DNA of 64,000 nucleotides, taken from contig DAOVDG010000001.1 of assembly GCA_030669595.1 (NCBI GenBank), positions 6,047 through 70,046 on the forward strand. Reading direction: 5' to 3'. The position numbers were made by a program, and so were the translations under genes. Positions within the stretch are counted from its first letter, which is position 1; each line of letters begins with the position of its first letter. Positions 1 through 64,000 of the stretch are shown one piece after another. The notes beneath the pieces are model-generated. The model had not been told where the DNA came from, ran no database searches, and was given only the letters and a program-made list of their open reading frames with translations. Source of the DNA: Candidatus Thorarchaeota archaeon. Lineage in GTDB: Archaea; Asgardarchaeota; Thorarchaeia; Thorarchaeales; Thorarchaeaceae.

Positions 1-53
1 TCACGGATATACTTGACCATTGGGTGCTTCAGTATGGGTGGTGCTGTCGTCAT
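1..53 (-). CDS. 2-oxoacid:ferredoxin oxidoreductase beta subunit, N-terminal 17 codons only (gene runs off the window start)
   Basis: Reverse complement of 1..53 reads MTTAPPILKHPMVKYIR. Its ATG overlaps the alpha-subunit stop as ATGA, which is the usual alpha-beta arrangement. Confidence 0.35.
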   Translation of the reverse strand, partial: MTTAPPILKHPMVKYIR

Positions 54-1186
54 AGTGAGTCAATCTCCTTGATCTTGTCGAGTATCTCGTGGGGTAGTTG
101 TGGCATGCCCGCAGGCTTAGCCATCAGATGAATCGGTGTAGGCGCTGCTGCCGCCTTCACCATGTAGTATACCTGACCAAAATTCTGTTCAGCAACAATG
201 ATGTGCTTGACCTCTGAAGCAAGGTCTGCAAGGGCGTCTTCTGGGAATGGCCAGACTGTCTTGAGTCTGAGCATGCCCGCCTTTATGCCCGCTTCTCTAG
301 CTTCCTTGATTGCTTTCCGGGCACTCCTTGATGGTGTGCCATATGCAACAACCGCGATTTTGGCGTCGTCAAGCATGAATCTCTCTAGATCAATTATCTT
401 GTCAGCATTGTGGAGGATTTTGTTGTTTAATCGTGCGACCAACTCGAGCTGTACATCCTCCTTGTCCGTAGGATAGCCGCGCTCGTCGTGAGTCAAACCG
501 GTCGCATAGAATTGATACTTCGAGCCCAACAGTGCCATGGGTGGAATTAGGTCCTCATCTGGCTTGAATGGCAGGAAATCTGCTGGGTCGCCAGCAGCCA
601 GTTTCCTGTACTCGAGCTTCAAATCTTTCTCATCGGGAATGACCAGCCGCTCTCTCATATGGCCCACAGTTTCATCCGCAAGTACAAAGACTGGCACTCT
701 GTACCTCTCAGAGAGGTTGAATGCTTGGACTGTCTGGTCAAACATCTCCTGCACAGACGCTGGAGTCAAAGCTATAATCTGATAGTCACCGTGACTTCCC
801 CACTTGGCTTGCATAATATCGCCCTGCTGCCCTCGAGTTGGTTGACCTGTGCTAGGTCCTCCACGCATGATGTTGACAAGTACAAGCGGGGTTTCAGTCA
901 TCACTGCGAGTCCAATTGCCTCCAACATCAGACTGACACCAGGACCCGATGTGGCAGTCATGGATTTCACACCAGTCCAAGAGGCACCTATCACGCTAGT
1001 TATGGATGCGATCTCGTCCTCATATTGAACGAAGGAACCTCCGACCTGAGGCATCCTAAGGGCCATCCACTCTGCAATCTCGGTTGCCGGCGTAATGGGG
1101 TAGCCTCCAAAGTACTTGCACCCCGCGCTGAGAGCCCCTTCTGCGCTGGCAATGTCGCCCATGGTGAACATGATACGCTCAGGCAT
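50..1186 (-). CDS. 2-oxoacid (pyruvate/2-oxoglutarate):ferredoxin oxidoreductase alpha subunit
   Basis: The 378 aa translation has the layout of the POR/KOR alpha family (ADETVGH-like active region, GGYPITP near the N-terminus). It lies directly downstream of the ferredoxin-like delta subunit. Confidence 0.85.
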   Translation of the reverse strand: MPERIMFTMGDIASAEGALSAGCKYFGGYPITPATEIAEWMALRMPQVGGSFVQYEDEIASITSVIGASWTGVKSMTATSGPGVSLMLEAIGLAVMTETPLVLVNIMRGGPSTGQPTRGQQGDIMQAKWGSHGDYQIIALTPASVQEMFDQTVQAFNLSERYRVPVFVLADETVGHMRERLVIPDEKDLKLEYRKLAAGDPADFLPFKPDEDLIPPMALLGSKYQFYATGLTHDERGYPTDKEDVQLELVARLNNKILHNADKIIDLERFMLDDAKIAVVAYGTPSRSARKAIKEAREAGIKAGMLRLKTVWPFPEDALADLASEVKHIIVAEQNFGQVYYMVKAAAAPTPIHLMAKPAGMPQLPHEILDKIKEIDSL

Positions 1187-1612
1187 CTATTTGGTCGCCT
1201 CCTTCTTCTTGGTAGCTTCCTGGTCAAACTCGGGAATAACTGTGCCCTCCTCAATGGACCCGGCATCGTACGCCTTCCTTGCCTCACCCCTATCAGCAAG
1301 GAAGATGGCCATGTCAGGACAGATACGTTCACAGAACTCACAGTTGACGCAAGCGTCAATGTCGCACGCAGTCACAGGATAGTATCCCTTCCTATTGTAG
1401 GTGTCAGTGAAGCATAGTACGTTCTTCGGGCAGAACTCAACACATAGCCCACATTGCTTGCACTGTTCTTGGAGGATAACTAGAACCTTGTTTCTGGTTT
1501 GTGGAGGTTTCGGTGTTATTGGCTTGCGAACTGCTGACATCGTTGTATGCTCCATGCTGTCCAGTGACACGCTAGTTAGTCCTGTAAGCGGGTCGTAGGT
1601 TGACCAAGACAT
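1187..1612 (-). CDS. 2-oxoacid:ferredoxin oxidoreductase delta (2x[4Fe-4S] ferredoxin) subunit
   Basis: Two CxxCxxCxxxCP motifs (CKQCGLCVEFCP, CVNCEFCERICP). The stop abuts the alpha-subunit start. There is an N-terminal extension of about 60 aa. Confidence 0.75.
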   Translation of the reverse strand: MSWSTYDPLTGLTSVSLDSMEHTTMSAVRKPITPKPPQTRNKVLVILQEQCKQCGLCVEFCPKNVLCFTDTYNRKGYYPVTACDIDACVNCEFCERICPDMAIFLADRGEARKAYDAGSIEEGTVIPEFDQEATKKKEATK

Positions 1613-1799
1613 GTCCGAGCCAAGCTAAGGCTACCGCGTAACCTTGACCTATTTTAGCCTTGCCTTGTCGAAGTAAATCTCCTAACAGCTTTCTGTAGCA
1701 TCTAGATCCGCCCATCCATGATTCCCTCAATGATGCGAGCAGATTTTAAGAGCCCACATGCTCCACTGATTACTCGCAATTGGAGTGGAGCTATAGATC

Positions 1800-2261
1800 T
1801 TGCCTGATGATGATCTATCAGAGGAGGAACTGGCTAAGGCAGTCAAAGGCAAGACTTTGCAGGTATATTGGTACATGCTGAGGCATCTCACGCCGATGAC
1901 AGCCAGAGAGATTCAGAGGGGAACTCAGTTGTCCAGCCCGTCTCTTTCAATGCATCATCTTGAGCGACTGAAAAACCTAGGACTTATCGAGAAGAACGTG
2001 CATGGTGAGTATTCGCTTGTCCGAGACGTTCGCGTCGGAGTGCTCAGGTACTACATTGGCAAGGGCAGGCTCATGGTTCCCAGATTCCTGTTCTACGCGA
2101 CCTTCTACACATCGGTGACTGCAGCGCTGTTCACACTGCTATGGTGGTTCATCGATTGGTACTCCTCTGTACTGATCATACTCCTTGTTTCAGTGTGTGC
2201 AATTCTCTGGATGGAGGCAATTAGAACGTGGAGGGAGCAGCCTTTCGAGGAGGAGGAGTGA
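1800..2261 (+). CDS. membrane-anchored winged-helix transcriptional regulator (HTH N-terminus, 2 TM helices at C-terminus)
   Basis: The N-terminal 80 aa resemble a wHTH (MTAREIQRGTQLSSPSLSMHHLERLKNLGLIEK). The C-terminus has hydrophobic segments FLFYATFYTSVTAALFTLLWW and VLIILLVSVCAILWM followed by an acidic tail. TTG start. Confidence 0.5.
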   Translation: MPDDDLSEEELAKAVKGKTLQVYWYMLRHLTPMTAREIQRGTQLSSPSLSMHHLERLKNLGLIEKNVHGEYSLVRDVRVGVLRYYIGKGRLMVPRFLFYATFYTSVTAALFTLLWWFIDWYSSVLIILLVSVCAILWMEAIRTWREQPFEEEE

Positions 2262-3220
2262 TGGATTACATGACTAGAACTGATTGGTTTGGGGACATTG
2301 GGTACAGGCAATCCATAGCAGGGCTCACACTCAGAAAACCACACGTGCTCCTGCTCCTACTGATGCTAGTCAGTTCCTTGGCGCTGTCTGCTGTTTCAAT
2401 GATGGAACTCCATGACAATCAATGCGCACTGGCTCGTATAACAAACACCAGGGCAGAAATGCCCCCCACACTGAGTCTTACGTACTACACTCACTGGAAT
2501 TCAACTAAGGTTGATGTGAATTCTGGGGACCAACTCGAAGGTGACCACATAATCCTGAATGCCACGTGGAGCCCAAGCACCGAAATTAATCGAACAAGGA
2601 TTGAGGTTAATGCCACAGCAATTCCAACTGTGAAATACAGCGAGCAAAATGGCAACACGGTCGAGATTGATACACGGGCACTTGGCAGCAACTTCACATG
2701 TGTGATTAACTCAACGATTTGGCTTCATAATGGCACTACTCTGGCCGAGCTGGTTCCAAACGTGTTTCTGGGCAATTTCTTTGTGCCAGTGGTCGAAGTA
2801 GTTTCACCGAACGGGCACGAAGTGTGGACCGGCGCCAATAATATCACATGGAATGCTTGGGACCTCAACGAGAACGAAGAACTGACCTTCGAGGTATTGG
2901 TTTCCTCAGACTCTGGTGTAACCTTTCAGCTTCTGTCCACTGGCCTGACTGAAACTAGGTTCTTATGGGACTGCAGTACATTCCTAAATCTTAGCACCTA
3001 CGTAGTGGAAATCCGCGTCAGTGACGGCATCTTCTCTTCGCATGATGTTTCTGATGCACCCTTTAGAGCAGGAGAGATTGGACAACCCGATACAACGACA
3101 ACAACCTCAACAACAATGGAGGAGATTGACCCCCGAGTTATCATGTTTCTGGCAGTACTCATCATATCAAGTGGTTTCATCGCGTTTGTTGTGTACTATG
3201 CTTCCAAGAGCTGGGTATGA
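2228..3220 (+). CDS. N-glycosylated cell-surface protein (signal anchor, Thr-rich linker, C-terminal TM anchor)
   Basis: N-terminal hydrophobic segment and more than 10 NxS/T sequons. TTTTTSTT linker followed by VIMFLAVLIISSGFIAFVVYY at the C-terminus. This is the architecture of archaeal S-layer-like glycoproteins. Confidence 0.5.
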   Translation: MEGAAFRGGGVMDYMTRTDWFGDIGYRQSIAGLTLRKPHVLLLLLMLVSSLALSAVSMMELHDNQCALARITNTRAEMPPTLSLTYYTHWNSTKVDVNSGDQLEGDHIILNATWSPSTEINRTRIEVNATAIPTVKYSEQNGNTVEIDTRALGSNFTCVINSTIWLHNGTTLAELVPNVFLGNFFVPVVEVVSPNGHEVWTGANNITWNAWDLNENEELTFEVLVSSDSGVTFQLLSTGLTETRFLWDCSTFLNLSTYVVEIRVSDGIFSSHDVSDAPFRAGEIGQPDTTTTTSTTMEEIDPRVIMFLAVLIISSGFIAFVVYYASKSWV

Positions 3221-3248
3221 ATGAATTCCATTGCTATTAGATTCCGTT

Positions 3249-4145
3249 CTACTCTGGGATTTTGTCGAGCATAGGCTGGGTCTTGATCATATGCTGATGG
3301 AGGCCCAACTCCTCGAGCTCAAGTCCCATGGCCAGTCCCAGTAGTTGTGTGTAGTAAATCACGGGTATTTGGTATTTCTTCTCGCCAAGCTCCTTATTGA
3401 CCTGAGCTTGAGCGACTTCGAACTGCAGATGGCAGAACGAACAGACGTTCAAAACACAATCCACTCCAACGTCCATCATATTGTCCAGTTTCTCTACGGC
3501 GATATCATTGGAAACTGGCGCGTTGCTTCCGCGTACACCTCCGCCAGCTCCACAACACATGAACTTGTCCTTGTATGGTACGCTCTCAGCCCCAGTGAGT
3601 TCTACAAGTTCGTCTAGGAATGTATGCCTTTCAGTCTGTTTCCAGGGACGATTCTTACTGGGCTTTAGGAGATGACACCCGTAGTGCACTCCAACCTTCA
3701 AGCCGGTGAGTGGACGAGTAACCTTCTTCGTCAGTTCCTCAATCCCGATATCGTATATGACTTCTATCAGATGCTTTGCTTCTGCCTTTGCCTTGTACTT
3801 CAGGCCGAGACCCTTGAACACCTTCTGCACCTCTTTGAGCCTATCCGGATGCTCACGGACTTCGAGTAGGGCTTCCTTGAATGTTCCATAACATCCATTG
3901 CATCCAGTGATGATGTCATGTCCCGCTTTCTCAGCAAGTGCCAAATTCCTTGATGCTATAGCAAGCCACGTGGGCTCGCTGAACGAGCGAATGACACCCG
4001 GCGCAGGGCAGCAGCTTGCACCCTCTAGTTCCTCCAACTCTATTCCAATCTTCGGGAGCACGACCCTGATTGATTTTTCAATGTTCGGAAACCTATTGGG
4101 CATAACACACCCAAGGAAGAACGAGTACGTCTGAGCTTCTGTCAT
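3249..4145 (-). CDS. hdrB: heterodisulfide reductase subunit B (paralog 1)
   Basis: Two CCG domains (CCPAPG...CNGCYG and CCGAGGG...CSFCHLQ). Overlaps the upstream hdrC by 4 nt. Confidence 0.9.
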   Translation of the reverse strand: MTEAQTYSFFLGCVMPNRFPNIEKSIRVVLPKIGIELEELEGASCCPAPGVIRSFSEPTWLAIASRNLALAEKAGHDIITGCNGCYGTFKEALLEVREHPDRLKEVQKVFKGLGLKYKAKAEAKHLIEVIYDIGIEELTKKVTRPLTGLKVGVHYGCHLLKPSKNRPWKQTERHTFLDELVELTGAESVPYKDKFMCCGAGGGVRGSNAPVSNDIAVEKLDNMMDVGVDCVLNVCSFCHLQFEVAQAQVNKELGEKKYQIPVIYYTQLLGLAMGLELEELGLHQHMIKTQPMLDKIPE

Positions 4146-4654
4146 TTTTCAGCCTCTTGCTTTTCTATGAGATCCTTGAATCCAGTCCGCTCCATGATGG
4201 TCTTCAAGTCATCCAATGCATCCTTGTGCGAGTGTACTGTGGGCGGGACCTCATCCAGACCCAGACTCACGCGTTTCTCCCGGTTTGCAGTATTAATTGG
4301 AACTGCGTGGCCGGTCTCCAAAAGCTTCATTGATGCTCTCCGGTGTTCTGGGAGCATGAATCCCTTTTCCGCTGCCATGTTTCTCATTATGATTATCGCA
4401 TCAGTGACCTTGATTTGGCGTGGACAACGCTCCAGACAGGTATGGCAGGTCGCACAGAGCCACAGGTTGGGAGAGCTTAGCACTTCCTCCTTGAGTCCAA
4501 GTAACGCCTTTCTAATGAGCTCACGGGTTCTGAAGGCAGTTCGGCGTCCACTGGGGCATACACTTGAGCAGGTCCCACACTGAATGCAGGTTCTTATCCT
4601 ATCAGCCCCTGCTTTCACAATCTCATCGACAAAAGCGTGGTCGACCTTCTCCAA
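4142..4654 (-). CDS. hdrC: heterodisulfide reductase subunit C (paralog 1)
   Basis: Two 4Fe-4S motifs, CIQCGTCSSVCP and CATCHTCLERCP. HdrC-like length of 170 aa. Confidence 0.9.
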   Translation of the reverse strand: MEKVDHAFVDEIVKAGADRIRTCIQCGTCSSVCPSGRRTAFRTRELIRKALLGLKEEVLSSPNLWLCATCHTCLERCPRQIKVTDAIIIMRNMAAEKGFMLPEHRRASMKLLETGHAVPINTANREKRVSLGLDEVPPTVHSHKDALDDLKTIMERTGFKDLIEKQEAEK

Positions 4655-4760
4655 GTCTATGGTATCTCGAGAGATAGAATCTGGTATTCGAAGACCTCCA
4701 GTCGGAATTGTGCTATTCCCAAACTGAACAGGTCGTTATAAGCATTAAGAATGAAGGTTG

Positions 4761-5837
4761 TCAGTTGAAAGAGTACTTCGCATCGGAGAGAAGAGCAACA
4801 TTGCCCATCCTCACATTGGAAAGACCAGCATCCTTTGCTGTCTGAAGAGCAGCCTTAGCATGCTCTCTACTGGTGCGAGGCAGGTCTCGCATGACGTGGT
4901 GAGGGTGGAAGCCAAGAAGCGCAGTGGGAATTGTTGTGTCACTGTTCGCTATGAATTCGCACAGCTTACGCACTTCAGAAACCCCGACATATCCAGGAAC
5001 AAGAAGGATGCTAGCAACAAGGAGAACTCCTTCGCGTTCTCTCCCTTCAGAAGCCAATCTCTTGAAGTTCTTTAAGACAACCTTGTTGGAAATACCCGTA
5101 AGTGCAGTGTACAACTCCGGTGTGACAGCCTTTAGGTCGAACTTGATTGTGCCTCCGCTCTTCCTAACAACCTCTGTTATTCGTCCTAGCCACTTGCTTG
5201 AGATGTTACCATTTGTTTCATAGCACACTCGAATTCTTCTCTTTTCGTTGAGTATTCTTGAGGTTTCTATGGAGTGAGAGGGGTTACAGGCTGGGTCTCC
5301 TCCAAAATAGCAAACACAGGCTGTTCTCTCATCTGCAGAGGAGGCAAGCTCTTGAGGTGTCATCAACGGTGTACCCTTCACCATCATCTGTCGGAAGCTT
5401 GCGTTTTGGCAGAACAGGCAGTCAGAGTTGCAGGATCCGTAGAATACCGCGAGGTTGTTGAGCCGTTTCGAATCCACAATCAATGAGCTCCGCGTCACTG
5501 GACAGACCCAATCAGCAACACAATTGGTCGGAAGAGGATCGAAGTACCACGAAACAATGGCTTGTCCTGGGAACCGCTCCACAACTTCTCCATTCTCTAC
5601 GCCACGGAGATGACAGAAACCCAGCTTGCCCTCTTCGATTCTGCAGTGGTTCCCACAATCAGGGCAGACGATGTCCCCTGCGGTAGGGATTGCCTGGACG
5701 AGCTTATCGATTCTCCTGATTGTCTTGTGTGACTCTTGGGCTATTGTCGTTAGTGAACTGTCAGCCTCAAGGCACTCAGCACAGTATCCAATTGAATGTG
5801 ATACTAGTCTTGTATCGTGGTTTGGACAGAACATCAT
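4761..5837 (-). CDS. radical SAM protein (PflA/PflX-like activating-enzyme family) with Cys-rich N-terminal domain
   Basis: CNSDCLFCQN is a Cx3Cx2C radical SAM motif. The N-terminus carries CPNH...CAEC...CPDCGNHC. The gene sits between two divergent hdrCB pairs. Confidence 0.8.
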   Translation of the reverse strand: MMFCPNHDTRLVSHSIGYCAECLEADSSLTTIAQESHKTIRRIDKLVQAIPTAGDIVCPDCGNHCRIEEGKLGFCHLRGVENGEVVERFPGQAIVSWYFDPLPTNCVADWVCPVTRSSLIVDSKRLNNLAVFYGSCNSDCLFCQNASFRQMMVKGTPLMTPQELASSADERTACVCYFGGDPACNPSHSIETSRILNEKRRIRVCYETNGNISSKWLGRITEVVRKSGGTIKFDLKAVTPELYTALTGISNKVVLKNFKRLASEGREREGVLLVASILLVPGYVGVSEVRKLCEFIANSDTTIPTALLGFHPHHVMRDLPRTSREHAKAALQTAKDAGLSNVRMGNVALLSDAKYSFN

Positions 5838-5948
5838 TGCTTAGTATGGAGGTAACGTGAATGAGTCTTTGCCTTCATAGCCACGCTCGTTTGACAATGG
5901 ATTTAAGGCTATGATTCAAGCCTTCGCGCGCGCAGTCGGTGCGTTACA

Positions 5949-6554
5949 GTGACCACAACTGAAGAGAAACCTGCAATTGACATTGATGATGTTGATCTCG
6001 AGTTCATAGAGATAATCAAGAAGACCGGAGGTCCCAACATTCACAACTGCTACCAATGTGGAACGTGCAGCGGTAGCTGTCCCGCAGGCGCCCTTACGAA
6101 TTTCTTAGTGAGAAACACAATCAGAAAGGCCCTCTTGGGCCTCAAGGAGGAAGTCATCTCTTCACCAGATCTCTGGTACTGCACTACCTGCTACGCCTGC
6201 ACTGACAGGTGTCCTCAGGATGTCAAGCCAACTGATGTCATCAAGGCGATTCGCAATATCGCCGTTGCAGAGGGATACATGTTGGGGTCGCACCAGAAGG
6301 TGGCAGCCAAAGTAGTCGAAGCCGCACATGCCGTTCCCCTGGATAAGGAATCATGGCAGAATCTCAGGGTGAAAGTGGGTCTTGAACCAGTGCCGCCGAA
6401 TGCCAGTGGCAATCCATGGGCAGTCGATGAGATCAGGAAGATTACAAAGAAGAGCGGTTTTGAAAAGCTGATTGGTTACAGGGAGTTCGTGAAGGCTCAG
6501 AAAGAGAAGGCCAAGAAAAAGGCTGAAGAGAAGAAGGCCCAGAAAAAGGAGTGA
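5949..6554 (+). CDS. hdrC: heterodisulfide reductase subunit C (paralog 2) with Lys-rich C-terminal tail
   Basis: CYQCGTCSGSCP and CTTCYACTDRCP motifs. C-terminal KAQKEKAKKKAEEKKAQKKE tail. Confidence 0.9.
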   Translation: MTTTEEKPAIDIDDVDLEFIEIIKKTGGPNIHNCYQCGTCSGSCPAGALTNFLVRNTIRKALLGLKEEVISSPDLWYCTTCYACTDRCPQDVKPTDVIKAIRNIAVAEGYMLGSHQKVAAKVVEAAHAVPLDKESWQNLRVKVGLEPVPPNASGNPWAVDEIRKITKKSGFEKLIGYREFVKAQKEKAKKKAEEKKAQKKE

Positions 6555-6560
6555 TTCGGT

Positions 6561-7481
6561 TTGGCGAAGAAGCGACCTGCATTTTACCATTTCCTTGGCT
6601 GCGTCACACCCCATCGTTACCCCAGCGTTGAGCGGGCAACCAACCTAGTCTTCGAGGATCTTGACATGGATCTCCTCGACATGGTGGGGGCTACCTGTTG
6701 CCCCGCACCTGGAGTCTTTGGTTCATTTGACAGAGTCACCTGGGCTAGTATTGCGGCACGAAACCTCACGATAGCCGAACAGGGTGGTCATCCAATCACT
6801 ACTGGATGCAACGGCTGTTTCGCCAGTCTATTCGACTCAAACTACGAGCTGAAGCATGATGAAGAACTGAGAAAGGCAGTCAACGAGAATCTTGCCGAGA
6901 TTGGACGCGAGTTCAAAGGTAGCATTGAGGTCACCCACTACGTTGACGCGCTATTTGACACCGCAGGTCTTTCGAAGATCCGGAAACATGTCACTCATCC
7001 GTTGAAGGGCGTGCGGATGGCATTGCACCCGGGGTGCCACTGGCTCAGACCCAGCGCAATCAAGAAGAAAGACAATTCCGAGCGGCCTCACATATTTCGC
7101 GAATTGTGTGAAACTTCCGGTGCCACCTATGTTCCGTATAAGGATGAATTGATATGTTGCGGGGCTGGAGGTGCGGTGAGAACCGCGGACCTAGAGGTTT
7201 CCCTCCGTTTCACCAAGCAGAAATTCGAATCCATAATAGCTGCAGGGGGTGCTGATATGATAGTAACCCCATGCCCGTTCTGTCTACTACAGCTAGACCT
7301 TGGCCAAGTTGAGATTTCTAAACTCTTTGGGGTTGACTTCAACTTCGATATACTTCACGTTTCCGAACTTCTCGCTCTCGCATTCGGACACAGTCCCAAC
7401 GAATTCGGATTGGCAACGCATCTCCAATATCTGCAACGCAAGAGTCAGCCGAACTGGGGCCGGTTAGGTATTGAAACGTGA
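6561..7481 (+). CDS. hdrB: heterodisulfide reductase subunit B (paralog 2)
   Basis: CCG domains (CCPAPG...CNGCF and CCGAGGA...CPFCLLQ). Clearly paralogous to 3249..4145. Confidence 0.9.
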   Translation: MAKKRPAFYHFLGCVTPHRYPSVERATNLVFEDLDMDLLDMVGATCCPAPGVFGSFDRVTWASIAARNLTIAEQGGHPITTGCNGCFASLFDSNYELKHDEELRKAVNENLAEIGREFKGSIEVTHYVDALFDTAGLSKIRKHVTHPLKGVRMALHPGCHWLRPSAIKKKDNSERPHIFRELCETSGATYVPYKDELICCGAGGAVRTADLEVSLRFTKQKFESIIAAGGADMIVTPCPFCLLQLDLGQVEISKLFGVDFNFDILHVSELLALAFGHSPNEFGLATHLQYLQRKSQPNWGRLGIET

Positions 7482-7627
7482 TGGGCGAGGGAACAGCTCG
7501 CGGTCAGCCTTGACAGGTTACTGGTAGGCCTAGACGGTTAACGCGAACGTTCTTGCCCCCTCATCAGGGGGAATAGTGTCCTCTGTGTTGCCCATCTCCT
7601 TGGCCCACTTGCGACCCCCTCGACGGT

Positions 7628-7945
7628 TCAGTTCCTAACGAGTACGCGAACTTCTCTGCTAGACCCCTTAGATAGGACACACTCTTGAACAATGCGATCG
7701 TACACGAATTCCTCCCAGACTTCAGATGCGTTGGTCATCCAAGTACACAGGAACGCCAGATACATGTAATTCAGGTTCTTGCCAGACACACGGAATGGGG
7801 ACAGAGAGCCTGCGGATGTCAGAAGCCGTGTGTACAGTTCGTTGCTGCAGCATTTGTCGTGGCCATGTCCATGGTAGTAGAAGGCTTTCTCTTCCTCAAG
7901 TCTTTCTAGGATAGCCGCTCTGTTGACATCATCGGGAACGATCAT
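7628..7945 (-). CDS. hypothetical protein
   Basis: ORF only, with no recognisable motif apart from HGHGHDKCC. Co-directional with the upstream surface-protein gene. Confidence 0.25.
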   Translation of the reverse strand: MIVPDDVNRAAILERLEEEKAFYYHGHGHDKCCSNELYTRLLTSAGSLSPFRVSGKNLNYMYLAFLCTWMTNASEVWEEFVYDRIVQECVLSKGSSREVRVLVRN

Positions 7946-8081
7946 TATCGAAACGTATGGCGTTACCTCCGGTTCCGAGTCTGATTATCTGGTGGCATGT
8001 CACAGAGAACTCATTGTCCGACTTCTCGATGTGCTCGCACCTTGTGTTTCAGAAGTATTCATTGAGAATACCCATGAGTTG

Positions 8082-10976
8082 TCAACTCTCACTATGAGTC
8101 TTCTCCGTGCCTGTCTCATGCTCCTTTTCTCCAGAATCTAATTCATGACTGGTGGATGCAAGTTCGCTCAGCGCCCTACGTGTTCTCTCTGCATCCTCTT
8201 TGGCTCGTTCCTTCTGTCTTGATTTCTCTAGACGATGTCCAATGGAGTACAAGATCGCAACCGAAACAACTAGAGCGAAGGCAAGTCCAATGAGCGGCAG
8301 ATTGTAGATGAGAAGCTCATCCAGAGGTAACCAGGGGTCTAGTGGATCATACCCATGCGCTACTTCCCATCCATCTCCAATCCCATCGCCATCACTATCG
8401 ACATTGCACGGGTCTGTACCTCGTTGATACTCATCGATGTTAGACAAGCCATCAGCATCACAATCGCCGTCTGCGTCGACGACTAGTGGGTTCAGACCGA
8501 ACTGTACTTCCCAACCATCCGCCATGCCATCACTGTCAGTGTCATTGTCACAAGGGTCGGTTTCGTGTTCATATTCTTGAAGATTGGGAAGACCATCAGA
8601 GTCTGCATCACCTTGAGCATCATCGTTCAGTGGGTCCAGCGCATTGGCCACTTCCCAGCCGTCCGGCATTCCGTCACTGTCAGTGTCGTTATCACGTGGG
8701 CTCGTGCCATGATGATACTCTTCTAGATTCGAGAGTCCGTCGGAGTCGGGGTCATCACCAGCATCATTCCCTGTAGCATTGAGCATGTATCGAATTTCCC
8801 AGCCGTCTGGCATGCCATCACTGTCAGTGTCGTTATTATATCGGTCAGTACCAAGCTGGATCTCTTCTAGGTCGAGCAATCCGTCGCCGTCACTGTCTTG
8901 GAAGGGTAGCTTGAACACAAAACAATCCGCAGTCCCACCATTGTACGAGCTGTCATATGCATTCACTGTGGGGAAATCAGAGGATTCTGTATAGCCCGTC
9001 ACATACACATTACCTATGGAATCCATAGCAATCGAAATCCCTCTATCCTCTGAAGACCCTCCAAAGTAGTTGGAGTAACGAAGTGAGTCACCAGTTGCGT
9101 TGATCCTGAAAACGAAGCAATCACCCTCTCCTCCGTTATACACACCACCAAGCGGACTCACTATAGGAAAATCAGAGGAGCCTGTATCGCCTGTTACGTA
9201 GGCGTTGCCATCGGAATCAATTGCGATGGATTGGGCGTAATCTGAGGATGACCCGCCGATGTAGGTGGAATAGAATAGTTCGCTGCCAGTGGCATTCAGC
9301 TTGAACACGAAACAATCACCCGCTCCATTGTACGAGTTGTCATATGCGCTCACTGTGGGGAAATCAGAGGACCTTGTGCTTCCTGTCACGTAGGCGCTAC
9401 CCTCAGAATCAACTGTGATAGATTCCCCGTCGTCCGAGGATGACCCGCCGATGTAGGTGGAATAAAATAGTCCATTGCCCGCAGCATTCAGCTTCAGCAA
9501 GAAACAGTCATCTTCTCCATTGTACGAGTTGTCATATGCGCTCACTGTGGGGAAATCAGAGGACCTTGTGCTTCCTGTCACGTAGGCGCTACCCTCAGAA
9601 TCAATCGCAATGGCATGAGCCCAATCCATTTCAGAACCTCCAACGAATGTGGAATATACCAGTCCGCTTCCGTTGGCATTAAGCTTGAACACAAAACAGT
9701 CTATGTTTCCATTATGTGAGCCGTCAAACGGATTTGCTGTCGGAAAGTCCAAGGACTTTGTGCATCCAGTCACGTAGACATTGCCTGTAGAGTCTGCCAT
9801 GACAGATTCTCCCGAATCCCGGCCGGACCCACCGATATAGGTGAAGTAGACCAGTTCGTTGCCGGTAGCATTCAGCTTGAACACGAAGCAGTCACCTCCT
9901 CCATTGTACGAGCTGTCATATGCGTTCATAGTGGCAAGGTCGGTGCAATGCGTGCATCCAGTGACGTAGGCGTTGCCCTCAGAATCAATCGCAATGGCAA
10001 GAGGCCAATCCCATCCAGAACCTCCGACGAATGTGGAGTATATCAGTCCGTTGCCAGTGGCATTGAGTTTGAACACAAAACAGTCATCTTCTCCATTGTA
10101 CGAGCTGTCATATGCGTTCACTGTGGGGAAGTCGGAGGATCTTGTAATTCCTGTAACATAGATGCTGCCTGTTGAGTCAACTGCTATGGAAGTCCCCACG
10201 TCAAAGCTAGAACCACCAACATATGTCGAGTAGAGAAACGGATTAACGACGAGTTCCTGTGATCTGTCGAAATCCCCCACCGCGAAACCGAAAGTGCTAG
10301 GTCCCTTCGATATGAACATCACTCCCACTTCCATTGAGTCCTGAAATGCCTTGACATTGCTGTCTAGGAACATTCCTCCTTCAATGCAATCCCCCACCAA
10401 TCTAGCTTCTATGTCAAGGACATCGTAGCCATCGCATCGGATTTCGATGGAATCGGGGTCTGCACTTGGCGCCATTCTGAACTCGCACCTTATGCCGTGT
10501 TTCTCTATGCGATAGACGAGGCTGATTCCTGGCCAAAGACTGTCATACACGACCTGAGTGAACCCGCGGATGCCCGTGAAAAGACCTCGCCCAGCCAGGA
10601 GGTAGTTCGTGTGATAGGCGGCTGGACCAGTGCCTCTCGGGGCTGCATCTCTCGCTCCCTCGAACGTCAATGTGACATTGTTCTCTAGACAGCTCATCCA
10701 CAGCAGAACCCGGTTCTCAGCAAAGCCAATAAACCCCCCTGGCATTCGACCATAGAACATCAGTTCGCTGCTGTCGATCTGTCCGACATTCTCATAGAAA
10801 TGGTGTTTCCATATCTCGGCCGCCATTTGAGCCATTGCCTTGTCATCACTTGGAATGCTTGCTGGAGCGCCGCTGTTCTGATTGGCAACCATAGTCACAG
10901 CCTGAGCACATGCCATCCATGCTAGACTGACTAGGAGCAAGAATCCGACGGTTCTCATCTGTTTCACTGATGACAC
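8082..10976 (-). CDS. large cell-surface protein with beta-propeller (SBBP-like) repeats, Asp-rich calcium-binding (thrombospondin type 3-like) repeats and C-terminal TM anchor
   Basis: Signal peptide MRTVGFLLLVSLAWMACAQA. About 8 repeats of the unit VTGxTxSSDFPTxNAYDxSYNGxxDCFVFKLNATGNxLxYSTYxGGS. Repeated DTDSDGMPDGWE and DSDGLSNLEEY units follow. The C-terminus has a TM helix LIGLAFALVVSVAILYSIG and a charged tail. Confidence 0.8.
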   Translation of the reverse strand: MSSVKQMRTVGFLLLVSLAWMACAQAVTMVANQNSGAPASIPSDDKAMAQMAAEIWKHHFYENVGQIDSSELMFYGRMPGGFIGFAENRVLLWMSCLENNVTLTFEGARDAAPRGTGPAAYHTNYLLAGRGLFTGIRGFTQVVYDSLWPGISLVYRIEKHGIRCEFRMAPSADPDSIEIRCDGYDVLDIEARLVGDCIEGGMFLDSNVKAFQDSMEVGVMFISKGPSTFGFAVGDFDRSQELVVNPFLYSTYVGGSSFDVGTSIAVDSTGSIYVTGITRSSDFPTVNAYDSSYNGEDDCFVFKLNATGNGLIYSTFVGGSGWDWPLAIAIDSEGNAYVTGCTHCTDLATMNAYDSSYNGGGDCFVFKLNATGNELVYFTYIGGSGRDSGESVMADSTGNVYVTGCTKSLDFPTANPFDGSHNGNIDCFVFKLNANGSGLVYSTFVGGSEMDWAHAIAIDSEGSAYVTGSTRSSDFPTVSAYDNSYNGEDDCFLLKLNAAGNGLFYSTYIGGSSSDDGESITVDSEGSAYVTGSTRSSDFPTVSAYDNSYNGAGDCFVFKLNATGSELFYSTYIGGSSSDYAQSIAIDSDGNAYVTGDTGSSDFPIVSPLGGVYNGGEGDCFVFRINATGDSLRYSNYFGGSSEDRGISIAMDSIGNVYVTGYTESSDFPTVNAYDSSYNGGTADCFVFKLPFQDSDGDGLLDLEEIQLGTDRYNNDTDSDGMPDGWEIRYMLNATGNDAGDDPDSDGLSNLEEYHHGTSPRDNDTDSDGMPDGWEVANALDPLNDDAQGDADSDGLPNLQEYEHETDPCDNDTDSDGMADGWEVQFGLNPLVVDADGDCDADGLSNIDEYQRGTDPCNVDSDGDGIGDGWEVAHGYDPLDPWLPLDELLIYNLPLIGLAFALVVSVAILYSIGHRLEKSRQKERAKEDAERTRRALSELASTSHELDSGEKEHETGTEKTHSES
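9040..10170 (-). repeat. intragenic tandem repeats (about 240 nt units) encoding the beta-propeller blades of the surface protein
   Basis: Near-identical nucleotide stretches recur (for example ttgaacacaaaacagtc...ccattgtacgagctgtcatatgcg). Off-frame ORFs 8779..8994 and 9973..10161 share a peptide for the same reason. Confidence 0.7.
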
Positions 10977-11303
10977 CTACTATGCGAGCTGACACAGCGC
11001 TATCTTCTGCTGGTTCTGTCGTTGTGGCAGATCGCATTTAATCTTTCCACTGAATTCCTTCAACGAATCCTGCTGACAGAGTGCTCGGCAATGACGCGAA
11101 TCATGGCTTTGTTCATTGTCCAGCATATCACTCCATTGAATACCGAAGGGAAACCGCAGCAAGTTCATCTGTCCTCCATGAATGACATTATGTTCAGGAG
11201 AGAACTGCTTGTGAAGCGCCTTGAGTACTGGAACAGAGCAAGGAAGAATAACATATTGCAGCAGCGCGTATCTTCAGGCCTCTACTCTCTGCAACTGTAC
11301 AGG

Positions 11304-12146
11304 CTAAAACAAGAGATTCTCTGAAGATTCACGATACATCCTCTCTGCATAGGTACGAATTGATTCACAAGAAGTCAGGAGCTCTTGATACATCATGCGA
11401 GAGTATCGTTGATCGTTCCTAGAGCTGAACGTAACGTTTCCACCGAACCCGAAATCTCTTCTGCATCTGTGTGCTGAGTTGAAGTAGATCTGAAGAACCC
11501 TACCATAGACTCCTCCGAACACTGCACTAAGGCCCTCTGCTATTGTAAGACTTTCTGCCTTACGATCGAGAAGCTTCTCAAGGAAAAGAAGTGATTTGAG
11601 TGAGTTCACCAAGACAACACATGCATACTCGAACCTGATGTTATCCTCAAGAAACAGAGATGCTTCGTGGACCTCTTTGAGAATCTCGAATATGACATTC
11701 CTTAGGTAATCAGGCTGAAGGGGATACTTGCCACTGAGGTCGGTACCTACGAGTACGATTCCCTTCTGAAGAGATGTACAGACTACAAGATGATTTCGCC
11801 CTCTCCAGGCCTTCGACAGCTCTTCTTCGGTCAAGACTTTGACATCGATTATAGGTCTCCATCCTTTTTTCTTGGATGCATAGGTCCTCAAGATGTCAGT
11901 CACGCTCTTCTTCTTGATCGAATCCGTAACGACAATCAGCAAATCGAAATCGCTCGAATCATCCGCATTGTTACTAGCCCACGAACCTGTCAGCAATCCT
12001 GATATGCACAGAGTTTCAAGTCCTTGTGAGAGAAGAGAGTCTATGTATTCGATGAAGTGCTGTGGCAAATTGAGATGGCCAATCTTGTGTCTCCAATTCT
12101 TACAGCCTTTATGATTCATCATGTTTCTCATGCCTGTGGACCTCAA
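11304..12146 (-). CDS. nucleotidyltransferase-domain protein (Pol-beta superfamily NTase fused to a C-terminal helical domain)
   Basis: GSWASNNADDSSDFDLLIVV matches the GS...DxD nucleotidyltransferase signature. A C-terminal domain of about 150 aa, likely helical, follows. Confidence 0.6.
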   Translation of the reverse strand: MRSTGMRNMMNHKGCKNWRHKIGHLNLPQHFIEYIDSLLSQGLETLCISGLLTGSWASNNADDSSDFDLLIVVTDSIKKKSVTDILRTYASKKKGWRPIIDVKVLTEEELSKAWRGRNHLVVCTSLQKGIVLVGTDLSGKYPLQPDYLRNVIFEILKEVHEASLFLEDNIRFEYACVVLVNSLKSLLFLEKLLDRKAESLTIAEGLSAVFGGVYGRVLQIYFNSAHRCRRDFGFGGNVTFSSRNDQRYSRMMYQELLTSCESIRTYAERMYRESSENLLF

Positions 12147-12235
12147 GTTTGCGGCTTATGGCAACGACATTGTGGTTGGGAACGATGGAGAATCTTGCTG
12201 AGTTCTCCATCGAACCTTCGTTATGGGGCTGACAA

Positions 12236-14044
12236 TCATGAATGGATGTGGATGGTCAGGTCATAACCGCCCCCATAGTTAGTACCACATTGCATTGTTA
12301 GCCGCAGGTAATACATACCTGGCGATGCTTGGAACTGTCGGTATTCAGTTCTCTCATATGCCCTAAACGAGAATAACCAAGTGGCACCTTTGTAGACTGA
12401 CAGTTTCATATGCAGTTCATCCTTGGGTGTCAACCAGATCTCCACATTGCAGCTGGCACCGACCTCGAAGCTGAACCAGTCTTTATCCGCCCAAACTTCT
12501 TGATATCCCCAAATACCTTCATCGTAGACGTTGAAATCTGCATCCGGACCAAAACCGAGGTGAGTTGCGATTGACTGTGAATCTCCCGCATCATCCTCTT
12601 CCAGAAAGATATCTGCCCAAGAAAGCGTGTCTTGCTTGTAGATTCTGGCCCCGTCTATGGTGGGTTGGCAAGAGCTCTTGCTTATGGCGTATTCGTAGCA
12701 ACTCCAGAAGTTGAATCCGTTTGCCGCCTTATCGAAGAAACAGTCACAGAAGTCCCGCGTGGGTTCTTTTAGCGCCCTACCATCCCAACCAATCGCGCAT
12801 TGAGCTCCTCGCTGAAGAAAACCCTCAACGATGCTTGTGTGGACTGGGTACCATATTCCTGTGTCCTTATCTTCCCAATCGTCCGCCGCAGACCAACATG
12901 TGGAGATGAATGCCAACTTCATGGAGCTGAAGACACCCGGTTCAGGAGGTAGGTCCACAGGCAAGATTGGATCCGAACATCCGTACTCACCGATTCCTGT
13001 ATACAAGAAGGTCTTTCCAAGTACCTCTCTCCAGAATCCGCTACCATGACCGAGATGGAAGACAACCTCGCCGTACGGGAACAACTGAAGCTCTTGTGAC
13101 CTAGCAAGATCCTCATGGTACCATGCATAGGCACCAGAGGGAAAGCTGGTGGCAGTTTCGAATCTTCTGTGTACTCGGTGGGCACACTGATAGGTGATTT
13201 CAATGCCAGGGTCGCTCACGAAGGTGAACTTGCTGCCTGGGGGTTGTTCAAGAGAGCTATCAACGAAGAGAATCTCGGATGTTGTTGCACTGATCCAGTA
13301 CTCCTCTGTTCCGGAATCTAGTACCCATGCAAGGTATGTTTTACCTTCTACGTGGACTATCTCCAACTGAGTGCTGAAAACTTTCCCATTTGCTCTACCC
13401 TGAACAGTGTCGATTGCTTCTTTTACGCTTACTTCGGGTTTAGTGTCAATCACGACTTTATGCCAGTGACTTGCGTAGCTGTAGACCTGCTTCCCATTCG
13501 GATCCATTGAGATCCGAATAAAATCGCCTCTCACAGGGATATCATTTATTGTGTGCTTGAAGGAGAGAGTCCAACCATCAGAGGTTTTTGTCATGTCAAC
13601 CGAGTTGTCTTGTTGAGGAAGGATTACAAGACCCTTATACTCGATATGGCTGAGAAAACCGAATGCAGTGGCCCATGCATTCGAAAGAGCTACTGACTCA
13701 GGAGGATAGGATTCTACATCACAAACCTTGGTTGAGTCGAGAAAGTACCGAAGCCTTAGAGATGATGGGTCCAGTTCAACTTGAATTAGCTGGCGGCTCG
13801 TGGTTTTCCACCTCACAGCCCAGAGTTCCTCTTGCCAACCAGCATCATAGACGAGTGAGATACCCTCTAAACGAGCGTTGGCTGGCGGGTCGGCAAGGTC
13901 TTCCGCTATTGCCCTTATCATTCCTACTTCTTCTTGATTCAATTGGCCAGAGAACAGCATACCCTGGTCCATTGAAGACAACACCTGCATTGTCAAGAAA
14001 GAAACCATGACAAACACCAGAACCAGTTTCCTTGTTGCCTTCAT
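12236..14044 (-). CDS. secreted clan-CD (caspase/gingipain-like) cysteine peptidase with C-terminal PPC (pre-peptidase) domain
   Basis: Signal peptide MKATRKLVLVFVMVSFLTMQVLSS. FHLGHGSG is followed about 40 aa later by AFISTCWSAA, which is the His-Gly then Ala-Cys dyad spacing of clan CD. The C-terminal DKDWFSFEV...YYLRL resembles the PPC DxDWYxF motif. The start was moved to the internal Met at 14044. Confidence 0.5.
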   Translation of the reverse strand: MKATRKLVLVFVMVSFLTMQVLSSMDQGMLFSGQLNQEEVGMIRAIAEDLADPPANARLEGISLVYDAGWQEELWAVRWKTTSRQLIQVELDPSSLRLRYFLDSTKVCDVESYPPESVALSNAWATAFGFLSHIEYKGLVILPQQDNSVDMTKTSDGWTLSFKHTINDIPVRGDFIRISMDPNGKQVYSYASHWHKVVIDTKPEVSVKEAIDTVQGRANGKVFSTQLEIVHVEGKTYLAWVLDSGTEEYWISATTSEILFVDSSLEQPPGSKFTFVSDPGIEITYQCAHRVHRRFETATSFPSGAYAWYHEDLARSQELQLFPYGEVVFHLGHGSGFWREVLGKTFLYTGIGEYGCSDPILPVDLPPEPGVFSSMKLAFISTCWSAADDWEDKDTGIWYPVHTSIVEGFLQRGAQCAIGWDGRALKEPTRDFCDCFFDKAANGFNFWSCYEYAISKSSCQPTIDGARIYKQDTLSWADIFLEEDDAGDSQSIATHLGFGPDADFNVYDEGIWGYQEVWADKDWFSFEVGASCNVEIWLTPKDELHMKLSVYKGATWLFSFRAYERTEYRQFQASPGMYYLRLTMQCGTNYGGGYDLTIHIHS

Positions 14045-14433
14045 TTGCAACCCCTTGAAATGTACTTTAGTTCGTCCTTTCATAGTGATCATTCTTCCGA
14101 TACTTCGCAACGATTATGCCGCACTGATTGATTCCCTAGAAGGATATGTTTGTCCAACTCGAAATGAGTGGTAACCCCCTAGCACAGATTATTACATACG
14201 CTAAAGCGCATTTAACCTACGAGAGCGTCAGCGGAGCAGAACCACCCCTCCTAAGGACTTTCTTGAGGGCGTTCGATTAAGCTAGAGAGGGGCAGTTTTC
14301 CCGGCACCCCAGAACATGTTCTCCCCGCAAGGCTGGCGCATCATCAAGACTCAGTGTAGTGTACTACCTTAACATATGGCCATGCATATTTTCCCCGTGT
14401 TACAACACTATTTGAGAAGGAACCGGGTGGTGA

Positions 14434-14550
14434 GCATGGCCGCATGGAGTGGACCGCTCTAACCCCGAGGAGTTTGGTCTTGCAACACACCTGCAATACT
14501 TGCAGAGGAAAAGCCAGCCTAACTGGGAACGGCTCGGGATAAAGGTCTAA
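14434..14550 (+). pseudogene. hdrB: remnant of an hdrB 3' end (about 30 codons)
   Basis: The translation ends NPEEFGLATHLQYLQRKSQPNWERLGIKV*. This is nearly identical to the C-terminus of hdrB at 6561..7481 (NEFGLATHLQYLQRKSQPNWGRLGIET*). Homology and reading frame both stop upstream at a TGA at 14431. Confidence 0.6.
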
Positions 14551-14986
14551 AATCATAAGACGCCAGAACAAAGGATTGGTTCAATCAGGCTCCATGCACT
14601 GAATGTGGTTTTTCCTGAACTGCCTGCATGAGAGCTTGAACATCCTTCTCAGTCAGTTCCAGACAGCCTGGCGCTTCCGCACACACCGGACATCGTTCCC
14701 GGATTCTCGACAGATAGACTCGGGTGTAGAGCCGGGTGGCTTTCATAGCTCTGATATGTTATCCACGTAATATTAAGTCCCACTGGTCTTGATTCTTCAA
14801 TATCGTAAATTGGCGCCAATCGAATACAATCCTTTTGCCATCTTCTATGGTGCGTTCGTTGGGCGTCGGTCCAAACGTGTTCTGGTCACGATTATGGATG
14901 AATATGCAAGATAATTCCCTTCTGCCACTAGTTGCACCGAAGATAAGAATGAGGGAGTATAATGCTCTCTTGCACTAGATCTGCTA

Positions 14987-16894
14987 TTAATGAGTCAATG
15001 GCAACAACAAAACCACACTAGTTCCTTGCTGATGATCCCCCTTAACACGGTCCTTAATCCGGACTCTTCCTCCATATCTATCAGCAATTCGTTTCACGAG
15101 GGTAAGACCAATCCCAATCCCTCTTCCTTCTCTGTTTCCCATTCTGGTGAGCACACTCTCTTTGACCGAGTCGCTCATTCCACGTCCTCTGTCCTCGAAC
15201 CTCATTTGCAGAAACGCTCCGTCATCTTCCGTGCGTTCTGTCTGCACATCAATCTCAACTCGTTCGCGCGGGTCTGCCTTCACAGCGTTGTGTAACAGAT
15301 TGAAGAACATGTCCAGAAGGAATTCATCGGCGATGATGTCATACTCTCCAGTGGTCAGGTTGGTCGAAAATATGATCTCCTTGCCGGGTAACGAACTTCT
15401 CACAGTTGCCATGGCCTCTATCAGGACTTCATATGGGTCTGTGGGGATAAGGTTCGTGTCCTGTTTCGAAGTGCTGGCAAGTTTCTTAACATTAACAATC
15501 AAGGCTGCACTTCTCTTTGTCTGCTCAAGAGCGGACTCAGCAAAAGCGATGAGATGGTCAGGAAGATGATGCTCGCTGAGAATAATCTCCAGACTTACCA
15601 TGATGCCCTGTTGCATATTCGCCAAATCATGAGCCATCAGGTCATTGTAGAACTCCGCCTGAGCCACAGCCCTCTCAAGTGCTTCCTCTGCAAGCTTTCT
15701 GTCTGTTATATCGCGTGCCACTCCTAGAATACCCGTTGGTCTATCGTTCTCATCTCGTAAGAAGACTCTTGACATCTCGAATCTGCGGAGTGTGCCACTT
15801 TTGTCATATAGATCAATCTCCAGCGGAGGTGCATCATACCCATCCTTTCCGACAGTTTCTTCAAGATGGAAGGATTCTTCCAATGCATCCTCGATTATTT
15901 CGAGAAATTGTTGGGGCATTGCATCGCTGATGGGCATAGCTAGCGCCTCTTGTACAGTATATCCCAACATGTCTTTAACAGAAGCACTAACATAGGTGAA
16001 GTTCAGGTTCAGATCAACAGTCCAGATCACATCCTTGACGTTCTCAGCAAGTATCCGGTATTGCTGCTCGCTCACACGAAGCGCCTCTTCAGCACGTTTT
16101 CTGTCAGTGATGTCTGAGAACACAACCTGCACTGCTGGCTCTCCCTGATAGGTTATGACTGATGCAGCCACCTTCACATCGATGGCGGTGCCATCTAGAC
16201 TGACCCACTTTTCCTCGATTGCTTCAACAGAGGCCTCTCCCCGGTACATGGCTTGAACTCTTTCAACAACCTCGTCTCTAGAATCTGTGTGGATAAAATC
16301 AATGACCGCCCTCCCAATGTAATCGTCAGATGATTCCTGACCAATAATCTTCAGCGCTGACTGATTGGCATAGATGATCTTCCCTGACCTGTGGACTGCA
16401 ATGCCAAGGGGTGAGTTCTCAACCAGTGTACGATATCGTTCCTCACTCTCTTCCATTGCTTGCATAGCCTTCAACATCTCAGTCACGTCCCTTGTCACGC
16501 CAACATAGAACTGAGGTCTATGATCATCATCATAGAGAGCAAAGACTGTGATAGCAATCTCGAGCACTCTCTCATCATATGTTGTACTCTTGACATTCCC
16601 TCTGAAACTCCCTTCTGAGCGAAGTGTGTCAAACACTGAGGAGTATATGTCTTCTCCAAGATGAATAGCTGGAGTTTTCCCACTGAGGAACTCATCGGGA
16701 AAACCGAGAAGGGTCCTATGAGCGGCATTCTGCTTGATGTACACGCCTTCCGAGTTCAGAATAGCAATCGCATCATTTGAGCACGTGAAGATGTCCTCGT
16801 ATAATGTTTCATGAATCGTGCTATTGCCAGTCGACTTACTATTGTCAAGGTTCTTCTTTCGTTGGGTACCTTTCTCTCTTGGTTTGCCAGTCAT
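14987..16894 (-). CDS. multi-PAS-domain sensor histidine kinase
   Basis: At least three PAS-like segments. H-box (HDLANMQQGI) and HATPase region (DRGRGMS...GIGIGL). No adjacent response regulator. Confidence 0.85.
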   Translation of the reverse strand: MTGKPREKGTQRKKNLDNSKSTGNSTIHETLYEDIFTCSNDAIAILNSEGVYIKQNAAHRTLLGFPDEFLSGKTPAIHLGEDIYSSVFDTLRSEGSFRGNVKSTTYDERVLEIAITVFALYDDDHRPQFYVGVTRDVTEMLKAMQAMEESEERYRTLVENSPLGIAVHRSGKIIYANQSALKIIGQESSDDYIGRAVIDFIHTDSRDEVVERVQAMYRGEASVEAIEEKWVSLDGTAIDVKVAASVITYQGEPAVQVVFSDITDRKRAEEALRVSEQQYRILAENVKDVIWTVDLNLNFTYVSASVKDMLGYTVQEALAMPISDAMPQQFLEIIEDALEESFHLEETVGKDGYDAPPLEIDLYDKSGTLRRFEMSRVFLRDENDRPTGILGVARDITDRKLAEEALERAVAQAEFYNDLMAHDLANMQQGIMVSLEIILSEHHLPDHLIAFAESALEQTKRSAALIVNVKKLASTSKQDTNLIPTDPYEVLIEAMATVRSSLPGKEIIFSTNLTTGEYDIIADEFLLDMFFNLLHNAVKADPRERVEIDVQTERTEDDGAFLQMRFEDRGRGMSDSVKESVLTRMGNREGRGIGIGLTLVKRIADRYGGRVRIKDRVKGDHQQGTSVVLLLPLTH

Positions 16895-16991
16895 AGTATT
16901 CTACACCATTGGATGACTGTTGTTGACTAGGATGTAATTATGGAGTGAGCGCTTATTAGAGTTAACCAGAGAATACAGACTGTAGGTCTGG

Positions 16992-17483
16992 CTAGATAGA
17001 AATCCACTTCTTCAAATTCCTCTTGTACTTGAGGAACTCGCCACCGAATCTCTCCTCTAGTTTCTTCTTCTCATAGTTTGCCCGTGCATTATTGAAGGTG
17101 AAGATGATTAACCAAACACCAACTGACGCTTGAGAGAAAGCTGCTATGGCAATGCCAAGATAGAAGAGATGGATTCCAAGGTACATTGGGTGCCGGACAC
17201 GCTCAAAGATTCCTGTTGTCGCTAGATCTTCCACATGGGCATCAAATTGATCCCTATGAACTGCGTTCATGAAATACGCAGCTACTACAATGACTACAGT
17301 TCTCAATCCAATGAATACTCCAAAGAAGTCAAGTTCCAGAGAAACATCGTGGCTCGCAGAAGAAATGAATCTAGAATTCACACCACTGTCCGGAAGAGAG
17401 ATCGAGGATATGATGCACAGATGATTAAGGCTCAGCACAGGGATCGACTGCAATCCATTTACAAGCAATACACGACCCGACAA
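16992..17483 (-). CDS. isoprenylcysteine carboxyl methyltransferase (ICMT)-family membrane methyltransferase
   Basis: TGIFERVRHPMYLG plus the downstream hydrophobic segment and EERFGGEFLKYK are typical of the ICMT/PEMT family. The N-terminal start is uncertain. Confidence 0.55.
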   Translation of the reverse strand: MSGRVLLVNGLQSIPVLSLNHLCIISSISLPDSGVNSRFISSASHDVSLELDFFGVFIGLRTVVIVVAAYFMNAVHRDQFDAHVEDLATTGIFERVRHPMYLGIHLFYLGIAIAAFSQASVGVWLIIFTFNNARANYEKKKLEERFGGEFLKYKRNLKKWISI

Positions 17484-17531
17484 TAAACGTTTTTACAGGC
17501 TTTTCAGACGGACGGTTCACCTACCCGCGGA

Positions 17532-20500
17532 GTGAACGCTGAAATGGCAGACGCATCATCAAAACCGGTTGTTATCATCGGCGCTGGGATAGCAGGGATG
17601 CGAGCCGCACTCGACCTTGCGGATATGGGAGTCAAGGTCTTTCTAGTCGAGAAGAATGCAAGCATTGGAGGACATATGGCTCAATTGGACAAGACATTTC
17701 CAACTCTGGACTGCTCCATCTGCATCCAAGGGCCTTGGATGGTTGACTGCTCCCGTCATCCGAACATTGAGATCTTAGTGCACTCTGAAGTCACCAATGT
17801 TTCAGGCACTCAAGGTAACTTCAAAGTCAAGGTATTGAAGCGCACTCGACGCGTTGACCCCGTGAAGTGCACTGGCTGCGGAGAATGTATGCGTGTCTGT
17901 CCTATCGAGATTCCGAATGAGTACGATTTGGGACTGATGATGCGCAAGGCGGCCTACATACCTTTCCCACAAGCAGTGCCCAATGTCGCAACAATCGATA
18001 TTGAGAACTGTATCCGATGCATGGTCTGTGTGAAGAGCTGTAGGGCAGAAGCAATCGATTTTGACATACCTGATGAAACAGTCGAAATTAGCGCGGGCTC
18101 AATCATAATTGCCACTGGCTTCAAGATGCTTGATGCCTCGACTGTTCCGGAGTATGGCTATGGAGCACTTCCCAATGTTGTAACAGCCCTAGAATATGAG
18201 AGGATGGTCTGCGCAAGTGGACCAACTGGGGGGGTAATCATGCGGCCCTCCGATGGACTCGAACCTCGCAGGATTGCATTTGTCCAATGTGTCGGTTCTC
18301 GCGATGTAAATCATTGCGCCTACTGCTCAAGGGTCTGTTGCACCTATGCCACTAAGGAAGCCATGATCACAATAGAGCATGATTCGAATGTCAAGATAGA
18401 CATTCTCTACAACGATATGAGGGTCTTTGGCAAAGGCTTCGAAGAGTTCATTGTGAGGGGAAAAACCGAGTACGGCATTAACTACGTGCGGGGACTCCCT
18501 AGCGACATAGGCGAAGATCCATCTACTCATGATCTGCTTCTTCGTCACACCGATGAAACGGGACACAAAGTGATTGAGGACAGATATGACCTTGTGGTGC
18601 TATGCCAAGCAATGGTCCCAAATGACAACACCGACTTGATGCAGATGCTTGGCATACATACAGACAAGTACGGTTTCATAGACGCTGACGGTGACACGAC
18701 AGAATGCATTGAAACTGGAGTTCCAGGTATCCATATGTGTGGGGCATGCAATAAGCCAAAGGACATCCCCGAGTCGGTCGCTGAAGGCAGCGCTGCCGCT
18801 GCACTGGCAACACTGGACATAGTCCTGCCCAAGTCCAGTGATACTGAGGCGATTACGGAGGTTGACCTCGAGCTAGCGGCGGGTGAGCCGAGGGTTGGGG
18901 TGTTCATCTGTTCCTGTGGTATTAACATAGCCGGCTATGTTGATGTGACTGAAGTAACCAAATACGCCGCAACTCTACCGAGTGTGGTTCACGCTGAAAA
19001 TCTGCTCTATGCATGCTCATCCGATGCTCAGGAAGTGATTAAAGACACTATCAGGGAACATCAGCTGAATCGTGTTGTCGTTGCATCGTGTACTCCAAGA
19101 ACACACGAGCCACTGTTCAGGGCGACGCTGGTAGAGGCTGGACTCAACAAATACCTTTTCGAGCTTGCCAACATTCGAGAACACTGCTCTTGGATACACA
19201 TGGGAATGAAGGATGAAGCCACCTCCAAGGCGATGGATCTGGTGAGGATGGCTGTTTCAAAGGTCATACTGTATCAAGCACAGGAAGAGGCAGTGGTCAG
19301 CGTAGAGCCGGCTGCTCTCGTAGTTGGCGCTGGAGTTGCTGGCATGGCGGCAGCAGAAATCATTGCTGGCAAGGGTTTCAAGGTATATCTTGTTGATAAG
19401 GAAGATAGTGTCGGAGGACTGTTGAACCAGCTGCCCACAGTCAACTTCGACCGTGTTTCCAGTCAGGGAATTATTGATGAATATGAAGAACGGTTGAATT
19501 CTAACCCTCAAATCGAGCTTCTTCTCAGCTCGAAGGTTGTGAATGTCAAGGGTGCGATAGGCGATTTTCAAGTGACCACGCGGAGCGGAAAAAAGAATAA
19601 GACCCTGAACGTCGGAGTGGTCATAGTGGCAACTGGCGCAGTCGAGCTTCAAGAGAAGGGACTCTATGGTCTGGGAAAGATGCCGGAAGTCATTACGCAA
19701 AGCCAGTTTGGTCAACGACTTGCGGCAGACAGTGGCATCACTGATGGAGACACCTTCATGGTGATACATTGTGCTGGGTCGCGGGAGGAAGAATCCCTTG
19801 AGGGCTCACGGACGTGGTGCTCTGGAATCTGCTGTGATGTTGCTCTCAATCACACGCTAGAACTCCTGGAAAGGTATCCTGCATCACACGTATTCCACCT
19901 CTACAGGGACTTGAGAGTGTCATACGATGGGGAGGACAGGTATCGTGAAGTCAGACAGAAAGGCGCTGTCTTCATCAAGTATGATAGGGACTCGCCGCCA
20001 GTGGTGAAGAAAGGGAAGAACAAGGTGATCAAAGTCACAGTTCCCGACATGGCTTTCGGGACAAATCTTGTTGTGGAGGTGGACCATGTGATACTTGCCA
20101 CGGCAATGATTCCGCCTGAGTCCAACAAGCAGATTTCTGAGTTGTTCAAGGTGCCAATGAATATGTCGGGCTTTCTGATGGAAGCACATCCCAAGCTCAG
20201 ACCAATCGACTTCGCGACTGATGGTGTGTACGTGGCCGGTTGTGCAACTGCACCCAAATCAATACAACAAGCCATCGCGCAGGGCCGAGGCGCGGCTGCA
20301 AGGGCGCTCATTCCACTTGTCAATGGAACACGAAGTGCTGAGGCGATAGTTGCCACAGTAGACCCAGAGGTCTGCGTGGGCTGTGGCACTTGCGAGGTGA
20401 ACTGTGTATACAGCGCAATCGAGGTCGTACCCGGTGACGGCAGCCATGACTACGCAGTCGCAAATCCGGTCCTCTGTCAAGGATGTGGAAAATGCGGGGC

Positions 20501-20999
20501 TTCATGTCCCGCAGGTGCTATCACGATGAAGCACTTCACAGACGATCAGATAATGGCACAAATTCGTAGTGCACTCGAAGACATGCCTACAGACCAGTCA
20601 CGGATTCTTGCAATTGTGTGTACTTGGTGTTCCTATGCTGGTGCCGACAGTGCTGGTGTTTCGAGGCTCCAACAGCCAACGACAGTACGTGATATTCGCA
20701 TTATGTGTACTGCCAGAGTAAGCGTGACACACATTCTTGAGGCTTTTAGACTCGGGGCCGATATGGTCTGGATTTCGGGCTGCCACTTCGGCGACTGTCA
20801 TTATGTTGACGGGAATCTTGCATTTGATAGAAGATTTCAGATTGCCAAGCGGATTATCGAGAAAGCAGGTTTCGAACCCGAGCGGCTTCAGTTCACACAA
20901 ATAAGCGCCAGTGAGGGGTCAATCTGGGCGGAGAAGGTTAAGGAGCTGACCAAGATCGCTGATAGACTGGGGCCAAGCCCGTTGAGACCAAGGAGATGA
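17532..20999 (+). CDS. hdrA: giant fusion protein: HdrA-like FAD/FeS module, then a canonical HdrA, then an MvhD domain
   Basis: Two GxGxxG FAD sites (VVIIGAGIAGM, ALVVGAGVAGM). An inserted ferredoxin (CTGCGECMRVCP...CIRCMVCVKSC). HdrA N-domain motif RVGVFICSCGINIAGYVD in mid-protein. C-terminal ferredoxin (CVGCGTCEVNC...CQGCGKCGASCP). Terminal MvhD-like segment (ILAIVCTWCSYAGAD...ISGCHFGDCHY). Confidence 0.9.
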   Translation: MNAEMADASSKPVVIIGAGIAGMRAALDLADMGVKVFLVEKNASIGGHMAQLDKTFPTLDCSICIQGPWMVDCSRHPNIEILVHSEVTNVSGTQGNFKVKVLKRTRRVDPVKCTGCGECMRVCPIEIPNEYDLGLMMRKAAYIPFPQAVPNVATIDIENCIRCMVCVKSCRAEAIDFDIPDETVEISAGSIIIATGFKMLDASTVPEYGYGALPNVVTALEYERMVCASGPTGGVIMRPSDGLEPRRIAFVQCVGSRDVNHCAYCSRVCCTYATKEAMITIEHDSNVKIDILYNDMRVFGKGFEEFIVRGKTEYGINYVRGLPSDIGEDPSTHDLLLRHTDETGHKVIEDRYDLVVLCQAMVPNDNTDLMQMLGIHTDKYGFIDADGDTTECIETGVPGIHMCGACNKPKDIPESVAEGSAAAALATLDIVLPKSSDTEAITEVDLELAAGEPRVGVFICSCGINIAGYVDVTEVTKYAATLPSVVHAENLLYACSSDAQEVIKDTIREHQLNRVVVASCTPRTHEPLFRATLVEAGLNKYLFELANIREHCSWIHMGMKDEATSKAMDLVRMAVSKVILYQAQEEAVVSVEPAALVVGAGVAGMAAAEIIAGKGFKVYLVDKEDSVGGLLNQLPTVNFDRVSSQGIIDEYEERLNSNPQIELLLSSKVVNVKGAIGDFQVTTRSGKKNKTLNVGVVIVATGAVELQEKGLYGLGKMPEVITQSQFGQRLAADSGITDGDTFMVIHCAGSREEESLEGSRTWCSGICCDVALNHTLELLERYPASHVFHLYRDLRVSYDGEDRYREVRQKGAVFIKYDRDSPPVVKKGKNKVIKVTVPDMAFGTNLVVEVDHVILATAMIPPESNKQISELFKVPMNMSGFLMEAHPKLRPIDFATDGVYVAGCATAPKSIQQAIAQGRGAAARALIPLVNGTRSAEAIVATVDPEVCVGCGTCEVNCVYSAIEVVPGDGSHDYAVANPVLCQGCGKCGASCPAGAITMKHFTDDQIMAQIRSALEDMPTDQSRILAIVCTWCSYAGADSAGVSRLQQPTTVRDIRIMCTARVSVTHILEAFRLGADMVWISGCHFGDCHYVDGNLAFDRRFQIAKRIIEKAGFEPERLQFTQISASEGSIWAEKVKELTKIADRLGPSPLRPRR

Positions 21000-21006
21000 T
21001 GGCTAA

Positions 21007-21543
21007 TTGACTAAAAGCTGGGGCACTTTCACATCCTTCAAGGGAACCACCATTGAGATTGCCGCTCCTGACTTCACAGAAGTGGTCAAGAAACTGACTG
21101 GGGGAAAGGACCTGACAGCATGCTTTCAGTGCACAAAGTGTACTGCTGGATGTCCAGTCACTGAAAAAGTATCCATCCAAGTACACGAAATCATGAGAAT
21201 GCTTCTCTTGGGCATGAAAGAAGTTCTTGAAACCGACATGATTTGGCGATGCACATCTTGCTACACATGCCAAGAGCGATGTCCTCAGGGCATTGATGTA
21301 ACAGACATCCTGATTGGTCTAAAGAACTTGGCATACGAAGATGGCATTGGTCCGGATGCTTACCGAGAGAATGCCAAGAGCGTCCTAGAATCAGGTTTCG
21401 CGTATCAAACCTCAGGATTCAGAAGGAAGAAGAGGGATGCAAAGGGTCTCCCGGCGCTGCCGGAGGCAAACATGGCGGAAGTGGAGAAGCTAGCAGAGCT
21501 AACAGGACTCAAGGCCTTGTTGGAAGAGGATGAAGCAAAATGA
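21007..21543 (+). CDS. hdrC: heterodisulfide reductase subunit C (paralog 3)
   Basis: CFQCTKCTAGCP and CTSCYTCQERCP motifs. Immediately downstream of the hdrA fusion. Confidence 0.9.
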   Translation: MTKSWGTFTSFKGTTIEIAAPDFTEVVKKLTGGKDLTACFQCTKCTAGCPVTEKVSIQVHEIMRMLLLGMKEVLETDMIWRCTSCYTCQERCPQGIDVTDILIGLKNLAYEDGIGPDAYRENAKSVLESGFAYQTSGFRRKKRDAKGLPALPEANMAEVEKLAELTGLKALLEEDEAK

Positions 21544-22442
21544 CCAAGAACAGGACCCGAGAGAAACGGTTCGCCTTCTTCCTAGGTTGCGTGACTCCGT
21601 TTCGCGAGGTGAGCTACGAAACAGCCTCAAGACGTGTTTGTGAGGAACTGGGAATTGAGTTGGTGGACATGGACGGAGTCAATTGCTGTGGCTTGCCAAT
21701 TGAGGCAATTAACCGAGACATGGCGCTGTCTATGGCGGCTAGAAATATAGTAATCGCAGAAGAGATGGGTCTTGATATTGTCACAATATGCTCTGGTTGT
21801 GCAGGTGCTCTCACGAAAACCAACGGTATCATGAAAGAGAACTCGGAGGTTCGGAATCAGATTAACAAGTACTTGAAGAAGATTGGCCGAGAGTTCAAGG
21901 GTACGATAGAAGTCAAGCATTTTGCCAGAGTACTGCTTGAGGACATTGGAATCGAAAAACTGAGGAAGCTCATCAAACACCCCTTAACAGCGCTCAGAAT
22001 TGCCGGTCACTACGGCTGCCATGTCCTGAAACCCGCTGCTCACATGAAGTTCGAGAATCCAGAAGACCCGACTTTCTTGCATGAGCTGATCGAATTGACT
22101 GGTGCTACTGATGCGCGATATGAGGGTGAAAAGGACTGCTGTGGAGGTATGGTCGTAGGTGTCGATACGGACATACCTCTGAGTCAAGTTCGAAAGAAGA
22201 TGAACCATGTCAAAGAAGCTGGAGCACAGGCGCTAGTGACAATCTGTCCCAGCTGCCACCTGATGCTTGACTCTAATCAGGAGCGGGCTGGCAAACCATT
22301 CGACGAAACCTACAACATGCCGGTCCTTCATTATCCGCAACTCCTAGGACTTGCCATGGGCATCCCCCCCGAGGAACTGGCCTTGGATGAATTGAAGGTG
22401 AAGGCTGACGAGGTCCTTTTGGCTATCAAGGGCTTATCCTGA
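21540..22442 (+). CDS. hdrB: heterodisulfide reductase subunit B (paralog 3)
   Basis: CCG domains (CCGLPIE...CSGCAG and CCGGMVVG...CPSCHLM). 4-nt overlap with hdrC. Confidence 0.9.
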   Translation: MTKNRTREKRFAFFLGCVTPFREVSYETASRRVCEELGIELVDMDGVNCCGLPIEAINRDMALSMAARNIVIAEEMGLDIVTICSGCAGALTKTNGIMKENSEVRNQINKYLKKIGREFKGTIEVKHFARVLLEDIGIEKLRKLIKHPLTALRIAGHYGCHVLKPAAHMKFENPEDPTFLHELIELTGATDARYEGEKDCCGGMVVGVDTDIPLSQVRKKMNHVKEAGAQALVTICPSCHLMLDSNQERAGKPFDETYNMPVLHYPQLLGLAMGIPPEELALDELKVKADEVLLAIKGLS

Positions 22443-22459
22443 ATAAAATGTGTACATCA

Positions 22460-23626
22460 TTAGATGAAGCGTTTCATTAGCTCCTCTACTATGTGGTCGA
22501 TGTTTTCAGCAGTGACACCAAGCGCATCATAGGCCTCTTGGGCACGAATAGCTCTCAATGGAGCATCCATGTCTTTCAGGGTTGAGAAGACTCCAATTCT
22601 TCGGCCTATCTGGTACAGACGCTGTTTCTCGGGTTTCATCGCAAGGAACGCCCGTAATGGGTCGAGCATCTTCTCTTTGTCTTTGGGGAGAGTTCCTTCC
22701 ACTTCTGAGAACAGATTCAGTATGTGGTCGCTCTTAACAACACTTGTGATTCCTTTCAGGTTCTCAATCAGCTTAAGGAGTTCACCCACTACCATCATAT
22801 CTGTGCATCTCTCAAAGCGCCCATCTATGCATTCCTTCCAGAGTGGTGCGACGATTGGGATTGCCAGCTGTCTGAGTCGTATGAAATCCGGATTGATCTG
22901 ATTCAGCGCATCTGCGGTTTCTAGTGCATGTTCTTCTGATAATCGTACTCCCCCGAGACCTGGCATAACGTATTCTGAGAGCTCCAATCCTGCTCTCTTG
23001 GCTTTCAGGCCTGCACTAACATGAATGGCCTTAGTCGCACCTTTCTTGACCAGCTTCAACACGTTGTCAGAACCGGACTCGAGACCTACATGGACTCTAT
23101 CTAAGCCTGATTTTCTTATCGCCTTCAATTCCTCCTCATCTATCCTTGCTAGTGTGCTTGAACGAGAATAGGATGTCACACGATTCACGAGAGGAAAGCG
23201 GCTTCTAATGTGCTTCAGAATCTCAATCAATTCCGAGGGCCGCACTGTCAGACTGTCTGCATCCTGCAGAAAAATGGAACTCATTCCAGCTCTGAACCAT
23301 CTAAAGGCGCTATCAAATGCCGTCCATTCCCCTGACTCAAGATTGTCAGTTGCGTTCCTGACTTGCGCTATTGGCAAGCCATCGTGCTCATCGGCAATCC
23401 CTTGGAGGATTCCCACACATCTGTAGACTAAGTCAATGTCCTTCTTCACGTGGTCTACTGAACGTTTCGAATACCGTGCCCCCTTGTATACCGGACAAAA
23501 GGTGCAGCGATTCCACGGGCAGTTCCTAGTAACACGCAGGAGGAGACTATGCGCCTCGTTCGGGGGCCGTATGGGCCCCTGTTCAAAACCGGAATAAGAA
23601 TGACCACGTGGTGGAGTTTCTGTCAT
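22460..23626 (-). CDS. radical SAM domain protein
   Basis: CPWNRCTFCP is a Cx4Cx2C variant of the radical SAM cluster motif. Convergent with the hdrACB operon. Confidence 0.65.
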   Translation of the reverse strand: MTETPPRGHSYSGFEQGPIRPPNEAHSLLLRVTRNCPWNRCTFCPVYKGARYSKRSVDHVKKDIDLVYRCVGILQGIADEHDGLPIAQVRNATDNLESGEWTAFDSAFRWFRAGMSSIFLQDADSLTVRPSELIEILKHIRSRFPLVNRVTSYSRSSTLARIDEEELKAIRKSGLDRVHVGLESGSDNVLKLVKKGATKAIHVSAGLKAKRAGLELSEYVMPGLGGVRLSEEHALETADALNQINPDFIRLRQLAIPIVAPLWKECIDGRFERCTDMMVVGELLKLIENLKGITSVVKSDHILNLFSEVEGTLPKDKEKMLDPLRAFLAMKPEKQRLYQIGRRIGVFSTLKDMDAPLRAIRAQEAYDALGVTAENIDHIVEELMKRFI

Positions 23627-23708
23627 GCCCTAACAACTCGTTTCCTATTCAAGTTCGTAGGCTGTTGCAGGACTACACCACGCGGGTGCATGTTATCACA
23701 TTCCAAAT

Positions 23709-25046
23709 TTACAAGTTCTTGATGATCTCTTCTCCAAATGCACTCGTGGAGATTGGCTCCACTGTCGGTTTCAGTTGCCGCGCGATATCGTACGTGACCT
23801 TCTTAGACTCAACCGCCCTAGAAACTGCGGTCTTGATCATCTCAGATGCCTCGTTCCATCCCATGTGTTCCAACAGAAGACATGCAGACAAGGTGATAGA
23901 ACCTGGGTTGATTCGGTTCTTTCCGGCATGCTTCGGAGCGGTTCCATGTGTCGCTTCGGCGAAGAAAATATCATCGCTGAGATTTGCACCGGGAGCAAAC
24001 CCAAGTCCACCAACTTGAGCAGCCAATTGGTCTGAGAGATAGTCACCATTGAGGTTAGGCAGCGCTGCGACTTCATACTCACGAGGTCTCAGAAGCACTT
24101 GTTGGAACATCGCATCCATTATGCGGTCATTCACAAGGATCTTTCCGTCAGCGTAGGCCTTCTCTCTGTCGCCACCGTACTTGTCGTTCAGTTCCTTTTC
24201 AGTAACGATTTGGTCTCTGAATTCATTGATGGCAACTTCATAACCCCAGTTTCTGAACTGGCCTTCGGTGGCTTTCATGATATTACCTTTGTGACAGAGA
24301 GTCACCACACGCCTCTTGTGGTCAATGGCATACTGAATTGCTTTTCTGACCAATCGCTTGGTGTTCTCGGGGGACATTGGTTTCACAGAGATGCCCGCAG
24401 AAGACCGCAAGCTATCGGAGTCCGCTGGCACATTCCATTCAGTTCTGAGGAAATGTATGAGCTTCTGTGTCCTCGCAGTTCCCGGATAGCCCTCTATGCC
24501 TGCGTATATGTCCTCTATGTTCTCTCTGAAAATCACCATATCTATTGCATCGGGATCTTTGACCGGGGCCGGGACACCTTTGATGTGCCACACAGGTCTA
24601 AGACAGACAAACAAGCCCAATGACTTGCGGATGCCGACGTTTATCGAGGAGAAGCCCTTACCTATGGGGGTTGTGCATGGCCCCTTGATCGCTAAATGGT
24701 AGTCCCGAACGACCTTCAGTGTGTCATCGGGCAAATAGGCCTTTCTCTGGTCATCAGGGCTGAGTGCCTTAAGCTCCTCATCCGTAACCTCAGGGGAATA
24801 AAGGTTTCTCGCCTTATCGCCGGCATAAATCTCGAACCATTCGAACTTCCGCTTCCTGTCGTATGCCTTCTCTACTGCGGCGTCCACGATCTTCATCATT
24901 ACCTTAGTAATCTCAGGGCCAATGCCATCTCCCTCAACCCAACAGACTATGGGATTGTCGGGAATATTCCATTGACCATCCTTGACTGTAACTTTCTCTC
25001 CCTTTGAGGGTGGAACTAGTTTCTCGTACTTTGTCATTACATTCAC
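23709..25046 (-). CDS. icd: NADP-dependent isocitrate dehydrogenase
   Basis: Collinear with bacterial-type IDH, for example EGDGIGPEIT, NLNGDYLSDQLAAQVGGLG and ATHGTAPK. Confidence 0.9.
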   Translation of the reverse strand: MNVMTKYEKLVPPSKGEKVTVKDGQWNIPDNPIVCWVEGDGIGPEITKVMMKIVDAAVEKAYDRKRKFEWFEIYAGDKARNLYSPEVTDEELKALSPDDQRKAYLPDDTLKVVRDYHLAIKGPCTTPIGKGFSSINVGIRKSLGLFVCLRPVWHIKGVPAPVKDPDAIDMVIFRENIEDIYAGIEGYPGTARTQKLIHFLRTEWNVPADSDSLRSSAGISVKPMSPENTKRLVRKAIQYAIDHKRRVVTLCHKGNIMKATEGQFRNWGYEVAINEFRDQIVTEKELNDKYGGDREKAYADGKILVNDRIMDAMFQQVLLRPREYEVAALPNLNGDYLSDQLAAQVGGLGFAPGANLSDDIFFAEATHGTAPKHAGKNRINPGSITLSACLLLEHMGWNEASEMIKTAVSRAVESKKVTYDIARQLKPTVEPISTSAFGEEIIKNL

Positions 25047-25052
25047 ACTCCT

Positions 25053-26891
25053 TCATTTCGAAGCGTATAGTATCTCATCCCACGGCTGTCGATACAGCGC
25101 GGCACGTTGGCGTTTCTGGTCGAATATGTGCCCCATCATCCCGATTGATCTCCCAAGCACAAAGAGCCCGTTCAAGACCTCTGTGTCCAAGACATCTTGT
25201 TTTTCTTCAAGTGTTAGGTCAAGATTCTCCATCAGGTCAAGGAAGCAGATTCCAATGCAACCGTCCACATTGAGAATCAAGTTATTCCTCTTTTGTGTGG
25301 TCAACTTCTCGACCTCAAGAGCATAGTCTAGGTATGGGTGCTTCGGGAAGTTCTCATTTACGAACTTTTTCAGCAGCGTAACGCGGATATCCGGATTCTG
25401 AACTGACTTGATTCTATGGCCAATTCCTGGGATGTTAATGCCTACAACGTCCTTCATGTAATTAATGAAGTCCGGTGGATGCTTTCCGGAATCCAAAGCC
25501 ATTTTGAAATACTTGGCAGCATCGGAGATAGCACCGCCGAATCTTGGGCCTATCGTCAATATACCACTTGCCAGTGACGCCATCAAATCCTTTCCAGCTC
25601 GCGCAGTCACAATGGCGTTGTGAGCGCCCGATACGGCTGGGCCGTGGTCCGCAGTCAACTTCAGCACTAGTTCGATGTACTTTGCGGCAAACGGAGGCAA
25701 CTCCTTCTTCAGCCAGAGCAGCCCAATCACGTACCCAAGAGAGAGCTCTTCACTGATTATCTTATCAATCGGAACTCCATTGTACGTGAGGATGTCACCC
25801 CTCTCGTTAGAAATGGTGACTACCACGTCTGTCGGTCTTCGAACAATCCCTTGAACTGCAGCTTTTCCATAGTCCTGAGGAATCTGTGGGGGCTCAAAGT
25901 CCTCTAAGGGCTCTATCTTCCCTTCGGCCTTCAATTTCTCAAAGGTTTCACGTATCTTGTCACCGAAAGTGTCGTATGATTCAGGGACAATAATTCCGAC
26001 TTCAGCAAGCGCTTTATTCTTTGCGTCCGCTGTTTCCATATCACTCCCGGCCATTGCACCGGCGTGACCGAATTGAACGCCTGCTGGGAATATCTTGGAA
26101 GAAGTACCTGTCACCCACATCACGAGGGGTTTCTTGACACGACCATCTTTCACGGCCTCGACAATCGAGTACTCGTCCATGCCTCCAATCTCACCCAAAC
26201 AAACAATCATCTTCACCTGTGGATTAGCCTCGTATCGAAGGATGTGGTCGATGAGCAAAGATCCAGCGTACCGGTCTCCGCCAATTGCAATGCCCTCTAG
26301 TATTCCGTCTGTGTTTTGGGATATCATGAAGTTCATTTCATTGCTCATACCGCCGGACTTGGAAACGAAACCAACGCTGCCTGGTCGATAGAGCTTTGAT
26401 TTGATGATGTTCTCTATTGTGCCTGCTGTATTGGCAATCTTGAAGGCGCCTGCTCGAATTCCACCGACAGTAGCGGGTCCGATGATTATCTTATTCTTCT
26501 CTTTTGCGAGCTTGATGAGCTCTCGGCTTTGTCGCTCTGGCATTCCTTCAGCAATAATGACCAAGACCCGAATGCTCTCAGTTTCCAAAGCCTCTTTCGA
26601 TGTTGGATGGGATGATCGGAACGACGAGAAGTTGATTAGGACATCTGCTGTAGTATGATTCTTTGCGGCAAGCTCCAGCGTCTTGTAGATAGGAATAACA
26701 ATCTCCTTGCCACCCCAGAAAACCTTGTGGTATCCGATTGCCCCTGCTTGAGTGGGCCGGATTATCGCAGCAACACTAGGCTTGTCCCTCTTGCTGACAA
26801 AATCAAAGTCCAACATTCGCTGGATTGCGTTCCGCTGGAATCCGTAAACAATCGCTTGGGAATCTCTATTGAATAGTTCATAGTCTTCCAT
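25053..26891 (-). CDS. aclA: ATP-citrate lyase alpha subunit
   Basis: Succinyl-CoA synthetase alpha-like region with the phospho-His loop FGHAGA. The C-terminal citrate synthase-like domain has GHRIKS. The 612 aa length is typical of AclA. Confidence 0.85.
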   Translation of the reverse strand: MEDYELFNRDSQAIVYGFQRNAIQRMLDFDFVSKRDKPSVAAIIRPTQAGAIGYHKVFWGGKEIVIPIYKTLELAAKNHTTADVLINFSSFRSSHPTSKEALETESIRVLVIIAEGMPERQSRELIKLAKEKNKIIIGPATVGGIRAGAFKIANTAGTIENIIKSKLYRPGSVGFVSKSGGMSNEMNFMISQNTDGILEGIAIGGDRYAGSLLIDHILRYEANPQVKMIVCLGEIGGMDEYSIVEAVKDGRVKKPLVMWVTGTSSKIFPAGVQFGHAGAMAGSDMETADAKNKALAEVGIIVPESYDTFGDKIRETFEKLKAEGKIEPLEDFEPPQIPQDYGKAAVQGIVRRPTDVVVTISNERGDILTYNGVPIDKIISEELSLGYVIGLLWLKKELPPFAAKYIELVLKLTADHGPAVSGAHNAIVTARAGKDLMASLASGILTIGPRFGGAISDAAKYFKMALDSGKHPPDFINYMKDVVGINIPGIGHRIKSVQNPDIRVTLLKKFVNENFPKHPYLDYALEVEKLTTQKRNNLILNVDGCIGICFLDLMENLDLTLEEKQDVLDTEVLNGLFVLGRSIGMMGHIFDQKRQRAALYRQPWDEILYASK

Positions 26892-26898
26892 TCTCGCA

Positions 26899-28176
26899 TC
26901 ACTCCTTCAGGGCCAAAGGTACGATTCGGGTCATTGGAGTGTATCTGTCGTACACTTCGATGGGAATGCCCATTTCTTCTCCGACATCCTTCATGAGCTT
27001 CAGGCCCTCCTTCTCATTGGGCCCTCCACGACGTACATAGATCTTCACGTTCACTTTCTTTAGCTTGTCAGCTGATTTTCTCAGAGCACTCACAATCCCT
27101 GCGAAAGTGGCTTTCACATCTGTGAAGTTTGCGATTCCGCCACCGACTAGGAGGATTTTCGGGCGCCCCTTTGGATCCGGCTTCTTTGTCATGAGATCAA
27201 TAAGTGTCTGGGCGTACAACTCAGTGTGCTCGCGACTAGGGTTCCCACTATACTCTCCGTAGTTCGCCAGTTCATTGCCAAATCCCAAGTCCACGATGGT
27301 GTCTGCGTAGACAACGCTTGCACCGCCTCCGGCGACCATAGTCCAAATTCGTTTGTCGCGATCGAGAACCGTTAACTTCAGCGAGGAACCTGTTTGTTCG
27401 TCGATGCTTCTGATGTATTCTTCCTCTTTGGAGAACTTCTGACCGAACGAAACTGGAAACTTAATCGGGTTATCGTAGTTGCCCCACGTGTCGGAATGCT
27501 TGAACGCCGCTGTATCATCAAGACGAGCTTTGAGGTCCAGAGGAACCACCAATTTGTCTTCAGTGACAGCGAAAGGATTGATTTCCATGAATGCGAAGTC
27601 CTGGTCAATGTAGACCTGCAGTAACCCCTTGACAAAGGAAACAACAACATCTTCCAGCTCCCCAAGGTCTGGCAGCTTCTCGGCCAGATTGAATGCGTCG
27701 ATGTCAGTCCCGATTGGTATCGGAATGTGCAACACCTTATCCCAGTTCTCCTCCACGAAAATACCTCCTTCCAACGAGAAATGGATTATGTCATTTTCGC
27801 GGTCTGACGTGATGGAAACATAGAACTCCTTGTCATGAGGAATGAAGGGTTCGACTAGGAATCTATTCAGAGTCCCTTTCGTTTCACCGACGATCATCTC
27901 CTTGTCCATCTTCTCTTTAATGAATGACTTCAGGTCGGCTAAGCTTGCATCGAGTAGTAGTAGATTCGCCTTGCCTCTCTTGCCGAATAGCTGGTCTGGT
28001 TTTGCGGCCAGCTTGTCAGTTTTCAGCCACGGATTGTCTTTCACAAGTTCCTCCCATTTGGTGTCGGGAGTTATTACAGCTAGTTTCCCGTGGTAATTGA
28101 ACTCAGGGAAGTACTTAGGCAACTCTCCAGCAATCAATTTCTTTGCCGAATACTCGTGGATTGATTTTTGCGCCAT
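26899..28176 (-). CDS. aclB: ATP-citrate lyase beta subunit (ATP-grasp)
   Basis: N-terminal ATP-grasp resembling succinyl-CoA synthetase beta. 425 aa, immediately upstream of aclA. Confidence 0.85.
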   Translation of the reverse strand: MAQKSIHEYSAKKLIAGELPKYFPEFNYHGKLAVITPDTKWEELVKDNPWLKTDKLAAKPDQLFGKRGKANLLLLDASLADLKSFIKEKMDKEMIVGETKGTLNRFLVEPFIPHDKEFYVSITSDRENDIIHFSLEGGIFVEENWDKVLHIPIPIGTDIDAFNLAEKLPDLGELEDVVVSFVKGLLQVYIDQDFAFMEINPFAVTEDKLVVPLDLKARLDDTAAFKHSDTWGNYDNPIKFPVSFGQKFSKEEEYIRSIDEQTGSSLKLTVLDRDKRIWTMVAGGGASVVYADTIVDLGFGNELANYGEYSGNPSREHTELYAQTLIDLMTKKPDPKGRPKILLVGGGIANFTDVKATFAGIVSALRKSADKLKKVNVKIYVRRGGPNEKEGLKLMKDVGEEMGIPIEVYDRYTPMTRIVPLALKE

Positions 28177-28213
28177 TTTTTTCTCTCCAATGTGGAAACA
28201 ACTTATGACCGGT

Positions 28214-30247
28214 CTAGACTCCTCCCTCTTTCGTGTAATTCAGAAGACCTCCGGCCAACATAATCTTCCTCTCACGCTCAGAGAGCTCGTAAGTGACGGG
28301 GATATCGATATTCTTGGTCGTGTTCCGAATTACTAGCGTGTTCTCCCCTTTTTCCAGTGCTGTGCGAATACCCGCTATCTCCAGTAAATCTCCAGCATCA
28401 ATCTTGTCGAAACCATCGGAGTCTGCAAACTCAACCGGAAGGATTCCAACGTTGACCAAATTTGCTTTGTGAATGCGGGCAAATGACTTCACCGCGACCA
28501 CCCTGATTCCAAGATACATTGGTGCGAGCGCAGCATGTTCGCGACTTGACCCTTGACCATAGTTCTCGCCAGCAATGATAATTCCCCCACCAGTTTCCTT
28601 GGACTCGAGTGCTCTCGTTGCAAATGTCGTATCCACCTGTGAAAAGGCAAACTCGCTTATCTTGGGTAGATTCGATCTCAGTGGCAGAATCTTGGCTCCT
28701 GCTGGCATGATGTGGTCAGTTGTTATGTCGTCTTCGACTTTGATTAGGGCATTCAACTTAGGCAGCTTTTCAGGAAGGGGTATAGCTTCCGGAAGCGGTT
28801 GAATGTTCGGGCCACGTATAATCTCGATGTCTTCGGGGTGATCGGAAGGTTCGAGAATCATCGAATCATCAATGTTAATGGAGGTTGGCATCTCAATCTT
28901 GGGATAAGCACCCAGCTTCCTTGGGTCTGTTATCTTCCCGTAGATTGCCGCCGCCACAGCAACCTCTGGACTAACAAGATAAGCTTCTGAATCCATCGTG
29001 CCGCTGCGGCCCCGAAAGTTGCGATTGAACGTTCTGATTGAAACACTTCCTGATGGCGGTGCAAACCCCATGCCAATGCATGGACCACAACCGCTCTCTA
29101 GGATTCTGCCTCCGCTTGAAATAATATCCGCCAGCATTCCTTTCTCCGCCAAGTACTGCAACACCTGCCTAGATCCCGGCGATATTCCTAGGGTCGTTCT
29201 AGAATGGACTGTCTTGCCCTTGAGAAGGGCTGCAACCATTGCCATGTCTTTGATTGACGAGTTGGTACACGAACCAATAGCCACTTGGTCCACTGGTTTG
29301 CCTTCAAGCTCTGAAAGCGGTACAACATTCCCTGGGGAATGGGGCTTGGCTATCATCGGCTCCAGCTTGCTAAGGTCAACCTCAATCACCTCATCGAAGT
29401 CTTCTTCCTGCCCTACTGGAATACTGACCCACTCGTCTTCTCGTTGCTGAAGTTTGAAGAACTCCTTCGTGATTTCATCTGACGGAAAAATGGAGGTTGT
29501 CGCACCAGTTTCAGTACCCATGTTGGTAATGGTAGCTCGCTCAGTAACGGATAGCGACTTCAGTCCGGGGCCAAAGTACTCCAAGATATAGCCCCTTCCT
29601 CCTTTCACACCGATTCTTCTTAACACCTCAAGTATGATGTCCTTTGCTGACACGAAGTTGCGGAGTTTGCCAATTAGTTTTATTCCCATAATCTTGGGAA
29701 CTGTTATGTAGAACAACCCGCCCCCCATCGCAACGGCTACGTCAAGTCCACCCGCACCTATGGAAATCATTCCCACTCCTCCTGAAGTCGGAGTATGGGA
29801 GTCGGACCCGATGAGAGTTGCTCCTGGCTTGGAGAACCGCTCAAGGAATACTTGGTGGCAAATACCATTTCCCGGTCGTGAGAAGAGTATTCCGTACTTA
29901 GCTGCAACTGACTGCAAGTACAAGTGATCATCAGGGTTCTTGAAATCAGTTTGAAGCATATTGTGGTCGACAACTGAAACGGAGAGTTCCGTCTTCACCT
30001 TGTCGAGGCCCATCGCCTCGAATTGCAGATAAGCCATTGTACCTGTCGCGTCTTGGGTCAAGGTACGATCTATCTTAATTCCAATCCTATTGCCTGGAAC
30101 GAGCTTAGAATCGCCCACTGCAACGTGTTTTGCAAGAATGCTTTTAGCAACGGACACCATTTTGAGATTCACCTTCTGTTTTGCGACACATTGTTCCCCA
30201 TATTCGAACAAGAACGCCCATAAAATAGTGTCGCTTTGTACATCCAA
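28214..30247 (-). CDS. acn: aconitate hydratase (aconitase)
   Basis: The Fe-S ligand motifs GSCTNSS and SGCGPCIGM and the signature [11 protein letters not shown] are present. The true start may be the internal Met at MVSVAKS. Confidence 0.85.
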
Positions 30248-30276
30248 TAAGTGACAGCTGACTCCCCTTTCTAGTC

Positions 30277-30849
30277 CTAACCAAGCTCACCACGACCATA
30301 GAAGAGTTCCCCAAGCCTCTTCATTGCATCACGGACACATTCCTTCTTGCCGCTCACTTGCAGGTGTCTATCACCATCGAGTGTTATCAATACGCTACAG
30401 TCCTCCGCAAGCTCTGAAACTATCTCCACTGGAATCTCGTCGGGTAACCGGATTCGGAAGAAGCTCACGTCCTTTTCTCTGGGCAAATCAGAGATGGGCG
30501 TCGGTGGGTCCTCAGACGCTACCTCTCCCCGTCCGTGAATGGCATCACCGAATCTTGTTTCCCAGGCTTGTCTATATTGAACACCATCCTTCTCTTCTGC
30601 CCAGACCATCAGGGTTTCTCGAAGTGCCTGGACCTTTATCTCAATTTCCTGCTGAAGATCGGCATCGCACTGCTCAGGCTGCTTGATCTCACTGCCGAAT
30701 GACCTCAAATACTCGATGACCATCTTGCTATTTCTTAGATCTGCATAGACGAGGTCTGGAATGAAGACTCCCTTCGACCGCAGCTCTCCAAGCAGATTGT
30801 TCAAGACCATCCATCCTGCGTGTAGGTCGTCAACTGACACCAATGACAA
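30277..30849 (-). CDS. hypothetical protein translationally coupled to the giant hdrA paralog
   Basis: 190 aa, acidic, no Cys motifs. Its start abuts the stop of the upstream giant hdrA gene (30850). Confidence 0.5.
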
Positions 30850-33800
30850 CTACTCCCTCAGCATCTCCTCTATCTGGTCGTAGAAGCTCTTCTCACGCCA
30901 CCATCGGAGGTCACGTGCCCCCGTTGGGCAGATGGAACAGCATGCTCCACATCCCTCACACGCAAGCTCGTTGGTGACGCTCTTTTTCACGCCCGGCGCT
31001 ACTTCAACCATTGAAACAGCGTCGTAGGGACAAATCTCCGAATAATGGCAGAGGTCACATCCAACACAGAGATCTTCGTCCACATCTGCTGCTAAAAGTT
31101 CGATATTCACAGTACCGAGATTGAGCGGAGCACAGGCTGCGCTGGCTGCACCGCGTGCTTGGTTGATTGAGTCTGATACATTCTTTGCGTAGGTTGCACC
31201 CAAGAAGATGCCTGGGACAGTGGTTTCTACTGGTTTGAACTTCATATGAACCTCAAGCAGGAATCCATCTTGTCCTCGGTTAATTCCCAATGCCTTGGTG
31301 AGTTCGTTGATGTCGTGGGGCGCTTCCAAGCCCAGTGCGAGCACAACCATGTTGGATCGTATCTTGAAGGTTTCCTGGGAAAGAGTATCATATACTGTTA
31401 CAATGGCCTCATCAGCATCAGGAGATTTCTCAACAGTGACCGGTTTCTCTCTTATCCAACGCAGATAGATGACGCCCTTCTGACGGTTCTCCCTCCACAT
31501 CTCCTCCATATTGTTGGCGAATGGGCGGATGTGTTCCTTATAGGCGGAGAACACTCTGATGTCCGGGAACATCTCCTTCAGTTCGTGCTGCATAGCTATG
31601 ACAGCGGAACAACACACCCTTGAACAGTATCTATTTCCCTCTCCTGGGCTCTGTCTTGAACCGACGCAGTGGATAAATACTGGATTTTTTGGTGGCTTCT
31701 TGAGTTCTCCATTTCTTAGCATGCGCTCAAGCTGGAGTGTTGTAATGACTCCTGGGATTTCCTCCCAACCATACTCTCCCTTCTTTGGATCATAAGTGTC
31801 CGTGCCCGTTGTGATGACCATTGAGCCTATCGTATGAACTTCCTGCTCTCCGGTTTTCATGTTCTGAATCGTTATCTCATAGTTCCCGTAGGTGCTTTCT
31901 CTTTCCAATGGTTTCGAGTTGAGCAATACTTTGATTCGCTTCTCCTTCTCAACACGTGCTACAAGGTCGTCCACGATTTCCTGAGCGCTCTCCATCTTGG
32001 GGAACAATTTGTAGAGGTCATTTAACCTTCCGCCGAGTCGGTCCTCTTTCTCAACAAGGACGACATCAAAGCCCTTCCGAGCAATGTCAAGCGCAGCGGT
32101 CATCCCTGAAACCCCTCCGCCAACAACCATTGCGACTCGAGTCACATCGACTGACTTGACAGGCACAATCTCGTTGTTGATGGCCTTGGCGACGCCGGAG
32201 CGAATCATATCCTGTGCTTTCTCCTGACGAACATCGGGAGGATCTTTCGCGTTGACCAGCGCAATGAGTTCTCTAAGTCCTATAGGCCCCACTAGATAGT
32301 AACCTGATATGCCAGCAGCCTCTAGGGCGCGTCTGAAAGTGTCTTCGTGTTGCAGCGGTGAGCATGAACCAACGACCACACGGTTCAGCTTGTGCTCCTT
32401 GATGGCCTCTGTGATGAACTCCTGGCCTGGGTCGCTGCACATGAAAATGTAATCTGTGCTGTAGACCACATTCGGAATATGGCTTGCCCACTGAGCTAGG
32501 CCAGGACAATCTATTACATTGCCAATGATTCCTCCACAATGGCAAATGAACACGCCAACTCTCGGCTCTTCTCCGACCTCCAGTGGCGGAACTGCTTCAG
32601 GTACGGGGGGGTGTGGGAGCGGTAATATTGACTGCGCAGCCATAGCCGCACCTTTACCCTCATTGACCGTGTCTGTGCCGTCCTTGGGTCCGTGGATGCA
32701 ACCAGCCATGTATATGCCATCGCGGGTGGTTTCGAGAGCAGCTGAGTTTGGGTTCCTTTCCTTCACCCAACCCGTCTCATCAAGCTCGATGCCCAAGACC
32801 TTTGCAAGTTCTTCGCTACCCTCTGCAGGTCTGAAGCTTGAGTTGAGAACGACCATGTTCACTTTAATCTCTTGAATCTCGCCAGTTTCGGTATCTTCCA
32901 GCTTCACCATGAGGTCGCGAGTGTCAGGGTCTTCATTGATCTCCGCAACCCTACCTCGGATGAAGTCAATGTCCATGTTGTGCTGGGAGTCCCAGAGGAA
33001 CTCCTCCAGCATTTTCCCGCAAGTGCGCATGTCCATGTAGGTGTAGATGATTTTGCAGTGCTCTTTGGGATAGTGCATGCGCGTGACCTGGGCCAGCTTC
33101 AGTCCAAAAGAACAGCAGACCCTGTTGCAGTGATGACTATACCCCTGAATGTTCTCCCGAACGTCTCTTGACCCAACGCAGTTCACGAACATGATGGCCT
33201 CAGGTTCCCTGCCGTCAGATGGACGAACCATATGTGCATCAGTCGGTCCTGTTGGATGTGTTTGACGATCGTACTCTAGGGATGTCACGACATTTGGAAA
33301 CACACCGTAGCCGTATTCCGCATAGTCGGTCGGCTGATATTCCTGAAAGCCTGTGGCGTTTATGATGGAACCCACGTGCAGGTCGTATTCCTTGTCTTTA
33401 TCGTCGTACATGATGCAGTCTTGCGGACACACTGCAGCACATGTCCCACAGCCAATGCAGGAATCCCTGTCTATGCAGGCCAGCAGAGGGATTTGCTGCG
33501 GGAAGTTCATGTATATCGCCTTGCGCAGTGATAGTCCCATGTCGTACTCATTCGGGACCTCCACCGGACAGACCGCGATGCAAAGGCCGCAGCCAGTGCA
33601 CTTGTTCTCGTCTACGTAACGGGCTTTCTTATGAATCGTCAGCGTGAAGTCGCCCGCCTTGCCCTTGACTTTCTTCACCTCTGAGAGCGAGTGTATCGTT
33701 ATATTCAGGTGCTTGCCCACGAATGAGGTGAGTGGAGTCATAACACAGGCGGAGCACTCTAGAGCGGGAAATATTTTATATATTGCAACATAAATTCCCC

Positions 33801-33951
33801 CAATTGACACAGTTCTCTCTATGAGATGTGCATGATGACCGCCGTCAGCGAGGGCGAGTGCGGCGCTAATCCCTGCCATTCCCGCACCGATTATAGCAAC
33901 GTCAGTGGGCTTGGGCTTTGCCACTGACTTCTTTGTTGCCTTGCTGACCAT
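30850..33951 (-). CDS. hdrA: giant fusion protein: HdrA-like FAD/FeS module, then a canonical HdrA with C-terminal 2x[4Fe-4S] ferredoxin domain (no MvhD)
   Basis: VAIIGAGMAGISAALALA and AMVVGGGVSGMTAALDIA FAD sites. Inserted ferredoxin (CTGCGLCIAVCP...CIGCGTCAAVCP). HdrA N-domain motif RVGVFICHCGGIIGNVID in mid-protein. C-terminal CVGCDLCHYSEICP...CEGCGACCSICP. Confidence 0.9.
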   Translation of the reverse strand: MVSKATKKSVAKPKPTDVAIIGAGMAGISAALALADGGHHAHLIERTVSIGGIYVAIYKIFPALECSACVMTPLTSFVGKHLNITIHSLSEVKKVKGKAGDFTLTIHKKARYVDENKCTGCGLCIAVCPVEVPNEYDMGLSLRKAIYMNFPQQIPLLACIDRDSCIGCGTCAAVCPQDCIMYDDKDKEYDLHVGSIINATGFQEYQPTDYAEYGYGVFPNVVTSLEYDRQTHPTGPTDAHMVRPSDGREPEAIMFVNCVGSRDVRENIQGYSHHCNRVCCSFGLKLAQVTRMHYPKEHCKIIYTYMDMRTCGKMLEEFLWDSQHNMDIDFIRGRVAEINEDPDTRDLMVKLEDTETGEIQEIKVNMVVLNSSFRPAEGSEELAKVLGIELDETGWVKERNPNSAALETTRDGIYMAGCIHGPKDGTDTVNEGKGAAMAAQSILPLPHPPVPEAVPPLEVGEEPRVGVFICHCGGIIGNVIDCPGLAQWASHIPNVVYSTDYIFMCSDPGQEFITEAIKEHKLNRVVVGSCSPLQHEDTFRRALEAAGISGYYLVGPIGLRELIALVNAKDPPDVRQEKAQDMIRSGVAKAINNEIVPVKSVDVTRVAMVVGGGVSGMTAALDIARKGFDVVLVEKEDRLGGRLNDLYKLFPKMESAQEIVDDLVARVEKEKRIKVLLNSKPLERESTYGNYEITIQNMKTGEQEVHTIGSMVITTGTDTYDPKKGEYGWEEIPGVITTLQLERMLRNGELKKPPKNPVFIHCVGSRQSPGEGNRYCSRVCCSAVIAMQHELKEMFPDIRVFSAYKEHIRPFANNMEEMWRENRQKGVIYLRWIREKPVTVEKSPDADEAIVTVYDTLSQETFKIRSNMVVLALGLEAPHDINELTKALGINRGQDGFLLEVHMKFKPVETTVPGIFLGATYAKNVSDSINQARGAASAACAPLNLGTVNIELLAADVDEDLCVGCDLCHYSEICPYDAVSMVEVAPGVKKSVTNELACEGCGACCSICPTGARDLRWWREKSFYDQIEEMLRE

Positions 33952-34060
33952 GTTCTGTGGACTCCGGGCTGTGTTACAACGACCGCGGGAAATAGCGGGG
34001 TGATATAATTGTTCTGTCGGAGGACATTACCAATAAGGGGCTGCCACTGCCGCTACACAG

Positions 34061-35215
34061 CTAGTTGAGTGAGCCTTTCTCAGGTTTCAGCAGCGAATCG
34101 AGTTTCCAGGCCAGAAGCAATACATAGCTCAGTGGCAAGACTCCTAGGGATGCGACAGCTAGCGCTGGAAGGGGGTCCACTTGCGGGACGTATACGTCCC
34201 TACTAACTTCAACAGAAAATTGAATCTCAACGTCATTCTCGACTCTAGCTAGTGATAGAGTGTACGCTAACGTGTCGTTTACAGGAAAGCTCAACCACCA
34301 CTGCCCGTCGATGGTGGCATTTGCCAAGACCATCTGTTCCTCCTGAAGACCGTCGGAGATGCTGAGTAAAACCCCGGTTCCACCATGAGTCATTGAATGA
34401 ACCCGCATGGCGTAGCTCCCCGTGTCACTTGAATACGGAATTGTAAGATTGAAAGAGGCTTCAGAATGGGACTCGTTCAAAAAAGCCGAGTGTAGTTGGT
34501 CTGATACTATTTCTGTGTGTTTGATCAATCTATAGTCTTGTGTGTAGTATCCTCTCAGAAACGGCGCAAACAGGGATGCGCAAAGCAGAATTAGAAGGAC
34601 AACCGCTAATGATCCTTGGCGTCGCGGCCATCTCACTTGGGCTCGCATCTCATCCCGAGATTGCCTCCTGCACTTCCTTTCAATGAGAATTAGTTTATTC
34701 GCTGCATAGACACTCAATCCAAAGGATAGCAGAAGAACTCCCATATTCGATGCAAACAGAGACTCCCTCCATACAATCATCGGGGGTATTACGTAGCATT
34801 CTCTGATTTCTAACGAAACAGCAACATCTTGGCCCTGCCAAGTGACATTTATCCACCAGACGTTTATCCACCATTCAGAAACTGATGGCCTATCAATGAC
34901 GACTGGCATGCCAACAATTTCAGACACATTGCGTAGGTGCAAATAGGTCTCCGACAGACTGAGTGCCAAGATTGAAACATAGGTTTCATTTGTCCTCAGC
35001 TCGAAGAGCTCAACTTTCGTTACGTATGAAGTAACATTGTGTTGAATAGTCGGACTTTCCTCGGACAGTGTAGTGCTGTATTTGTATGATTGAAACCCCT
35101 CTGTCGAATCATAAGAGTAGGAAGGCCATAATGGGATCGAAATAGTGCCCAGTACGCCGAGGAGTAGCAAGACCGACATTATGACTACTCTGGGTTTAGA
35201 ACAGTCAATTGACAT
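34061..35215 (-). CDS. hypothetical membrane/surface protein
   Basis: N-terminal signal/TM, several NxS/T sequons, internal TM segments and a C-terminal hydrophobic segment (VLPLSYVLLLAW). No catalytic motifs. Confidence 0.45.
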   Translation of the reverse strand: MSIDCSKPRVVIMSVLLLLGVLGTISIPLWPSYSYDSTEGFQSYKYSTTLSEESPTIQHNVTSYVTKVELFELRTNETYVSILALSLSETYLHLRNVSEIVGMPVVIDRPSVSEWWINVWWINVTWQGQDVAVSLEIRECYVIPPMIVWRESLFASNMGVLLLSFGLSVYAANKLILIERKCRRQSRDEMRAQVRWPRRQGSLAVVLLILLCASLFAPFLRGYYTQDYRLIKHTEIVSDQLHSAFLNESHSEASFNLTIPYSSDTGSYAMRVHSMTHGGTGVLLSISDGLQEEQMVLANATIDGQWWLSFPVNDTLAYTLSLARVENDVEIQFSVEVSRDVYVPQVDPLPALAVASLGVLPLSYVLLLAWKLDSLLKPEKGSLN

Positions 35216-35295
35216 CTAGTACTCCTCCTAAACATAAGACCAAGGCATGTACTATGGGACACTTTGCGAAAAAGCTTCCCATGGTCTTCAACCAG

Positions 35296-35425
35296 CACCG
35301 ATTATGGCAACTTCAGTGGGCTTGGACTTCGCTATTAACTTCCTGGATGCCTTGCTGATCATCTTCTGTCGGCTCCGGGCTGTGGCTATAACGACGGCGG
35401 GAACCAGCGGGGCGATACAATCTTT
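35296..35425 (-). repeat. duplicated copy of the leader plus first 24 codons of the giant hdrA at 33951 (truncated, ends in a stop)
   Basis: About 80 percent nucleotide identity to 33885..34015. It encodes MISKASRKLIAKSKPTEVAIIGAG*, compared with MVSKATKKSVAKPKPTDVAIIGAGMAG in the intact gene. A shared 55-nt upstream leader precedes the ATG in both copies. Confidence 0.6.
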
Positions 35426-35471
35426 CTGGATATGGTCAGATTTTCTTGGCTAAGGAACCTACTGACACTAG

Positions 35472-36830
35472 TCACTGACGGTCGGCAGCGTGGAGGTGCA
35501 TCCCAACTCGGACAACGTAGACTGCTGCAGTAACGCCCGCATGCAGCATGATGGTGAAAAGTGCCCAGAGCGGAATGCCCAGAAGCACGAATACCAATAT
35601 GTGGATGTTGTAGAGATTACGTCGCCCCGCCACTCGTCGGAACGTTCGTTCAAATGGCCCGTAGTTGTCAAGGCTCTCTCCCATAGTTCTACTGAACAAA
35701 TCGTAGACCATCCGGTAGAAGGCCATCAGAGTGATCGATCCGGCAGCCAGTAGGATGGGCAACGTTCCCCAGAAGGCGCTGAGGTAAGTTGCCAGTGCTA
35801 TCAGCCAGGCGAATTCGAAGAGTAGATCAAAGGCGTGTTCTAGTTTGCCTAGCCGGGTGGCCTGCCGCCGGATTCGGGCCAGCTTCCCGTCAACACCATC
35901 CACTATCCCCACGACGAAAGTGAGCAGCGCTGCCGGCAGCAGCTGGCCAAAGAGAAAGAACGCAGCCGCTAGGTAGGCCACTACGTTGCTTGCCAGCGTG
36001 ACCATGTTGGGGGTAACCCGTGTATCCGATAGATGGTAAGCCAGCGCAGTTTCAAGTGGTCGATTCAAATAGTGGGCTATGAAGTCCGAAGCGCCCCGCC
36101 CCTTCTGGGTGTACTTCGCCAAGATTCGCTTCGCCCGCTTCACATCCTCCTCAGTATCAACATCGACCCAGTAGTATCCGCTCACATCCAGGATCTGCGC
36201 CTCCCCTTCTTCAGCTGCCAGTCCTACGCACTCCACAAACTCTGTCTTTCCTGCTTCCGCCGCTGCCATTGCATGCTTGAAAATCTTAGGGGCGCACTTG
36301 AAGAACCCTGTGTCCACACCGTTCCACACCGAAAGACCCTTGCCAGCATCGATAATCTTACTGTCGCGTTCCAGCACGAGAGTGTCATCAGGAGAGTACT
36401 GAACCCGATCCACCGCCAAGGTAAGAGCCCCGGTTAGATCCACTCGTTGTAGTTTCCGCACAATCTCTGGGTCGAAGATATGATCGCCCATGCAGAGGAT
36501 GAAGTCATGATCACAGAAGCCGCGGGCCGCCAAGAAGGAATGAAGGTTCCCCTGAAACCAGTGTTCGGCGCGGATATACTGCACATTCAGCCCTGCATAA
36601 TTCGTGCCAATCTGCTGTTGGACCCGATCCCCTTCACAGCCCACCACCACATGAACTTCCACGATTCCCGCATCCCGCAAGGAATACAGCACTCTTTCCA
36701 ACAGTGCAAGCCCAGCCACCGGATGCAGCTGTTTCAGTATTTCTTCGCTCATCCGGCTGCCCTGTCCAGCTGCTAAGACTAGAGCGCACACTGTCTTGCG
36801 TTGTCCCAAAACTCCGGAGTCTGTTTTCAT
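35472..36830 (-). CDS. bifunctional CTP:inositol-1-phosphate cytidylyltransferase / di-myo-inositol-phosphate-phosphate synthase (IPCT/DIPPS)
   Basis: N-terminal nucleotidyltransferase (LAAGQGSRM, CMGDHIF, GVDTGFF, WVDVDTEEDVKRAKRIL). C-terminal CDP-alcohol phosphatidyltransferase membrane domain (IVDGVDGKLAR). From memory, these align motif-for-motif with Archaeoglobus-type IPCT/DIPPS; no database search was run. Confidence 0.75.
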   Translation of the reverse strand: MKTDSGVLGQRKTVCALVLAAGQGSRMSEEILKQLHPVAGLALLERVLYSLRDAGIVEVHVVVGCEGDRVQQQIGTNYAGLNVQYIRAEHWFQGNLHSFLAARGFCDHDFILCMGDHIFDPEIVRKLQRVDLTGALTLAVDRVQYSPDDTLVLERDSKIIDAGKGLSVWNGVDTGFFKCAPKIFKHAMAAAEAGKTEFVECVGLAAEEGEAQILDVSGYYWVDVDTEEDVKRAKRILAKYTQKGRGASDFIAHYLNRPLETALAYHLSDTRVTPNMVTLASNVVAYLAAAFFLFGQLLPAALLTFVVGIVDGVDGKLARIRRQATRLGKLEHAFDLLFEFAWLIALATYLSAFWGTLPILLAAGSITLMAFYRMVYDLFSRTMGESLDNYGPFERTFRRVAGRRNLYNIHILVFVLLGIPLWALFTIMLHAGVTAAVYVVRVGMHLHAADRQ

Positions 36831-37262
36831 ACGCCCATCTTCTTACACTACCTTTCTTTCCAGATTCTCCTGGCTCGCTCGGTGCAAAGGCCTGACATTC
36901 ATTGTCCTGCAAGGGGCCAAGGATTAGCAACAGCTGCATAGCACTTGAACAATCTTGGAAATCCAATCCAAATCTCGACACAGAAATGGCCACGCCAACT
37001 CATCTACCGGAGTTTGCATACTCCCTAGATTCGCCGAGACGTGAACGGTCGATTATCTCATCATCAAACACTAGATTATGCTCCACCAGATAGTTTCGTG
37101 TGATAAAAAGGTTCTTCCACACGATTTCGTTACTCACAGGATTCCTCCTGTTGTTCTCATCAGGTTTGGATTCCCAGGTTAGGAACAATTCAAATAACCA
37201 GTCCACATCCCTATCCTTATTATATGCTCCATGGCGCAACCCGCGTCATCATCTAACATGGG

Positions 37263-38303
37263 GTGTCTGGACAGATGCGCTACGTAAAGCTCCCAAAGGA
37301 AAAGGTCTACGAGTTCCTCGAGCAATTGAAGTCCATGGGGACTCTCTATGGGCCTAAGAAAATCTCAGAGAAGTTCTACGACTTCAGAGAGATTGGCGAT
37401 GTCAAAGAGGTGGAATTCGAGTACAACCGGACGATAACTCCCCCAAGAAAATTCTTCTTCCCCGAACGAGAAACCGTCTTTACGTTTGACACGGTCAATG
37501 TTGAGATTCATGAAACGCTGCCTACAGGAGACCCCATCATCATCTTCGGCGTGCATGCCTGCGACATTGTGGGTCTGCGTATCATGGACTCGCGTTTCAT
37601 TGACGATCAACCAGACCCCTACTATCAGACTCGAAGAGAGAATGGAATAATCATTGGACTCTCCTGCCTTCCTGACGAGTATTGCTTCTGCAGCGTGCGC
37701 CGCACTGATTTCGTTGATGCGGGCTTCGACCTCTTCCTTCATCTCCTCCCTGACGGCTATTTGGTTCGTGTGGGAACAGTGACCGGACACAAGCTAATCG
37801 AGAACTCGCCGGAATACTTCGAGGAGATTTCAAGCGAAGACAAGGATAACTTCGCCAAATTCGAGGCCAAACGGAGGTCCATGTTCACGGTTCAAGGCAA
37901 CTGGGATGATATGAGATATCGTCTTGAACTGCACCTCGACCATCCCATGTACATGCGCGAGAGCGACAAGTGCCTTGGCTGTGGCAATTGCACACTTACG
38001 TGCCCGACATGCCGTTGTTATGAAGTCAAAGACCTGCCAACTCTTGATGGGGCTGGGGGCGAGCGTGTTAGGTTTTGGGATTCCTGCCAATTCAGATCGC
38101 ACGGGCTTGTGGCGGGCGGTCACAACTTTAGACCCACAAAGAAGGACCGTTTCCTCAATCGCTACCAGTGCAAGAATGCCTATTGCGAAACCACCACAAC
38201 CGCGTACTGCGTGGGTTGCGGTAGATGTACGTACTTCTGCCCAGCAGACATCCAGTTCAAGGAGAACCTGCTAGAAGTCTACGGATTTGGAGGTGGAGCT
38301 TGA
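37263..38303 (+). CDS. hydB: cytoplasmic NiFe hydrogenase (group 3b, sulfhydrogenase-type) beta subunit, FeS protein (AsrA-like)
   Basis: Cys clusters [16 protein letters not shown] and [12 protein letters not shown]. It is the first gene of a beta-gamma-delta-alpha operon. Confidence 0.8.
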
Positions 38304-39164
38304 ATGTCGAAACCCGACCCAATGAAGACCTACGCGACCCACAAGTGTCGTCTCTTGAGAGTGTACGGCCTTACTGAACACGAGAAGCTCTTCCTGTTTC
38401 GTTTTGATGACTCCGAGATAGCTCAGTCTTGGCGGTTCATGCCTGGTCAGTTTGTAGAGCTCTCCCTCCTTGGCCATGGAGAGGTGCCAATCTCAATCTG
38501 CTCCTCTGCTAGAAGGATGGGGTTCTTTGAGCTCTGCATTCGCAAGGCGGGTCGTGTCACCTCTGAGATTCACAAGCTCAAGCCTGGTGATTTGGTGCGA
38601 ATTCGGGGGCCCTATGGGAATGGCTTCCCAATGGACAGGTTCTATGATAGGGACCTACTCCTTGTAGCTGCTGGACTCGGCATGGCCCCACTCAGGTCGG
38701 TTTTCCTCTACGCACTAGACAACCGCTGGCTGTTTGGCAACATTACGATTATCAACAGCTCGAAGCTGGGCAAGGAGTTGCTTTTTGCAAAAGAGCTGAA
38801 AGCAATGAGGGATATCGCAACAGCTGAGAATATTGAAATCATTCAGACTGCTACTAGAGACCCTGACTGGGGCGGCTTGACGGGCCGCGCACCGATGCAT
38901 CTGGACAAAGTGAATGTTGACCCCACGAAGTGTACGGCCGCGCTTTGCGGGCCGCCTCGCATGTACAAGTCAATGTTCGAACAGATGATTGCACTAGGCT
39001 ATGACCCACGGTACATTTTCGTCAATCTTGAACGTCGCATGAAGTGCGGGGTTGGCAAGTGTGGACACTGCAACATTGGCACAGCCACTTCGTGGAAGTA
39101 TGTCTGCAAAGATGGACCTGTGTTCGATTATTACGACATCATCAGTATTCCGGGGTTGATCTAA
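38304..39164 (+). CDS. hydG: hydrogenase gamma subunit (FAD/NAD(P)-binding ferredoxin-NADP reductase-like with C-terminal 2Fe-2S)
   Basis: FNR-like fold with C-terminal CGVGKCGHCNIG. The stop overlaps the next start as TAATG. Confidence 0.8.
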   Translation: MSKPDPMKTYATHKCRLLRVYGLTEHEKLFLFRFDDSEIAQSWRFMPGQFVELSLLGHGEVPISICSSARRMGFFELCIRKAGRVTSEIHKLKPGDLVRIRGPYGNGFPMDRFYDRDLLLVAAGLGMAPLRSVFLYALDNRWLFGNITIINSSKLGKELLFAKELKAMRDIATAENIEIIQTATRDPDWGGLTGRAPMHLDKVNVDPTKCTAALCGPPRMYKSMFEQMIALGYDPRYIFVNLERRMKCGVGKCGHCNIGTATSWKYVCKDGPVFDYYDIISIPGLI

Positions 39165-40009
39165 TGGAACGCTCGAAGATGATACTCCCCGACCATGAAA
39201 TAATCGAGGAGTGCAGAGATGTCTGCAGAGCCACTGTAGGTGTATACGTCCTCACATCATGCTACGGCTGCCAGCTTGTTATGGCTACGGTCCAGAAGAT
39301 TATGGAGGTGGCAAACCTTGTGGACTTCAAGTGTTTCTATATGGTCTCGAGCAAGAGTTCTCTGCACGAACCAGTAGACATCGCCTTTGTCGAAGGATCG
39401 GTTTCCACTGAAAAAGACCTTGAGGAATTGAAAGAGGTCAGAAAGAATGCAAAGGTGCTGGTCGCCATTGGAGCATGTGCAGTGAACGGCGGTGTCCAGA
39501 GCTGGTCCGAAGGCGACCTTGACTACGATAAACTCTACGCATCAGTCTATGGCAATTCCAAGATCAAGTACAAGGGCTTGCAGGCTGCTCCCATTGATTC
39601 CTACGTAAAGGTCGATTATTATCTTCCCGGTTGTCCTCCAGAAGAAGACGAGATAATGTACTTCTTGAGCACATTTCTCTTCGGTTCGTATCCTGAAGAA
39701 ATCGATTATCCTGTGTGCGCCGAGTGTCGCCTTGCGGGCAATCCGTGCATTCTGATTGAACGAGATGCTCCTTGCCTTGGCCCAATTACTGTGGCTGGGT
39801 GCAAGGCGCGATGTCCAAGCTTTGGTGTTCCTTGCATAGGCTGCAGGGGTCCAGTGCCTCATGACAATTCGTGGTTTGATTCGCTGGCACTTGCATTTAG
39901 GAACAAGGGTTACTCAAAGGATTACATCCGGGAACGTATGAAGATATTCTGCTCCCACGATAAGAATCTCGAAGAGCGACTGGACAAAGCATTCGGGAGG
40001 AAGAAGTGA
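39164..40009 (+). CDS. hydD: NiFe hydrogenase small (delta) subunit
   Basis: Cys motifs CYGCQ, GACAVNGG, CPP and CAECRLAGNPC. The start was moved to the ATG at 39164 (MERSKM), which overlaps the hydG stop. Confidence 0.8.
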   Translation: MERSKMILPDHEIIEECRDVCRATVGVYVLTSCYGCQLVMATVQKIMEVANLVDFKCFYMVSSKSSLHEPVDIAFVEGSVSTEKDLEELKEVRKNAKVLVAIGACAVNGGVQSWSEGDLDYDKLYASVYGNSKIKYKGLQAAPIDSYVKVDYYLPGCPPEEDEIMYFLSTFLFGSYPEEIDYPVCAECRLAGNPCILIERDAPCLGPITVAGCKARCPSFGVPCIGCRGPVPHDNSWFDSLALAFRNKGYSKDYIRERMKIFCSHDKNLEERLDKAFGRKK

Positions 40010-41322
40010 TGCCCAAGAAGAAAATCACACACCCAATCACTGTTGATCATATCGCTCGAATTGAGGGAAAGGCAGGCATAGAGGTCATTCTCGATGGCAA
40101 GAAGGTAGATGTGGTCAACGTCAACGTTTTCGAAGGTCCGCGGTTCTTCGAGGCGATAACAGTTGGGAAACATGTGGAAGAGGCTGTTGCTGTCTTTCCC
40201 CGAGTGTGTTCATTCTGCGCTGCGGCTCACAAAATCACCCCCGTGCTGGCCGCTGAGAACGCTATGGGCTTGGAACCCAGCGAGCAGACTATGAAGATGC
40301 GCGAGCTGTTGTACATTGGCGACTTCATCCAGAGCCACACTCTGCATCTGTTCTTCCTTGCTCTTCCGGATTTTCTTGGCTATCCAGACGTGTTCTCAAT
40401 GCAAGGGACGCACAAAGATGTCCTGAATGCTGCAATCGCTCTCAAGGACATGGGGGCCCACATTCAAGCCGTCATAGGCTCAAGAGCAATCCATCAGGAG
40501 AATGCTTTGATAGGCGGCTTTGGCAAGATCCCTCCGAAGAAATCTTGGGAAACGATGCGGCAAAAGTTGAGGTCTCTCCATCGCGTTGCAGAGGAAGCGC
40601 TGGAGCAGTTTGTGGGCTTTTCTCTTTGGCCTGAAGTCGAAGCTGAGCGAGTACATCTTGCGCTTAAGCCAATCGATGGGACATACATAATGTTTGGAAA
40701 CACTATACAAGCCAGCGATGGTAGCAAGTTCAAGGCCAAAGCATACCAGATGCGCATCAGTGAGAAGGTCGTTCCATACTCCTTTGCGAAACATGGCGTG
40801 TACAACGATCAGCCTTTCATGACTGGGGCGCTATCTAGGTTCACTCTGTTCAACGACGGGCTTTCAGAAAGAGCCAAGCTTCTAGGTCGGACCTATGAGG
40901 AGTATCTCGATGCGAAGAATCCACTGTCTAACAACCTCGCCCAAGCGATAGAGATAGTCCATTACATCCATAGAGCTGAGAGCATAGCAGACGAGCTGGC
41001 CAGTTCTATTAGGCCAAATGAGCGCAGAGTGGATCTTGAGATCACCAAGGCAGCAACTGGTGTTTGTGTTACCGAAGCGCCACGAGGACTGCTGGCATAT
41101 ACTCTGAAAATTGGCAAGAATGGAATAATTAGGGCTGCAAACATTATCACTCCCACTGTCATGTTCCTTCCGATGATGGAGGCCGATCTCAGGCGAATGG
41201 TAGAAGGTCTTCTGGAGCAGGGCATAACCGATTCCAAGACCATAGCACAGAAGCTAGAAACCGTTGTCCGCTCATACGACCCCTGTGTTTCGTGCAGCGT
41301 GCATATGGCCCGTGTCAAGTAG
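40006..41322 (+). CDS. hydA: NiFe hydrogenase large (alpha) subunit
   Basis: N-terminal RVCSFCAAAH (RxCxxCxxxH Ni-Fe ligand motif) and C-terminal DPCVSCSVH (DPCxxCxxH). Confidence 0.9.
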   Translation: MMPKKKITHPITVDHIARIEGKAGIEVILDGKKVDVVNVNVFEGPRFFEAITVGKHVEEAVAVFPRVCSFCAAAHKITPVLAAENAMGLEPSEQTMKMRELLYIGDFIQSHTLHLFFLALPDFLGYPDVFSMQGTHKDVLNAAIALKDMGAHIQAVIGSRAIHQENALIGGFGKIPPKKSWETMRQKLRSLHRVAEEALEQFVGFSLWPEVEAERVHLALKPIDGTYIMFGNTIQASDGSKFKAKAYQMRISEKVVPYSFAKHGVYNDQPFMTGALSRFTLFNDGLSERAKLLGRTYEEYLDAKNPLSNNLAQAIEIVHYIHRAESIADELASSIRPNERRVDLEITKAATGVCVTEAPRGLLAYTLKIGKNGIIRAANIITPTVMFLPMMEADLRRMVEGLLEQGITDSKTIAQKLETVVRSYDPCVSCSVHMARVK

Positions 41323-41482
41323 ATTTGTATACTGTTTACCCGTTGTACTGGGGCCTCTCTAGTATGGTGACCTTATCAGAAAAGGATGCCAAGGTGGGTT
41401 TGATCGGACTCTTCCCCATCCTTATCCCCTTCCGGTAGCTTCTTTCGCCACTTCTTGGCAATCTTTCGGGTGGTGAACGATA

Positions 41483-42406
41483 ATGCAGGCACTAGATCTG
41501 ACTCTTCGCATGGGTCTCTTCTATGTCTTCATTTTGCTTGGATTCACGGTTGCGCAAAAGACCAAGAGGGCAGACCATTTGGCTAAGGTATCAACGTCGT
41601 TGATTATTAATTTCCTTTTGCCAATGCTCATCCTTCAGTCGCTGCTTGCAACCCCTGCAAGCGCCCTCATAGAGTTGCCTGCAGTGATTTTATTGACGTT
41701 GCTGACACATCTGTTGGGTTTCACTATTCTGCTTGTTGTCCTTCGCAGACGTACAGTCAGCAAAGCGAAGAGTGGTGCGCTTCTCCTGTGCGTGACCTTC
41801 AACAACGCAATGTTTCTTCCAATTCCCCTTGTGTTGATGTTCATCGGCGATGCTGGGATAGCGATTGTGACTATCTTTGCGATCATTCAGATGGCACTGT
41901 TCGTTACTCTCGGATCATTCATAGGGGCCACATATGGGGGCGGTGCGCCTGATTTGAAGTCCATTGTGCGGAAGGCAGTTCTGTTCCCCCCTTTCCTTGC
42001 TGCAGGACTAACAGCAATTCTTTTCGCCCTTGGATTCACACTGCCAACGGAATTCACATCAGTGCTTGAATACAATGGCATTGTGACGACCTACTTGGCT
42101 CTGTTTGTCGTTGGACTTGGTGTCGGCACAAGTTTCTCTCTTAGTGGCCTAGGATCCGCGCTCGAGGTCATCTCAATACGTCAGGTGCTTGTACCAGCTG
42201 TTATTGGGGCCGTACTGTTTCTGTCAGACTTCTCCAATCTGACTGCCAGAGTGATTCTCCTGGAGGCCTTGATGCCTCCTGCAGTGCTTACTGTGACTTA
42301 TGCAAATGGGTTCAAACTTGATGCCGAAACTGCAGCAACAACAGTCACAGTGGGAACACTCCTATTCATGCCACTCGTGCTCTTCCTCCCACTCATAATT
42401 GGCTAA
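41483..42406 (+). CDS. auxin efflux carrier (AEC) family permease
   Basis: Ten predicted TM segments. N-terminal LFYVFILLGF and LPMLILQSLL are typical of the AEC/malate-permease family. Confidence 0.7.
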   Translation: MQALDLTLRMGLFYVFILLGFTVAQKTKRADHLAKVSTSLIINFLLPMLILQSLLATPASALIELPAVILLTLLTHLLGFTILLVVLRRRTVSKAKSGALLLCVTFNNAMFLPIPLVLMFIGDAGIAIVTIFAIIQMALFVTLGSFIGATYGGGAPDLKSIVRKAVLFPPFLAAGLTAILFALGFTLPTEFTSVLEYNGIVTTYLALFVVGLGVGTSFSLSGLGSALEVISIRQVLVPAVIGAVLFLSDFSNLTARVILLEALMPPAVLTVTYANGFKLDAETAATTVTVGTLLFMPLVLFLPLIIG

Positions 42407-42475
42407 GCCACATCACATATCCCTTGGATTTCGTCTGTATCTCAAGGGATATATTACTACAACTTCGAGAAGCCA

Positions 42476-42814
42476 TTGTTGGTGACCCGTTTGAGCAAAA
42501 AAGACCCCGAGAAAGACAAGGACCCTGACACCATCAGAAAGTCCTTGAATGACATTGTGCAGAAACTGGGGCACGATAGCAAGGCGAGCAGAAGTTGGGG
42601 GGAATCCATCTATGGTAACAGTGAGGAGTGGGAGAAACTCAAGAAGCAGATTCACGAGCGCCAAAAAGCCCTCAAGACCCTTGTAGTAGAGAAGAAGGCT
42701 GGGACGATTGGTCCCGATGCGTTCGATAGTGCGTTTAGAAAAATACAGGATGAGCTGACCGAACTGGAATTCAAGGTATTCAACATGCGGCTTGGCACAA
42801 ACATTCGAGTATGA
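42476..42814 (+). CDS. hypothetical small soluble protein
   Basis: ORF only; charged, likely coiled-coil. Confidence 0.3.
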   Translation: MLVTRLSKKDPEKDKDPDTIRKSLNDIVQKLGHDSKASRSWGESIYGNSEEWEKLKKQIHERQKALKTLVVEKKAGTIGPDAFDSAFRKIQDELTELEFKVFNMRLGTNIRV

Positions 42815-42820
42815 TTGTTT

Positions 42821-43879
42821 CTACTTGTCCATTTTCGCTCTCTGAACTAATACAAGACCCTCAGCCAGCGCAAGTATACCGAGTATCCCTGCTAGCATCA
42901 CTAGGAACAGATTGAGCGATCCATCAACTGATTCAAGCGCAGTTCCTTCGAGCCCATTATTCAACGCTCCAAGATTATAGGTCATTGTCGCGACATAATC
43001 AGAAAAGCCTGTGAAGAAAACCGCCCGCAGCCATATGAGTTTAGAGCCCGTGTCTTGAGAAAGCTGAATGGCGAATTCACCCCCTGCTTGAAGTCGCGAT
43101 ATATCAGAGGCGAATATCAAATTGATACTCCCGTTCATCAGTGCAGACGATACCTCTAGCAGTTCTCCTCCTGAGATGAAGATGTTCTCTCCTTTGTGAA
43201 GCACAGCTACCACGTCTATACCAAACGCTTCAGCCACGTATGCTTCTGCGGGAAACGTCACCACGGCATGCAGCTCCGAGAAACCATATACATCATTAAG
43301 CTCTGATATTAGGTCCTGAAGCCCCTGCACATCATGGAGGAACCCGTTGAACATATCCTGCCAATAATCCGAGTATGAGGAGCTCAATACCGTAAGAGCG
43401 TCGCGTGTAGCATTGGCGATTGCAATGGCATTCCTTGGTAACAACCAATACCCATGTGGGTTGTCATCATGTTCATGCTCTTGTGCAGTTGTGTAATTGT
43501 TTTTTTCTCCTGGCATTGGCGACAGTTCAGCACCAAACTCTTCAAAGTCTTCAAGGGTAATGTACGGTTTGCTTGTTTGATCAGCCAGCTCTTCCTCCCA
43601 TTTGAAATGCCCTGTAAGAACTAGTAGATCCGCAGAGTTAGCAGCGTCGAGGATTTCCGTTGTTACCTGGAACACGTGAGGCTCAACCCCTTCAGGCAAA
43701 AGGGCCAAGGTTTCCGCTTTGTTTCCTCCAATGTCATCCGCAATGCCAGCCAGTGGTGAGATTGATGCAGCAATCCTCAGTACTGGCTCTTCTTGAGCAG
43801 TTGCGCTGGGTGTTATGCTGATCATAACTAGGGACAGTAATAGGATAGCCATGAGGGTTCTCGCTTGAGTCACTTTCAT
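42821..43879 (-). CDS. metal (Zn/Mn/Ni-type) ABC transporter substrate-binding protein (ZnuA/TroA-like)
   Basis: Signal peptide with an AXA cleavage site. His/acidic loop EHEHDDNPHGYW. Cluster A-1 SBP architecture. Confidence 0.7.
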   Translation of the reverse strand: MKVTQARTLMAILLLSLVMISITPSATAQEEPVLRIAASISPLAGIADDIGGNKAETLALLPEGVEPHVFQVTTEILDAANSADLLVLTGHFKWEEELADQTSKPYITLEDFEEFGAELSPMPGEKNNYTTAQEHEHDDNPHGYWLLPRNAIAIANATRDALTVLSSSYSDYWQDMFNGFLHDVQGLQDLISELNDVYGFSELHAVVTFPAEAYVAEAFGIDVVAVLHKGENIFISGGELLEVSSALMNGSINLIFASDISRLQAGGEFAIQLSQDTGSKLIWLRAVFFTGFSDYVATMTYNLGALNNGLEGTALESVDGSLNLFLVMLAGILGILALAEGLVLVQRAKMDK

Positions 43880-44033
43880 GGTTTCTCACCCGCCGGTAGC
43901 AGTTGGGGATATTATTAACTTCATAGCGTCAAATTATTAAGTGTTTGCAAATGAAATGTCATAGGACGAATGGTTCTCAAGCATTTGAATGCAGATTCTA
44001 GAGGTGTTAATCTTGCCAATCGTGGCTGTTTCC

Positions 44034-44405
44034 ATGTCCAAGTCAGATCTCGTTGCATTAGATGAGCTTCATAACGATGCTGGGTTTCCTAGTCGATCAG
44101 GTGTCATAAGGCACGCGCTCTACGCTCTCCTTGCGGAGCACAAGTCCCTTGAGCAGGCTAAGGGGCAAGTCACTGTAATCATGATTGTTGTCTACGGGGA
44201 GCGGGGTAAGGATGACCAGTGCAACCGCGTGCAGATTAAGTATAGTCCGTTGATAACAGCGACCATGCACGCTCACTCTACGCAAGGCGGGTGTTTCGAG
44301 GTAGTAGTGGCAAATGGCGAAGCTAGCAAATTGCATTCTTTTACCAAAGAGCTGCGAAGCCAGCGACAAGTGACTAGTGTGCAGACGTGTCTAGTGGAGG
44401 CATAG
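44034..44405 (+). CDS. nikR: NikR-family metal-responsive transcriptional regulator (RHH plus C-terminal metal-binding domain)
   Basis: The N-terminus is RHH-like (SRSGVIRHALYALL). The C-terminal domain has the conserved His/Cys pattern (TATMHAHSTQGGCFEVVV). The start was moved to the ATG at 44034. Confidence 0.6.
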   Translation: MSKSDLVALDELHNDAGFPSRSGVIRHALYALLAEHKSLEQAKGQVTVIMIVVYGERGKDDQCNRVQIKYSPLITATMHAHSTQGGCFEVVVANGEASKLHSFTKELRSQRQVTSVQTCLVEA

Positions 44406-44409
44406 CAAG

Positions 44410-45213
44410 ATGGAGCAACAGTTCCTTTTCGAAGTCGAGGACTTGGCAGTGAAGTACCCCAATGGAGAACTGGCTCTCTATAATGTGAACTTCAGTATCA
44501 AGTCACCCACATTCATGGCCATAGTAGGACCAAATGGTTCGGGCAAAAGCACTCTGCTAAAGACATCTTTGGGTCTAATCAAACCCGTTCGAGGACAAGT
44601 GAAGGTCCTTGGTTATGACTCAGTTCGCGAGAACAAGAAGATACGGAAGCTTGTTCGTTACGTACCTCAGCGAGACCGCATTGGGCTTTCTGTGCCTTTG
44701 AAAGTTAAAGACGTTGTATTGATGTCTAGGTTGCTGAAGAAGCCGCCGCCACGGTTCGCATCTTCCAAGGACAATGAAATGGCTCGGGAATCTCTGAAGA
44801 GAGTGAACATGGCAGACCTCTGGGATCGACCCTTTCCTGAGCTCTCAGGTGGGCAACGTCAGAGGGTGTTAGTTGCCAGAGCTCTCGCGGGTGATGGACC
44901 AATCCTGATGTTGGATGAACCTCTCGCTGGGACTGACCATGAGAGCCAAGACATGATTGTGGAGGCGCTCGGTGATTATCGCAGTGAGCACGAAGTGAAC
45001 ATAGTTATGGTCACACACGATCTCAACCCAATTCACACACTAGTCCAAGATGTGCTATTGCTGAAGAATACAGTGGTTGGTGTCGGTACACCTTGTGACA
45101 TGATGGATGTCGATCTTCTGAAGAAAATCTATGGGCCCACAGCGAAAGTGGTCGAGTATGCAGGACACAAATACTGTGTCACGCACGATTCGGGAGTCGA
45201 TCGTCATGATTGA
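44410..45213 (+). CDS. metal ABC transporter ATP-binding protein (ZnuC-like)
   Basis: Walker A GPNGSGKST, signature LSGGQRQRV, Walker B LMLDEP. Confidence 0.85.
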   Translation: MEQQFLFEVEDLAVKYPNGELALYNVNFSIKSPTFMAIVGPNGSGKSTLLKTSLGLIKPVRGQVKVLGYDSVRENKKIRKLVRYVPQRDRIGLSVPLKVKDVVLMSRLLKKPPPRFASSKDNEMARESLKRVNMADLWDRPFPELSGGQRQRVLVARALAGDGPILMLDEPLAGTDHESQDMIVEALGDYRSEHEVNIVMVTHDLNPIHTLVQDVLLLKNTVVGVGTPCDMMDVDLLKKIYGPTAKVVEYAGHKYCVTHDSGVDRHD

Positions 45214-46150
45214 TATCTTAATTGAAGTTCTCTCAATTCCCTTTGTGCAGCGCGCCCTCATAGGTGCCCTATTGATTGCAATAGTTGCCTCTGCAAGCGG
45301 CACATTCCTGGTCTTTCGGGGCCTCTCATTCATGACATCTGGGGTTGCTCATGCTGCACTGGGTGGCGCCGCTCTTGGGCTATTCCTGCAGCACTCTGGT
45401 CTGGTACCTTGGTTTGATCCCATTATTGGAGCGCTGTTGTTTAGTGTATTTGTTGCATTGGTTACTGGATATGCGGGGGAAACTGGCATGACACAGAAGA
45501 TGGAAGTCGCTGTTGGTGTGTCTTTCGCTCTCTCGATGAGCATAGCGGTCTTTTTGATGTATTATATTCCTCCCACGCAAGTGCCGCAGATATGGGGGTA
45601 TCTCATCGGTGATCTCCTTCTGCTTGACAATTTCGATATAGTCCTCTTGGCCATAACAGCCATAGTACTAGTTCTAATTACACTCGTGTTCAACAAGGAG
45701 TTCATCTACGTGAGTGTTGACATGGAGGGATCCATTTGTCACGGCATGAATGCTCGAGCTTACCATTACCTTATGCTCATTACCTCGGCTCTAGCAATCG
45801 CGCTTGCAACCAAAGCGGTGGGCGCAATCTTGGTCTACGCAATTATGGTTGCACCAGCTGCTGCGGCAAGTGAGCTGATAAAATCAATTCGCGGCATTTT
45901 CATTGCTGTTTTCGTCATTGCATTACTGTCTGAGCTGATGGGATTGGTTGCATCCTTTACAGTTAATGCCTCGCCAAGCGCAATCGCAGGAATACTCGCA
46001 GCTTTTTCGTATGTGATAGCAATGCAAATCAAGAAGCTACGAGATCGCGTGAGTATAGACCTAGACCAATTTCCGCAGCACGATGAAGAAGCGACCCTAG
46101 TTCTCCGCGAAGCATTGGACACGAGCGCGCATGAAGGGCATGACCACTAG
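45206..46150 (+). CDS. metal ABC transporter permease (ZnuB-like)
   Basis: Eight to nine TM helices. The start overlaps the ATPase stop. C-terminal His-rich tail (SAHEGHDH). Confidence 0.8.
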   Translation: MIDILIEVLSIPFVQRALIGALLIAIVASASGTFLVFRGLSFMTSGVAHAALGGAALGLFLQHSGLVPWFDPIIGALLFSVFVALVTGYAGETGMTQKMEVAVGVSFALSMSIAVFLMYYIPPTQVPQIWGYLIGDLLLLDNFDIVLLAITAIVLVLITLVFNKEFIYVSVDMEGSICHGMNARAYHYLMLITSALAIALATKAVGAILVYAIMVAPAAAASELIKSIRGIFIAVFVIALLSELMGLVASFTVNASPSAIAGILAAFSYVIAMQIKKLRDRVSIDLDQFPQHDEEATLVLREALDTSAHEGHDH

Positions 46151-46192
46151 AGCGAGTGCTATCTTGTCGGTATCTTTAAGTGGGAACTAGAA

Positions 46193-46621
46193 ATGTCCCC
46201 GAAGCCAAGGTCGGTGTTAGGCACAGTGAGCGACGAGATTGAGAAAAAGGAGTTCGTGCGATCCACGATAATCACGGCAATATTCTCGTTCGTGTTTTTG
46301 ATACTTGGAGTGGCCTTTTGGTATTGGTCTACACCTGAAGTCATCGACACAAGTCCTGTTAACTGGCTATTGGAGATCAATGCCTTCCTGGTTCCGGTGG
46401 TTGAAACCCTGCTCATGGTTGGCTTCTTCATCGCTCTTGTTGTCACAATCATCAATTCCCGATACTACTTCACCGGAATACGGGCCGGTTGGCTTGAGAT
46501 TATTTCTACTCTGATTCTGGTGACGGTAATTTCGTGGGCGATGTTCGAAGTCAACATTAGCATCGCCACTCTTGTAATTTCTATAGGGTTCCTTGTATAC
46601 ATCTACATGCTTCAGGACTGA
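46193..46621 (+). CDS. hypothetical membrane protein (4 TM)
   Basis: ORF with four hydrophobic helices and no motif. Confidence 0.4.
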   Translation: MSPKPRSVLGTVSDEIEKKEFVRSTIITAIFSFVFLILGVAFWYWSTPEVIDTSPVNWLLEINAFLVPVVETLLMVGFFIALVVTIINSRYYFTGIRAGWLEIISTLILVTVISWAMFEVNISIATLVISIGFLVYIYMLQD

Positions 46622-46808
46622 AACTCGCTGGGATTGAATAGCGGAAGTGGCACAACTAGACCAGAAGCTTTATGAATCAATTTCAAAGCTAGCCGTTTGA
46701 GTCTAGTGTACAATAGCCTAGAGCTAGTGTCACTTGGGCAGTCCGATGTGTACTTGCTGGAACTGCCAGGTAGTGCCAATCGCACGAGATTCTGGCTTCC
46801 TGTGAGCA

Positions 46809-47573
46809 ATGCTGGAGACTATTCGGAGGAACATTGTGGTGTTTGGCATTTCTGGTGCTGGGTACGATATGAGTACCAGCATATTCAGTCCCGAAGGTAG
46901 AATCTTTGCGGCCGAATATGCAAAGAAGGCAGTGGAGCAGGGAGCGACCTCTATCGGGATTCTCTGCAATGAAGGTGTAGTGCTGCTTGCTGAAAAAATC
47001 ACGAAGCCGCTGCAGGAGCCAGACAGCGTGGAGAAAATCTCCAAGATAGATGAACACCTAGGGATCGCCACGTCGGGTCTCATGGCTGACGCAAGAAAAC
47101 TGATTGAAAATGCACGGATAAAAGCGCAGTCGTATTGGCTGACCTTTGAAGAACCCGTCCCCGGTGAAGCCGTGGCTGAGTACATATGTGACATCAAAGG
47201 GCAGTTCACGCAGACCGGCGGTGCACGTCCCTATGGCGTTGCAATGATTATTGGCTCGGTTGACCATGATAATTCGCCCAGACTGTTCGTTACCGATCCA
47301 GTAGGCACATTCTGGGGCTTCCTAGCGGCTGTAATTGGCCGGGGGAGCAACAGAGCTGGCGAGTATCTCGAAACGCATTACAAACCCAAGATGAAGATCG
47401 CACAGGCAGTCAATCTTGCTCTAGATACTCTTCGTCAGACTACCGATGCTGAGCTAACTTCCAGGAATGTGGAGATTGCTAAGATTCCTGTAAGCACAGG
47501 GACCTTCTACAAGCTCTCCCACGAGGAAGTAGAAAGCCATCTATCATCCATAGAATCAGAAAAGAAAGCGTAG
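46809..47573 (+). CDS. psmA: proteasome subunit alpha
   Basis: YDMSTSIFSPEGRIFAAEYA matches the archaeal PsmA N-terminus ([20 protein letters not shown]). The start codon is uncertain. Confidence 0.85.
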   Translation: MLETIRRNIVVFGISGAGYDMSTSIFSPEGRIFAAEYAKKAVEQGATSIGILCNEGVVLLAEKITKPLQEPDSVEKISKIDEHLGIATSGLMADARKLIENARIKAQSYWLTFEEPVPGEAVAEYICDIKGQFTQTGGARPYGVAMIIGSVDHDNSPRLFVTDPVGTFWGFLAAVIGRGSNRAGEYLETHYKPKMKIAQAVNLALDTLRQTTDAELTSRNVEIAKIPVSTGTFYKLSHEEVESHLSSIESEKKA

Positions 47574-47591
47574 GAGTTGACCTGACAGTTG

Positions 47592-48311
47592 ATGGGTTCC
47601 AGAAAAAGCGGAGATACATGGCTCGAACTGGATGCCGTTGTTATTGGCATTCAAAGGGAAGGTAACCGTTTCGAGCTGTTTGTTGACCCAGACCTAGCGT
47701 TTGATTACAGACGCGGGGAAGATGTACCCTTGGAGGACATTCTGAAGTCCTACGAAATCTATGATGACGCTAAGCGAGGATCGCACGCCACTGACATTCT
47801 TGTGAAAGATGCTTTTGGTTCAAGTGAGGTCTTCACGGTAGCACCTGAGATTCTCAAGCATGGCGAGTTCAAGTTGACACATGAACAGAGAGTCCAACTT
47901 GTCGAGGAGAAGACCGAAGCAATCATCAAAGACATAGCTAAGAGAGCTATGAACCCCCAGACTGGGCATCCTCATCCACCAGATCGAATTCGGCAAGCGA
48001 TGGAAGAGGCTAAGGTAAGCGTCGACCCCTTCATCAGAGTTGATGAACAGGTTCCACGAGTGGTAAAGGCGCTTCTAGTGATAATACCAATCTCCTTTGA
48101 GAGTGTTAAGCTAAGGATAACGCTTCCCGCCTCGTTTGCTGGCAAGGGGTACAACATCGTGGCAAAAGCTGGAGTCGTTAAATCAGATTCTTGGGGACAG
48201 GATGGTTCATGGACTGGGCTCGTGGAGCTGCCTGCATCTCTTAGACAGGCTCTCTATGATGATTTGAACAAGTTGACAAAAGGACAAACACGAATTGACG
48301 TTGTTAGATGA
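47592..48311 (+). CDS. ribosome maturation protein SBDS/Sdo1
   Basis: SBDS-family collinearity. It occupies the conserved position between psmA and rrp4 in the archaeal superoperon. Confidence 0.8.
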   Translation: MGSRKSGDTWLELDAVVIGIQREGNRFELFVDPDLAFDYRRGEDVPLEDILKSYEIYDDAKRGSHATDILVKDAFGSSEVFTVAPEILKHGEFKLTHEQRVQLVEEKTEAIIKDIAKRAMNPQTGHPHPPDRIRQAMEEAKVSVDPFIRVDEQVPRVVKALLVIIPISFESVKLRITLPASFAGKGYNIVAKAGVVKSDSWGQDGSWTGLVELPASLRQALYDDLNKLTKGQTRIDVVR

Positions 48312-49312
48312 CAGCCGCGGAATGCGATGTATCTAATGAATATCAGAACATAATGAGAAAGTATGAATACAGAAAGAGGGAACAAAATTTGGCTGTTTAT
48401 TTTAAGAAAAAAGAAGTAGTAGTCCCCGGAGAACTACTTGCGGAGGGTCGATATCGCTCCTCCATGGGGACCTATGACGAGGACGGTAAGGTTTACTCGG
48501 CGTTATTGGGTATCGCGGAACTACGTGGAAACACTGTGAAAGTAGTTCCTCTTGAAGGGGTGTACATCCCCAGTGAGGGTGACCTTGTGATAGGCACTAT
48601 TACCAGAGTTGCAGGAAACAACTGGAAGGTCGATATCACCGGGCCTTATGGTGCATCACTTCACGCTAACAATGCGCTAAGACGTCCCTACGACGATGAC
48701 ATATCTCGCTATTTTGACATTGGCGATGTGATTGCAGCAGAAATCACCGCTTTCGACAGAAATAGCGGCCCATTCCTTACACTCAAAGGGAGAGGGTTGG
48801 GGCTGCTCACTGAAGGTATGCTTCTCGATTTGAGCCCCGCAAAGATACCACGAGTAATCGGACGGTCGGGTTCGATGATCAACATGATCAAGGAGAAGCT
48901 TCGAATTGAAGCGGTAGTCGCTCAGAATGGACGGATTTGGGTTCGCGCTCCTGACGCCCCCACTCTAAATCTAGCAATTAAAGCTTTCAAGATGATTGAG
49001 GCGCAGGCGCACACTTCGAAACTGACTGAGAGAATCGGTACGATGCTTGACCAAGAGCTTGCAGACATAAAAGAAAAGGCTCCTAAAACGGTCGAAATCG
49101 AATCCGAAGAAGAGGTAAGAGCTCCCGAGAAGGCGGAGCAGTCGGAAGAATCAGTACCTCTGGTTGAAGAAGAGAGTGCTGTGGAAGAGATAACTGCCCC
49201 GACAGAGGAGCCGGCAGAGCCCAAGGCATCTGACGAGGAACTGGCCCCTGCTGAAGAACCGGAGGTTGCAAAGGATAATGATAACACAACGGAGGAAGTG
49301 ATTGAAGAATGA
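48308..49312 (+). CDS. rrp4: exosome complex RNA-binding subunit Rrp4 (S1 + KH) with long acidic C-terminal tail
   Basis: S1 domain (GDLVIGTITRVAGNNWKVDI) and KH domain (GRSGSMINMIKEK). Glu-rich tail of about 80 aa. Confidence 0.85.
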   Translation: MTAAECDVSNEYQNIMRKYEYRKREQNLAVYFKKKEVVVPGELLAEGRYRSSMGTYDEDGKVYSALLGIAELRGNTVKVVPLEGVYIPSEGDLVIGTITRVAGNNWKVDITGPYGASLHANNALRRPYDDDISRYFDIGDVIAAEITAFDRNSGPFLTLKGRGLGLLTEGMLLDLSPAKIPRVIGRSGSMINMIKEKLRIEAVVAQNGRIWVRAPDAPTLNLAIKAFKMIEAQAHTSKLTERIGTMLDQELADIKEKAPKTVEIESEEEVRAPEKAEQSEESVPLVEEESAVEEITAPTEEPAEPKASDEELAPAEEPEVAKDNDNTTEEVIEE

Positions 49313-50124
49313 GTCCGGAAACAAAGCCAAGCTTTCTTATCAATCCCGAAGGATTAAGAATTGATGGCAGAAGAACTGACGAGATACGACCCATTGAACT
49401 GAAGGTCGGTGTAATTAAACAAGCTGATGGTTCAGCATCTATTCGACAAGGTAAAACCTACATCTTGGCTGCCGTATATGGTCCCAGGGAGCTTCATCCC
49501 CGGCACTTGACCATAAACGACAGGGCATATCTTAGATGCGTATATCGTATGGCTACCTTTTCTGTCCCTGACAGGAAACGGCCAGCACCATCTCGAAGAG
49601 AACGTGAAATATCCATGGTCATCGCCAATGCATTGAAACCCGCTCTCTTCTTGGAAGACTACCCTCGCGCAGTTGTGGATGTCTTCATCCAAGTAATACA
49701 AGCTGATGGTGGTACCAGGTGCGCGGCAATTAACGCAGCTTCCTTGGCCCTTGCTGACGCAGGTATACCAATGAAGACTCTAGTGCCAGCTGTTGCCGTG
49801 GGCAAAGCTGAAGGCAAGCTGTTGGTTGACTTGGGTGATGAGGAGGACAAGTACGGTGGAGGCGATGTACCAATGGCCATGCTCGGCACAACTGGAGAGA
49901 TTACGTTGCTGCAGCAGGATGGATCCTTCGCTAAGGAGGAACTAGTTGAGGCCATGGGGATGGGAGTCACTGCGATGAAGTACATTCTTGAGCTCCAGAA
50001 AGAAGCCCTAAAGCGTGCATACGCCAAGAAAGTGGCGATTGAGGGCGAGGATGTCGACGAATACGAAGATGATTTGGAAACCGATCTTGGTGAAGCCGAG
50101 ATTGCAGGAGAGGAGGATGAATAG
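49309..50124 (+). CDS. rrp41: exosome complex exonuclease Rrp41 (RNase PH)
   Basis: RNase PH domain with an RxDGR-like region (DGRRTDEIRP) and ADGGTR. Acidic tail. Confidence 0.9.
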   Translation: MSPETKPSFLINPEGLRIDGRRTDEIRPIELKVGVIKQADGSASIRQGKTYILAAVYGPRELHPRHLTINDRAYLRCVYRMATFSVPDRKRPAPSRREREISMVIANALKPALFLEDYPRAVVDVFIQVIQADGGTRCAAINAASLALADAGIPMKTLVPAVAVGKAEGKLLVDLGDEEDKYGGGDVPMAMLGTTGEITLLQQDGSFAKEELVEAMGMGVTAMKYILELQKEALKRAYAKKVAIEGEDVDEYEDDLETDLGEAEIAGEEDE

Positions 50125-50126
50125 AT

Positions 50127-50960
50127 ATGGGTGACTATAGTTCTGAGGTCATAAGTAACATTGACCGCGATTATATTGCAGGTTTTCTCGACACTGGCAA
50201 GCGAATAGACGGCAGAGCATTTAACGAGTGCAGAAACACCGAGATTGAGCTCGATGTTGTTGCTGCGAAAGCCGAGGGTTCAGCTCTTGTACGTCTCGGA
50301 GACACAGCCGTGATTGCTGGAGTAAAAGTACTCCTAGGGGAGCCTTACGGAGACTCACCGGACAAAGGGGTTATGATGGTTACTGCAGAGTTGCCACCAC
50401 TTGCCTCGCCGCTGTTCGAGCTTGGACCACCTAAGGAGCCCGCTATCGAGCTCGCCAGAGTGGTCGACAGGGGTGTTCGCGAGAGCGAGATGATCGACAC
50501 CGCAAAACTGTGTATTGAACCTGGAAAGAAGGTGTACATGGTATTTGCTGACGTATATCCCCTGGACTACGACGGCAATCTGATTGATGCATCCTCACTA
50601 GCAGTAGCTGCAGCTTTGCAGACCGCAAAGTTCGACGAGTACAAATGGGAGGATGGAAATGCTGTCCCAACAGGGAAGAAACTGGATCTACCAATCCAGA
50701 ACTCAGCTGTCGAGGTTACTGTTTCGAGGATTGGTCGCCATCTGGTGATTGACCCGTCTCTGAAGGAGGAGATGGTGCAGGACTGTCGACTCACAATAGC
50801 GGTCGACAAGGACGATAAGCTGAGAGCCATGCAAAAGGGTGGCGGTTCAGGTCCACTCACACTTGATGAGATTGAAACCTCTATGACCATGGCGGTTGAT
50901 CGTGCTCAGGATTTGCACAAACTCATCAAGGAAACCATAAAGGCAAGAAAGAAGAAATGA
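50127..50960 (+). CDS. rrp42: exosome complex subunit Rrp42 (inactive RNase PH-like)
   Basis: RNase PH fold without the catalytic motifs. Directly follows rrp41. Confidence 0.9.
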   Translation: MGDYSSEVISNIDRDYIAGFLDTGKRIDGRAFNECRNTEIELDVVAAKAEGSALVRLGDTAVIAGVKVLLGEPYGDSPDKGVMMVTAELPPLASPLFELGPPKEPAIELARVVDRGVRESEMIDTAKLCIEPGKKVYMVFADVYPLDYDGNLIDASSLAVAAALQTAKFDEYKWEDGNAVPTGKKLDLPIQNSAVEVTVSRIGRHLVIDPSLKEEMVQDCRLTIAVDKDDKLRAMQKGGGSGPLTLDEIETSMTMAVDRAQDLHKLIKETIKARKKK

Positions 50961-51108
50961 AACCAGTAAGGGCTCTGCCCTTGCTTCTCTTCTTCATATA
51001 CTGATAGATAGGCTAATAAGCCAAACACATGGGCGAGTGATAGAATCCCGCAACGCTATCCAAAACGCCCCAATATAGGCCGGGAAAGGAATCTAGGAGA
51101 CCAATACA

Positions 51109-51534
51109 TTGGCAAGAACGAAAAAAGTCGGTAGTACAGGACGATATGGCGTTAGGTATGGGGCCAAACTACGGCGCAGAGTTCTTGATATCGATAGGAA
51201 GCGTGCAGAGCCAGTGCGCTGTCCCGCGTGTGCCACTAAAGCTCTCAGGCGGGTGGCCGTTGGACTCTGGAGATGCAGAAAGTGTGAGCTTCTCTTTGCT
51301 GGAGGAGCGTACGTTCCTTTCACAGACGCTGGGAAGGCCGCAAAGCGCGTTATAGCCCAGAGAGTTGCTGGTGACTTCCTTGCTCTCAGAAGTGATGACG
51401 AGGAAGTTATTCCGGAGTTCATGACTCCTCTCTCGAAGGAAATCGAGGAATCCGTGGAAGCTTCTCCAACTGAGGTGGATGAAGAGCTCGAAGCCGAAAC
51501 TCCAGAGGTTTCTCCAGAAGAAGGCAACGAGTAG
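51109..51534 (+). CDS. rpl37ae: 50S ribosomal protein L37Ae with about 50 aa acidic C-terminal extension
   Basis: MARTKKVGSTGRYG N-terminus and zinc ribbon CPACATK...CRKCE. TTG start. Extended acidic tail. Confidence 0.8.
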   Translation: MARTKKVGSTGRYGVRYGAKLRRRVLDIDRKRAEPVRCPACATKALRRVAVGLWRCRKCELLFAGGAYVPFTDAGKAAKRVIAQRVAGDFLALRSDDEEVIPEFMTPLSKEIEESVEASPTEVDEELEAETPEVSPEEGNE

Positions 51535-51548
51535 ACGCGAATCTCATA

Positions 51549-52130
51549 ATGGTTTCCATCACTGAGGGAACCTTGATGCCATCTGTCCTAATCACAACTT
51601 CTCGACGGACTTCTAACAGAGTCCGCTCTTTTGTACGCGATCTCTGGACTGTGCTTCCCGGTACTGAGCGATTCAACCGCGGCGGAATGAGCATAGCCGA
51701 ACTTTCGTCACGAATCAAGCAGTCGAGAGCAAGTGCCGCCATTGTAGTATCGCTTTTCAAGGGGAATCCGAGAAGTCTGCAGATTTTGTCCCCAGATGGA
51801 GGACAGCTAATGGAAGTGCGAATGGAGAGTGCCAAGCTTCGCCGCGAGGTGACCTCCTCACGCAGTCCGAAGATGCGCAATATCCATTCGATAGCCGTCC
51901 AGAGTGGAGCTGGGGAACAGACCAGAGCAATCGCTGAAATGCTGAGCAATCTCCTAGATACGCCCATTGCTGAATCAATGGAACTCGTGGCTGTTGGATT
52001 AAAAGGCATGAACGAGGTTGTAGTGTGGCTTCAGGACTTCCCAACAGGCAAAACTCTTTGGACACATTATCATGCAAAAGATGGTCTTGAGATTGGACCG
52101 AGGATGAGGATCACCTCGGTTACTGTGTAG
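51549..52130 (+). CDS. Brix-domain ribosome biogenesis protein
   Basis: LITTSRRTSNRVRSFVRDL matches the archaeal Brix/Imp4 N-terminal motif. Superoperon position. The table coordinates were kept even though I could not exactly reconcile the start by eye. Confidence 0.75.
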   Translation: MVSITEGTLMPSVLITTSRRTSNRVRSFVRDLWTVLPGTERFNRGGMSIAELSSRIKQSRASAAIVVSLFKGNPRSLQILSPDGGQLMEVRMESAKLRREVTSSRSPKMRNIHSIAVQSGAGEQTRAIAEMLSNLLDTPIAESMELVAVGLKGMNEVVVWLQDFPTGKTLWTHYHAKDGLEIGPRMRITSVTV

Positions 52131-52251
52131 TTCTTCGTCAGCTCATTGCAGAACAGCAAGTGCCATAGCATTTGGAACAAGCGAGCTCGTTTCGAAGTCC
52201 TTTTACGAGGATAGTCACCAAGAACAGCTATTAACGCAGAGTGCGGAAACC

Positions 52252-52539
52252 ATGACCTCAAAGTCAGTTCAGAGTGCAAGTGCAATGCTTTCCATCGATT
52301 TGGAATCGGCCGAATTGGCTGAAATGATACAATCTGCTCTCTTGCCAGAAATCAACGCATCTCCTACAGACAGGTGCGCAGCCAGCATTTCAGTTGAGGG
52401 GGCTATCCTGATCATCGAACTTACAGCAGGAGACCTCACCGCCTTGAGGGCTGCAATGAACTCCTATTTGGCGTGGGTGTCTGGCTGTAAGATGGCTGTG
52501 GAATCCGTGACTGACACACGCCAAAACCGTTCATTGTAA
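52252..52539 (+). CDS. pcc1: KEOPS complex subunit Pcc1
   Basis: LIIELTAGDLTALRAAMNSYLAWV resembles the Pcc1 core (ILDIKATDSSALRGTVNSYLRWI in Pyrococcus). Confidence 0.7.
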   Translation: MTSKSVQSASAMLSIDLESAELAEMIQSALLPEINASPTDRCAASISVEGAILIIELTAGDLTALRAAMNSYLAWVSGCKMAVESVTDTRQNRSL

Positions 52540-52737
52540 GCTGGCCAGAGTTGGACACTCTGTCCGTTTAGAAATGTCACTGGACTTTGATTAAATATGA
52601 ACGCTGTTCTTCGCTGCGTTGTAGCCCTTTGAGATAGTCCAATCTTGTCCGATTCTGTAGCCAAGCCAAAACCCTTAAGTCGTGACTCATCAGGCGCACT
52701 TTGAAATGTCCCGCACTTGAAAGGGAGTTCGACAATT

Positions 52738-53100
52738 ATGGCTCAGACATTACCCCCCGCTTTGGAACAAGACCTGCGAAAATTCGATACAATGCAGCGT
52801 AACTATGAAACGATGGCTGCGAAATTGCAGACATGGCAGATGGAATTGAATCAGGTCAAAGCAACTCTCGAAGAGCTAAACAAACAGCCTGATGATGTTG
52901 TGACCTACAAGAATGTCGGGCAAATCCTGTTCAAGGTTGACAAACCCTCAACAGTCAAGGAGCTTGCAGATCGAGAAGAAGTTCTCGAGAAGACACTGAA
53001 CTCCATGAAGAAGAAAGTAGAATCACTCGCAGCTAGTCTAAAGGAGCTTCAGGAGAAGATACAGCTCGAGCTTAGCAAACATAATCTCAGGCTTCAGTGA
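52738..53100 (+). CDS. pfdB: prefoldin subunit beta
   Basis: Coiled-coil, beta-hairpin, coiled-coil layout of about 120 aa. The start was moved to the ATG at 52738. Confidence 0.8.
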   Translation: MAQTLPPALEQDLRKFDTMQRNYETMAAKLQTWQMELNQVKATLEELNKQPDDVVTYKNVGQILFKVDKPSTVKELADREEVLEKTLNSMKKKVESLAASLKELQEKIQLELSKHNLRLQ

Positions 53101-53405
53101 GAAACATGAATCCAGTAATCGAGATTGGATTGCCAGAGTTATCGGAATTTGACCTTGAGCAGTTGACCGAAGAGTGTGAAGCGGCCATCACGCAGCACAT
53201 CTTCGATAAGATACCAAAAAAGAGCATCTCAGAGCTTACCGTGACCTGCATACTCGATTTTGATGAAACTCTCGAGTTCGAAGTACAACTGGACTTGGCG
53301 CAGGAATACGACACCGGTCACTCACTCGACGATATACTGGAGGGGACAAACAGATTCGGAACAGAGTGGCTTGAGAAACGGCTAGCGGAGATGAAGACCA
53401 ATTGA
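53097..53405 (+). CDS. conserved archaeal hypothetical protein (superoperon neighbour of prefoldin beta)
   Basis: Small acidic ORF, translationally coupled on both sides. Confidence 0.45.
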   Translation: MRNMNPVIEIGLPELSEFDLEQLTEECEAAITQHIFDKIPKKSISELTVTCILDFDETLEFEVQLDLAQEYDTGHSLDDILEGTNRFGTEWLEKRLAEMKTN

Positions 53406-54409
53406 ATCTCATTTCCCTATTGAAGTCATCTTTTCACCCCGTGATTCTAGGGCATCATAATGCAGATCCTGATGCAGTTTGCTCAATGATTGCAGTCGCG
53501 GATATTTGCAGGAAAATCAATCCCAAGAGTATGCCCAAGCTTGCGTGCGATGATGTGAGCAGGCTCTCAATGCAAGTACTCGATAGATTTGCGCCTACTG
53601 CCGAGATTCTCGGAACAGTTGAAGATAATTACGACTTGGTAATCCTTGTAGATACGAATAGTCAGCTACAACTTGGTCCTAATCTCAAGGGTGTCGTTGT
53701 CAATCCTGAACGGACCTTGGTGATTGACCATCATGAACCTAATCCAGAGCTTGACAGCATTGCGAAGCACGCAGTTGTACGGAGCGATAGATACTCTGCT
53801 TGCGAGATTATTGCGGGTCTATATGATGAGGTCGAATTGGATATTGGAGCGGATATCGCAAATCTACTCCTCACTGGGATGTTGTTTGACACGCGCAGAT
53901 TCCTCTATGCAGACATAGATACTCTCGTTGCTGCAACCAGATTAGTGCGTAATGGAGCTGACTATCAAGCGTGCATGAGTTCGCTGGCCATCAAACCTAG
54001 TAGGTCGGAACGGATAGCGAGGCTCAAGGCTGCTGGTCGATTACAGGTCCACAATATTAACAACTGGATCATCGTTACGTCCAGAATCAAGGCCTTTGAG
54101 GCTAGTGCATGCCGTGGACTGATTGGGATGGGCGCCGATGTCGCTATCGTTAGTGGGAGTCCATCCAATGGAGAAGTACGTCTGAGCTCTAGGAGCACCA
54201 CGGAGTTCTATGAGCAGACCGGCGTGAATCTGGGAAGTGACGTGATGGAGCCGCTTGGGGAATTAATTGAGGGAAAGGGAGGCGGGCATCCCAACGCGGC
54301 TGGGGCAAATGGCAAAATACTCGGAAACAAGGCCGCCTTAAGAGCAGTACAACTCATTAGGGATGCAATCAAGAGAGAGCCATCACCTGAGAGTGATGAG
54401 TCATCCTAA
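53402..54409 (+). CDS. DHH-DHHA1 family phosphoesterase (NrnA-like nanoRNase/pAp phosphatase)
   Basis: DHH motifs (GHHNADPDAV, DHHEPN) and DHHA1 GGGHPNAAGA. Confidence 0.75.
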   Translation: MNLISLLKSSFHPVILGHHNADPDAVCSMIAVADICRKINPKSMPKLACDDVSRLSMQVLDRFAPTAEILGTVEDNYDLVILVDTNSQLQLGPNLKGVVVNPERTLVIDHHEPNPELDSIAKHAVVRSDRYSACEIIAGLYDEVELDIGADIANLLLTGMLFDTRRFLYADIDTLVAATRLVRNGADYQACMSSLAIKPSRSERIARLKAAGRLQVHNINNWIIVTSRIKAFEASACRGLIGMGADVAIVSGSPSNGEVRLSSRSTTEFYEQTGVNLGSDVMEPLGELIEGKGGGHPNAAGANGKILGNKAALRAVQLIRDAIKREPSPESDESS

Positions 54410-54423
54410 GAGGGAGAGAATCC

Positions 54424-55266
54424 ATGGCGCTGATAGAGTTCGCCGACTTCAGCTTCAAGTACCTAGGAGCGGACTCCCTCGCCTTGAAAAGAATCAAACT
54501 CACGATTGATGAGGGCGAATACGTTGTCATCACGGGGCCTTCTGGGTGTGGAAAGACTACTTTCTGCAGAGCGATAAACGCGCTTGTTCCTCAGTTCCAT
54601 CGCGGATATGTTGCTGGCAATGTCTACACGGACGGAAAGAACACCCGTGAGAATGAAGTGGCGACATTCGCATCCGTTGCAGGCTTGGTGTTTCAGAACC
54701 CAGAGAATCAGCTTGTAACTCTCGATGTGGAAAAAGAGATTGCATTCGGTCCTGAGAACCTTGGTGTAGCACCTGATGAAATAAGGCGCAGAGTAGAGGA
54801 GCTGATAGATCTGCTCGACCTTGAAGAACTGCGAGAAAAACACCCTCACGAGATGTCTGGTGGTGAACAGCAGCGAGTCGCTATCGCAGCAACGCTCGCC
54901 CTAAGGCCAAAAGTTCTCGTGGCTGATGAACCCACCTCAAATCTTGATCCCACGAGTGCAGAGGTAATCCTTGAGATAATCGCACATCTCAACAAGAGAG
55001 GCATGGCTGTCGTTCTTGTGGAGCATCGGCTTGACTTGGTGGCAAAAGATGCATCGCGTATCATCTTGATGAACAAGGGGCGTATCGTTGCCGATGGAAA
55101 TCCGAGGGAAATCCTTGCCATGGACCTTTGTGAGGAGATTGGCGTTGGCGTGCCCAAAGCGACTCAGGTGTACAAACGATTGAAAACAAGGGGTGTTGAA
55201 CTCAGAAACGTGCCTCTGACGGGGGTGGAATTGGCAGAGCTTGTCCAGGAGGCGACATCAAGGTGA
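54424..55266 (+). CDS. ecfA1: ECF transporter ATPase component A
   Basis: Walker A GPSGCGKTT, signature MSGGEQQRVA, Walker B LVADEPTSNLD. Confidence 0.85.
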   Translation: MALIEFADFSFKYLGADSLALKRIKLTIDEGEYVVITGPSGCGKTTFCRAINALVPQFHRGYVAGNVYTDGKNTRENEVATFASVAGLVFQNPENQLVTLDVEKEIAFGPENLGVAPDEIRRRVEELIDLLDLEELREKHPHEMSGGEQQRVAIAATLALRPKVLVADEPTSNLDPTSAEVILEIIAHLNKRGMAVVLVEHRLDLVAKDASRIILMNKGRIVADGNPREILAMDLCEEIGVGVPKATQVYKRLKTRGVELRNVPLTGVELAELVQEATSR

Positions 55267-56087
55267 TCATCCTAGAAGATGTACATTATTCCTACGATGG
55301 CGTCTACACAGCCCTCCGGGGTATCTCTCTGCAGGTTGACGATGGTGAGCGTCTTGCAGTTATCGGCGCCAACGGTGCAGGCAAGACCACAATGATCAAA
55401 CATATGAACGGCCTTCTCCGTCCACAGAATGGACGGGTCATTCTTGACGGGCAAGATACCAAGTTCATGTCAGTGGCTGAAATCGCCAGAAAAGTGGGAT
55501 TGGTCTTCCAGAACCCTGACCATCAATTATTCCTAGATTCGGTGAAGGAGGAAGTGGAGTTCGGGCTCAGAAACCTTGGTTTTACCGAGAGTGAAGCCGA
55601 GCAGCGATGTCAAGGAACTCTGGCAAGTCTGGGTTTGGGAGGCTTCGCAGAGAGGTCTCCCTTTACATTGTCTGGCGGTGAGAGGAAACGTGTTGCGCTC
55701 GCATCGGTCCTGTCAACAGAGCCACGATTTCTGGCGCTGGATGAGCCAACAATCGGACAGGATGCGCATCAAAAGAATCGGCTTGCCCAAATGCTCGCGG
55801 AGATGAATAAGCGTGGGCGAACGGTTGTTGTTGTGACACACGACATCGAGTTTGTTATCGAAAACTTTCCTCGCACAGTTGCCATGGCGGAAGGTCAAAT
55901 TATCGCGGACGGGTCTACAAGCATGGTGTTGAGCAATGATGAGGTCATTGAAAGATGTGCGCTCGCACCCCCGCAGATGACATTGGCAGCCAGAGCGCTG
56001 CGAAACGTTTTCCCAGAGGTTGGCCAACGATTGACATTATTGTCCGAGCTAGAGGAAACCATCATGGGGATACTTGGGGGTGCATAG
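55263..56087 (+). CDS. ecfA2: ECF transporter ATPase component A'
   Basis: Walker A GANGAGKTT, signature LSGGERKRVA, Walker B LALDEPTIGQD. Confidence 0.85.
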   Translation: MIILEDVHYSYDGVYTALRGISLQVDDGERLAVIGANGAGKTTMIKHMNGLLRPQNGRVILDGQDTKFMSVAEIARKVGLVFQNPDHQLFLDSVKEEVEFGLRNLGFTESEAEQRCQGTLASLGLGGFAERSPFTLSGGERKRVALASVLSTEPRFLALDEPTIGQDAHQKNRLAQMLAEMNKRGRTVVVVTHDIEFVIENFPRTVAMAEGQIIADGSTSMVLSNDEVIERCALAPPQMTLAARALRNVFPEVGQRLTLLSELEETIMGILGGA

Positions 56088-56858
56088 ATGTCGTTCCTTG
56101 AAGTTTTCCAGTACACAAGACAGGACTCAATTATGCATCGCTTGGATCCACGATCAAAGCTTGTTTTGTCTATAGTGTGTGCAGCAGTGTCCATGATGTT
56201 CATGGAAATCATCCCGCTTCTTATGGTTTTCATCTGCCTTCTTCCGATGATTGCTGCAGCAAAATCTCTTGGCAGATGGGCAAAGAGCATGAAGGGGCTG
56301 GGTGCTCTTCTTGTATTCGTGCTAGTGTTCAACACGCTGCTCTCACCTGCAGAGAACCCACTTTCCTATTCTCTCTCGTTGGCAATCCGATTGGTGGCTT
56401 TGATGACATCATTCTCGTTGTTCTTCCTCACGGTCCAACCTGACCAGTTGTCGCAGGCATTGATACAGATGCGTGTGAAGTTCGAGTTTGCCTTCGCAAT
56501 GAGCATGGCAATGAGATACGTGCCAACTCTGGGTCAAGAGGCCTATGCTATCATGGATGCCCAGAGGGCTCGGGGAGTTGAGCTTGATAAGGGGAATCTT
56601 ATCAAACGCATCAGGAATATCATACCCATCATTGTGCCACTAATAATCGTGTCAATCAGGCGTGCTCTCTCGATTGCTGAAAGCATGGAATCAAGGGGCT
56701 TCGGTGCCAGCGAGAACCGAACCTATATGGAGATGCTGCGCTTCGGGAAAAGGGACTGGGCAGTGGCACTATCTTCCCTCTTGATACTGATCTTGGTCAT
56801 TTATGTCAGGTTCTTTGTTGGCTTGCCGGGATGGATGCTGTGGGGTTTGCCATTCTAG
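56088..56858 (+). CDS. ecfT: ECF transporter transmembrane T component (CbiQ/EcfT)
   Basis: Five to six TM helices. A coupling-helix region with an ARGVEL-type motif (AQRARGVELD). Confidence 0.8.
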   Translation: MSFLEVFQYTRQDSIMHRLDPRSKLVLSIVCAAVSMMFMEIIPLLMVFICLLPMIAAAKSLGRWAKSMKGLGALLVFVLVFNTLLSPAENPLSYSLSLAIRLVALMTSFSLFFLTVQPDQLSQALIQMRVKFEFAFAMSMAMRYVPTLGQEAYAIMDAQRARGVELDKGNLIKRIRNIIPIIVPLIIVSIRRALSIAESMESRGFGASENRTYMEMLRFGKRDWAVALSSLLILILVIYVRFFVGLPGWMLWGLPF

Positions 56859-56950
56859 GCTCATAGTATGCTGCTATACTGGGTATGGGTTTATCTTCAG
56901 ATGGTTTTTATGAATGCAAACCTATTGGAGAGAACGGTGGGTGAAGCGAA

Positions 56951-57538
56951 ATGCCGGGTAAAAACTCTATTCAGCTCCCAACACGGCGCAAAAAGTACAC
57001 GGTGAAAAGCCTGATGAGCGATCTGAAGAAGATCGGGGCAACACCAAGCGTGACGGACTTCATTGGTTCACGCTGCATCTACTTCGAATGGACTCTTTGT
57101 GAGCGCGATCTCGGAGAAGATCACCCTATTACAAGCCATTTGGCAGAGCTTCTTGATTTCATGCAACATGGATATGAAAAACAGATGGTGAACGGCGAGT
57201 TTTGGAGGACCAAGGATACTCCGGCGGCCGCAATCAACGCCGCTCTTCGCGGACGACCCACAGAGTTTCTCACTCATGTCCTAGATAGGCCAGCTGACTA
57301 TATCTACAGTCTCTTGGAGCAGGCCATAGCTTCCCGCAAGAACGAACTTGACGAATATGCGAAAATCGAATCTGGAATCCGAACAGAGCTTGAGGCCGAC
57401 CCCGACAACCCTCACCTGTGGAATAAGCTTCGTTTGCTCCTATGGCTTCTGGGTCAGTACAAGGAATCAAGTGAGGCCTTTCAGAAGGGAAAACGATTGG
57501 GTTGGCATGCTAGTAGCGCGGAGTTCGTTGCTCTCTAG
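56951..57538 (+). CDS. hypothetical protein
   Basis: ORF only, possibly a helical repeat protein. Confidence 0.35.
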   Translation: MPGKNSIQLPTRRKKYTVKSLMSDLKKIGATPSVTDFIGSRCIYFEWTLCERDLGEDHPITSHLAELLDFMQHGYEKQMVNGEFWRTKDTPAAAINAALRGRPTEFLTHVLDRPADYIYSLLEQAIASRKNELDEYAKIESGIRTELEADPDNPHLWNKLRLLLWLLGQYKESSEAFQKGKRLGWHASSAEFVAL

Positions 57539-57763
57539 GATAAAATAGCCATCTTCTACAGCAAAAGGGTGAAATCGCGTATTTCAGAATATGTTGGTTG
57601 CAACCCATCACGGACTCTATCTTGGTCTGAAAGGCCACAAACTCATCGAGCTGATTCAAGGCATGAATTCAAGTTGATCAATCTACCGAGTTTTTGTTTT
57701 TCATTCCCCAACTCCTTTATGGGGCGGCATGCTATGAGTAGTTAGCCAGAAGGATGTGATTCT

Positions 57764-58439
57764 GTGAAGGTTGACGTTTCCAAAGCAATGGCAATCAAGC
57801 TGTCTTCCGACCTTCCCCCTGACCCAGTCTTTGACCCTCAGTACCGAAGGGTATGCAACAGCTGCCAATAACTTGTACAATCTTGGGTATTTTGTAGGTG
57901 GTTATAACATACTGCTTGGAATTGAGTGGTGTGGACGTTCAATGCTGATTGCTAGAGCGTGCACGTAACTTGGTCGCCGCCAGTTGGACGGAGACAGAAA
58001 ACGCTTGTGGAGAGGACGTGAGACTAGTCGCAGATTCAGTAGGATCTGCAGAGCAGACCTCAATGAATCAGGAACCGAACATCAGTCAAGGACATTGATG
58101 TCCAGGACTGTACAAGTTTCGGGCAACGGCTCCGAATCGAGGTCTAGATTTGACTGAAGGGAAAATAGTTGTGGCTCTGAAGAATGCGCTCCGGTATATC
58201 CCTGAGAGTCTGCATAAAACGTTAGCCCCAGAGTTCCTGAATGAACTGATAACTTGAGGAAGGATCTATGGATATCGCTACCGACCTCCAGGAACAATCA
58301 AGGCGAAGCCGGTTGATGAATACAAGGAAAACACCATCGACATCGTGGACCCATCAGAAGCCGAACGCTATGTTGATTTGATACTAGAACACTTGCGATT
58401 GAACTTCAACGCAGAGAGTAAGCTCGATGAGGGAGACTA
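57764..58439 (+). pseudogene. hutU: decayed duplicate of the hutU N-terminal (urocanase N-domain) region
   Basis: The frame starting at GTG 57764 reads VKVDVSKAMAIKLSSDLPPDPVF..., compared with MIDVSKAMRVKLSSKLPPNPVF in hutU at 60970. A second homologous block at 58171..58330 reads ALKNALRYIPESLHKTLAPEFLNELIT*GRIYGYRYRPPGTIKAKPVDEY with an in-frame stop. A divergent insert of about 300 nt separates the two blocks. Confidence 0.55.
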
Positions 58440-60832
58440 GCGAATCTTCAGACACTCCCATTGAGAGGGAAGGTCTTGAATCAACGATACGACAACGGCG
58501 CCTCACGCCTGAGGAGAGAGATGCAATAGTTCGAAAGTATAACGAAGAATTGCTAACTCCCCATGAAAGAGATGCAATTCTCGGAAAAGTCAAGGCCGAA
58601 TTGCAGGCAAGTGACAATCCGGACAGGACAGTGAAGGATTGTAAAGGACATGCGATGACCTCCGTTGAAGGAGAAAATCTAGTCGATGTCACACAAGACC
58701 GGAGAGATTCGCATTTTGCTTCTATCCAAATGCCAGAATTCAATGGAACGAGAATAGAGTCGTATGGTCAACTTGAGAGCCTTATTCGCAAGCGCTTTCC
58801 TGGACTTAAGCATAACAGCCACTTCGGAGAATGGATGAAACGGGCGTACATCTATTTCGAGGTCATGTCTATATTCGTCGAAGAGCATCCTATTGAAGAT
58901 TCAGCGATCTCCAAGATTGCCCGAGATAAGGGAATATCTACCTATGCTATTAGAAAGTGGATTCTGAAGGGTGGGCTCCCTTTGGTCTTCAAGTACTTGA
59001 ATGAGGTTTCTAAGAACCAACAAAGTGCAAGAAACATCCGGGAGCGACTTGGTGAGTTTCAAAGTGCTGAGAGAGTCCGCAAGAGGCTGAAAGAAATCGG
59101 TATGTTTGAGTCTATCAACCTGTGGCCAACAGCCGAGAAGCAATGGACTAACTTGAGATTGTACTATCAGGCTTTGCCTTTTCTTGAAAGTGGTATGTTG
59201 CAGTGTGATATCGACCGCAGACTTGGACTTACTGCTACCAAAACGAAAAGATGGGTTGACGGAGGTCTTCCTTGGCCTGTCCGAATTGTCGTTGAGCCCA
59301 ACTCCGAGAGAAGCAAAATACAGTCTGGGAGGTTGATGGTCAACATCCACGAATTCAAAATGGATGGAATAGTTGTATCCTCGTCACATCAGTTACGTGC
59401 GTTAATCACTGGACATTATCTTGGACTAGCAATGCGTAACGACATTGACTCGCTCATCTCAGATTTCGAAGCCTACTTAGCTCTCCGTGCTAAACTAGGT
59501 GAAAGACAGACCGTCAGGTATAGTGAACTCAGAAAAATGGCTGAGGAACTGGAAATCTCAGTAGGTAAATCGAGAAGATGGGCCATCGATGGAGAGATTC
59601 CTAGGATTTGCCTTCGTATTGAGCAAGTTGCATTAAACAAGCGATTAGTAGCGAAATTTCGAGAAAGATTGCTATTCCAATCGATGGAGCAATTTTCACA
59701 GTTGATGAATCAGCTCTACATCGCACCTCATTTGGAAAAATGGAGCAACTACAGCGAGATCGAAGTCTATTTGGCCAAATACTACAGATTTTTGGACATG
59801 TATGAATCAGGAATGTCCCAAAAGACCATTGCAGAAATGCTAGAAATCGATGAATCCACGGTGTATCATTGGACCAGAGGAAGATTATCCAAAGCACTAT
59901 ACCTGTTACAGAGATTTCCCAGAAAACAACCAAGAGAGAATAGGAAGTGGCTACCTACTCGTTTGGATGGTCTAGTTTTTTCTGACTACATCGAGGTTCC
60001 AGATAGAATCAGTGATTACTCCGAGGTAATTGAAGTGTTTCGTCAGTTACAAATGAATCCCCAAGACATCATGTATGTTGTTGGATTTACTTTATCAGAT
60101 GGGTATATTCAATTGACTAGCAAGACTTCCTTTTCTTTAAGGAGCACATTGAGTCAGAATTATGATTGGTCGAAACTGATACTGGATGATGTATCAGATT
60201 CTCTATCGTCATTAGGGCCTAGCCGAGTATTGAGCATTAAACGATCTGATGATAATATATGGGAACTAGCAAACTCAAGCCCTCTGTTTGTCTGGATTCG
60301 AGAAGTGATTTTCGGGCTCGGCCCAGATGAAACGAAGACCTATTCACCAATAAAAGCTGATTGGATCCTGACTTCATCCAAAAGCGCCCGAATTGCATTC
60401 ATGCAGGGACTCGCTGATGGCGACGGGTATGCCTCGCCAGCTGCACAGCGCATTGGGATTGGGTCTCTAGTAAATAGACACCTTATTCGAGATCTCCTGA
60501 AGACATTAGACATCAATTCCGTTCTTCATTCAAAGGGAGTCGAAATAATCCGTCATGAAGATATCCGCCGCGCAGCCATGCTTCCCCTTTTCAAGAACGC
60601 AACTGGTCGGCTCGAGAGTCTGTTCGAGCTGTGTGATATGCTTGATGCAAGACCCAAGAGAAAACGTTTTACTCCCAATGAGATTGAGCTAATACTGAAA
60701 CTTCGGGAGCATGGAATGTCCTATGATCAGATTGGTCTGCATCTTTGGAGGTACTACGGCAATTCGAGGAACAAATCTACTATTGGCAGAATCATCAGAC
60801 AAAACCAGCCTGAATCTAAGAAACAGTCATAA
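58427..60832 (+). CDS. 801 aa protein with at least five repeated HTH modules and a C-terminal double-LAGLIDADG (homing endonuclease-like) domain
   Basis: Recurring units such as ISKIARDKGISTYAIRKWILKGGLP, LGLTATKTKRWVDGGLPWP, LEISVGKSRRWAIDGEIP, IAEMLEIDESTVYHWTRGRL and GMSYDQIGLHLWRYYG. LAGLIDADG-like motifs YVVGFTLSDGYIQ and FMQGLADGDGYASP lie about 110 aa apart. Confidence 0.7.
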   Translation: MRETSESSDTPIEREGLESTIRQRRLTPEERDAIVRKYNEELLTPHERDAILGKVKAELQASDNPDRTVKDCKGHAMTSVEGENLVDVTQDRRDSHFASIQMPEFNGTRIESYGQLESLIRKRFPGLKHNSHFGEWMKRAYIYFEVMSIFVEEHPIEDSAISKIARDKGISTYAIRKWILKGGLPLVFKYLNEVSKNQQSARNIRERLGEFQSAERVRKRLKEIGMFESINLWPTAEKQWTNLRLYYQALPFLESGMLQCDIDRRLGLTATKTKRWVDGGLPWPVRIVVEPNSERSKIQSGRLMVNIHEFKMDGIVVSSSHQLRALITGHYLGLAMRNDIDSLISDFEAYLALRAKLGERQTVRYSELRKMAEELEISVGKSRRWAIDGEIPRICLRIEQVALNKRLVAKFRERLLFQSMEQFSQLMNQLYIAPHLEKWSNYSEIEVYLAKYYRFLDMYESGMSQKTIAEMLEIDESTVYHWTRGRLSKALYLLQRFPRKQPRENRKWLPTRLDGLVFSDYIEVPDRISDYSEVIEVFRQLQMNPQDIMYVVGFTLSDGYIQLTSKTSFSLRSTLSQNYDWSKLILDDVSDSLSSLGPSRVLSIKRSDDNIWELANSSPLFVWIREVIFGLGPDETKTYSPIKADWILTSSKSARIAFMQGLADGDGYASPAAQRIGIGSLVNRHLIRDLLKTLDINSVLHSKGVEIIRHEDIRRAAMLPLFKNATGRLESLFELCDMLDARPKRKRFTPNEIELILKLREHGMSYDQIGLHLWRYYGNSRNKSTIGRIIRQNQPESKKQS

Positions 60833-60969
60833 ATTCAGGATACCGCACGAAGCTTAAACTCTCAATACACTTGTTAAGAAGATAAAGTGCGCCTAGCGCT
60901 CCTAAATGCTAACTGAAAGCATTTTATGCCAAAACCACATGAGTTTAGTTGTCATTGGTGGTGTAAACA

Positions 60970-61365
60970 GTGATTGATGTGTCTAAGGCGATGAGAGTGA
61001 AACTATCTTCCAAACTCCCTCCCAATCCCGTGTTTGAACATGGAATTAGGAGAGCTCCAGATAGAGGTTTTAACCTAACCGAGTCTGAAACAGCAACTGC
61101 GCTCAAGAATGCTCTGAGGTACATCCCGTCAGAGTTGCATGAACGACTCGCTCCGGAGTTTCTTGATGAGCTCATGAAAAGAGGGCGTATCTACGGGTAC
61201 CGATATCGCCCCTCTGGCGCAATTGAAGCAAAGCCAGTCGATGAATATGAGGGAATTCTTGAAACAAGAGCGCTTCAGCTTATGATTGATAATAACTTGG
61301 ATTTTGATGTCGCGTTATATCCATACGAGCTGGTCACTTACGGAGAGCATAATCAGGCCTACTGA
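60970..61365 (+). CDS. hutU: urocanate hydratase, N-terminal 131 aa fragment (GTG start; frame ends at an in-frame TGA inside a conserved motif)
   Basis: IRRAPDRG and TRALQLMIDNNLDFDVALYPYELVTYGE match the HutU N-domain (IRAPRG and [24 protein letters not shown]). Confidence 0.6.
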   Translation: MIDVSKAMRVKLSSKLPPNPVFEHGIRRAPDRGFNLTESETATALKNALRYIPSELHERLAPEFLDELMKRGRIYGYRYRPSGAIEAKPVDEYEGILETRALQLMIDNNLDFDVALYPYELVTYGEHNQAY

Positions 61366-61367
61366 TC

Positions 61368-63026
61368 ATGCACGGCAAGAGTGGGCAGGTCTGTCAGAAC
61401 TGGATGCAGTACAGGTTGGTCAAGAAGTACTTGGAAACAATGACTGGGGAACAAACATTGGTTGTCAGCTCTGGGCATCCTATAGGGCTCTTTCCATCGC
61501 ATAGGAATGCGCCTCGTGTGATATCGACCAATGGTCTCATGGTTGGCATGTTCGACACTCCTCAGGGTTTTCATCGCGCAGCAGCGATGGGGAATACGAA
61601 TTATGGCCAGATGACAGCTGGTGGCTGGATGTACATTGGTCCTCAAGGCATCGTTCACGGAACATACATCACACTGTTGAATGCAGGCCGACTGTACCTC
61701 GACCTACCAGACGATAAGGACCTGCGCGGCAAGGTTTTCCTAACATCAGGCCTTGGGGGTATGAGTGGAGCGCAGCCAAAAGCAGTTGAGCTTGCTGGAG
61801 GAATCGGAATAATTGCAGAGGTTGACAAGAGTCGCATAATCACTCGAAGCGAACAGGGGTGGCTTAGCAAACACTCTGACAACCTGCCTGAGATTTTTGA
61901 ATGGGTTAGGGTGTACCGCGCTAAGAACAAGCCGGTTTCAATTGGCTACCACGGCAATATTGTTGATCTCTGGCAATATACTGTAAACAATGATATCGCC
62001 ATAGAACTGGCGTCAGATCAGACCTCTTGTCACGATGTCTATGGTGGTGGATACACGCCTCAAGGAGTCACGTTCGAGGAGGGCAGAGAGCTTCTCAAGA
62101 GTGACCGAAAACGATTCGACGAGCTGGTAAATGCATCCCTCCGCAAGCAGTTCGAACTCATCCGAACCATGACCGAGCGCGGCACGTACTTCTGGGACTA
62201 TGGAAACAGCTTCATGAAAGCCGTCTTCGATGCAGGCGCAAAAGCCATTGCGAAGAATGGCAAGAACACGAATGATGGATTCATCTTCCCTTCATACGTA
62301 GAGGACATCATGGGGCCGATATGCTTCGACTTCGGCTACGGTCCATTTCGCTGGGTCTGTCTGAGCGGGTTACACGAGGACCTGATTGCCACCGACAAAG
62401 CTGCAATGTCGCACATAGACCCCACGCGTAGAGGCCAGGATCGCGACAATTACATCTGGATTCGAGATGCGGAGAAGAACGCCCTTGTAGTTGGTTCCGA
62501 AGCCAGAATCCTGTATGCAGATGCGGAGGGACGGGTTAACGTAGCGCTCGAATTCAACAAGATGGTGAAGGAGGGCAAAGTGGGCCCGATAATGCTAGGT
62601 CGTGATCATCATGATACTGGAGGTACCGATTCGCCATTCAGAGAAACTGCTAATATCATGGACGGCAGTAATGTTACCAGCGATATGGCTCATCAGTGTT
62701 GGGCTGGAAATGCGGCGCGAGGGATGACGCTGTGTGTCCTATCAAATGGCGGTGGGGTTGGCACTGGAAAGGCAATCAATGGTGGTTTTGGCTTGGTTCT
62801 TGACGGCAGTGACCGCGTGGACAACATAATCCGACTAGCGGTGGACTGGGATGTGATGGGTGGAGTCGCGCGTCGTGCGTGGGCAAGAAACGAGAACGCT
62901 GTTGAAACAGCGGTTGAGTGGAATAGGACTTTAAGCGGCAGAGGGCAAATCACTCTACCATTCACTCCTGAAGATGGACTGGTGGAAGGACTCGTTAGAG
63001 CGGCGCTTGAAAAAAGGAAGGGATGA
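61368..63026 (+). CDS. hutU: urocanate hydratase, main body (different frame from the N-terminal fragment)
   Basis: GQVCQNWMQYRLVKKYLETM...NAPRVI...GQMTAGGWMYIGPQGIVHGTY...GLGGMSGAQP is collinear with HutU from the ARNW motif onward. The HutH gene follows. Confidence 0.8.
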   Translation: MHGKSGQVCQNWMQYRLVKKYLETMTGEQTLVVSSGHPIGLFPSHRNAPRVISTNGLMVGMFDTPQGFHRAAAMGNTNYGQMTAGGWMYIGPQGIVHGTYITLLNAGRLYLDLPDDKDLRGKVFLTSGLGGMSGAQPKAVELAGGIGIIAEVDKSRIITRSEQGWLSKHSDNLPEIFEWVRVYRAKNKPVSIGYHGNIVDLWQYTVNNDIAIELASDQTSCHDVYGGGYTPQGVTFEEGRELLKSDRKRFDELVNASLRKQFELIRTMTERGTYFWDYGNSFMKAVFDAGAKAIAKNGKNTNDGFIFPSYVEDIMGPICFDFGYGPFRWVCLSGLHEDLIATDKAAMSHIDPTRRGQDRDNYIWIRDAEKNALVVGSEARILYADAEGRVNVALEFNKMVKEGKVGPIMLGRDHHDTGGTDSPFRETANIMDGSNVTSDMAHQCWAGNAARGMTLCVLSNGGGVGTGKAINGGFGLVLDGSDRVDNIIRLAVDWDVMGGVARRAWARNENAVETAVEWNRTLSGRGQITLPFTPEDGLVEGLVRAALEKRKG

Positions 63027-63031
63027 ATACC

Positions 63032-64000
63032 ATGGTTGTTGAGGTTGATGGCGAGAGCCTGACAATTGAAGATGTGATTCTAGTCGCGCGTCAGAATGAA
63101 CAGGCTGAGCTTGCAGAGTCTGCACGCAAGAAGATCCACAAAAGTCGCAATGTGGTGGAGTCTGCGATAAGCGCGGGTCGGACAATCTACGGCGTAAACA
63201 CTGGCTTCGGCAGTCTTGCCAACGTTTCGATAGGCGCGGATGACGTAGCTAAGCTCCAAGTGAACATCATCAGGAGTCACAGTGCAGGAGTAGGGCCTCC
63301 ATTCTCCAAGGAGGTTGTGAGGGCAATTATGCTCTTACGTGCAAATGCTCTTGCTAAGGGATATTCGGGCGTTCGGATAGAGATTATAGAAACCCTACTT
63401 CAGATGCTCAACCGAGGCGTGATTCCAGTCGTTCCTCAGCAAGGTTCTGTCGGCGCAAGTGGCGACCTTGCCCCTCTTGCTCACATGGTCTTGGTTATGA
63501 TGGGTGAAGGTACGGCTTACTATGGTGATGACAAGGGCGATGGGAAGACAGCGCTGATGGTGGCTGGCATTGACCCCATTACACTTCAAGCAAAGGAAGG
63601 TGTTGCTCTAATCAACGGCACTCAACCAATGACGGCAGTTGGTCTTCTTGCTGTTCATGATGCGATGACGCTTGTCCATGACGCATCCGTTGCAGCTGCC
63701 ATGAGTCTAGAAGCTCTCAAGGGAACCCGTGTGGCCTTTGACGAGCGAATTCACGCGATACGAGCGCATGAGGGCCAACAGGACGTTGCGAAGGCATTGA
63801 GAGCGATTCTCGAGGACAGCGAGATCAATCAATCCCATGCGGACTGCGGCAAGGTTCAAGATGCATATTCGCTCAGGTGTATCCCTCAAATCCTAGGAGC
63901 ATCACTGGATACCATCAGGTATGTTCGGAGCGTTCTGGAAACAGAGATTAATTCCGCCACTGACAATCCATTGGTCTTCCCAGATGCTGGCGATATCCTC
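63032..64000 (+). CDS. hutH: histidine ammonia-lyase (3'-truncated by window end)
   Basis: GFGSLANV and the MIO-forming GSVGASGDLAPL motif. Continues past position 64000. Confidence 0.85.
   Translation, partial: MVVEVDGESLTIEDVILVARQNEQAELAESARKKIHKSRNVVESAISAGRTIYGVNTGFGSLANVSIGADDVAKLQVNIIRSHSAGVGPPFSKEVVRAIMLLRANALAKGYSGVRIEIIETLLQMLNRGVIPVVPQQGSVGASGDLAPLAHMVLVMMGEGTAYYGDDKGDGKTALMVAGIDPITLQAKEGVALINGTQPMTAVGLLAVHDAMTLVHDASVAAAMSLEALKGTRVAFDERIHAIRAHEGQQDVAKALRAILEDSEINQSHADCGKVQDAYSLRCIPQILGASLDTIRYVRSVLETEINSATDNPLVFPDAGDIL

Follow-up and report, generated by a model that had tools for sequence, protein, structure and literature searches.

An Hdr gene supercluster conserved throughout Thorarchaeota, in which the position of a radical-SAM gene probably reflects lineage-wide synteny

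The closest described counterparts of the locus analysed here are the methanogen HdrABC(-MvhAGD) complex (PDB 5ODC/5ODR, 8RVU, 7BKB), the HdrA2B2C2 enzyme of Methanosarcina, in which HdrA is fused to MvhD (PMC5296606), and the sHdr-LbpA system of sulfur oxidisers with LipS1/LipS2 (PMC10332631). The window, a 64,000-nt stretch of a Thorarchaeon genome, resembles the methanogen complex in that HdrB1 and HdrB2 share 43-52% identity with the solved HdrB chains (41-47% for HdrB3), the ten CCG cysteines are kept, and the CoM/CoB contacts R14, G46, G198 and R201 are kept in HdrB1 and HdrB2. However, R240 is not kept, HdrB3 lacks G46, G198 and R201, there are three deep paralogous pairs, and HdrA is duplicated in tandem and fused to MvhD. 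Asgard archaea, to which the host belongs, are reported to lack methyl-CoM reductase (PMC8163825). As in Methanosarcina HdrA2B2C2, the window HdrA passes the HdrA2 model, carries a C-terminal MvhD/VhuD domain and is followed by hdrC and hdrB. It differs in having two HdrA-like halves, and in relatives hdrA stands between two different hdrCB pairs, C2B2 upstream and C3B3 downstream. With sHdr-LbpA the locus shares the placing of two hdrCB pairs around hdrA and the presence of two radical-SAM genes alongside an Hdr-like cluster. Unlike that system, its HdrB and HdrC are of the methanogen type (passing TIGR03288/TIGR03290), neither radical-SAM protein is BioB/LipS-like, both radical-SAM families are unlinked to hdr outside Thorarchaeota, and the scanned ORFs of the window include neither an LbpA/GcvH-like protein nor a lipoate ligase.

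The five genes named in an earlier, sequence-only reading (hdrB, hdrC, radical SAM, hdrC, hdrB) were all found where that reading had placed them. On the minus strand lie hdrB1 (3249..4145, 298 aa, two CCG domains), hdrC1 (4142..4654, 170 aa counted from the TTG at 4654) and the radical-SAM gene (4761..5837, 358 aa); the reading frames of hdrC1 and hdrB1 overlap by 4 nt. On the plus strand follow hdrC2 (5949..6554, 201 aa) and hdrB2 (6561..7481, 306 aa). The radical-SAM gene had been described as bracketed by two divergent pairs. The bracketing holds, but only hdrC2B2 is divergent from the gene; hdrC1B1 runs in the same direction as it does. The start of HdrC1 is uncertain because its conserved N-terminal 11 codons extend in frame upstream to 4687, yet begin there with ATA, where the relatives have ATG. 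The third pair counted within 22 kb is hdrC3-hdrB3 (21007..22442, plus strand, 178 and 300 aa), directly 3' of the gene for the HdrA-MvhD fusion.

Both HdrB and both HdrC copies of the first two pairs exceed the NCBI curated thresholds (NCBIfam), in agreement with the identities first assigned to them. HdrB1 and HdrB2 score 381 and 359 bits against the TIGR03288 cut-off of 345, and HdrC1 and HdrC2 score 202 and 183 bits against the TIGR03290 cut-off of 160; the four matches, with E-values of 1e-54 to 1e-114, are far beyond chance. HdrC3 (114 vs. 160) and HdrB3 (306 vs. 345) fall below the curated cut-offs. The pairs had been judged paralogous but clearly diverged, which is borne out by identities of 36% between HdrB1 and HdrB2 and 45% between HdrC1 and HdrC2, and the three HdrB paralogues fall into three deep clades. 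The HdrB paralogues are 36-40% identical to one another and 42-52% identical to solved methanogen HdrB, each copy being nearer to methanogen HdrB than to its own sister copies (HdrB1 vs. 5odc_B/8rvu_b, 329 bits and 49-52% identity; HdrB2 vs. methanogen HdrB, 319 bits and 47-51%). The hdrC1B1 and hdrC2B2 genes are two ancient paralogous HdrCB modules.

The ten cysteines of the non-cubane clusters, together with R14, G46, G198 and R201, are invariant in the HdrB1 clade (34/34) and the HdrB2 clade (38/38); the four other residues make substrate contacts in the methanogen enzyme (PMC13261682). HdrB3 keeps the ten cysteines, and the loss of each of G46, G198 and R201 seen in the window copy recurs in 2-3 of the 4 other members of its clade. 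The two tandem HdrA-like flavoproteins of the window would be the foundation of flavin-based electron-bifurcating complexes, in which the HdrCB modules, presumably each paired with a particular HdrA, would reduce disulfides and serve as the high-potential acceptor ends. The predicted substrate of HdrB1 and HdrB2 is an anionic, CoM-S-S-CoB-like heterodisulfide; HdrB3 would use some other substrate. The alignment of HdrC2 with 8rvu_c (178 bits) stops at residue 178, and the Lys-rich tail that had been pointed out lies past the end of methanogen HdrC (residues 179-201, nt 6483-6551), with ten lysines in the last 23 residues. Such a tail is present in only ~12 of 36 HdrC2 orthologues, about one third.

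The sub-locus had also been described as lacking hdrA. This is true in this genome, but hdrA is missing there because of a local, genome-specific insertion of ~9.9 kb (7482..17531) between hdrB2 and hdrA, revealed by comparison with two loci, L004 and L006, whose radical-SAM proteins are about 90% identical to that of the window. In these loci hdrA begins about 175-370 nt after hdrB2, and positions 17410-17531 of the window align to the region upstream of the L004 hdrA. The insertion encodes a secreted SBBP/TSP3 repeat protein, a PAS histidine kinase, a PEMT-like methyltransferase and unknowns. The order hdrC2B2-hdrA-hdrC3B3 is contiguous in the closest relatives, and hdrA is 0-3 genes from hdrB2 in at least 14 loci. 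The 1155-aa hdrA product (17532..20999, plus strand) scores 1117 bits against the NF040770 HdrA2 cut-off of 1100; it is internally duplicated, and its FlpD/VhuD domain spans residues 1025-1152. A second tandem HdrA-like flavoprotein of 1033 aa (30850..33951, minus strand; assigned by its Pfam domain set) has no MvhD, is 37% identical to HdrA over 1030 residues and is a candidate partner for one hdrCB pair. The hdrC2B2 pair is thus ancestrally contiguous and co-directional with hdrA (tandem HdrA plus MvhD) and hdrC3B3, and the region is the core of a real Hdr gene supercluster conserved throughout Thorarchaeota.

The absence of hdrA from the sub-locus could otherwise suggest that the two bracketing pairs work without HdrA and serve other enzymes as electron-transfer or thiol-disulfide modules, for instance coupled to the adjacent 2-oxoacid:ferredoxin oxidoreductase or in the manner of TfrB/SdhE-type subunits. 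Genes for 2-oxoacid:ferredoxin oxidoreductase do lie a few genes from hdrC1B1, both in the window and in about 27 Thorarchaeota loci, many enzymes make use of CCG-domain proteins, and weak NCBIfam matches to SdhE and TfrB were obtained. However, two convergent genes stand between the oxidoreductase genes and hdrB1, both pairs score above the equivalog cut-offs for HdrB and HdrC, their identity to the HdrA-binding subunits of methanogens is 47-52%, and hdrA directly follows hdrB2 in close relatives. In methanogens, moreover, hdrA is often unlinked to hdrCB. An HdrA-independent role of the two pairs is accordingly quite improbable.

The radical-SAM protein had been described as PflA-like with an extra N-terminal Cys motif, and Cys/His residues are indeed present at C4, H7, C19, C22, C58, C61, C65 and C75. 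They form a zinc-ribbon-like motif (C4-X2-H7...C19-X2-C22) and a second motif, CX2CX3CX9C (C58-X2-C61-X3-C65-X9-C75), N-terminal of the core CX3CX2C (C136-X3-C140-X2-C143). These extra motifs are common to the whole family and not particular to the hdr-linked copies. PF04055 is the only Pfam domain of the protein. Its best-scoring curated family is AmmeMemoRadiSam (TIGR04337), to which residues 54-348 align, covering the CX2CX3CX9C motif and the CX3CX2C-QN core, and P0265, a true rSAM-AMMECR1-Memo fusion, is among its distant homologues. However, the match is below threshold (72 vs. 220 bits), the window protein has an extra zinc-ribbon-like segment of ~50 N-terminal residues, and genes for AMMECR1 and Memo are absent from the window and from all of ~90 loci. 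The protein falls within a widespread, uncharacterised sister family of the AmmeMemoRadiSam and PFL-activase enzymes.

Among solved structures, the fold of E. coli PFL-AE (PflA, PDB 3C8F; Foldseek E 9e-12, 20% identity, TM 0.74 on the target) comes closest to the partial TIM-barrel core of the AF2 model (pLDDT 87). Many orthologues are annotated by JGI as 'pyruvate formate-lyase activating enzyme', and Ass/Bss-like glycyl radical enzymes are reported in some Thorarchaeota (PMC8163825). The gene could thus encode the activase of a PflD/alkylsuccinate-synthase-like enzyme encoded elsewhere in the genome. However, the protein does not group with characterised PFL activases and falls far short of every activase model (PFLA, 41.8 vs. 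231.75 bits; PFLE_PFLC, 31.3 vs. 174.35), and its PDB sequence match reaches only E 0.005. Its CX3CX2C follows a 125-residue N-terminal extension instead of lying at the N-terminus, with no DGxGxR-type motif ahead of it as read from the sequence. No glycyl-radical-sized partner of ~800 aa was found in the window, the large proteins encoded by 120 genes flanking the orthologues are matches to Lon proteases and tRNA synthetases, and the 25 (of 123) flanking families listed include no glycyl-radical family. The radical-SAM family also occurs in essentially all Thorarchaeota loci, whereas glycyl radical enzymes are reported only sporadically. An activase function is highly improbable.

Gene-neighbourhood comparisons showed that the linkage to hdrCB is kept in other genomes. 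The order hdrB2<hdrC2 | rSAM>hdrC1>hdrB1 is almost universal in Thorarchaeota (35/38 and 33/34 loci, and also L084), and nearly every species-level genome examined has the five-gene core despite rearrangements on the hdrB2 side. The radical-SAM gene sits exactly between two putative hdr promoters and shares a divergent spacer of ~110 nt with hdrC2. One box, CTTATAAC (4735..4742, minus strand), is TATA-like and lies ahead of hdrC1B1 in the spacer 3' of the radical-SAM gene; all 37 of 37 Thorarchaeota loci have exactly one [CT]TTATA[TA]N box at 142-161 nt before the first Cys codon of HdrC1. The other TATA-like box, GGATTTAAGGC (5899..5909, plus strand), lies ahead of hdrC2B2 in the 111-nt divergent spacer, and in 35/36 loci an ATTT[AT]A[GA]N box precedes the first Cys codon of HdrC2 by 142-148 nt. 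Their conservation suggests that the boxes are promoter elements of hdrC1B1 and hdrC2B2. A GAGGT Shine-Dalgarno sequence is likewise consistent with a separate hdrC1B1 unit, and the spacer between the radical-SAM gene and hdrC1 has a median length of ~85 nt, in contrast to hdrC and hdrB, which overlap or are at most 6 nt apart. The radical-SAM gene is probably transcribed on its own, apart from hdrC1B1, into which read-through may occur.

Its near-universal place between two hdrCB pairs and the short spacer shared with hdrC2 could mean that the ancestor of Thorarchaeota recruited the radical-SAM enzyme as a functional partner of Hdr, for modification or maturation of HdrB/HdrC, for synthesis of a thiol cofactor as Hdr substrate, or to receive low-potential electrons via HdrC. 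Its Cys-rich sequence with a probable auxiliary cluster and the precedent of sHdr-LbpA-LipS1/S2, where Hdr-like clusters have two radical-SAM genes (PMC10332631), fit such a role. However, neither hdrB nor hdrC was found near the orthologues of other phyla (0/36 bacterial and Thermoproteota loci, ~357 kb of flanks examined; 42-48% identity), and among 120 flanking proteins no neighbour family accounts for more than 5. Beyond C7 to H, no Thorarchaeota-specific sequence feature was seen in the protein, which is PflA-like rather than BioB/LipS-like, and at locus L041 it is present with no hdr nearby. Where ORFs are inserted between the radical-SAM gene and hdrC1, the conserved TATA-like box moves with hdrC1. 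HdrB-type clusters have also been assembled heterologously without a special maturase. An unrelated, convergent gene for a 330-aa membrane protein adjoins hdrB1 in 28/32 loci, a baseline that rests on few genes; because this neighbour is equally conserved, synteny alone accounts for the linkage. The earlier proposal of a dedicated Hdr maturase or HdrBC-coupled reductase is therefore not upheld, and recruitment as an Hdr partner is unlikely.

The position of the radical-SAM gene in the conserved Hdr supercluster probably reflects lineage-wide synteny and not a dedicated Hdr role, and no alternative function or partner for it was found. Most likely, the enzyme abstracts a hydrogen atom, with the help of SAM and its CX3CX2C cluster, from a substrate that has no relation to Hdr and is either a protein or a small molecule, and the N-terminal CX2CX3CX9C motif binds an auxiliary cluster. 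The second radical-SAM gene (22460..23626, minus strand, 388 aa, PF04055) is convergent on hdrB3; its product has no similarity to the first, and its bacterial homologues, at 59-64% identity, lie in non-hdr contexts.

The radical-SAM gene rSAM1 (4761-5837(-), 358 aa) lies between two hdrCB pairs, HdrC1 (4142-4654(-), 170 aa) with HdrB1 (3249-4145(-), 298 aa) and HdrC2 (5949-6554(+), 201 aa) with HdrB2 (6561-7481(+), 306 aa). The ORF list places these five genes at exactly the positions given by the sequence-only reading. One point is refined: rSAM1 is divergent from hdrC2B2 only and co-directional with hdrC1B1. Pfam assigned two CCG domains to each of HdrB1 and HdrB2, a 4Fe-4S dicluster domain to each of HdrC1 and HdrC2, and PF04055 as the sole domain to rSAM1. 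A third hdr set of hdrA (1155 aa), then HdrC3 and HdrB3, occupies 17532-22442(+), with HdrB3 at 21540-22442(+). Genes of energy metabolism are abundant in the window, which also carries 2-oxoacid:ferredoxin oxidoreductase subunits (50-1612), isocitrate dehydrogenase, a two-gene ATP-citrate lyase and aconitase in a row (23709-30247(-)), a second tandem HdrA-like flavoprotein of 1033 aa lacking MvhD (30850-33951(-)) and, near the Hdr genes, a four-subunit group-3-type [NiFe] hydrogenase (37263-41322(+)). The row of isocitrate dehydrogenase, ATP-citrate lyase and aconitase has the signature of a reductive TCA cycle. The labels of the homologues of rSAM1, HdrB1 and the second radical-SAM gene are overwhelmingly Thorarchaeota. 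An Rfam scan of positions 1-24000 returned no RNA family, and no tRNA was found in the window.

HdrB1 and HdrB2 score 381.4 and 358.9 bits on the curated HdrB equivalog model TIGR03288 (NCBIfam), above its cut-off of 345.15 bits, and HdrB3 falls below it at 306.5 bits. Similarly, HdrC1 and HdrC2 lie above the 160-bit cut-off of the HdrC model TIGR03290 (202.2 and 183.1 bits, NCBIfam) and HdrC3 below it (113.8 bits). The HdrC1 and HdrC2 sequences show two ferredoxin-type motifs, CxxCxxCxxxCP and CxxCxxCxxxCP. Pairwise identities are 36% (B1/B2), 37% (B1/B3) and 43% (B2/B3) for HdrB, and 45% (C1/C2), 35% (C1/C3) and 31% (C2/C3) for HdrC. Comparisons with the solved methanogen HdrBs gave best scores of 329, 319 and 280 bits and identities of 43-52%, 45-51% and 41-47% for HdrB1, HdrB2 and HdrB3, respectively, indicating that each copy resembles methanogen HdrB more than it does either of its paralogues. 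In a neighbour-joining tree of 74 HdrB sequences (from Thorarchaeota loci, with the window's three copies and four HdrBs from the PDB; no bootstrap) there are three deep clades, B1, B2 and B3, each spanning the lineage, which points to duplications or acquisitions older than the diversification of Thorarchaeota. The identities between the two pairs flanking rSAM1 and their placement in separate deep HdrB clades bear out the earlier description of them as paralogous yet diverged.

Every B1, B2 and B3 sequence of the alignment has the ten cluster cysteines of HdrB (C9, C41, C42, C78, C81, C153, C193, C194, C231 and C234, numbered as in 5ODC). In the methanogen structure 5ODR, the CoM sulfonate touches the backbone NH of G46 and G198, the CoB carboxylate contacts R201 and the CoB phosphonate contacts R14 and R240, as described in a 2026 structure-activity study of the M. 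thermolithotrophicus Hdr (PMC13261682). B1 (34/34) and B2 (38/38) keep R14, G46, G198 and R201 without exception. R240 is replaced in all Thorarchaeota HdrB copies; the genuine Hdr 8rvu_b also lacks it, having V at this position. In the B3 clade (five sequences, from the window, its closest relatives L004 and L006, L026 and L028), R14 is the only contact residue kept. HdrB3, the hdrA-adjacent copy, retains the ten cluster cysteines and has lost G46, G198 and R201. Judged by these residues, HdrB1 and HdrB2 look like putative enzymes for an anionic CoM-S-S-CoB-like heterodisulfide and HdrB3 does not; the loss of the three contact residues suggests that HdrB3 may act on a substrate other than that of HdrB1 and HdrB2. 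The CoM-S-S-CoB cycle in Asgard archaea has been described as undetermined (PMC8163825). The role of Hdr in these archaea, which are without methyl-CoM reductase, matters to models of their energy metabolism and of eukaryogenesis, and the HdrB1 and HdrB2 contacts, invariant across 34-38 species-level genomes, offer concrete candidates for biochemical work.

The Lys-rich tail of HdrC2 that had been singled out as unusual is real, with 10 K among the 23 residues past the end of methanogen HdrC, but it occurs in only ~12 of 36 orthologues, the others carrying a short acidic end instead, and is a lineage-variable low-complexity extension. HdrC1 orthologues begin ~11 codons before the TTG at 4654, and these codons are in frame here (4655-4687(-)). 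The start ATG of the relatives (e.g. L005) is ATA at 4685-4687 in the window, so that HdrC1 here has either a shifted start or a non-canonical one.

The 1155-aa HdrA scores above the cut-off of the HdrA2 model (1117 vs. 1100) and has a C-terminal MvhD/VhuD domain. In L004 and L006, whose rSAM1 is ~90% identical to the window copy, the order is rSAM2> <hdrB3 <hdrC3 <hdrA <hdrB2 <hdrC2, followed by rSAM1> hdrC1> hdrB1>, and hdrA begins ~175-370 nt past hdrB2. The sequences of the window and L004 diverge within ~60 nt after hdrB2, and the alignment resumes at window positions 17410-17531, which match the L004 sequence just upstream of hdrA, indicating that ~9.9 kb (7482-17531) was inserted here. 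This block between hdrB2 and hdrA was found in this genome only, the two closest relatives being without it, and its products include a secreted SBBP/TSP3/DUF7948 repeat protein of 964 aa, a histidine kinase with PAS, a PEMT-like methyltransferase and unknown proteins. In at least 14 Thorarchaeota loci hdrA lies on the strand of hdrB2, 0-3 genes away from it. The hdrC2/rSAM1/hdrC1 region is the centre of one Hdr supercluster. The statement that no hdrA lies in the sub-locus is true locally, but it reflects an accident of the insertion, since hdrA adjoins hdrB2 in L004 and L006. Besides, hdrA and hdrCB often lie apart in methanogens, so that a sub-locus without hdrA would be nothing unusual. 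The second HdrA-like protein (30850-33951(-)) is 37% identical to the HdrA at 17532-20999. It has no adjacent hdrCB, and one of the 'orphan' hdrCB pairs may belong with it.

rSAM1 lies above the gathering threshold of PF04055 (60.2 vs. 29.5 bits) and contains the CX3CX2C motif. Its best curated match is the AmmeMemoRadiSam model TIGR04337, at 72.4 bits against a cut-off of 220; three distant family members score 76-104 bits, also below the cut-off. Searches with the AMMECR1 and Memo domains of P0265 (phmmer, at single-sequence sensitivity) gave 0 matches in the six-frame translation of the window and in the neighbourhoods of all fetched loci. P0265 is a genuine rSAM-AMMECR1-Memo fusion and a distant relative of rSAM1 (32%). 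Domain fusions were rejected as functional hints, because the long homologues carry inteins or are the distant AmmeMemoRadiSam fusion. An exhaustive search of 1.84 billion representatives returned 85 rSAM1-like clusters at E<1e-30 and 290 at E<1e-10. Inteins (Intein_splicing, LAGLIDADG_3) precede the radical-SAM core in the family members P0126, P0136 and P0160.

The single PDB sequence match of rSAM1 is E. coli PFL-AE (E 0.005). For its AlphaFold model (23-sequence alignment, pLDDT 87, pTM 0.88), too, PFL-AE is the closest solved structure (20% identity, E 9e-12, TM 0.74 on the target), generic radical-SAM folds coming next, and residues 1-125 lie outside the PFL-AE-like core. A role as a glycyl-radical activase is unlikely. 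rSAM1 scores 41.8 bits on the PflA model TIGR02493 (cut-off 231.75) and 31.3 bits on the PFLE_PFLC model TIGR02494 (cut-off 174.35); no glycyl radical enzyme was found among the scanned window ORFs, and no glycyl-radical family is among the 25 families listed, of 123, for 120 genes flanking rSAM1 orthologues. With activase scores of at most 42 bits vs. cut-offs of 174-232, the routine annotation 'pyruvate formate-lyase activating enzyme' in Thorarchaeota genomes is corrected: rSAM1 belongs to an uncharacterised family and is not, on these scores, a PFL activase.

Alignments of 23 Thorarchaeota orthologues and 30 diverse homologues showed nine family-invariant cysteines (C19, C22, C58, C61, C65, C75, C136, C140 and C143). 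C4 and position 7 are kept at ≥90%, position 7 being mostly Cys and His in Thorarchaeota, and the motif DPLPTNC(106) is common in the family. The architecture consists of a zinc-ribbon-like CX2(C/H)...CX2C, then CX2CX3CX9C, which probably binds an auxiliary cluster, and then the CX3CX2C-QN core. The extra N-terminal Cys cluster pointed out in the sequence-only reading is therefore present, but its conservation across the 30 diverse homologues makes it a family-wide feature rather than a trait of hdr-linked copies. The nearest matches outside Thorarchaeota are from Anaerolineae (48% identity), and a transfer from Anaerolineae to Thorarchaeota was considered from them. The neighbour-joining tree (no bootstrap) places a monophyletic Thorarchaeota group within an unresolved radiation and speaks neither for nor against it.

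The linkage of rSAM1 to hdr genes was compared across genomes by matching the family alignment against one genome per GTDB species. More than 590 places matched, and the best 80 were fetched; their ORFs were called and then labelled by phmmer with the window proteins, among them 42 Thorarchaeota-type loci and 36 loci of other lineages. In Thorarchaeota the linkage is conserved, with hdrC2/hdrB2 upstream of rSAM1 in 35 of the 38 loci having at least 1.7 kb upstream and hdrC1/hdrB1 downstream in 33 of the 34 having at least 1.7 kb downstream. Separate look-ups of L002, L003 and L084 (labelled Sifarchaeia) concur. Outside Thorarchaeota it is absent: among these best 80 matches, no HdrB or HdrC homologue was found near any of the 36 other-lineage orthologues (~357 kb of flanks), which are full length and 42-48% identical and come from lineages including Anaerolineae, Aminicenantes, Thermodesulfobacteriota, Planctomycetota, Acidobacteriota, Ammonifex, Caldimicrobium and Thermoproteota. 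The condition for refutation given in the sequence-only reading, a lack of conserved hdrBC linkage in other genomes, thus has a split outcome, applying outside the lineage and not within it. Neither all-against-all clustering of the neighbours nor a Pfam scan of the 120 genes closest to the non-Thorarchaeota orthologues showed a conserved partner; the commonest flanking family, PK_C, accounts for 5 of 120, and neighbour clusters are confined to Anaerolineae. The neighbours elsewhere are a housekeeping mix of tRNA synthetases, pseudouridine synthases, Lon proteases and others. In five bacterial loci (L047, L064, L074, L077 and L079), a protein of ~190-205 aa lies directly upstream of the rSAM1 orthologue on the same strand. 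These proteins probably account for the five PK_C matches, and none was detected in the Thorarchaeota rSAM1 loci. A search of part of the literature found no paper describing the rSAM-hdr arrangement.

The hdrC and hdrB genes of a pair overlap or are at most 6 nt apart. The rSAM1-hdrC1 spacer has a median of ~85 nt (n=36) and holds additional small ORFs in five loci. A single [CT]TTATA[TA]N box is positioned 142-161 nt before the first HdrC1 cluster Cys codon in 37/37 loci, which places it ~55-65 nt ahead of the conserved start, with a GAGGT Shine-Dalgarno sequence after it; its distance to hdrC1 is kept even with ORFs inserted after rSAM1. In the window this box is CTTATAAC (4735-4742(-)). 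An ATTT[AT]A[GA]N box lies 142-148 nt before the first HdrC2 Cys codon in 35/36 loci and is GGATTTAAGGC here (5899-5909(+)). From their sequence and the general features of archaeal promoters, both look like archaeal TATA boxes, a reading that would give three transcription units, hdrC2B2, rSAM1 alone and hdrC1B1, with read-through from rSAM1 possible. A 13-nt element, CAAAGACTCATTC, at 5859-5871(-), ~20-35 nt upstream of the rSAM1 start, is conserved in many Thorarchaeota loci. It was rejected as a shared operator, occurring only once in the window with near-matches at chance level, and as part of a leader peptide on the hdrC2 strand, the overlapping small ORFs varying in length and sequence between loci.

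The neighbourhood had been read as hinting at a dedicated Hdr maturase. This does not hold as the leading idea, because the orthologues in the 36 outside loci are hdr-free and the two hdr pairs are each preceded by a conserved box of their own; the position of rSAM1 between hdr genes alone is no ground for assuming an Hdr maturase. A functional recruitment of rSAM1 to Hdr specific to Thorarchaeota would fit the linkage within the lineage. The weight of that linkage is lessened by the wide rSAM1-hdrC1 spacer, by hdrC1's own box and by a convergent gene for a 330-aa membrane protein of no evident relation to Hdr, which adjoins hdrB1 in 28/32 loci, indicating that the region is simply very syntenic; such recruitment is doubtful. 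What we consider the probable reading is a conserved Hdr supercluster in which three ancient HdrCB modules, two of them with a methanogen-like pocket, would serve the tandem HdrA-like bifurcating flavoproteins, and the AmmeMemoRadiSam/PFL-AE-like rSAM1 would sit between two hdr promoters through lineage-wide synteny.

A more elaborate scheme, an asymmetric pseudo-dimeric bifurcating Hdr, would have one tandem HdrA-MvhD dock both C2B2, with the methanogen-like CoM/CoB pocket, and C3B3, with the remodelled pocket, C1B1 being used as a third module; rSAM1, otherwise a housekeeping enzyme, would have been recruited in Asgard archaea and would make or mature a thiol or disulfide substrate or modify HdrB or HdrC. 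We regard this scheme as improbable. The known precedent for Hdr with radical SAM is the sHdr-LbpA clusters with LipS1/LipS2 (PMC10332631), in which BioB-like LipS1/LipS2, the lipoate-binding protein LbpA and the sLpl(AB) ligase stand beside the hdr genes. The window differs from this system in both the HdrB type and the radical-SAM type: neither rSAM1 nor the second radical-SAM gene matches a BioB or lipoyl-synthase family (NCBIfam), and no GcvH-like protein or ligase domain was found among the scanned window ORFs, a subset of small ORFs included. Overall, the finding is real, tidy and mostly ordinary. One conserved Thorarchaeota supercluster holds three HdrCB modules of ancient divergence together with two tandem HdrA-like proteins, and the value of the finding lies in the annotation correction and in the candidates that it defines for the question of what Hdr reduces in Asgard archaea.

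The second radical-SAM gene (22460-23626(-)) is convergent on hdrB3 and unrelated to rSAM1. Its motif is of the CX4CX2C type (NCPWNRCTFC). Outside the close Thorarchaeota group its nearest relatives are bacterial (59-64% identity; Zixibacteria, Desulfobacterales), and no hdr genes lie near the homologues in the three contexts examined. It was rejected as an Hdr-linked gene, these bacterial homologues standing in unrelated contexts, and gives no support for an 'Hdr plus radical SAM system' either. A gene of the Iso_dh family is its neighbour in the window (23709-25046) and again in a deltaproteobacterial contig (L089 and L090 compared), and the two genes may form a functional pair or reflect a transfer. 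Further along, urocanase is divided between the adjacent ORFs 60970-61365 and 61368-63026 (+), which are in differing frames; the first covers Urocanase_N profile positions 2-47 and the second 41-127 onward, and a frameshift, a pseudogene or an assembly error may underlie the split (60970-63026).

Follow-up and report, generated by a model that had tools for sequence, protein, structure and literature searches.

The fusion gene and its operon

The locus is a three-gene operon of an Asgard (Thorarchaeota-like) archaeon, in which an hdrA-hdrA-mvhD fusion is followed by hdrC and hdrB, all on the + strand of the window (the whole 64,000-nucleotide stretch of DNA analysed). As a mechanical ORF, the first gene extends from a GTG at 17,532 to 20,999 (1155 aa, zero in-frame stops). 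The ATG at 17,544 is its likely start, because public gene calls use this codon and a GGAG is located at 17,529-17,532; the gene would then occupy 17,544-20,999 and encode 1151 aa, as does P0001, which is 100% identical and called from that ATG. Residue numbers below follow the 1155-aa frame (GTG start). The hdrC gene (21,007-21,543, +) has a TTG start and encodes 178 aa, and the start of hdrB (21,540-22,442, +; 300 aa) overlaps its end by 4 nt. HdrC contains a ferredoxin dicluster domain with both [4Fe-4S] motifs intact; it scores 96 bits against 5odc_C and 113.8 bits against TIGR03290, under the 160-bit cutoff of this model. HdrB is comprised of two CCG domains with all ten Cys residues (C17/C49/C50/C84/C87 and C160/C200/C201/C236/C239), matches 8rvu_b over its full length (280 bits) and reaches 306.5 bits against TIGR03288, under the 345-bit cutoff. 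Both the gene order and the ORFs are as given in the initial annotation.

A gene of this kind could arise from an assembly join, a frameshift, or read-through across adjacent hdrA, hdrA, and mvhD genes, and other genomes (L006, L015, and L066) do carry module 1, module 2, and mvhD as separate ORFs. However, the frame is uninterrupted, the composition is even along the gene, an identical 1151-aa protein recurs on three contigs, each assembled independently (Logan assemblies L001-L003), and every cofactor Cys is invariant in 111 clusters of full-length homologues (1100-1230 aa), which are all from Asgard archaea wherever the source names the organism. An artefact or pseudogene is refuted by this evidence and has a negligible probability; the ORF contains neither a stop nor an assembly join.

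Complementary parts of the two HdrA modules

Domain content, residue pattern, conservation, and gene context were all observed directly. Module 1 (aa 10-440; 17,559-18,851, +) is an HdrA thioredoxin-reductase-fold (TrxR) FAD core, which aligns to 5odc_A residues 146-511 at 437 bits, is 51% identical to the core of Methanothermococcus thermolithotrophicus HdrA (5odc), and, in an AF2 model, superposes on the core HdrA chain 8rwn_A with a TMt of 0.92; the earlier description of the N-terminal 440 aa as HdrA-like is thereby confirmed. The glycines of its dinucleotide motif G-x-G-x-x-G (G17/G19/G22) are kept in 109/111 homologues, while the Cys pair (C61/C64), the flavin-pocket residues (E223/R224/K275/D411), and the HA4-type cluster Cys (C253/C265/C269/C270) are invariant (111/111). 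E223 and K275 are the equivalents of E356 and K409, the literature markers that separate bifurcating from non-bifurcating HdrA flavins (PMC12054007, PMC9430772). Module 1 also holds the sole inserted ferredoxin domain of the whole chain (aa about 104-185; 17,841-18,086, +), with two [4Fe-4S] motifs whose eight Cys (C113/116/119/123 and C160/163/166/170) are invariant in 111/111; it has neither an N-terminal FeS domain nor a C-terminal ferredoxin. A variable linker (aa 441-451; 18,852-18,884, +), devoid of consensus residues, connects the modules, and pLDDT falls below 50 in this region (residues 433-445 in 1151-aa numbering) of a whole-chain AF2 model with a pTM of 0.86.

Module 2 begins with an HdrA N-terminal FeS domain (aa 452-590; 18,885-19,301, +), which aligns to 5odc_A residues 3-158 (182 bits, 59% identity) and whose four Cys (C460/C462/C495/C520) are invariant in 111/111; the peptide originally quoted for it, RVGVFICSCGINIAGYVD, is found at aa 453-470. 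The TrxR-fold domain that follows (aa 591-935; 19,302-20,336, +) is 33-37% identical to 5odc HdrA and retains the dinucleotide fold (G599/G601/G604, D622, and G628/G629), the HA4-type Cys (C747/C763/C767/C768), and the motif EAHPKLR at 884-890; the dinucleotide-binding fold and all four Cys are kept in every homologue. The best full-length HdrA structural match in the AF2 model is 5odc_A (TMt 0.77), assigned to module 2 on the basis of 34% identity. The Cys pair is absent, its positions being S643 and G646, and so is the inserted ferredoxin (profile positions about 231-312 are skipped and all eight Cys columns are gaps). The equivalents of E356/R357/K409/D546 are G727/Q728/N773/S910, and the two marker positions vary among the Asgard homologues (E in 24/111, K in 11/111). 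A C-terminal ferredoxin domain (aa 936-1020; 20,337-20,591, +) with two [4Fe-4S] motifs (C948/951/954/958 and C982/985/988/992) aligns to 5odc_A residues 516-652 with 43% identity. Module 2 had been taken for a complete canonical HdrA, a description that fails, as both the inserted ferredoxin and the conserved Cys pair are missing; its flavin site is probably structural or non-bifurcating.

The MvhD domain reported at the C-terminus is indeed present (aa 1021-1155; 20,592-20,996, +; Cys C1030/C1033/C1059/C1084/C1089), with a match to MvhD/FlpD PF02662 at aa 1025-1147 (143 bits). In ungapped alignment to 9sw2_D and 7bkb_F, C1033, H1085, and D1088 are equivalent to M. marburgensis MvhD Cys16, His68, and Asp71. 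In the cryo-EM model of the methanogen enzyme, these three residues are turned towards the Cys pair (PMC13580544, PMC12350162).

In total, seven [4Fe-4S] sites and one [2Fe-2S] site are predicted for the chain, and the two modules complement each other: module 2 alone has an N-terminal domain and a C-terminal ferredoxin, and module 1 alone has a Cys pair and an inserted ferredoxin. The same split is found in 111/111 Asgard homologues and in 85/86 double HdrAs of other phyla.

Relatives and origin of double HdrAs

HdrA family models are the best matches of either half. The top-scoring NCBIfam model for the whole chain is NF040770 (HdrA2-type; 1117 bits vs a cutoff of 1100), a cutoff passed only because the two modules, at 490 and 483 bits each alone, add up. 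The two halves are mutually only about 24% identical, whereas module 1 shares 36-51% identity with module 1 of distant phyla; on these identities, the chain joins two HdrA classes that separated long ago, and the tandem HdrA duplication proposed in the initial annotation is not supported. For type II HdrA, it has likewise been argued that two different HdrA classes were fused, as opposed to one being duplicated (PMC12054007).

The architecture, initially regarded as unusual, is widespread and already published, with double HdrAs described for ANME archaea, acetogens, and Asgard archaea. Across 80 genomes from a wide range of phyla, 85/86 double HdrAs follow this module order, and such proteins occur in Desulfobacterales, Chloroflexi, Planctomycetes, Thermoplasmata, Bathyarchaeia, Methanocellales, and others; the MvhD-fused version was seen only in Asgard archaea. 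This version has also been catalogued, as 'cluster 77' (mSystems 2024, PMC11237513), in which 17 of 54 duplicated-HdrA fusions have two HdrA domains and a C-terminal MvhD, in Thorarchaeota and Lokiarchaeota. These fusions have the same architecture and come from the same lineages as the present one; the work is a catalogue, without per-module residue analysis, mechanism, or gene context. Up to six long copies per assembly were reported there, and two long double-HdrA copies lie in the present window.

ANME HdrA3/HdrA4 (PMC9012536) and type II HdrA (PMC12054007) resemble the present protein in having two TrxR modules per chain and a complementary distribution of the N-terminal domain and the Cys197 site, although both lack a fused MvhD. 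In ANME HdrA3/4, the module with the N-terminal domain was described as the first, the reverse of the order here (PMC9012536), and in type II HdrA, K409 and E356 were reported in both modules, whereas here they are confined to module 1 (PMC12054007). In acetogens, MetFV-HdrCBA-MvhD clusters encode an HdrA of 942 aa in Sporomusa ovata and 1487 aa in Moorella thermoacetica (PMC9430772). The S. ovata protein has the same order, an E/K-bearing TrxR-like module followed by an MvhD-like N-terminal domain, a second TrxR module, and a C-terminal ferredoxin, and its second TrxR module lacks the inserted ferredoxin and E/K, as does module 2 here. However, five [4Fe-4S] clusters are predicted in it, compared with seven plus a [2Fe-2S] here, so its module 1 would have no inserted ferredoxin; MvhD is encoded by a separate gene rather than fused, and the cluster is linked to metFV, which is absent at the present locus (PMC9430772).

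All cofactor modules are homologous to those of methanogen HdrABC-MvhAGD, Fdh-Hdr-Fmd, and Elp-Hdr (PDB 5ODC, 7BKB, 8RVU, and 9SW2), with 33-59% identity per domain. In the methanogen enzyme, two identical HdrA chains pair symmetrically, giving two arms and two active flavins, and MvhD is a separate protein; here, one asymmetric chain takes the place of that dimer. Production of the methanogen substrate, CoM-S-S-CoB, would not be expected in an Asgard archaeon. The HdrA-MvhD fusion of Methanosarcina acetivorans HdrA2B2C2 shares the C-terminally fused MvhD; it has one TrxR module and one FAD, as opposed to two modules here (PMC5296606).

Predicted electron transfer in a probable single-chain HdrA dimer

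[quoted passage not shown] For fused HdrAs, Chadwick et al. (2022, PMC9012536) suggested that one chain provides both halves of a heterodimer. Published accounts differ in details: Chadwick et al. took Cys197 to coordinate the N-terminal cluster of the partner, in the 2026 cryo-EM paper the Cys pair holds an unknown ligand (PMC13580544), and PMC12350162 locates HA3 in the C-terminal portion of the arm. The mobile-arm model accounts for the domain split of the present protein. On balance, the product of the first gene appears to be an asymmetric HdrA dimer built into one chain, to which the MvhD adaptor is attached, and, since the domain split matches the mobile-arm model, the chain is predicted to be one complete bifurcating (or, reversed, confurcating) unit and not two. 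A search of the PDB found no solved double HdrA structure.

By mapping onto the methanogen model, we infer an electron path in which module 1 would be the catalytic core, comprising FAD, the K275/E223 pocket, the C61/C64 pair, the HA4-type cluster that would feed HdrC and HdrB, and the inserted ferredoxin that would pass on the low-potential electron. Module 2 would represent the partner protomer carrying the mobile arm (N-terminal FeS domain, C-terminal ferredoxin, and tethered MvhD [2Fe-2S]) that serves the module 1 flavin. A donor module would first dock on MvhD. The high-potential electron might then travel from HA4 of module 1 via HdrC to the two noncubane clusters of HdrB, where a disulfide would be reduced. 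The low-potential electron would pass onto the shuttle cluster of the arm, reach the ferredoxin inserted in module 1, and leave on ferredoxin. The chain would associate with HdrB and HdrC at 1:1:1; this ratio is likewise inferred, as are substrate, donor, and reaction direction. Among the window ORFs scanned, none encodes a donor module or a candidate disulfide substrate nearby.

The first idea of the initial annotation was that each module runs its own bifurcation, which would double the capacity per polypeptide. Both modules retain G-x-G-x-x-G, the acidic residue after strand 2, the GG motif, and the HA4-type four-Cys cluster; two bifurcation reactions have been suggested for type II HdrA of methane-metabolising archaea, with its markers in both modules (PMC12054007), and two further hdrCB pairs are located within the window. 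However, the marker-pocket residues of module 2 are replaced and variable family-wide, the chain has a single N-terminal domain, Cys pair, inserted ferredoxin, C-terminal ferredoxin, and MvhD, and the operon has just one hdrCB pair. Because there is only a single set of arm and ferredoxin parts, the module 2 flavin, for which no serving arm is left, would have neither an input path nor a low-potential exit in the structural model. The suggestion of two bifurcating flavins per protomer is thus not upheld: a second bifurcating flavin is unlikely, and bifurcation by each module on its own is highly improbable.

A comparison with QmoA and QmoB of sulfate reducers, also raised initially, is valid at the domain level: both are HdrA homologues that differ from each other, and the second, QmoB, has an MvhD-like domain, so that their domain sum equals the present layout (PMC3333476). 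By this analogy, module 2 flavin and its HA4-type cluster would form a real, non-bifurcating redox site, which might let in electrons from a further donor, NAD(P)H or F420H2 for example, or serve as an additional exit towards another HdrC-like partner. The strict conservation of the module 2 Cys and FAD fold speaks for such a two-flavin relay, as do the split pairs (a module 1-only gene, then a module 2-MvhD gene) that adjoin the triple fusion in Loki and Hel genomes, the extra hdrCB pairs in the window, and the use of F420H2 without a hydrogenase by M. acetivorans HdrA2 (PMC5296606, PMC12054007). On the other hand, QmoA and QmoB are two separate proteins rather than one chain, and their partner is an AprAB-linked membrane subunit, QmoC (HdrC fused to HdrE), whereas HdrC and HdrB here are soluble. 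No QmoC-type membrane subunit is present (the 178-aa HdrC scores 51.7 bits on qmoC, cutoff 300), and zero Apr-type domains were found among the ~45 window ORFs scanned. On the isoalloxazine side, module 2 shows eroded, variable residues, a point against its flavin being catalytic and conserved, and the analogy predicts little. Such a relay is considered unlikely.

With regard to the single-chain dimer, strict conservation of the module 2 fold and HA4-type Cys would not be expected if module 2 were a structural partner alone, and is a hint of an additional redox role. In addition, module 2 of double HdrAs from other phyla often retains E356 (57/86) and K409 (62/86), so that the one-sided loss of these markers may be specific to the Asgard clade.

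Organization and integrity of the hdrA-hdrA-mvhD operon

The operon is comprised of three genes on the forward strand. The first (17532-20999) is a frame of 1155 aa, uninterrupted from its GTG, in which two HdrA modules with a thioredoxin reductase (TrxR) fold (module 1, aa 10-440; module 2, aa 452-1020) are joined to a C-terminal MvhD domain (aa 1021-1155). It is followed 8 nt further on by hdrC (21007-21543; 178 aa) and then by hdrB (21540-22442; 300 aa), which overlaps the preceding stop by 4 nt. The operon of an HdrA-HdrA-MvhD fusion with hdrC and hdrB, as proposed in the initial annotation, is confirmed with two corrections, one to the start codon and one to the description of module 2 as a complete canonical HdrA. 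Public gene calls use the ATG at 17544, which gives 1151 aa, and a GGAG is present at 17529-17532; therefore, the real product is probably the 1151-aa form. Residue numbers below refer to the 1155-aa frame, in which the peptide quoted in the initial annotation corresponds to aa 453-470.

An assembly join, a frameshift, and a pseudogene were excluded. The frame contains no in-frame stop, three separately assembled contigs (L001-L003) encode an identical fused protein, a protein search retrieved 111 full-length homologues of 1100-1230 aa, and base composition is even along the gene. The closest homologues (70-75% identity) belong to Candidatus Thorarchaeota, and those at 46-50% identity to Loki-, Hel-, Hermod-, Hod-, and Promethearchaeota. 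Genes for the archaeal exosome, the proteasome, and SBDS are also found in the window; the source is an Asgard archaeon and not a methanogen.

HdrB contains two PF02754 stretches with all ten CCG Cys required for two noncubane [4Fe-4S] clusters, and it aligns over its full length with methanogen HdrB (280 bits). Its score against TIGR03288 (306.5 bits) falls below the equivalog cutoff of 345.15, which implies CoM-S-S-CoB specificity. HdrC has both [4Fe-4S] motifs and reaches 113.8 bits against TIGR03290 (cutoff 160). Such sub-cutoff scores fit an unknown disulfide substrate, as is assumed for Asgard Hdr in the literature.

Distribution of HdrA elements between the two modules

Each half of the fused protein, when searched alone, has HdrA-family models as its top match. 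Aa 13-376, containing the FAD core and an inserted ferredoxin, align with residues 146-511 of HdrA (5odc_A) at 51% identity, so the HdrA-like nature suggested for the N-terminal part holds. Module 2 begins with the N-terminal FeS domain (aa 452-607, aligned with 5odc_A 3-158 at 59% identity), continues with a second, diverged FAD fold (aa ~591-935, 33-37% identity to the 5odc_A core with the ferredoxin insert skipped), and closes with the core end and the C-terminal ferredoxin (aa 880-1017, aligned with 5odc_A 516-652 at 43% identity). The MvhD domain was recovered as MvhD/FlpD at aa 1025-1147 by Pfam and NCBIfam models (PF02662, 142.9 bits; cutoff 22.3). Its C1030, C1033, C1059, C1084, and C1089 are invariant among homologues, and it aligns without gaps with MvhD of M. 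marburgensis (9sw2_D), C1033, H1085, and D1088 matching Cys16, His68, and Asp71.

Diagnostic columns were read from an alignment of both modules of the 111 homologues to HdrA. In every homologue, module 1 carries the Cys pair C61/C64 (C194/C197 in 5odc HdrA numbering), eight inserted-ferredoxin Cys, the HA4-type C253/265/269/270, and E223, R224, K275, and D411 (equivalent to E356, R357, K409, and D546); neither an N-terminal domain nor a C-terminal ferredoxin is ever present in this module. Module 2 is just as constant in the N-terminal-domain Cys (C460/462/495/520), the HA4-type C747/763/767/768, eight C-terminal ferredoxin Cys, and an E-A-H-x-K-x-R motif (aa 884-890; HdrA residues 520-526) that is lost from module 1, and it never possesses the Cys pair or an inserted ferredoxin. 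The second half is therefore wrongly described as a complete canonical HdrA: of each accessory element in the canonical HdrA dimer, the chain has exactly one copy, and these copies are distributed over the two modules. The dinucleotide-binding motif is kept in both (G17/G19/G22 with E40; G599/G601/G604 with D622). From these residues, the fused chain is predicted to hold two FAD folds, seven [4Fe-4S] clusters, and one [2Fe-2S] cluster.

K409 and E356 have been used to separate bifurcating from non-bifurcating HdrA flavins (PMC12054007; PMC9430772). In the protein studied here, they are present in module 1 only, the module 2 equivalents being G727 (E356) and N773 (K409), so flavin-site residues are indeed lost from one half. 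These module 2 positions vary among the homologues (E at the E356 position in 24 of 111, K at the K409 position in 11 of 111). Two bifurcating flavins per protomer, as initially suggested, are thus unlikely.

Structure prediction with AlphaFold2 from a 40-sequence alignment gave a mean pLDDT of 81.9 and a pTM of 0.86, with low confidence in the linker that connects the modules, in the loop immediately preceding the Cys pair, and in one MvhD loop. The best Foldseek matches in the PDB were HdrA chains, including the truncated core chain 8rwn_A for module 1 (TMt 0.92, 48% identity) and the full-length chain 5odc_A (TMt 0.77, 34% identity); the latter match is attributed to module 2, including its N- and C-terminal domains. 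No solved structure of a double HdrA was found in the PDB.

Double HdrAs in other lineages and genomic context

With two TrxR modules that are complementary in N-terminal domain and Cys pair, the protein belongs among the double (type II or fused) HdrAs. Double HdrAs with complementary domain loss have been described in ANME archaea (PMC9012536), in methane-metabolizing archaea as "type II" (PMC12054007), and in acetogens (PMC9430772), and Thor- and Lokiarchaeota are reported to have two-HdrA fusions that are extended by MvhD, a single assembly containing as many as six long copies (mSystems 2024, PMC11237513). The finding is real, and the architecture is already known. HdrA of Sporomusa ovata shares the module order and has E/K in one module only (PMC9430772), whereas in type II HdrAs of methane-metabolizing archaea K409/E356 are reported in both modules. 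What is added here is a per-residue audit, a mapping onto the mobile-arm model of 2025-2026, and the judgment on the second bifurcating flavin.

HdrA2, the HdrA-MvhD fusion of Methanosarcina (NF040770), which acts in F420H2- and ferredoxin-dependent heterodisulfide reduction, differs in having one HdrA module. The whole fused protein scores 1117.4 bits against this model (cutoff 1100), and the separate modules score 490 and 483 bits; the cutoff is passed only through double counting of the two HdrA modules. Automatic annotation would consequently name the protein "CoB-CoM heterodisulfide reductase HdrA2" in a host that is not expected to make CoM-S-S-CoB. Public names of the homologues are inconsistent and include "hydrogenase iron-sulfur subunit", "FAD-dependent oxidoreductase", and "heterodisulfide reductase subunit A".

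A scan of one genome per species returned at least 599 related stretches, and the best 80 loci, which contain 86 double HdrAs, were parsed. Among these, the order of module 1 before module 2 and the same complementarity were seen in 85 of the 86, so that, given also the published MvhD-fused form, the architecture can hardly be called unusual. Hosts in these 80 loci include Desulfobacterales, Syntrophobacteraceae, Chloroflexi, Planctomycetes, and Thermotogae, as well as Thermoplasmata/Methanomassiliicoccales, Bathyarchaeia, Methanocellales, and Asgard archaea. Module 2 retains E356 in 57 and K409 in 62 of the 86, more commonly than in the Asgard triple fusions. Most of these double HdrAs are ~940-1070 aa long and are followed by a separate mvhD gene; in some genomes (L006, L015, and L066), module 1, module 2, and mvhD are three separate ORFs, and stop-free fusion into MvhD was seen only in the Asgard loci L004, L005, and L031. 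These arrangements form a series from separate genes through a double HdrA with mvhD to the triple fusion. The initially proposed tandem duplication is rejected as a recent event, since the two halves are only ~24% identical to each other, as against 36-51% when module 1 is aligned with its counterparts from other phyla; the two modules are old paralogues.

Some of the parsed loci show further variation. An in-frame TGA at the position of Cys197, the second Cys of the pair, was observed in 30 of the 86 double HdrAs, mostly from Desulfobacterota (loci between L007 and L083, such as L016 4436-7582, L046 9839-13093, L054, L059, and L081), and fits selenocysteine at this site. Several mvhD ORFs adjoining such TGA-bearing genes are split by an in-frame stop. 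A single in-frame TGA also lies between hdrA and mvhD in L015 (10001-13990), L021 (9818-13447), and L050 (9977-13393), and in L015 module 2 also continues in frame after module 1 across a single TGA. Fusion by selenocysteine read-through at the hdrA/mvhD TGAs was considered for these three loci and found unsupported, their frequency being about that of chance. In addition, a Promethearchaeota locus (L031 9977-14920; 1648 aa) encodes a four-part fusion, with a GltD/NfnB-like insert (Fer4_20 and Pyr_redox_2, aa 157-553) in module 1 followed by module 2 and a fused MvhD. A comparable gap interrupts module 1 of a 1635-aa protein from Anaerolineae (L069 13631-18535), to which no MvhD is fused.

Within the window, the triple-fusion operon stands alone on the forward strand, flanked on the reverse strand by genes for a PAS histidine kinase and a PEMT-like protein upstream and by a radical SAM gene (22460-23626) downstream. 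A second double HdrA without MvhD (30850-33951, reverse strand; 1033 aa) shares 42% identity with module 1 and 34% with module 2, and it matches the triple fusion in module order and in the complementary distribution of Cys. At the E356 position, D is found in its module 1 and E in its module 2; K409 is kept in the former and replaced by A in the latter. It is directly followed by a DUF2096 gene (30277-30849, reverse strand). In a complete Thorarchaeota genome (L086), the triple fusion-hdrC-hdrB operon abuts this DUF2096/double HdrA pair (12887-16565); therefore, the pairing of the two Hdr loci is conserved. In the present window, TCA-cycle genes (isocitrate dehydrogenase, two ATP-citrate lyase subunits, and aconitase in a row, 23709-30247, reverse strand) intervene between them together with the radical SAM gene. 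A pyruvate:ferredoxin oxidoreductase subunit is encoded at 50-1186 (reverse strand).

Two more hdrC-hdrB pairs are divergent (3249-4654, reverse strand; 5949-7481, forward strand), with a radical SAM gene between them (4761-5837, reverse strand). Their HdrBs are 37-43% identical to that of the operon, and these pairs may serve an HdrA paralogue without its own hdrBC. The only hydrogenase in the window is a four-gene [NiFe] cluster (37263-41322, forward strand), which is best matched by the HydB/HydG/HydD/HydA sulfhydrogenase models, all below the equivalog cutoffs; it is group 3b-like and not an Mvh-type partner of MvhD. Genes for an Mvh-type (group 3c) hydrogenase, Fdh, and MetFV were looked for near the operon without success. 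A 964-aa protein with beta-propeller SBBP repeats, bacterial TSP3 repeats, and DUF7948 (8082-10976, reverse strand) is unrelated to the Hdr operon.

Unidirectional arrays of HdrA paralogues headed by the triple fusion were observed in Lokiarchaeota (L084 8001-19507) and Helarchaeota (L085 6156-17581). The order is triple fusion, double HdrA, mvhD, a 93-aa ORF, a module 1-only gene (434-438 aa), a module 2-MvhD gene (696-791 aa), and a polyferredoxin of ~740 aa, the module 1-only and module 2-MvhD genes being a QmoA/QmoB-like split pair. Genes for MTHFR and a DUF5981 protein are located ~5 kb upstream in L085.

A putative single-chain asymmetric HdrA dimer

In the mobile-arm model (PMC13580544; PMC12350162), the arm is comprised of the HdrA N- and C-terminal domains plus MvhD. 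Briefly, the [2Fe-2S] cluster of MvhD nears the partner's Cys pair, which holds a ligand, and FAD'; the high-potential electron of FAD' then passes through its own HA4' to HdrC and HdrB, and the low-potential electron passes to a shuttle cluster on the arm and from there to the partner's inserted ferredoxin. The cited papers assign Cys197 either to the ligation of the partner's N-terminal cluster or to the binding of a ligand, and they also place HA3 on different arm domains. They all concur that the arm acts in trans, and the present argument uses this point alone. For fused HdrAs, Chadwick et al. proposed that the chain supplies its own partner in a heterodimer (PMC9012536).

The division of elements in the triple fusion matches the arm model exactly, with module 1 as the served core and module 2 plus MvhD as the arm donor, and C1033, H1085, and D1088 of the fused MvhD would face the Cys pair. 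By analogy, the fused chain is probably an asymmetric HdrA dimer contained in one polypeptide, with a single site for bifurcation or confurcation. Such a one-sided dimer leaves three points unexplained: the strict retention of the HA4-type Cys and FAD fold in module 2, the presence of the E-A-H-x-K-x-R motif in module 2 only, and the lack of a donor gene near the operon. There is therefore room for a Qmo-like relay through two flavins instead, a reading considered rather improbable. The QmoA/QmoB-like arrangement put forward initially is a fair structural analogy, since QmoA and QmoB of sulfate reducers, as described in the literature, add up to the same domains. However, the analogy does not extend to the partners: QmoC is a membrane subunit in which HdrC is fused to a cytochrome b domain, whereas the HdrC here is soluble (178 aa; qmoC 51.7 bits, cutoff 300), and no Apr-type domains were detected among the window ORFs scanned.

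A further and distinctly speculative reading of the Asgard triple fusion is a minimal monomeric bifurcase. One chain would work with one HdrB and one HdrC, the symmetry being permanently broken and one flavin being catalytic. In module 2, the strictly conserved FAD fold and HA4-type cluster would have acquired another function, for example as an additional point at which electrons enter or leave. As in HdrA2, the tethered MvhD would need no hydrogenase.

In Asgard archaea, the genes for soluble Hdr complexes rank among the most strongly expressed of those for energy metabolism. A different stoichiometry and a different number of active sites would have to be expected if the long HdrAs of this group are one-sided pseudo-dimers. 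As a target for structure determination, a chain that has a single arm, Cys pair, and bifurcating flavin would avoid the two-fold ambiguity that complicates the methanogen structures. The triple fusion appears to be an attractive, uncharacterized candidate for a natural one-sided bifurcase in a lineage of evolutionary interest. Should the monomeric reading prove true, nature would offer a system with one site in which the reduction of the bifurcating flavin by MvhD could be solved, and the enzyme would also be a candidate for the principal hub of thiol/ferredoxin-coupled redox metabolism in the archaea related to eukaryotes.

Follow-up and report, generated by a model that had tools for sequence, protein, structure and literature searches.

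An acn-aclB-aclA-icd operon in a Thorarchaeota archaeon and its possible service in a reversible citrate branch

When the genes for ATP-citrate lyase (ACL) are encountered in an archaeon, do they testify to carbon fixation by the reverse tricarboxylic acid (rTCA) cycle? In metagenome surveys, ACL is often taken as a single-gene marker of rTCA carbon fixation (e.g. 10.1101/553131). The locus considered here lies in a 64,000-nucleotide stretch of DNA from a Candidatus Thorarchaeota archaeon (the whole stretch is hereafter called the window), and the original prediction saw in it a contiguous cluster of genes for aconitase, both ACL subunits and isocitrate dehydrogenase (IDH) that would make up the reductive side of an ACL-type rTCA cycle. 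The contiguity of the cluster is borne out: ORF calls place four consecutive ORFs on the minus strand, acn, aclB, aclA and icd, exactly at the predicted positions 23709-30247.

28214..30160, minus strand: acn, aconitate hydratase of the compact, mitochondrial-aconitase-like type (PRK07229, TIGR01342)
26899..28176, minus strand: aclB, ATP-citrate lyase beta subunit, 425 aa (PF24948 and PF16114)
25053..26891, minus strand: aclA, ATP-citrate lyase alpha subunit, 612 aa (Ligase_CoA and Citrate_synt)
23709..25037, minus strand: icd, homodimeric prokaryotic-type NADP-IDH (TIGR00183, NF005425)

The intergenic gaps are 37, 7 (aclB being directly upstream of aclA) and 6 nt, and each of the gaps carries an AGGAG-like ribosome-binding site; hence, acn-aclB-aclA-icd is an operon, and an authentic one of a Thorarchaeota (Asgard) archaeon, with a GC content of about 0.49 that stays flat over the cluster and its flanks. 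The longest acn ORF (28214..30247) opens with a TTG at 30247 and encodes 677 aa; the start is most likely the ATG at 30160 (648 aa), as judged from the AAGGTGA site upstream of it, from the profile match, which leaves out the first 31 residues of the longer ORF, and from the orthologues, which are called at 648 aa. For icd, the longest ORF (23709..25046, 445 aa) starts from the GTG at 25046, and the ATG at 25037 (442 aa) is the most likely start.

The identity of all four products, as named in the original prediction, is virtually beyond doubt, each of them matching its family strongly. The aconitase matches the Pfam Aconitase family with E=1e-110 and the NCBIfam models PRK07229 and TIGR01342 with 932 (cut-off 612) and 913 bits, respectively, its nearest solved structure being that of mitochondrial aconitase (334 bits). 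The IDH scores 570.5 bits against TIGR00183 (cut-off 567.3) and 535 bits against NF005425 (cut-off 490), as well as 453 bits against the Bacillus subtilis enzyme (1HQS) and 444 bits against that of Escherichia coli; it carries an insertion of approximately 18 residues near positions 82-100. In AclB, the ATP-grasp domain PF24948 (230 bits, cut-off 83) covers residues 2-231 and the citrate-binding domain PF16114 (262 bits, cut-off 26.8) residues 247-424. In AclA, the Citrate_synt domain PF00285 (77 bits, residues 396-601) lies C-terminal to the Ligase_CoA domain.

The residues of AclA bear this assignment out. H276, carried by the phospho-histidine loop QFGHAGA, and H416, H492, D543, R581 and R601 align to H760, H900, H975, D1026, R1065 and R1085 of human ACLY, and H276 of the loop, H416, H492 and D543 are invariant in 14 Asgard sequences. 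On the strength of what is known of ACLY and citrate synthase, we take H416, H492 and D543, together with the arginine pair, to be the catalytic set. The position of D543 is Asp in 6HXI and Ala in the 6ZNW sequence, a difference that supports its catalytic role. The predicted phospho-histidine loop and citrate synthase-like domain are, then, both in place, and the citryl-CoA lyase (CCL) domain is real. By sequence, AclAB is a heteromeric, archaeal/eukaryote-like ATP-citrate lyase (EC 2.3.3.8) whose predicted catalytic apparatus is complete.

Could the pair be a mis-called succinyl-CoA synthetase (SCS) or citryl-CoA synthetase (CCS)/CCL system? The best NCBIfam matches of AclA and AclB are, indeed, the SCS alpha and beta models, which reflects the lack of a dedicated ACL model in NCBIfam, but these matches fall well under the cut-offs (139 vs 336 bits and 96 vs 376 bits), whereas the ACL-specific Pfam domains score high and the CCL domain, with its catalytic residues, is fused to the alpha subunit. 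Comparison with solved structures gives ACL scores 4-9 times those for SCS or CCS. Specifically, AclA scores 783 bits against the Methanosaeta concilii ACLY chain 6hxi_B, 731 against human ACLY and 402 against Chlorobium ACL, as compared to 98 against SCS alpha, 82 against the CCS small subunit and 53 against CCL; for AclB, the figures are 468 (6hxi_A), 354 (the N-terminal part of human ACLY) and 203 (Chlorobium), as compared to 66 for the CCS large subunit and 51 for SCS beta. Thus, the Pfam domains, structure scores and residue alignment effectively refute an SCS or CCS-CCL identity, the probability of which we regard as negligible, and the ACL assignment survives both comparisons.

Among the known systems, the nearest is the ACLY-A/B of Methanosaeta (Methanothrix) concilii (6HXI, 6ZNW), likewise encoded by two genes for proteins of about 420 and 610-630 aa; both subunits align to those of the Thorarchaeota enzyme end to end, with the GHAGA phospho-histidine loop and the CCL catalytic Asp in common. 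The differences are a 3-residue insertion near residue 50 and the host, a methanogen in one case and a Thorarchaeota (Asgard) archaeon in the other. The archaeal ACL structure is credited to Verschueren et al. 2019 (Nature 568:571) in the names of the PDB entries and among the references of PMC11237513. Human ACLY (e.g. 6POE) shares with AclA 54% identity over 603 aligned residues, along with all the catalytic residues checked, but eukaryotic ACLY is a single chain with a linker, whereas the Thorarchaeota enzyme consists of two polypeptides without that linker. In published phylogenies, eukaryotic ACL is not the sister of Asgard ACL (PMC11976288; 10.1101/2022.10.25.513756). The AclAB of Chlorobium limicola (6HXJ), with the same two-subunit architecture and reaction, is much more distant, and belongs to an organism for which the rTCA cycle has been demonstrated. 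In Hydrogenobacter and other Aquificae, homologous domains perform the same overall chemistry split over two enzymes, CCS (6HXQ) and CCL (6HXP); unlike the separate CCL of Aquificae, the lyase domain here is fused to the alpha subunit.

The original prediction held ACL to be uncommon in archaea, which the data do not support: at least 575 species-level genomes possess AclA-type genes, Asgard labels predominate among the 80 best AclA matches, the cultured Promethearchaeum syntrophicum being one of them, and Asgard ACL is already in the literature (PMC6646929, 10.1101/2022.10.25.513756, PMC11976288). Such acn/ACL/IDH operons are already known, and they are common, in Asgard archaea. In a comparison of 80 ACL loci, aclB and aclA are adjacent in 79. 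Among the 64 loci with room for module positions to be counted, an IDH-family gene directly follows aclA in 41 and occupies another position of the locus in a further 13, and acn is directly upstream in 21 and elsewhere in 10. The IDH slot is occupied by three non-orthologous types, namely, the dimeric NADP-dependent, the monomeric, and a divergent one of approximately 398 aa. The combination of ACL with IDH, and often with aconitase, spans Asgard archaea, Thermoplasmata, Bathyarchaeia, DPANN and some bacteria; as a module, it recurs in numerous anaerobic archaea and also on the bacterial side. An acn-aclBA-idh cluster is present in the cultured P. syntrophicum MK-D1, and the module also occurs in three Micrarchaeota (DPANN) bins (loci L062, L067 and L080), so that it is neither restricted to nor diagnostic of autotrophs. 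MK-D1 is an obligately syntrophic consumer of amino acids and peptides that makes no use of H2 (PMC11316595).

What, then, could this module accomplish? The scope of the three enzymes extends only between acetyl-CoA plus oxaloacetate and 2-oxoglutarate, via three individually reversible steps, predicted to be acetyl-CoA + oxaloacetate (+ ADP + Pi) <-> citrate (+ ATP + CoA) <-> isocitrate <-> 2-oxoglutarate + CO2 (+ NADPH). The claim that these genes are the complement of the reductive side of the rTCA cycle is not supported, inasmuch as the same enzymes would equally make up an oxidative branch to 2-oxoglutarate and the module is carried by an amino acid-fermenting syntroph and by Micrarchaeota; the operon alone is no demonstration of CO2 fixation by the reverse TCA cycle. 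In ANME-1 and ANME-2c, anaerobic archaea that possess the Wood-Ljungdahl pathway, the same ACL/aconitase/IDH trio has been read as a stand-alone route to 2-oxoglutarate, a "partial oxidative TCA", with ACL working toward ATP formation (Chadwick et al. 2022, PMC9012536). The ANME belong to a different phylum, the likeness lies in the enzyme set, and that reading is itself a genomic inference.

At even confidence, we propose that the operon serves a reversible citrate branch, mainly for the supply of 2-oxoglutarate, a reading favored by the fact that the carriers whose physiology can be placed are not rTCA autotrophs. It appears quite probable that the module is a stand-alone three-step branch and not part of a full rTCA cycle; that the oxidative, 2-oxoglutarate-forming direction is the main one, we suggest more tentatively, as slightly short of an even call. 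The main role would be to make 2-oxoglutarate and, hence, glutamate from acetyl-CoA and oxaloacetate, with ACL run in the ATP-forming, citrate synthase direction, and an abundance of 2-oxoglutarate or glutamate might reverse the branch. ACL catalyzes a near-equilibrium reaction, and Moller et al. are said to have found in 1987 that citrate is synthesized by ACL, with a gain of ATP, in Desulfobacter postgatei. In Methanosarcinales, 2-oxoglutarate is made via the oxidative branch, and Thorarchaeota are reported to possess the Wood-Ljungdahl pathway, a source of acetyl-CoA (10.1101/553131). Apart from AclA, neither the window nor any of the 85 loci (1.41 Mb altogether) contains a citrate-synthase-like ORF.

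The alternatives draw on the neighboring genes:

50..1186, minus strand: 2-oxoacid:acceptor oxidoreductase (OFOR), alpha subunit (NF006412)
1187..1612, minus strand: OFOR, delta-like subunit (OGOR_delta/OorD)
17532..22442, plus strand: HdrA-HdrA-MvhD fusion (1155 aa), HdrC and HdrB (Pfam FlpD, Pyr_redox_2, Fer4, CCG)
30277..30849, minus strand: DUF2096 protein, 190 aa (PF23100 and PF09869)
30850..33951, minus strand: HdrA2-like protein, 1033 aa, with two HdrA-type flavoprotein cores and ferredoxin domains (NF040770)
37263..41322, plus strand: group-3b (sulfhydrogenase-type, NADPH-linked) NiFe hydrogenase, four subunits HydB/G/D/A (NCBIfam, Pfam)

The surroundings are rich in Hdr and hydrogenase genes, as anticipated: the window holds three HdrC/HdrB pairs, one HdrA-MvhD fusion, the trio of which is convergent on the ACL operon, and the four-subunit hydrogenase, whose best NCBIfam matches, sulfhyd_HydB/G/A at 538, 460 and 477 bits, are all under the equivalog cut-offs and whose Pfam domains include NiFeSe_Hases and Oxidored_q6. 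The anticipated 2-oxoacid:ferredoxin oxidoreductase genes at the window start are there in part, as the alpha and delta-like subunits; neither a beta nor a gamma subunit accompanies them there. The alpha subunit scores 544 bits against NF006412 (cut-off 411), the next match being the 2-oxoglutarate synthase alpha subunit (411 bits, cut-off 579), and the delta-like subunit scores 49 bits, under the cut-off, against OGOR_delta/OorD. This pair belongs to a 2-oxoglutarate-oxidoreductase-like clade and neighbors ACL also in loci L004, L050, L084 and L085. Toward the other end of the window, a urocanase is encoded at 61368..63026.

Could the operon be the citrate-cleaving end of a complete autotrophic rTCA cycle of the ACL type, driven by ferredoxin and NADPH derived from Hdr and hydrogenase? 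ACL is the classical marker of this cycle, NADP-IDH and aconitase share the operon with it, the OFOR subunits are its conserved neighbors in the four Thorarchaeota-type loci named above, and the NADPH-linked hydrogenase lies 3.3 kb upstream. Against this, a Pfam scan of the 64-kb window that covered ORFs of 150 aa or longer yields neither a fumarate reductase nor a succinyl-CoA synthetase, fumarase, malate dehydrogenase or carboxylase; pyruvate:ferredoxin oxidoreductase and an anaplerotic carboxylase are not in the window either. Of the OFOR, only delta and alpha are seen, and in L084 and L085 the gene that follows alpha encodes an epimerase instead of a beta subunit. The module is found in MK-D1 and the Micrarchaeota bins, which are not rTCA autotrophs, and the nearest characterized ACL is that of M. 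concilii, an obligate acetate user. For Thorarchaeota, the Wood-Ljungdahl pathway has been reported, and the TCA sets of Asgard archaea are mostly incomplete according to reviews (PMC6646929). Hence, a complete autotrophic cycle seems unlikely.

The same reductive steps could also be run without a full cycle, in a catabolic or redistributive manner, from glutamate via 2-oxoglutarate, isocitrate (by NADP-IDH) and citrate to cleavage by ACL. Glutamate derived from peptides or histidine would enter such a branch, and acetyl-CoA (for acetate and ATP, or for lipids) and oxaloacetate (serving gluconeogenesis or the formation of aspartate) would leave it, as with the eukaryotic cytosolic ACLY. Consistent with this, the closest non-archaeal relative of AclA is the eukaryotic enzyme, which works in the cleavage direction, MK-D1 lives on amino acids with the same cluster, urocanase leads from histidine to glutamate, and the adjacent NADPH-producing hydrogenase could supply NADPH. 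But an energy-limited anaerobe would spend one ATP per citrate, the operon has neither a glutamate dehydrogenase nor a transaminase gene linked to it, and the sequence offers no discrimination between this and the oxidative direction. We consider this branch possible, if on the doubtful side.

A further question is whether a functional link exists between the HdrA2-like/DUF2096 pair and the operon, in which the pair could be, e.g., a flavin-based NADPH/ferredoxin module that feeds IDH or drains it. The HdrA2-like protein scores 881 bits against NF040770 (under the cut-off of 1100) and 600 bits, in three stretches, against solved HdrA, and is without an MvhD domain; DUF2096 has 227 homologues, and among the 120 listed all those with a named source come from Thorarchaeota or Promethearchaeota metagenome-assembled genomes. 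The one-strand order HdrA2-like, DUF2096, acn, aclB, aclA, icd is kept in the clade of the window (L001-L003) and in a second clade with about 81% AclA identity (L084, L085), and in L050 the order is HdrA2-like, DUF2096, aclB, aclA. The linkage on which the original prediction relied does exist, in the form of a tandem HdrA-like gene upstream on the same strand, but it is weak evidence, as the pair also occurs without ACL: in other Thorarchaeota (L081-L083) it is directly followed by convergent HdrB-HdrC-HdrA/MvhD genes, this trio coming directly after DUF2096 in L081 and L083. Conversely, in L004 the ACL operon adjoins HdrABC without the pair, and the pair lies within 10 kb in none of approximately 70 non-Thorarchaeota ACL loci. 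It is, rather, a tight Thorarchaeota-specific pair conserved across that group. The gap between its two genes is 0-13 nt, as compared to 116-226 nt between DUF2096 and acn, namely, 116 nt in the window and about 225 nt in L084 and L085; this wide gap, together with a TATA-like ATTTTAT box within it, suggests separate transcription, and DUF2096 is probably outside the ACL operon. Since Hdr-type genes occur at four separate places in the window, adjacency to one of them is unsurprising. Functional coupling, which would be compatible with other readings, is, therefore, a long shot.

Equally far-fetched appears the broader proposal that, in some Thorarchaeota, the ACL/aconitase/NADP-IDH operon was recruited into a conserved, co-regulated redox island comprising the group-3b hydrogenase (divergent from the HdrA2-like gene in L082, L084 and L085), the tandem HdrA-like protein with DUF2096, the HdrBC pairs and the OFOR. 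In such an island, NADPH and reduced ferredoxin derived from H2 would drive a partial reverse TCA route, succinyl-CoA -> 2-oxoglutarate -> isocitrate -> citrate -> acetyl-CoA + oxaloacetate. If true, a lineage closely related to that of the eukaryotic host would possess a partial reverse TCA route with a eukaryote-like ACL.

The preferred reading, a reversible citrate branch mainly supplying 2-oxoglutarate, has to be weighed against the fact that the sequence does not disclose direction: each of the three enzymes functions reductively as well, in the Chlorobium-type rTCA cycle and in eukaryotic reductive carboxylation. The neighboring hydrogenase, HdrA-like proteins and OFOR would fit reductive flow, and a fermenter of peptides and histidine could run the branch from glutamate to acetyl-CoA.

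Nothing in this ACL operon opens a new question, and the comparative gain is modest: the non-orthologous replacement of IDH in a fixed operon slot, and an HdrA linkage that is lineage-specific, not general. The Asgard ACL, being of the eukaryotic ACLY type, bears on the origin of the eukaryotic cytosolic acetyl-CoA supply, an issue already raised and analyzed in phylogenies (PMC11976288). Taken together, the above data indicate that, since ACL travels in a three-enzyme citrate/2-oxoglutarate module that is found also in non-autotrophs, its use as an rTCA marker is unsafe for Asgard archaea.

Four consecutive minus-strand open reading frames fill the flagged interval, and their identities proposed in the original prediction are correct, each matching its family:

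28214..30247 as listed, minus strand: acn, aconitase (Pfam Aconitase, E=1e-110; NCBIfam PRK07229, 932 bits, cut-off 612)
26899..28176, minus strand: aclB, 425 aa (PF24948, ACL ATP-grasp, 230 bits; PF16114, ACL citrate-binding, 262 bits)
25053..26891, minus strand: aclA, 612 aa, with CoA-ligase and citrate-synthase-like domains
23709..25046, minus strand: icd, homodimeric-type NADP-isocitrate dehydrogenase (IDH; TIGR00183, 570.5 bits, cut-off 567.3; NF005425, 535 bits, cut-off 490)

The spacers between acn, aclB, aclA and icd are only 37, 7 and 6 nt long and an AGGAG-like site precedes each gene; therefore, the four genes form an operon. The most likely start of acn is the ATG at 30160, yielding a protein of 648 aa: AAGGTGA is found upstream of this codon, the family profile begins at residue 32 of the longer frame, and the orthologues are called at 648 aa. 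For icd, the ATG at 25037 (442 aa) is the most likely start. Compared to the IDH structures of B. subtilis and E. coli, the icd product (23709-25037, minus strand) carries an insertion of approximately 18 residues (SPEVTDEELKALSPDDQRKAY) at IDH residues ~82-100.

As judged from sequence, aclB and aclA encode ATP-citrate lyase (ACL). In a comparison with all solved structures, AclA reaches 783 bits with the ACLY chain of Methanosaeta concilii (6hxi_B), 731 bits with human ACLY and 402 bits with the ACL alpha subunit of Chlorobium limicola; the succinyl-CoA synthetase (SCS) alpha subunit, the small subunit of citryl-CoA synthetase (CCS) and citryl-CoA lyase (CCL) yield 98, 82 and 53 bits, respectively. 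Similarly, AclB scores 468, 354 and 203 bits with ACL structures versus 66 and 51 bits with the synthetases (CCS large subunit and SCS beta subunit). When aligned residue by residue with human ACLY (native numbering of 6POE), AclA shows 54% identity to residues 491-1094 over 603 aligned positions and retains the phospho-histidine (QFGHAGA, H276 = human H760), the catalytic set of the citrate-synthase-like domain (H416 = H900, H492 = H975, D543 = D1026) and two arginines (R581 = R1065, R601 = R1085); all six residues are invariant in 14 aligned Asgard AclA sequences. The two M. concilii ACLY structures differ exactly at the position of D543, where 6HXI matches AclA and 6ZNW has Ala. Misannotation of an SCS or of a CCS/CCL pair is ruled out by the ACL Pfam domains, the structure scores and the conserved residues: the lyase domain, the possible absence of which had been raised, is present with its catalytic residues, and by structure score the pair does not group with SCS.

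The view that ACL is uncommon in archaea did not hold. Scanning one genome for each species gave at least 599 pattern matches and at least 575 confirmed AclA relatives, and most of the best 80 of these (loci L001-L080) carry Asgard labels, including that of the cultured Promethearchaeum syntrophicum MK-D1 (L005). An exact-sequence look-up found no record of this very AclA in public assemblies; the closest proteins and loci, 97-98% identical, belong to Candidatus Thorarchaeota MAGs (e.g. DXJO01000026.1), followed by other Thorarchaeota at ~81%, by Loki-, Heimdall-, Hod-, Hermod- and Odinarchaeota at 70-76%, and by Thermoplasmata, Bathyarchaeia, Micrarchaeota, Altiarchaeota and some bacterial bins at 60-64%. 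Public records already label such proteins 'ATP citrate synthase', ACL has been reported in two Lokiarchaeota genomes (PMC6646929), in 'most Asgard phyla' (10.1101/2022.10.25.513756) and in 'various Asgardarchaeota', where its relation to ACLA/B and ACLY of eukaryotes was discussed (PMC11976288). Hence ACL is common among Asgard archaea, its presence there is on record, and this type of enzyme has a solved archaeal structure.

Recent horizontal acquisition of the cluster appears unlikely: the GC content stays flat at ~0.49 throughout the cluster and on either side of it, the AclA proteins nearest to this one come, with falling similarity, from other Asgard lineages, and signs of a foreign island are absent. 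Three loci, L045 (DATKTW010000007.1), L055 and L059, bear bacterial-bin labels (Nanopelagicaceae, Anaerolineae) and encode AclA proteins 62-73% identical to that of Thorarchaeota; for L045, with 73% identity and an Asgard-like ~398-aa IDH-like gene downstream, mis-binning seems likelier than transfer. Single-chain ACLY-like proteins, ~1004-1040 aa long and 50-53% identical to the AclA studied here, were also seen, on metagenome and genome contigs of up to 102 kb (proteins P0019-P0026, P0034, P0045, P0048, P0052, P0066 and P0094); fused ACLY in some archaea has been mentioned (PMC11976288).

Relatives of the window genes were located in the best 80 of the at least 575 ACL loci. The aclB gene adjoins aclA in 79 of the 80. 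Among the 64 loci with sufficient downstream sequence, an IDH-family gene directly follows aclA in 41, lies elsewhere within 10 kb in 13 and is lacking in 10; acn immediately precedes aclB in 21 of these 64 and lies elsewhere in 10. Where both flanks are available (n=51), acn and idh occur together in 21 loci, idh only in 22, acn only in four, and neither in four. The slot after aclA is filled by three unrelated kinds of IDH, namely, the dimeric NADP-type enzyme, as in the window (4 loci), a monomeric enzyme of 748 aa (3 loci, MK-D1 among them), and a divergent IDH-like protein of ~398 aa (34 loci):

L005, 11872-14118: MK-D1 monomeric-type IDH, 748 aa, after acn-aclB-aclA (PF03971, 1239 bits)
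L010, 11917-13116; L022, 11988-13181; L054, 5114-6310; and 31 further loci: ~398-aa beta-decarboxylating dehydrogenase

The ~398-aa protein, encoded directly 3' of aclA in most Asgard and Thermoplasmata ACL loci, falls under every NCBIfam cut-off, with at best 250-266 bits to IDH models (cut-offs ~509), and seems to represent an IDH-like subfamily dedicated to the ACL operon. The MK-D1 enzyme is a non-orthologous replacement in the same operon slot. Such a swap of enzymes at a constant place in the operon gives good grounds for regarding ACL and IDH, with aconitase, as one functional module, which would interconvert acetyl-CoA + oxaloacetate, citrate, isocitrate and 2-oxoglutarate.

Was this, then, the reductive side of a reverse TCA (rTCA) cycle, as originally proposed? 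The ACL, aconitase and IDH genes are real, but the trio is neutral as to direction, and the cluster represents a three-step module of wide distribution, not evidence for an rTCA cycle. Some neighbours would suit reductive flow, namely, a 2-oxoacid:acceptor oxidoreductase (OFOR) alpha gene with a delta-like ferredoxin, and an NADPH-linked hydrogenase (a urocanase gene, which bears on a different idea, is listed after them):

50-1612, minus strand (also L084, 18083-19570, and L085, 18268-19755, in further Thorarchaeota loci): OFOR delta-like + alpha pair, 2-oxoglutarate-oxidoreductase-like clade
37263-41322, plus strand: group-3b NiFe hydrogenase, sulfhydrogenase-type, NADPH-linked, four subunits
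61368-63026, plus strand: urocanase, histidine catabolism towards glutamate

The OFOR alpha subunit scores 544 bits with NF006412 and misses the cut-off of the model for the alpha subunit of 2-oxoglutarate synthase. In L084 and L085 the next gene after alpha encodes an epimerase, not a beta subunit, so that the beta and gamma subunits are encoded elsewhere or absent. OFOR genes as a general ACL neighbour were rejected, being confined to Thor-type loci and one Thermoplasmatales locus. The best NCBIfam matches of the hydrogenase are HydB/G/A of the Pyrococcus-type sulfhydrogenase I, all below equivalog cut-offs; its frames 38304..39164 and 39044..40009 overlap by ~120 nt, so the small subunit probably starts later than listed.

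Against these neighbours stands the distribution of the module. The closest characterised ACL is that of M. concilii, an obligate acetate user, which argues against reading the trio as a marker of autotrophic rTCA. Production of 2-oxoglutarate via the oxidative branch in Methanosarcinales likewise counts against that reading, as does the ACL cluster in Micrarchaeota bins (L062, L067, L080). The same cluster is found in MK-D1, which depends on syntrophy for its growth, with amino acids and peptides as substrates, and leaves H2, formate and citrate unused (PMC11316595). Furthermore, Thorarchaeota already have a source of acetyl-CoA in the archaeal Wood-Ljungdahl pathway reported in their MAGs (10.1101/553131). 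No fumarate reductase, succinyl-CoA synthetase, fumarase, malate dehydrogenase or carboxylase was found among the scanned frames of the 64-kb window; and a citrate synthase search that used the CCL domain of AclA to query the window and 85 loci (1.41 Mb) matched only AclA orthologues. The literature searched yielded no specific statement about a TCA cycle or citrate synthase of Thorarchaeota, or about an acn-aclBA-icd operon. A full rTCA cycle is the least likely reading, and an improbable one. Citrate cleavage fed from glutamate, on which the urocanase bears as a route from histidine to glutamate and so to 2-oxoglutarate, ranks second and is rather unlikely. Because of the points against an autotrophic-rTCA marker, weighed against the reductive-looking neighbours, we tentatively favour over other readings a stand-alone, reversible citrate branch, the main role of which would be the supply of 2-oxoglutarate.

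The surroundings of the operon are rich in Hdr genes:

30850..33951, minus strand: HdrA2-like protein, 1033 aa, with ferredoxin domains and two flavoprotein cores of the HdrA type, without an MvhD domain
3249-4654 (minus), 5949-7481 (plus) and 21007-22442 (plus): three HdrC/HdrB-like pairs with Fer4 and CCG domains

A non-methanogen thus has three separate HdrC/HdrB-like pairs within a single 64 kb, two of them with a radical-SAM gene alongside (4761..5837, 22460..23626). The HdrA2-like gene does lie upstream of acn, as originally noted, and abuts (gap 0-13 nt) a gene for a 190-aa DUF2096 protein, which has no match among solved structures and 227 homologues; those with a named source among 120 listed all come from Thorarchaeota or Promethearchaeota MAGs. 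The proposed linkage with ACL fared less well. On three further contigs of Thorarchaeota (L081-L083) a convergent HdrB-HdrC-HdrA/MvhD unit, the usual arrangement, comes straight after the pair, and ACL genes are absent from the locus. The non-Thor ACL loci all lack the pair. Both the window clade (L001-L003) and a second clade with ~81% AclA identity (L084, L085) have acn-aclBA-icd between these two Hdr units, the pair and HdrB-HdrC-HdrA/MvhD; in L050 the order is HdrA2-like, DUF2096, aclB, aclA, and in L004 HdrBCA is divergent from acn-aclBA-icd. The DUF2096-acn spacer (116 nt in the window, ~225 nt in L084 and L085) holds a TATA-like ATTTTAT box ~60 nt before the acn start; two separate transcription units, HdrA2-like/DUF2096 and acn-icd, are the simplest reading. 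Only some Thorarchaeota have the ACL operon within an Hdr-rich island, the HdrA adjacency is lineage-specific, and functional coupling of the pair with the ACL operon is improbable.

Just upstream of the tandem HdrA-like (1033-1035 aa) and DUF2096 genes lies a Pfam-less frame of ~364-397 aa (34061..35215 in the window, at the upstream end of the minus-strand stretch 30277-35215). This position is filled in the window, L001, L002 and L081-L083 and empty in L084 and L085, with sequence similarity only in L001, L002 and, weakly, L082. Elsewhere, the window includes:

8082-10976, minus strand: 964-aa protein with six SBBP beta-propeller repeats, a bacterial TSP3 repeat and DUF7948
46809-50960, plus strand: proteasome alpha, SBDS, Rrp4, Rrp41, Rrp42, in the conserved archaeal gene order

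The former is probably secreted or located at the surface, and two Pfam-less frames (11304..12146, 12236..14110) come after it; the latter string confirms the archaeal chromosomal context and, together with the AclA relatives, places the host among the Asgard archaea. A tRNA scan of the window found no tRNA genes.

Taken together, the original observation and gene calls stand, and the biological reading is only partly supported. The acn-aclBA-icd operon is ordinary and of a kind already known; the additions made here are modest, namely, the operon-level comparison, in which IDH is replaced non-orthologously, and the location of the operon within a redox island of Thorarchaeota.
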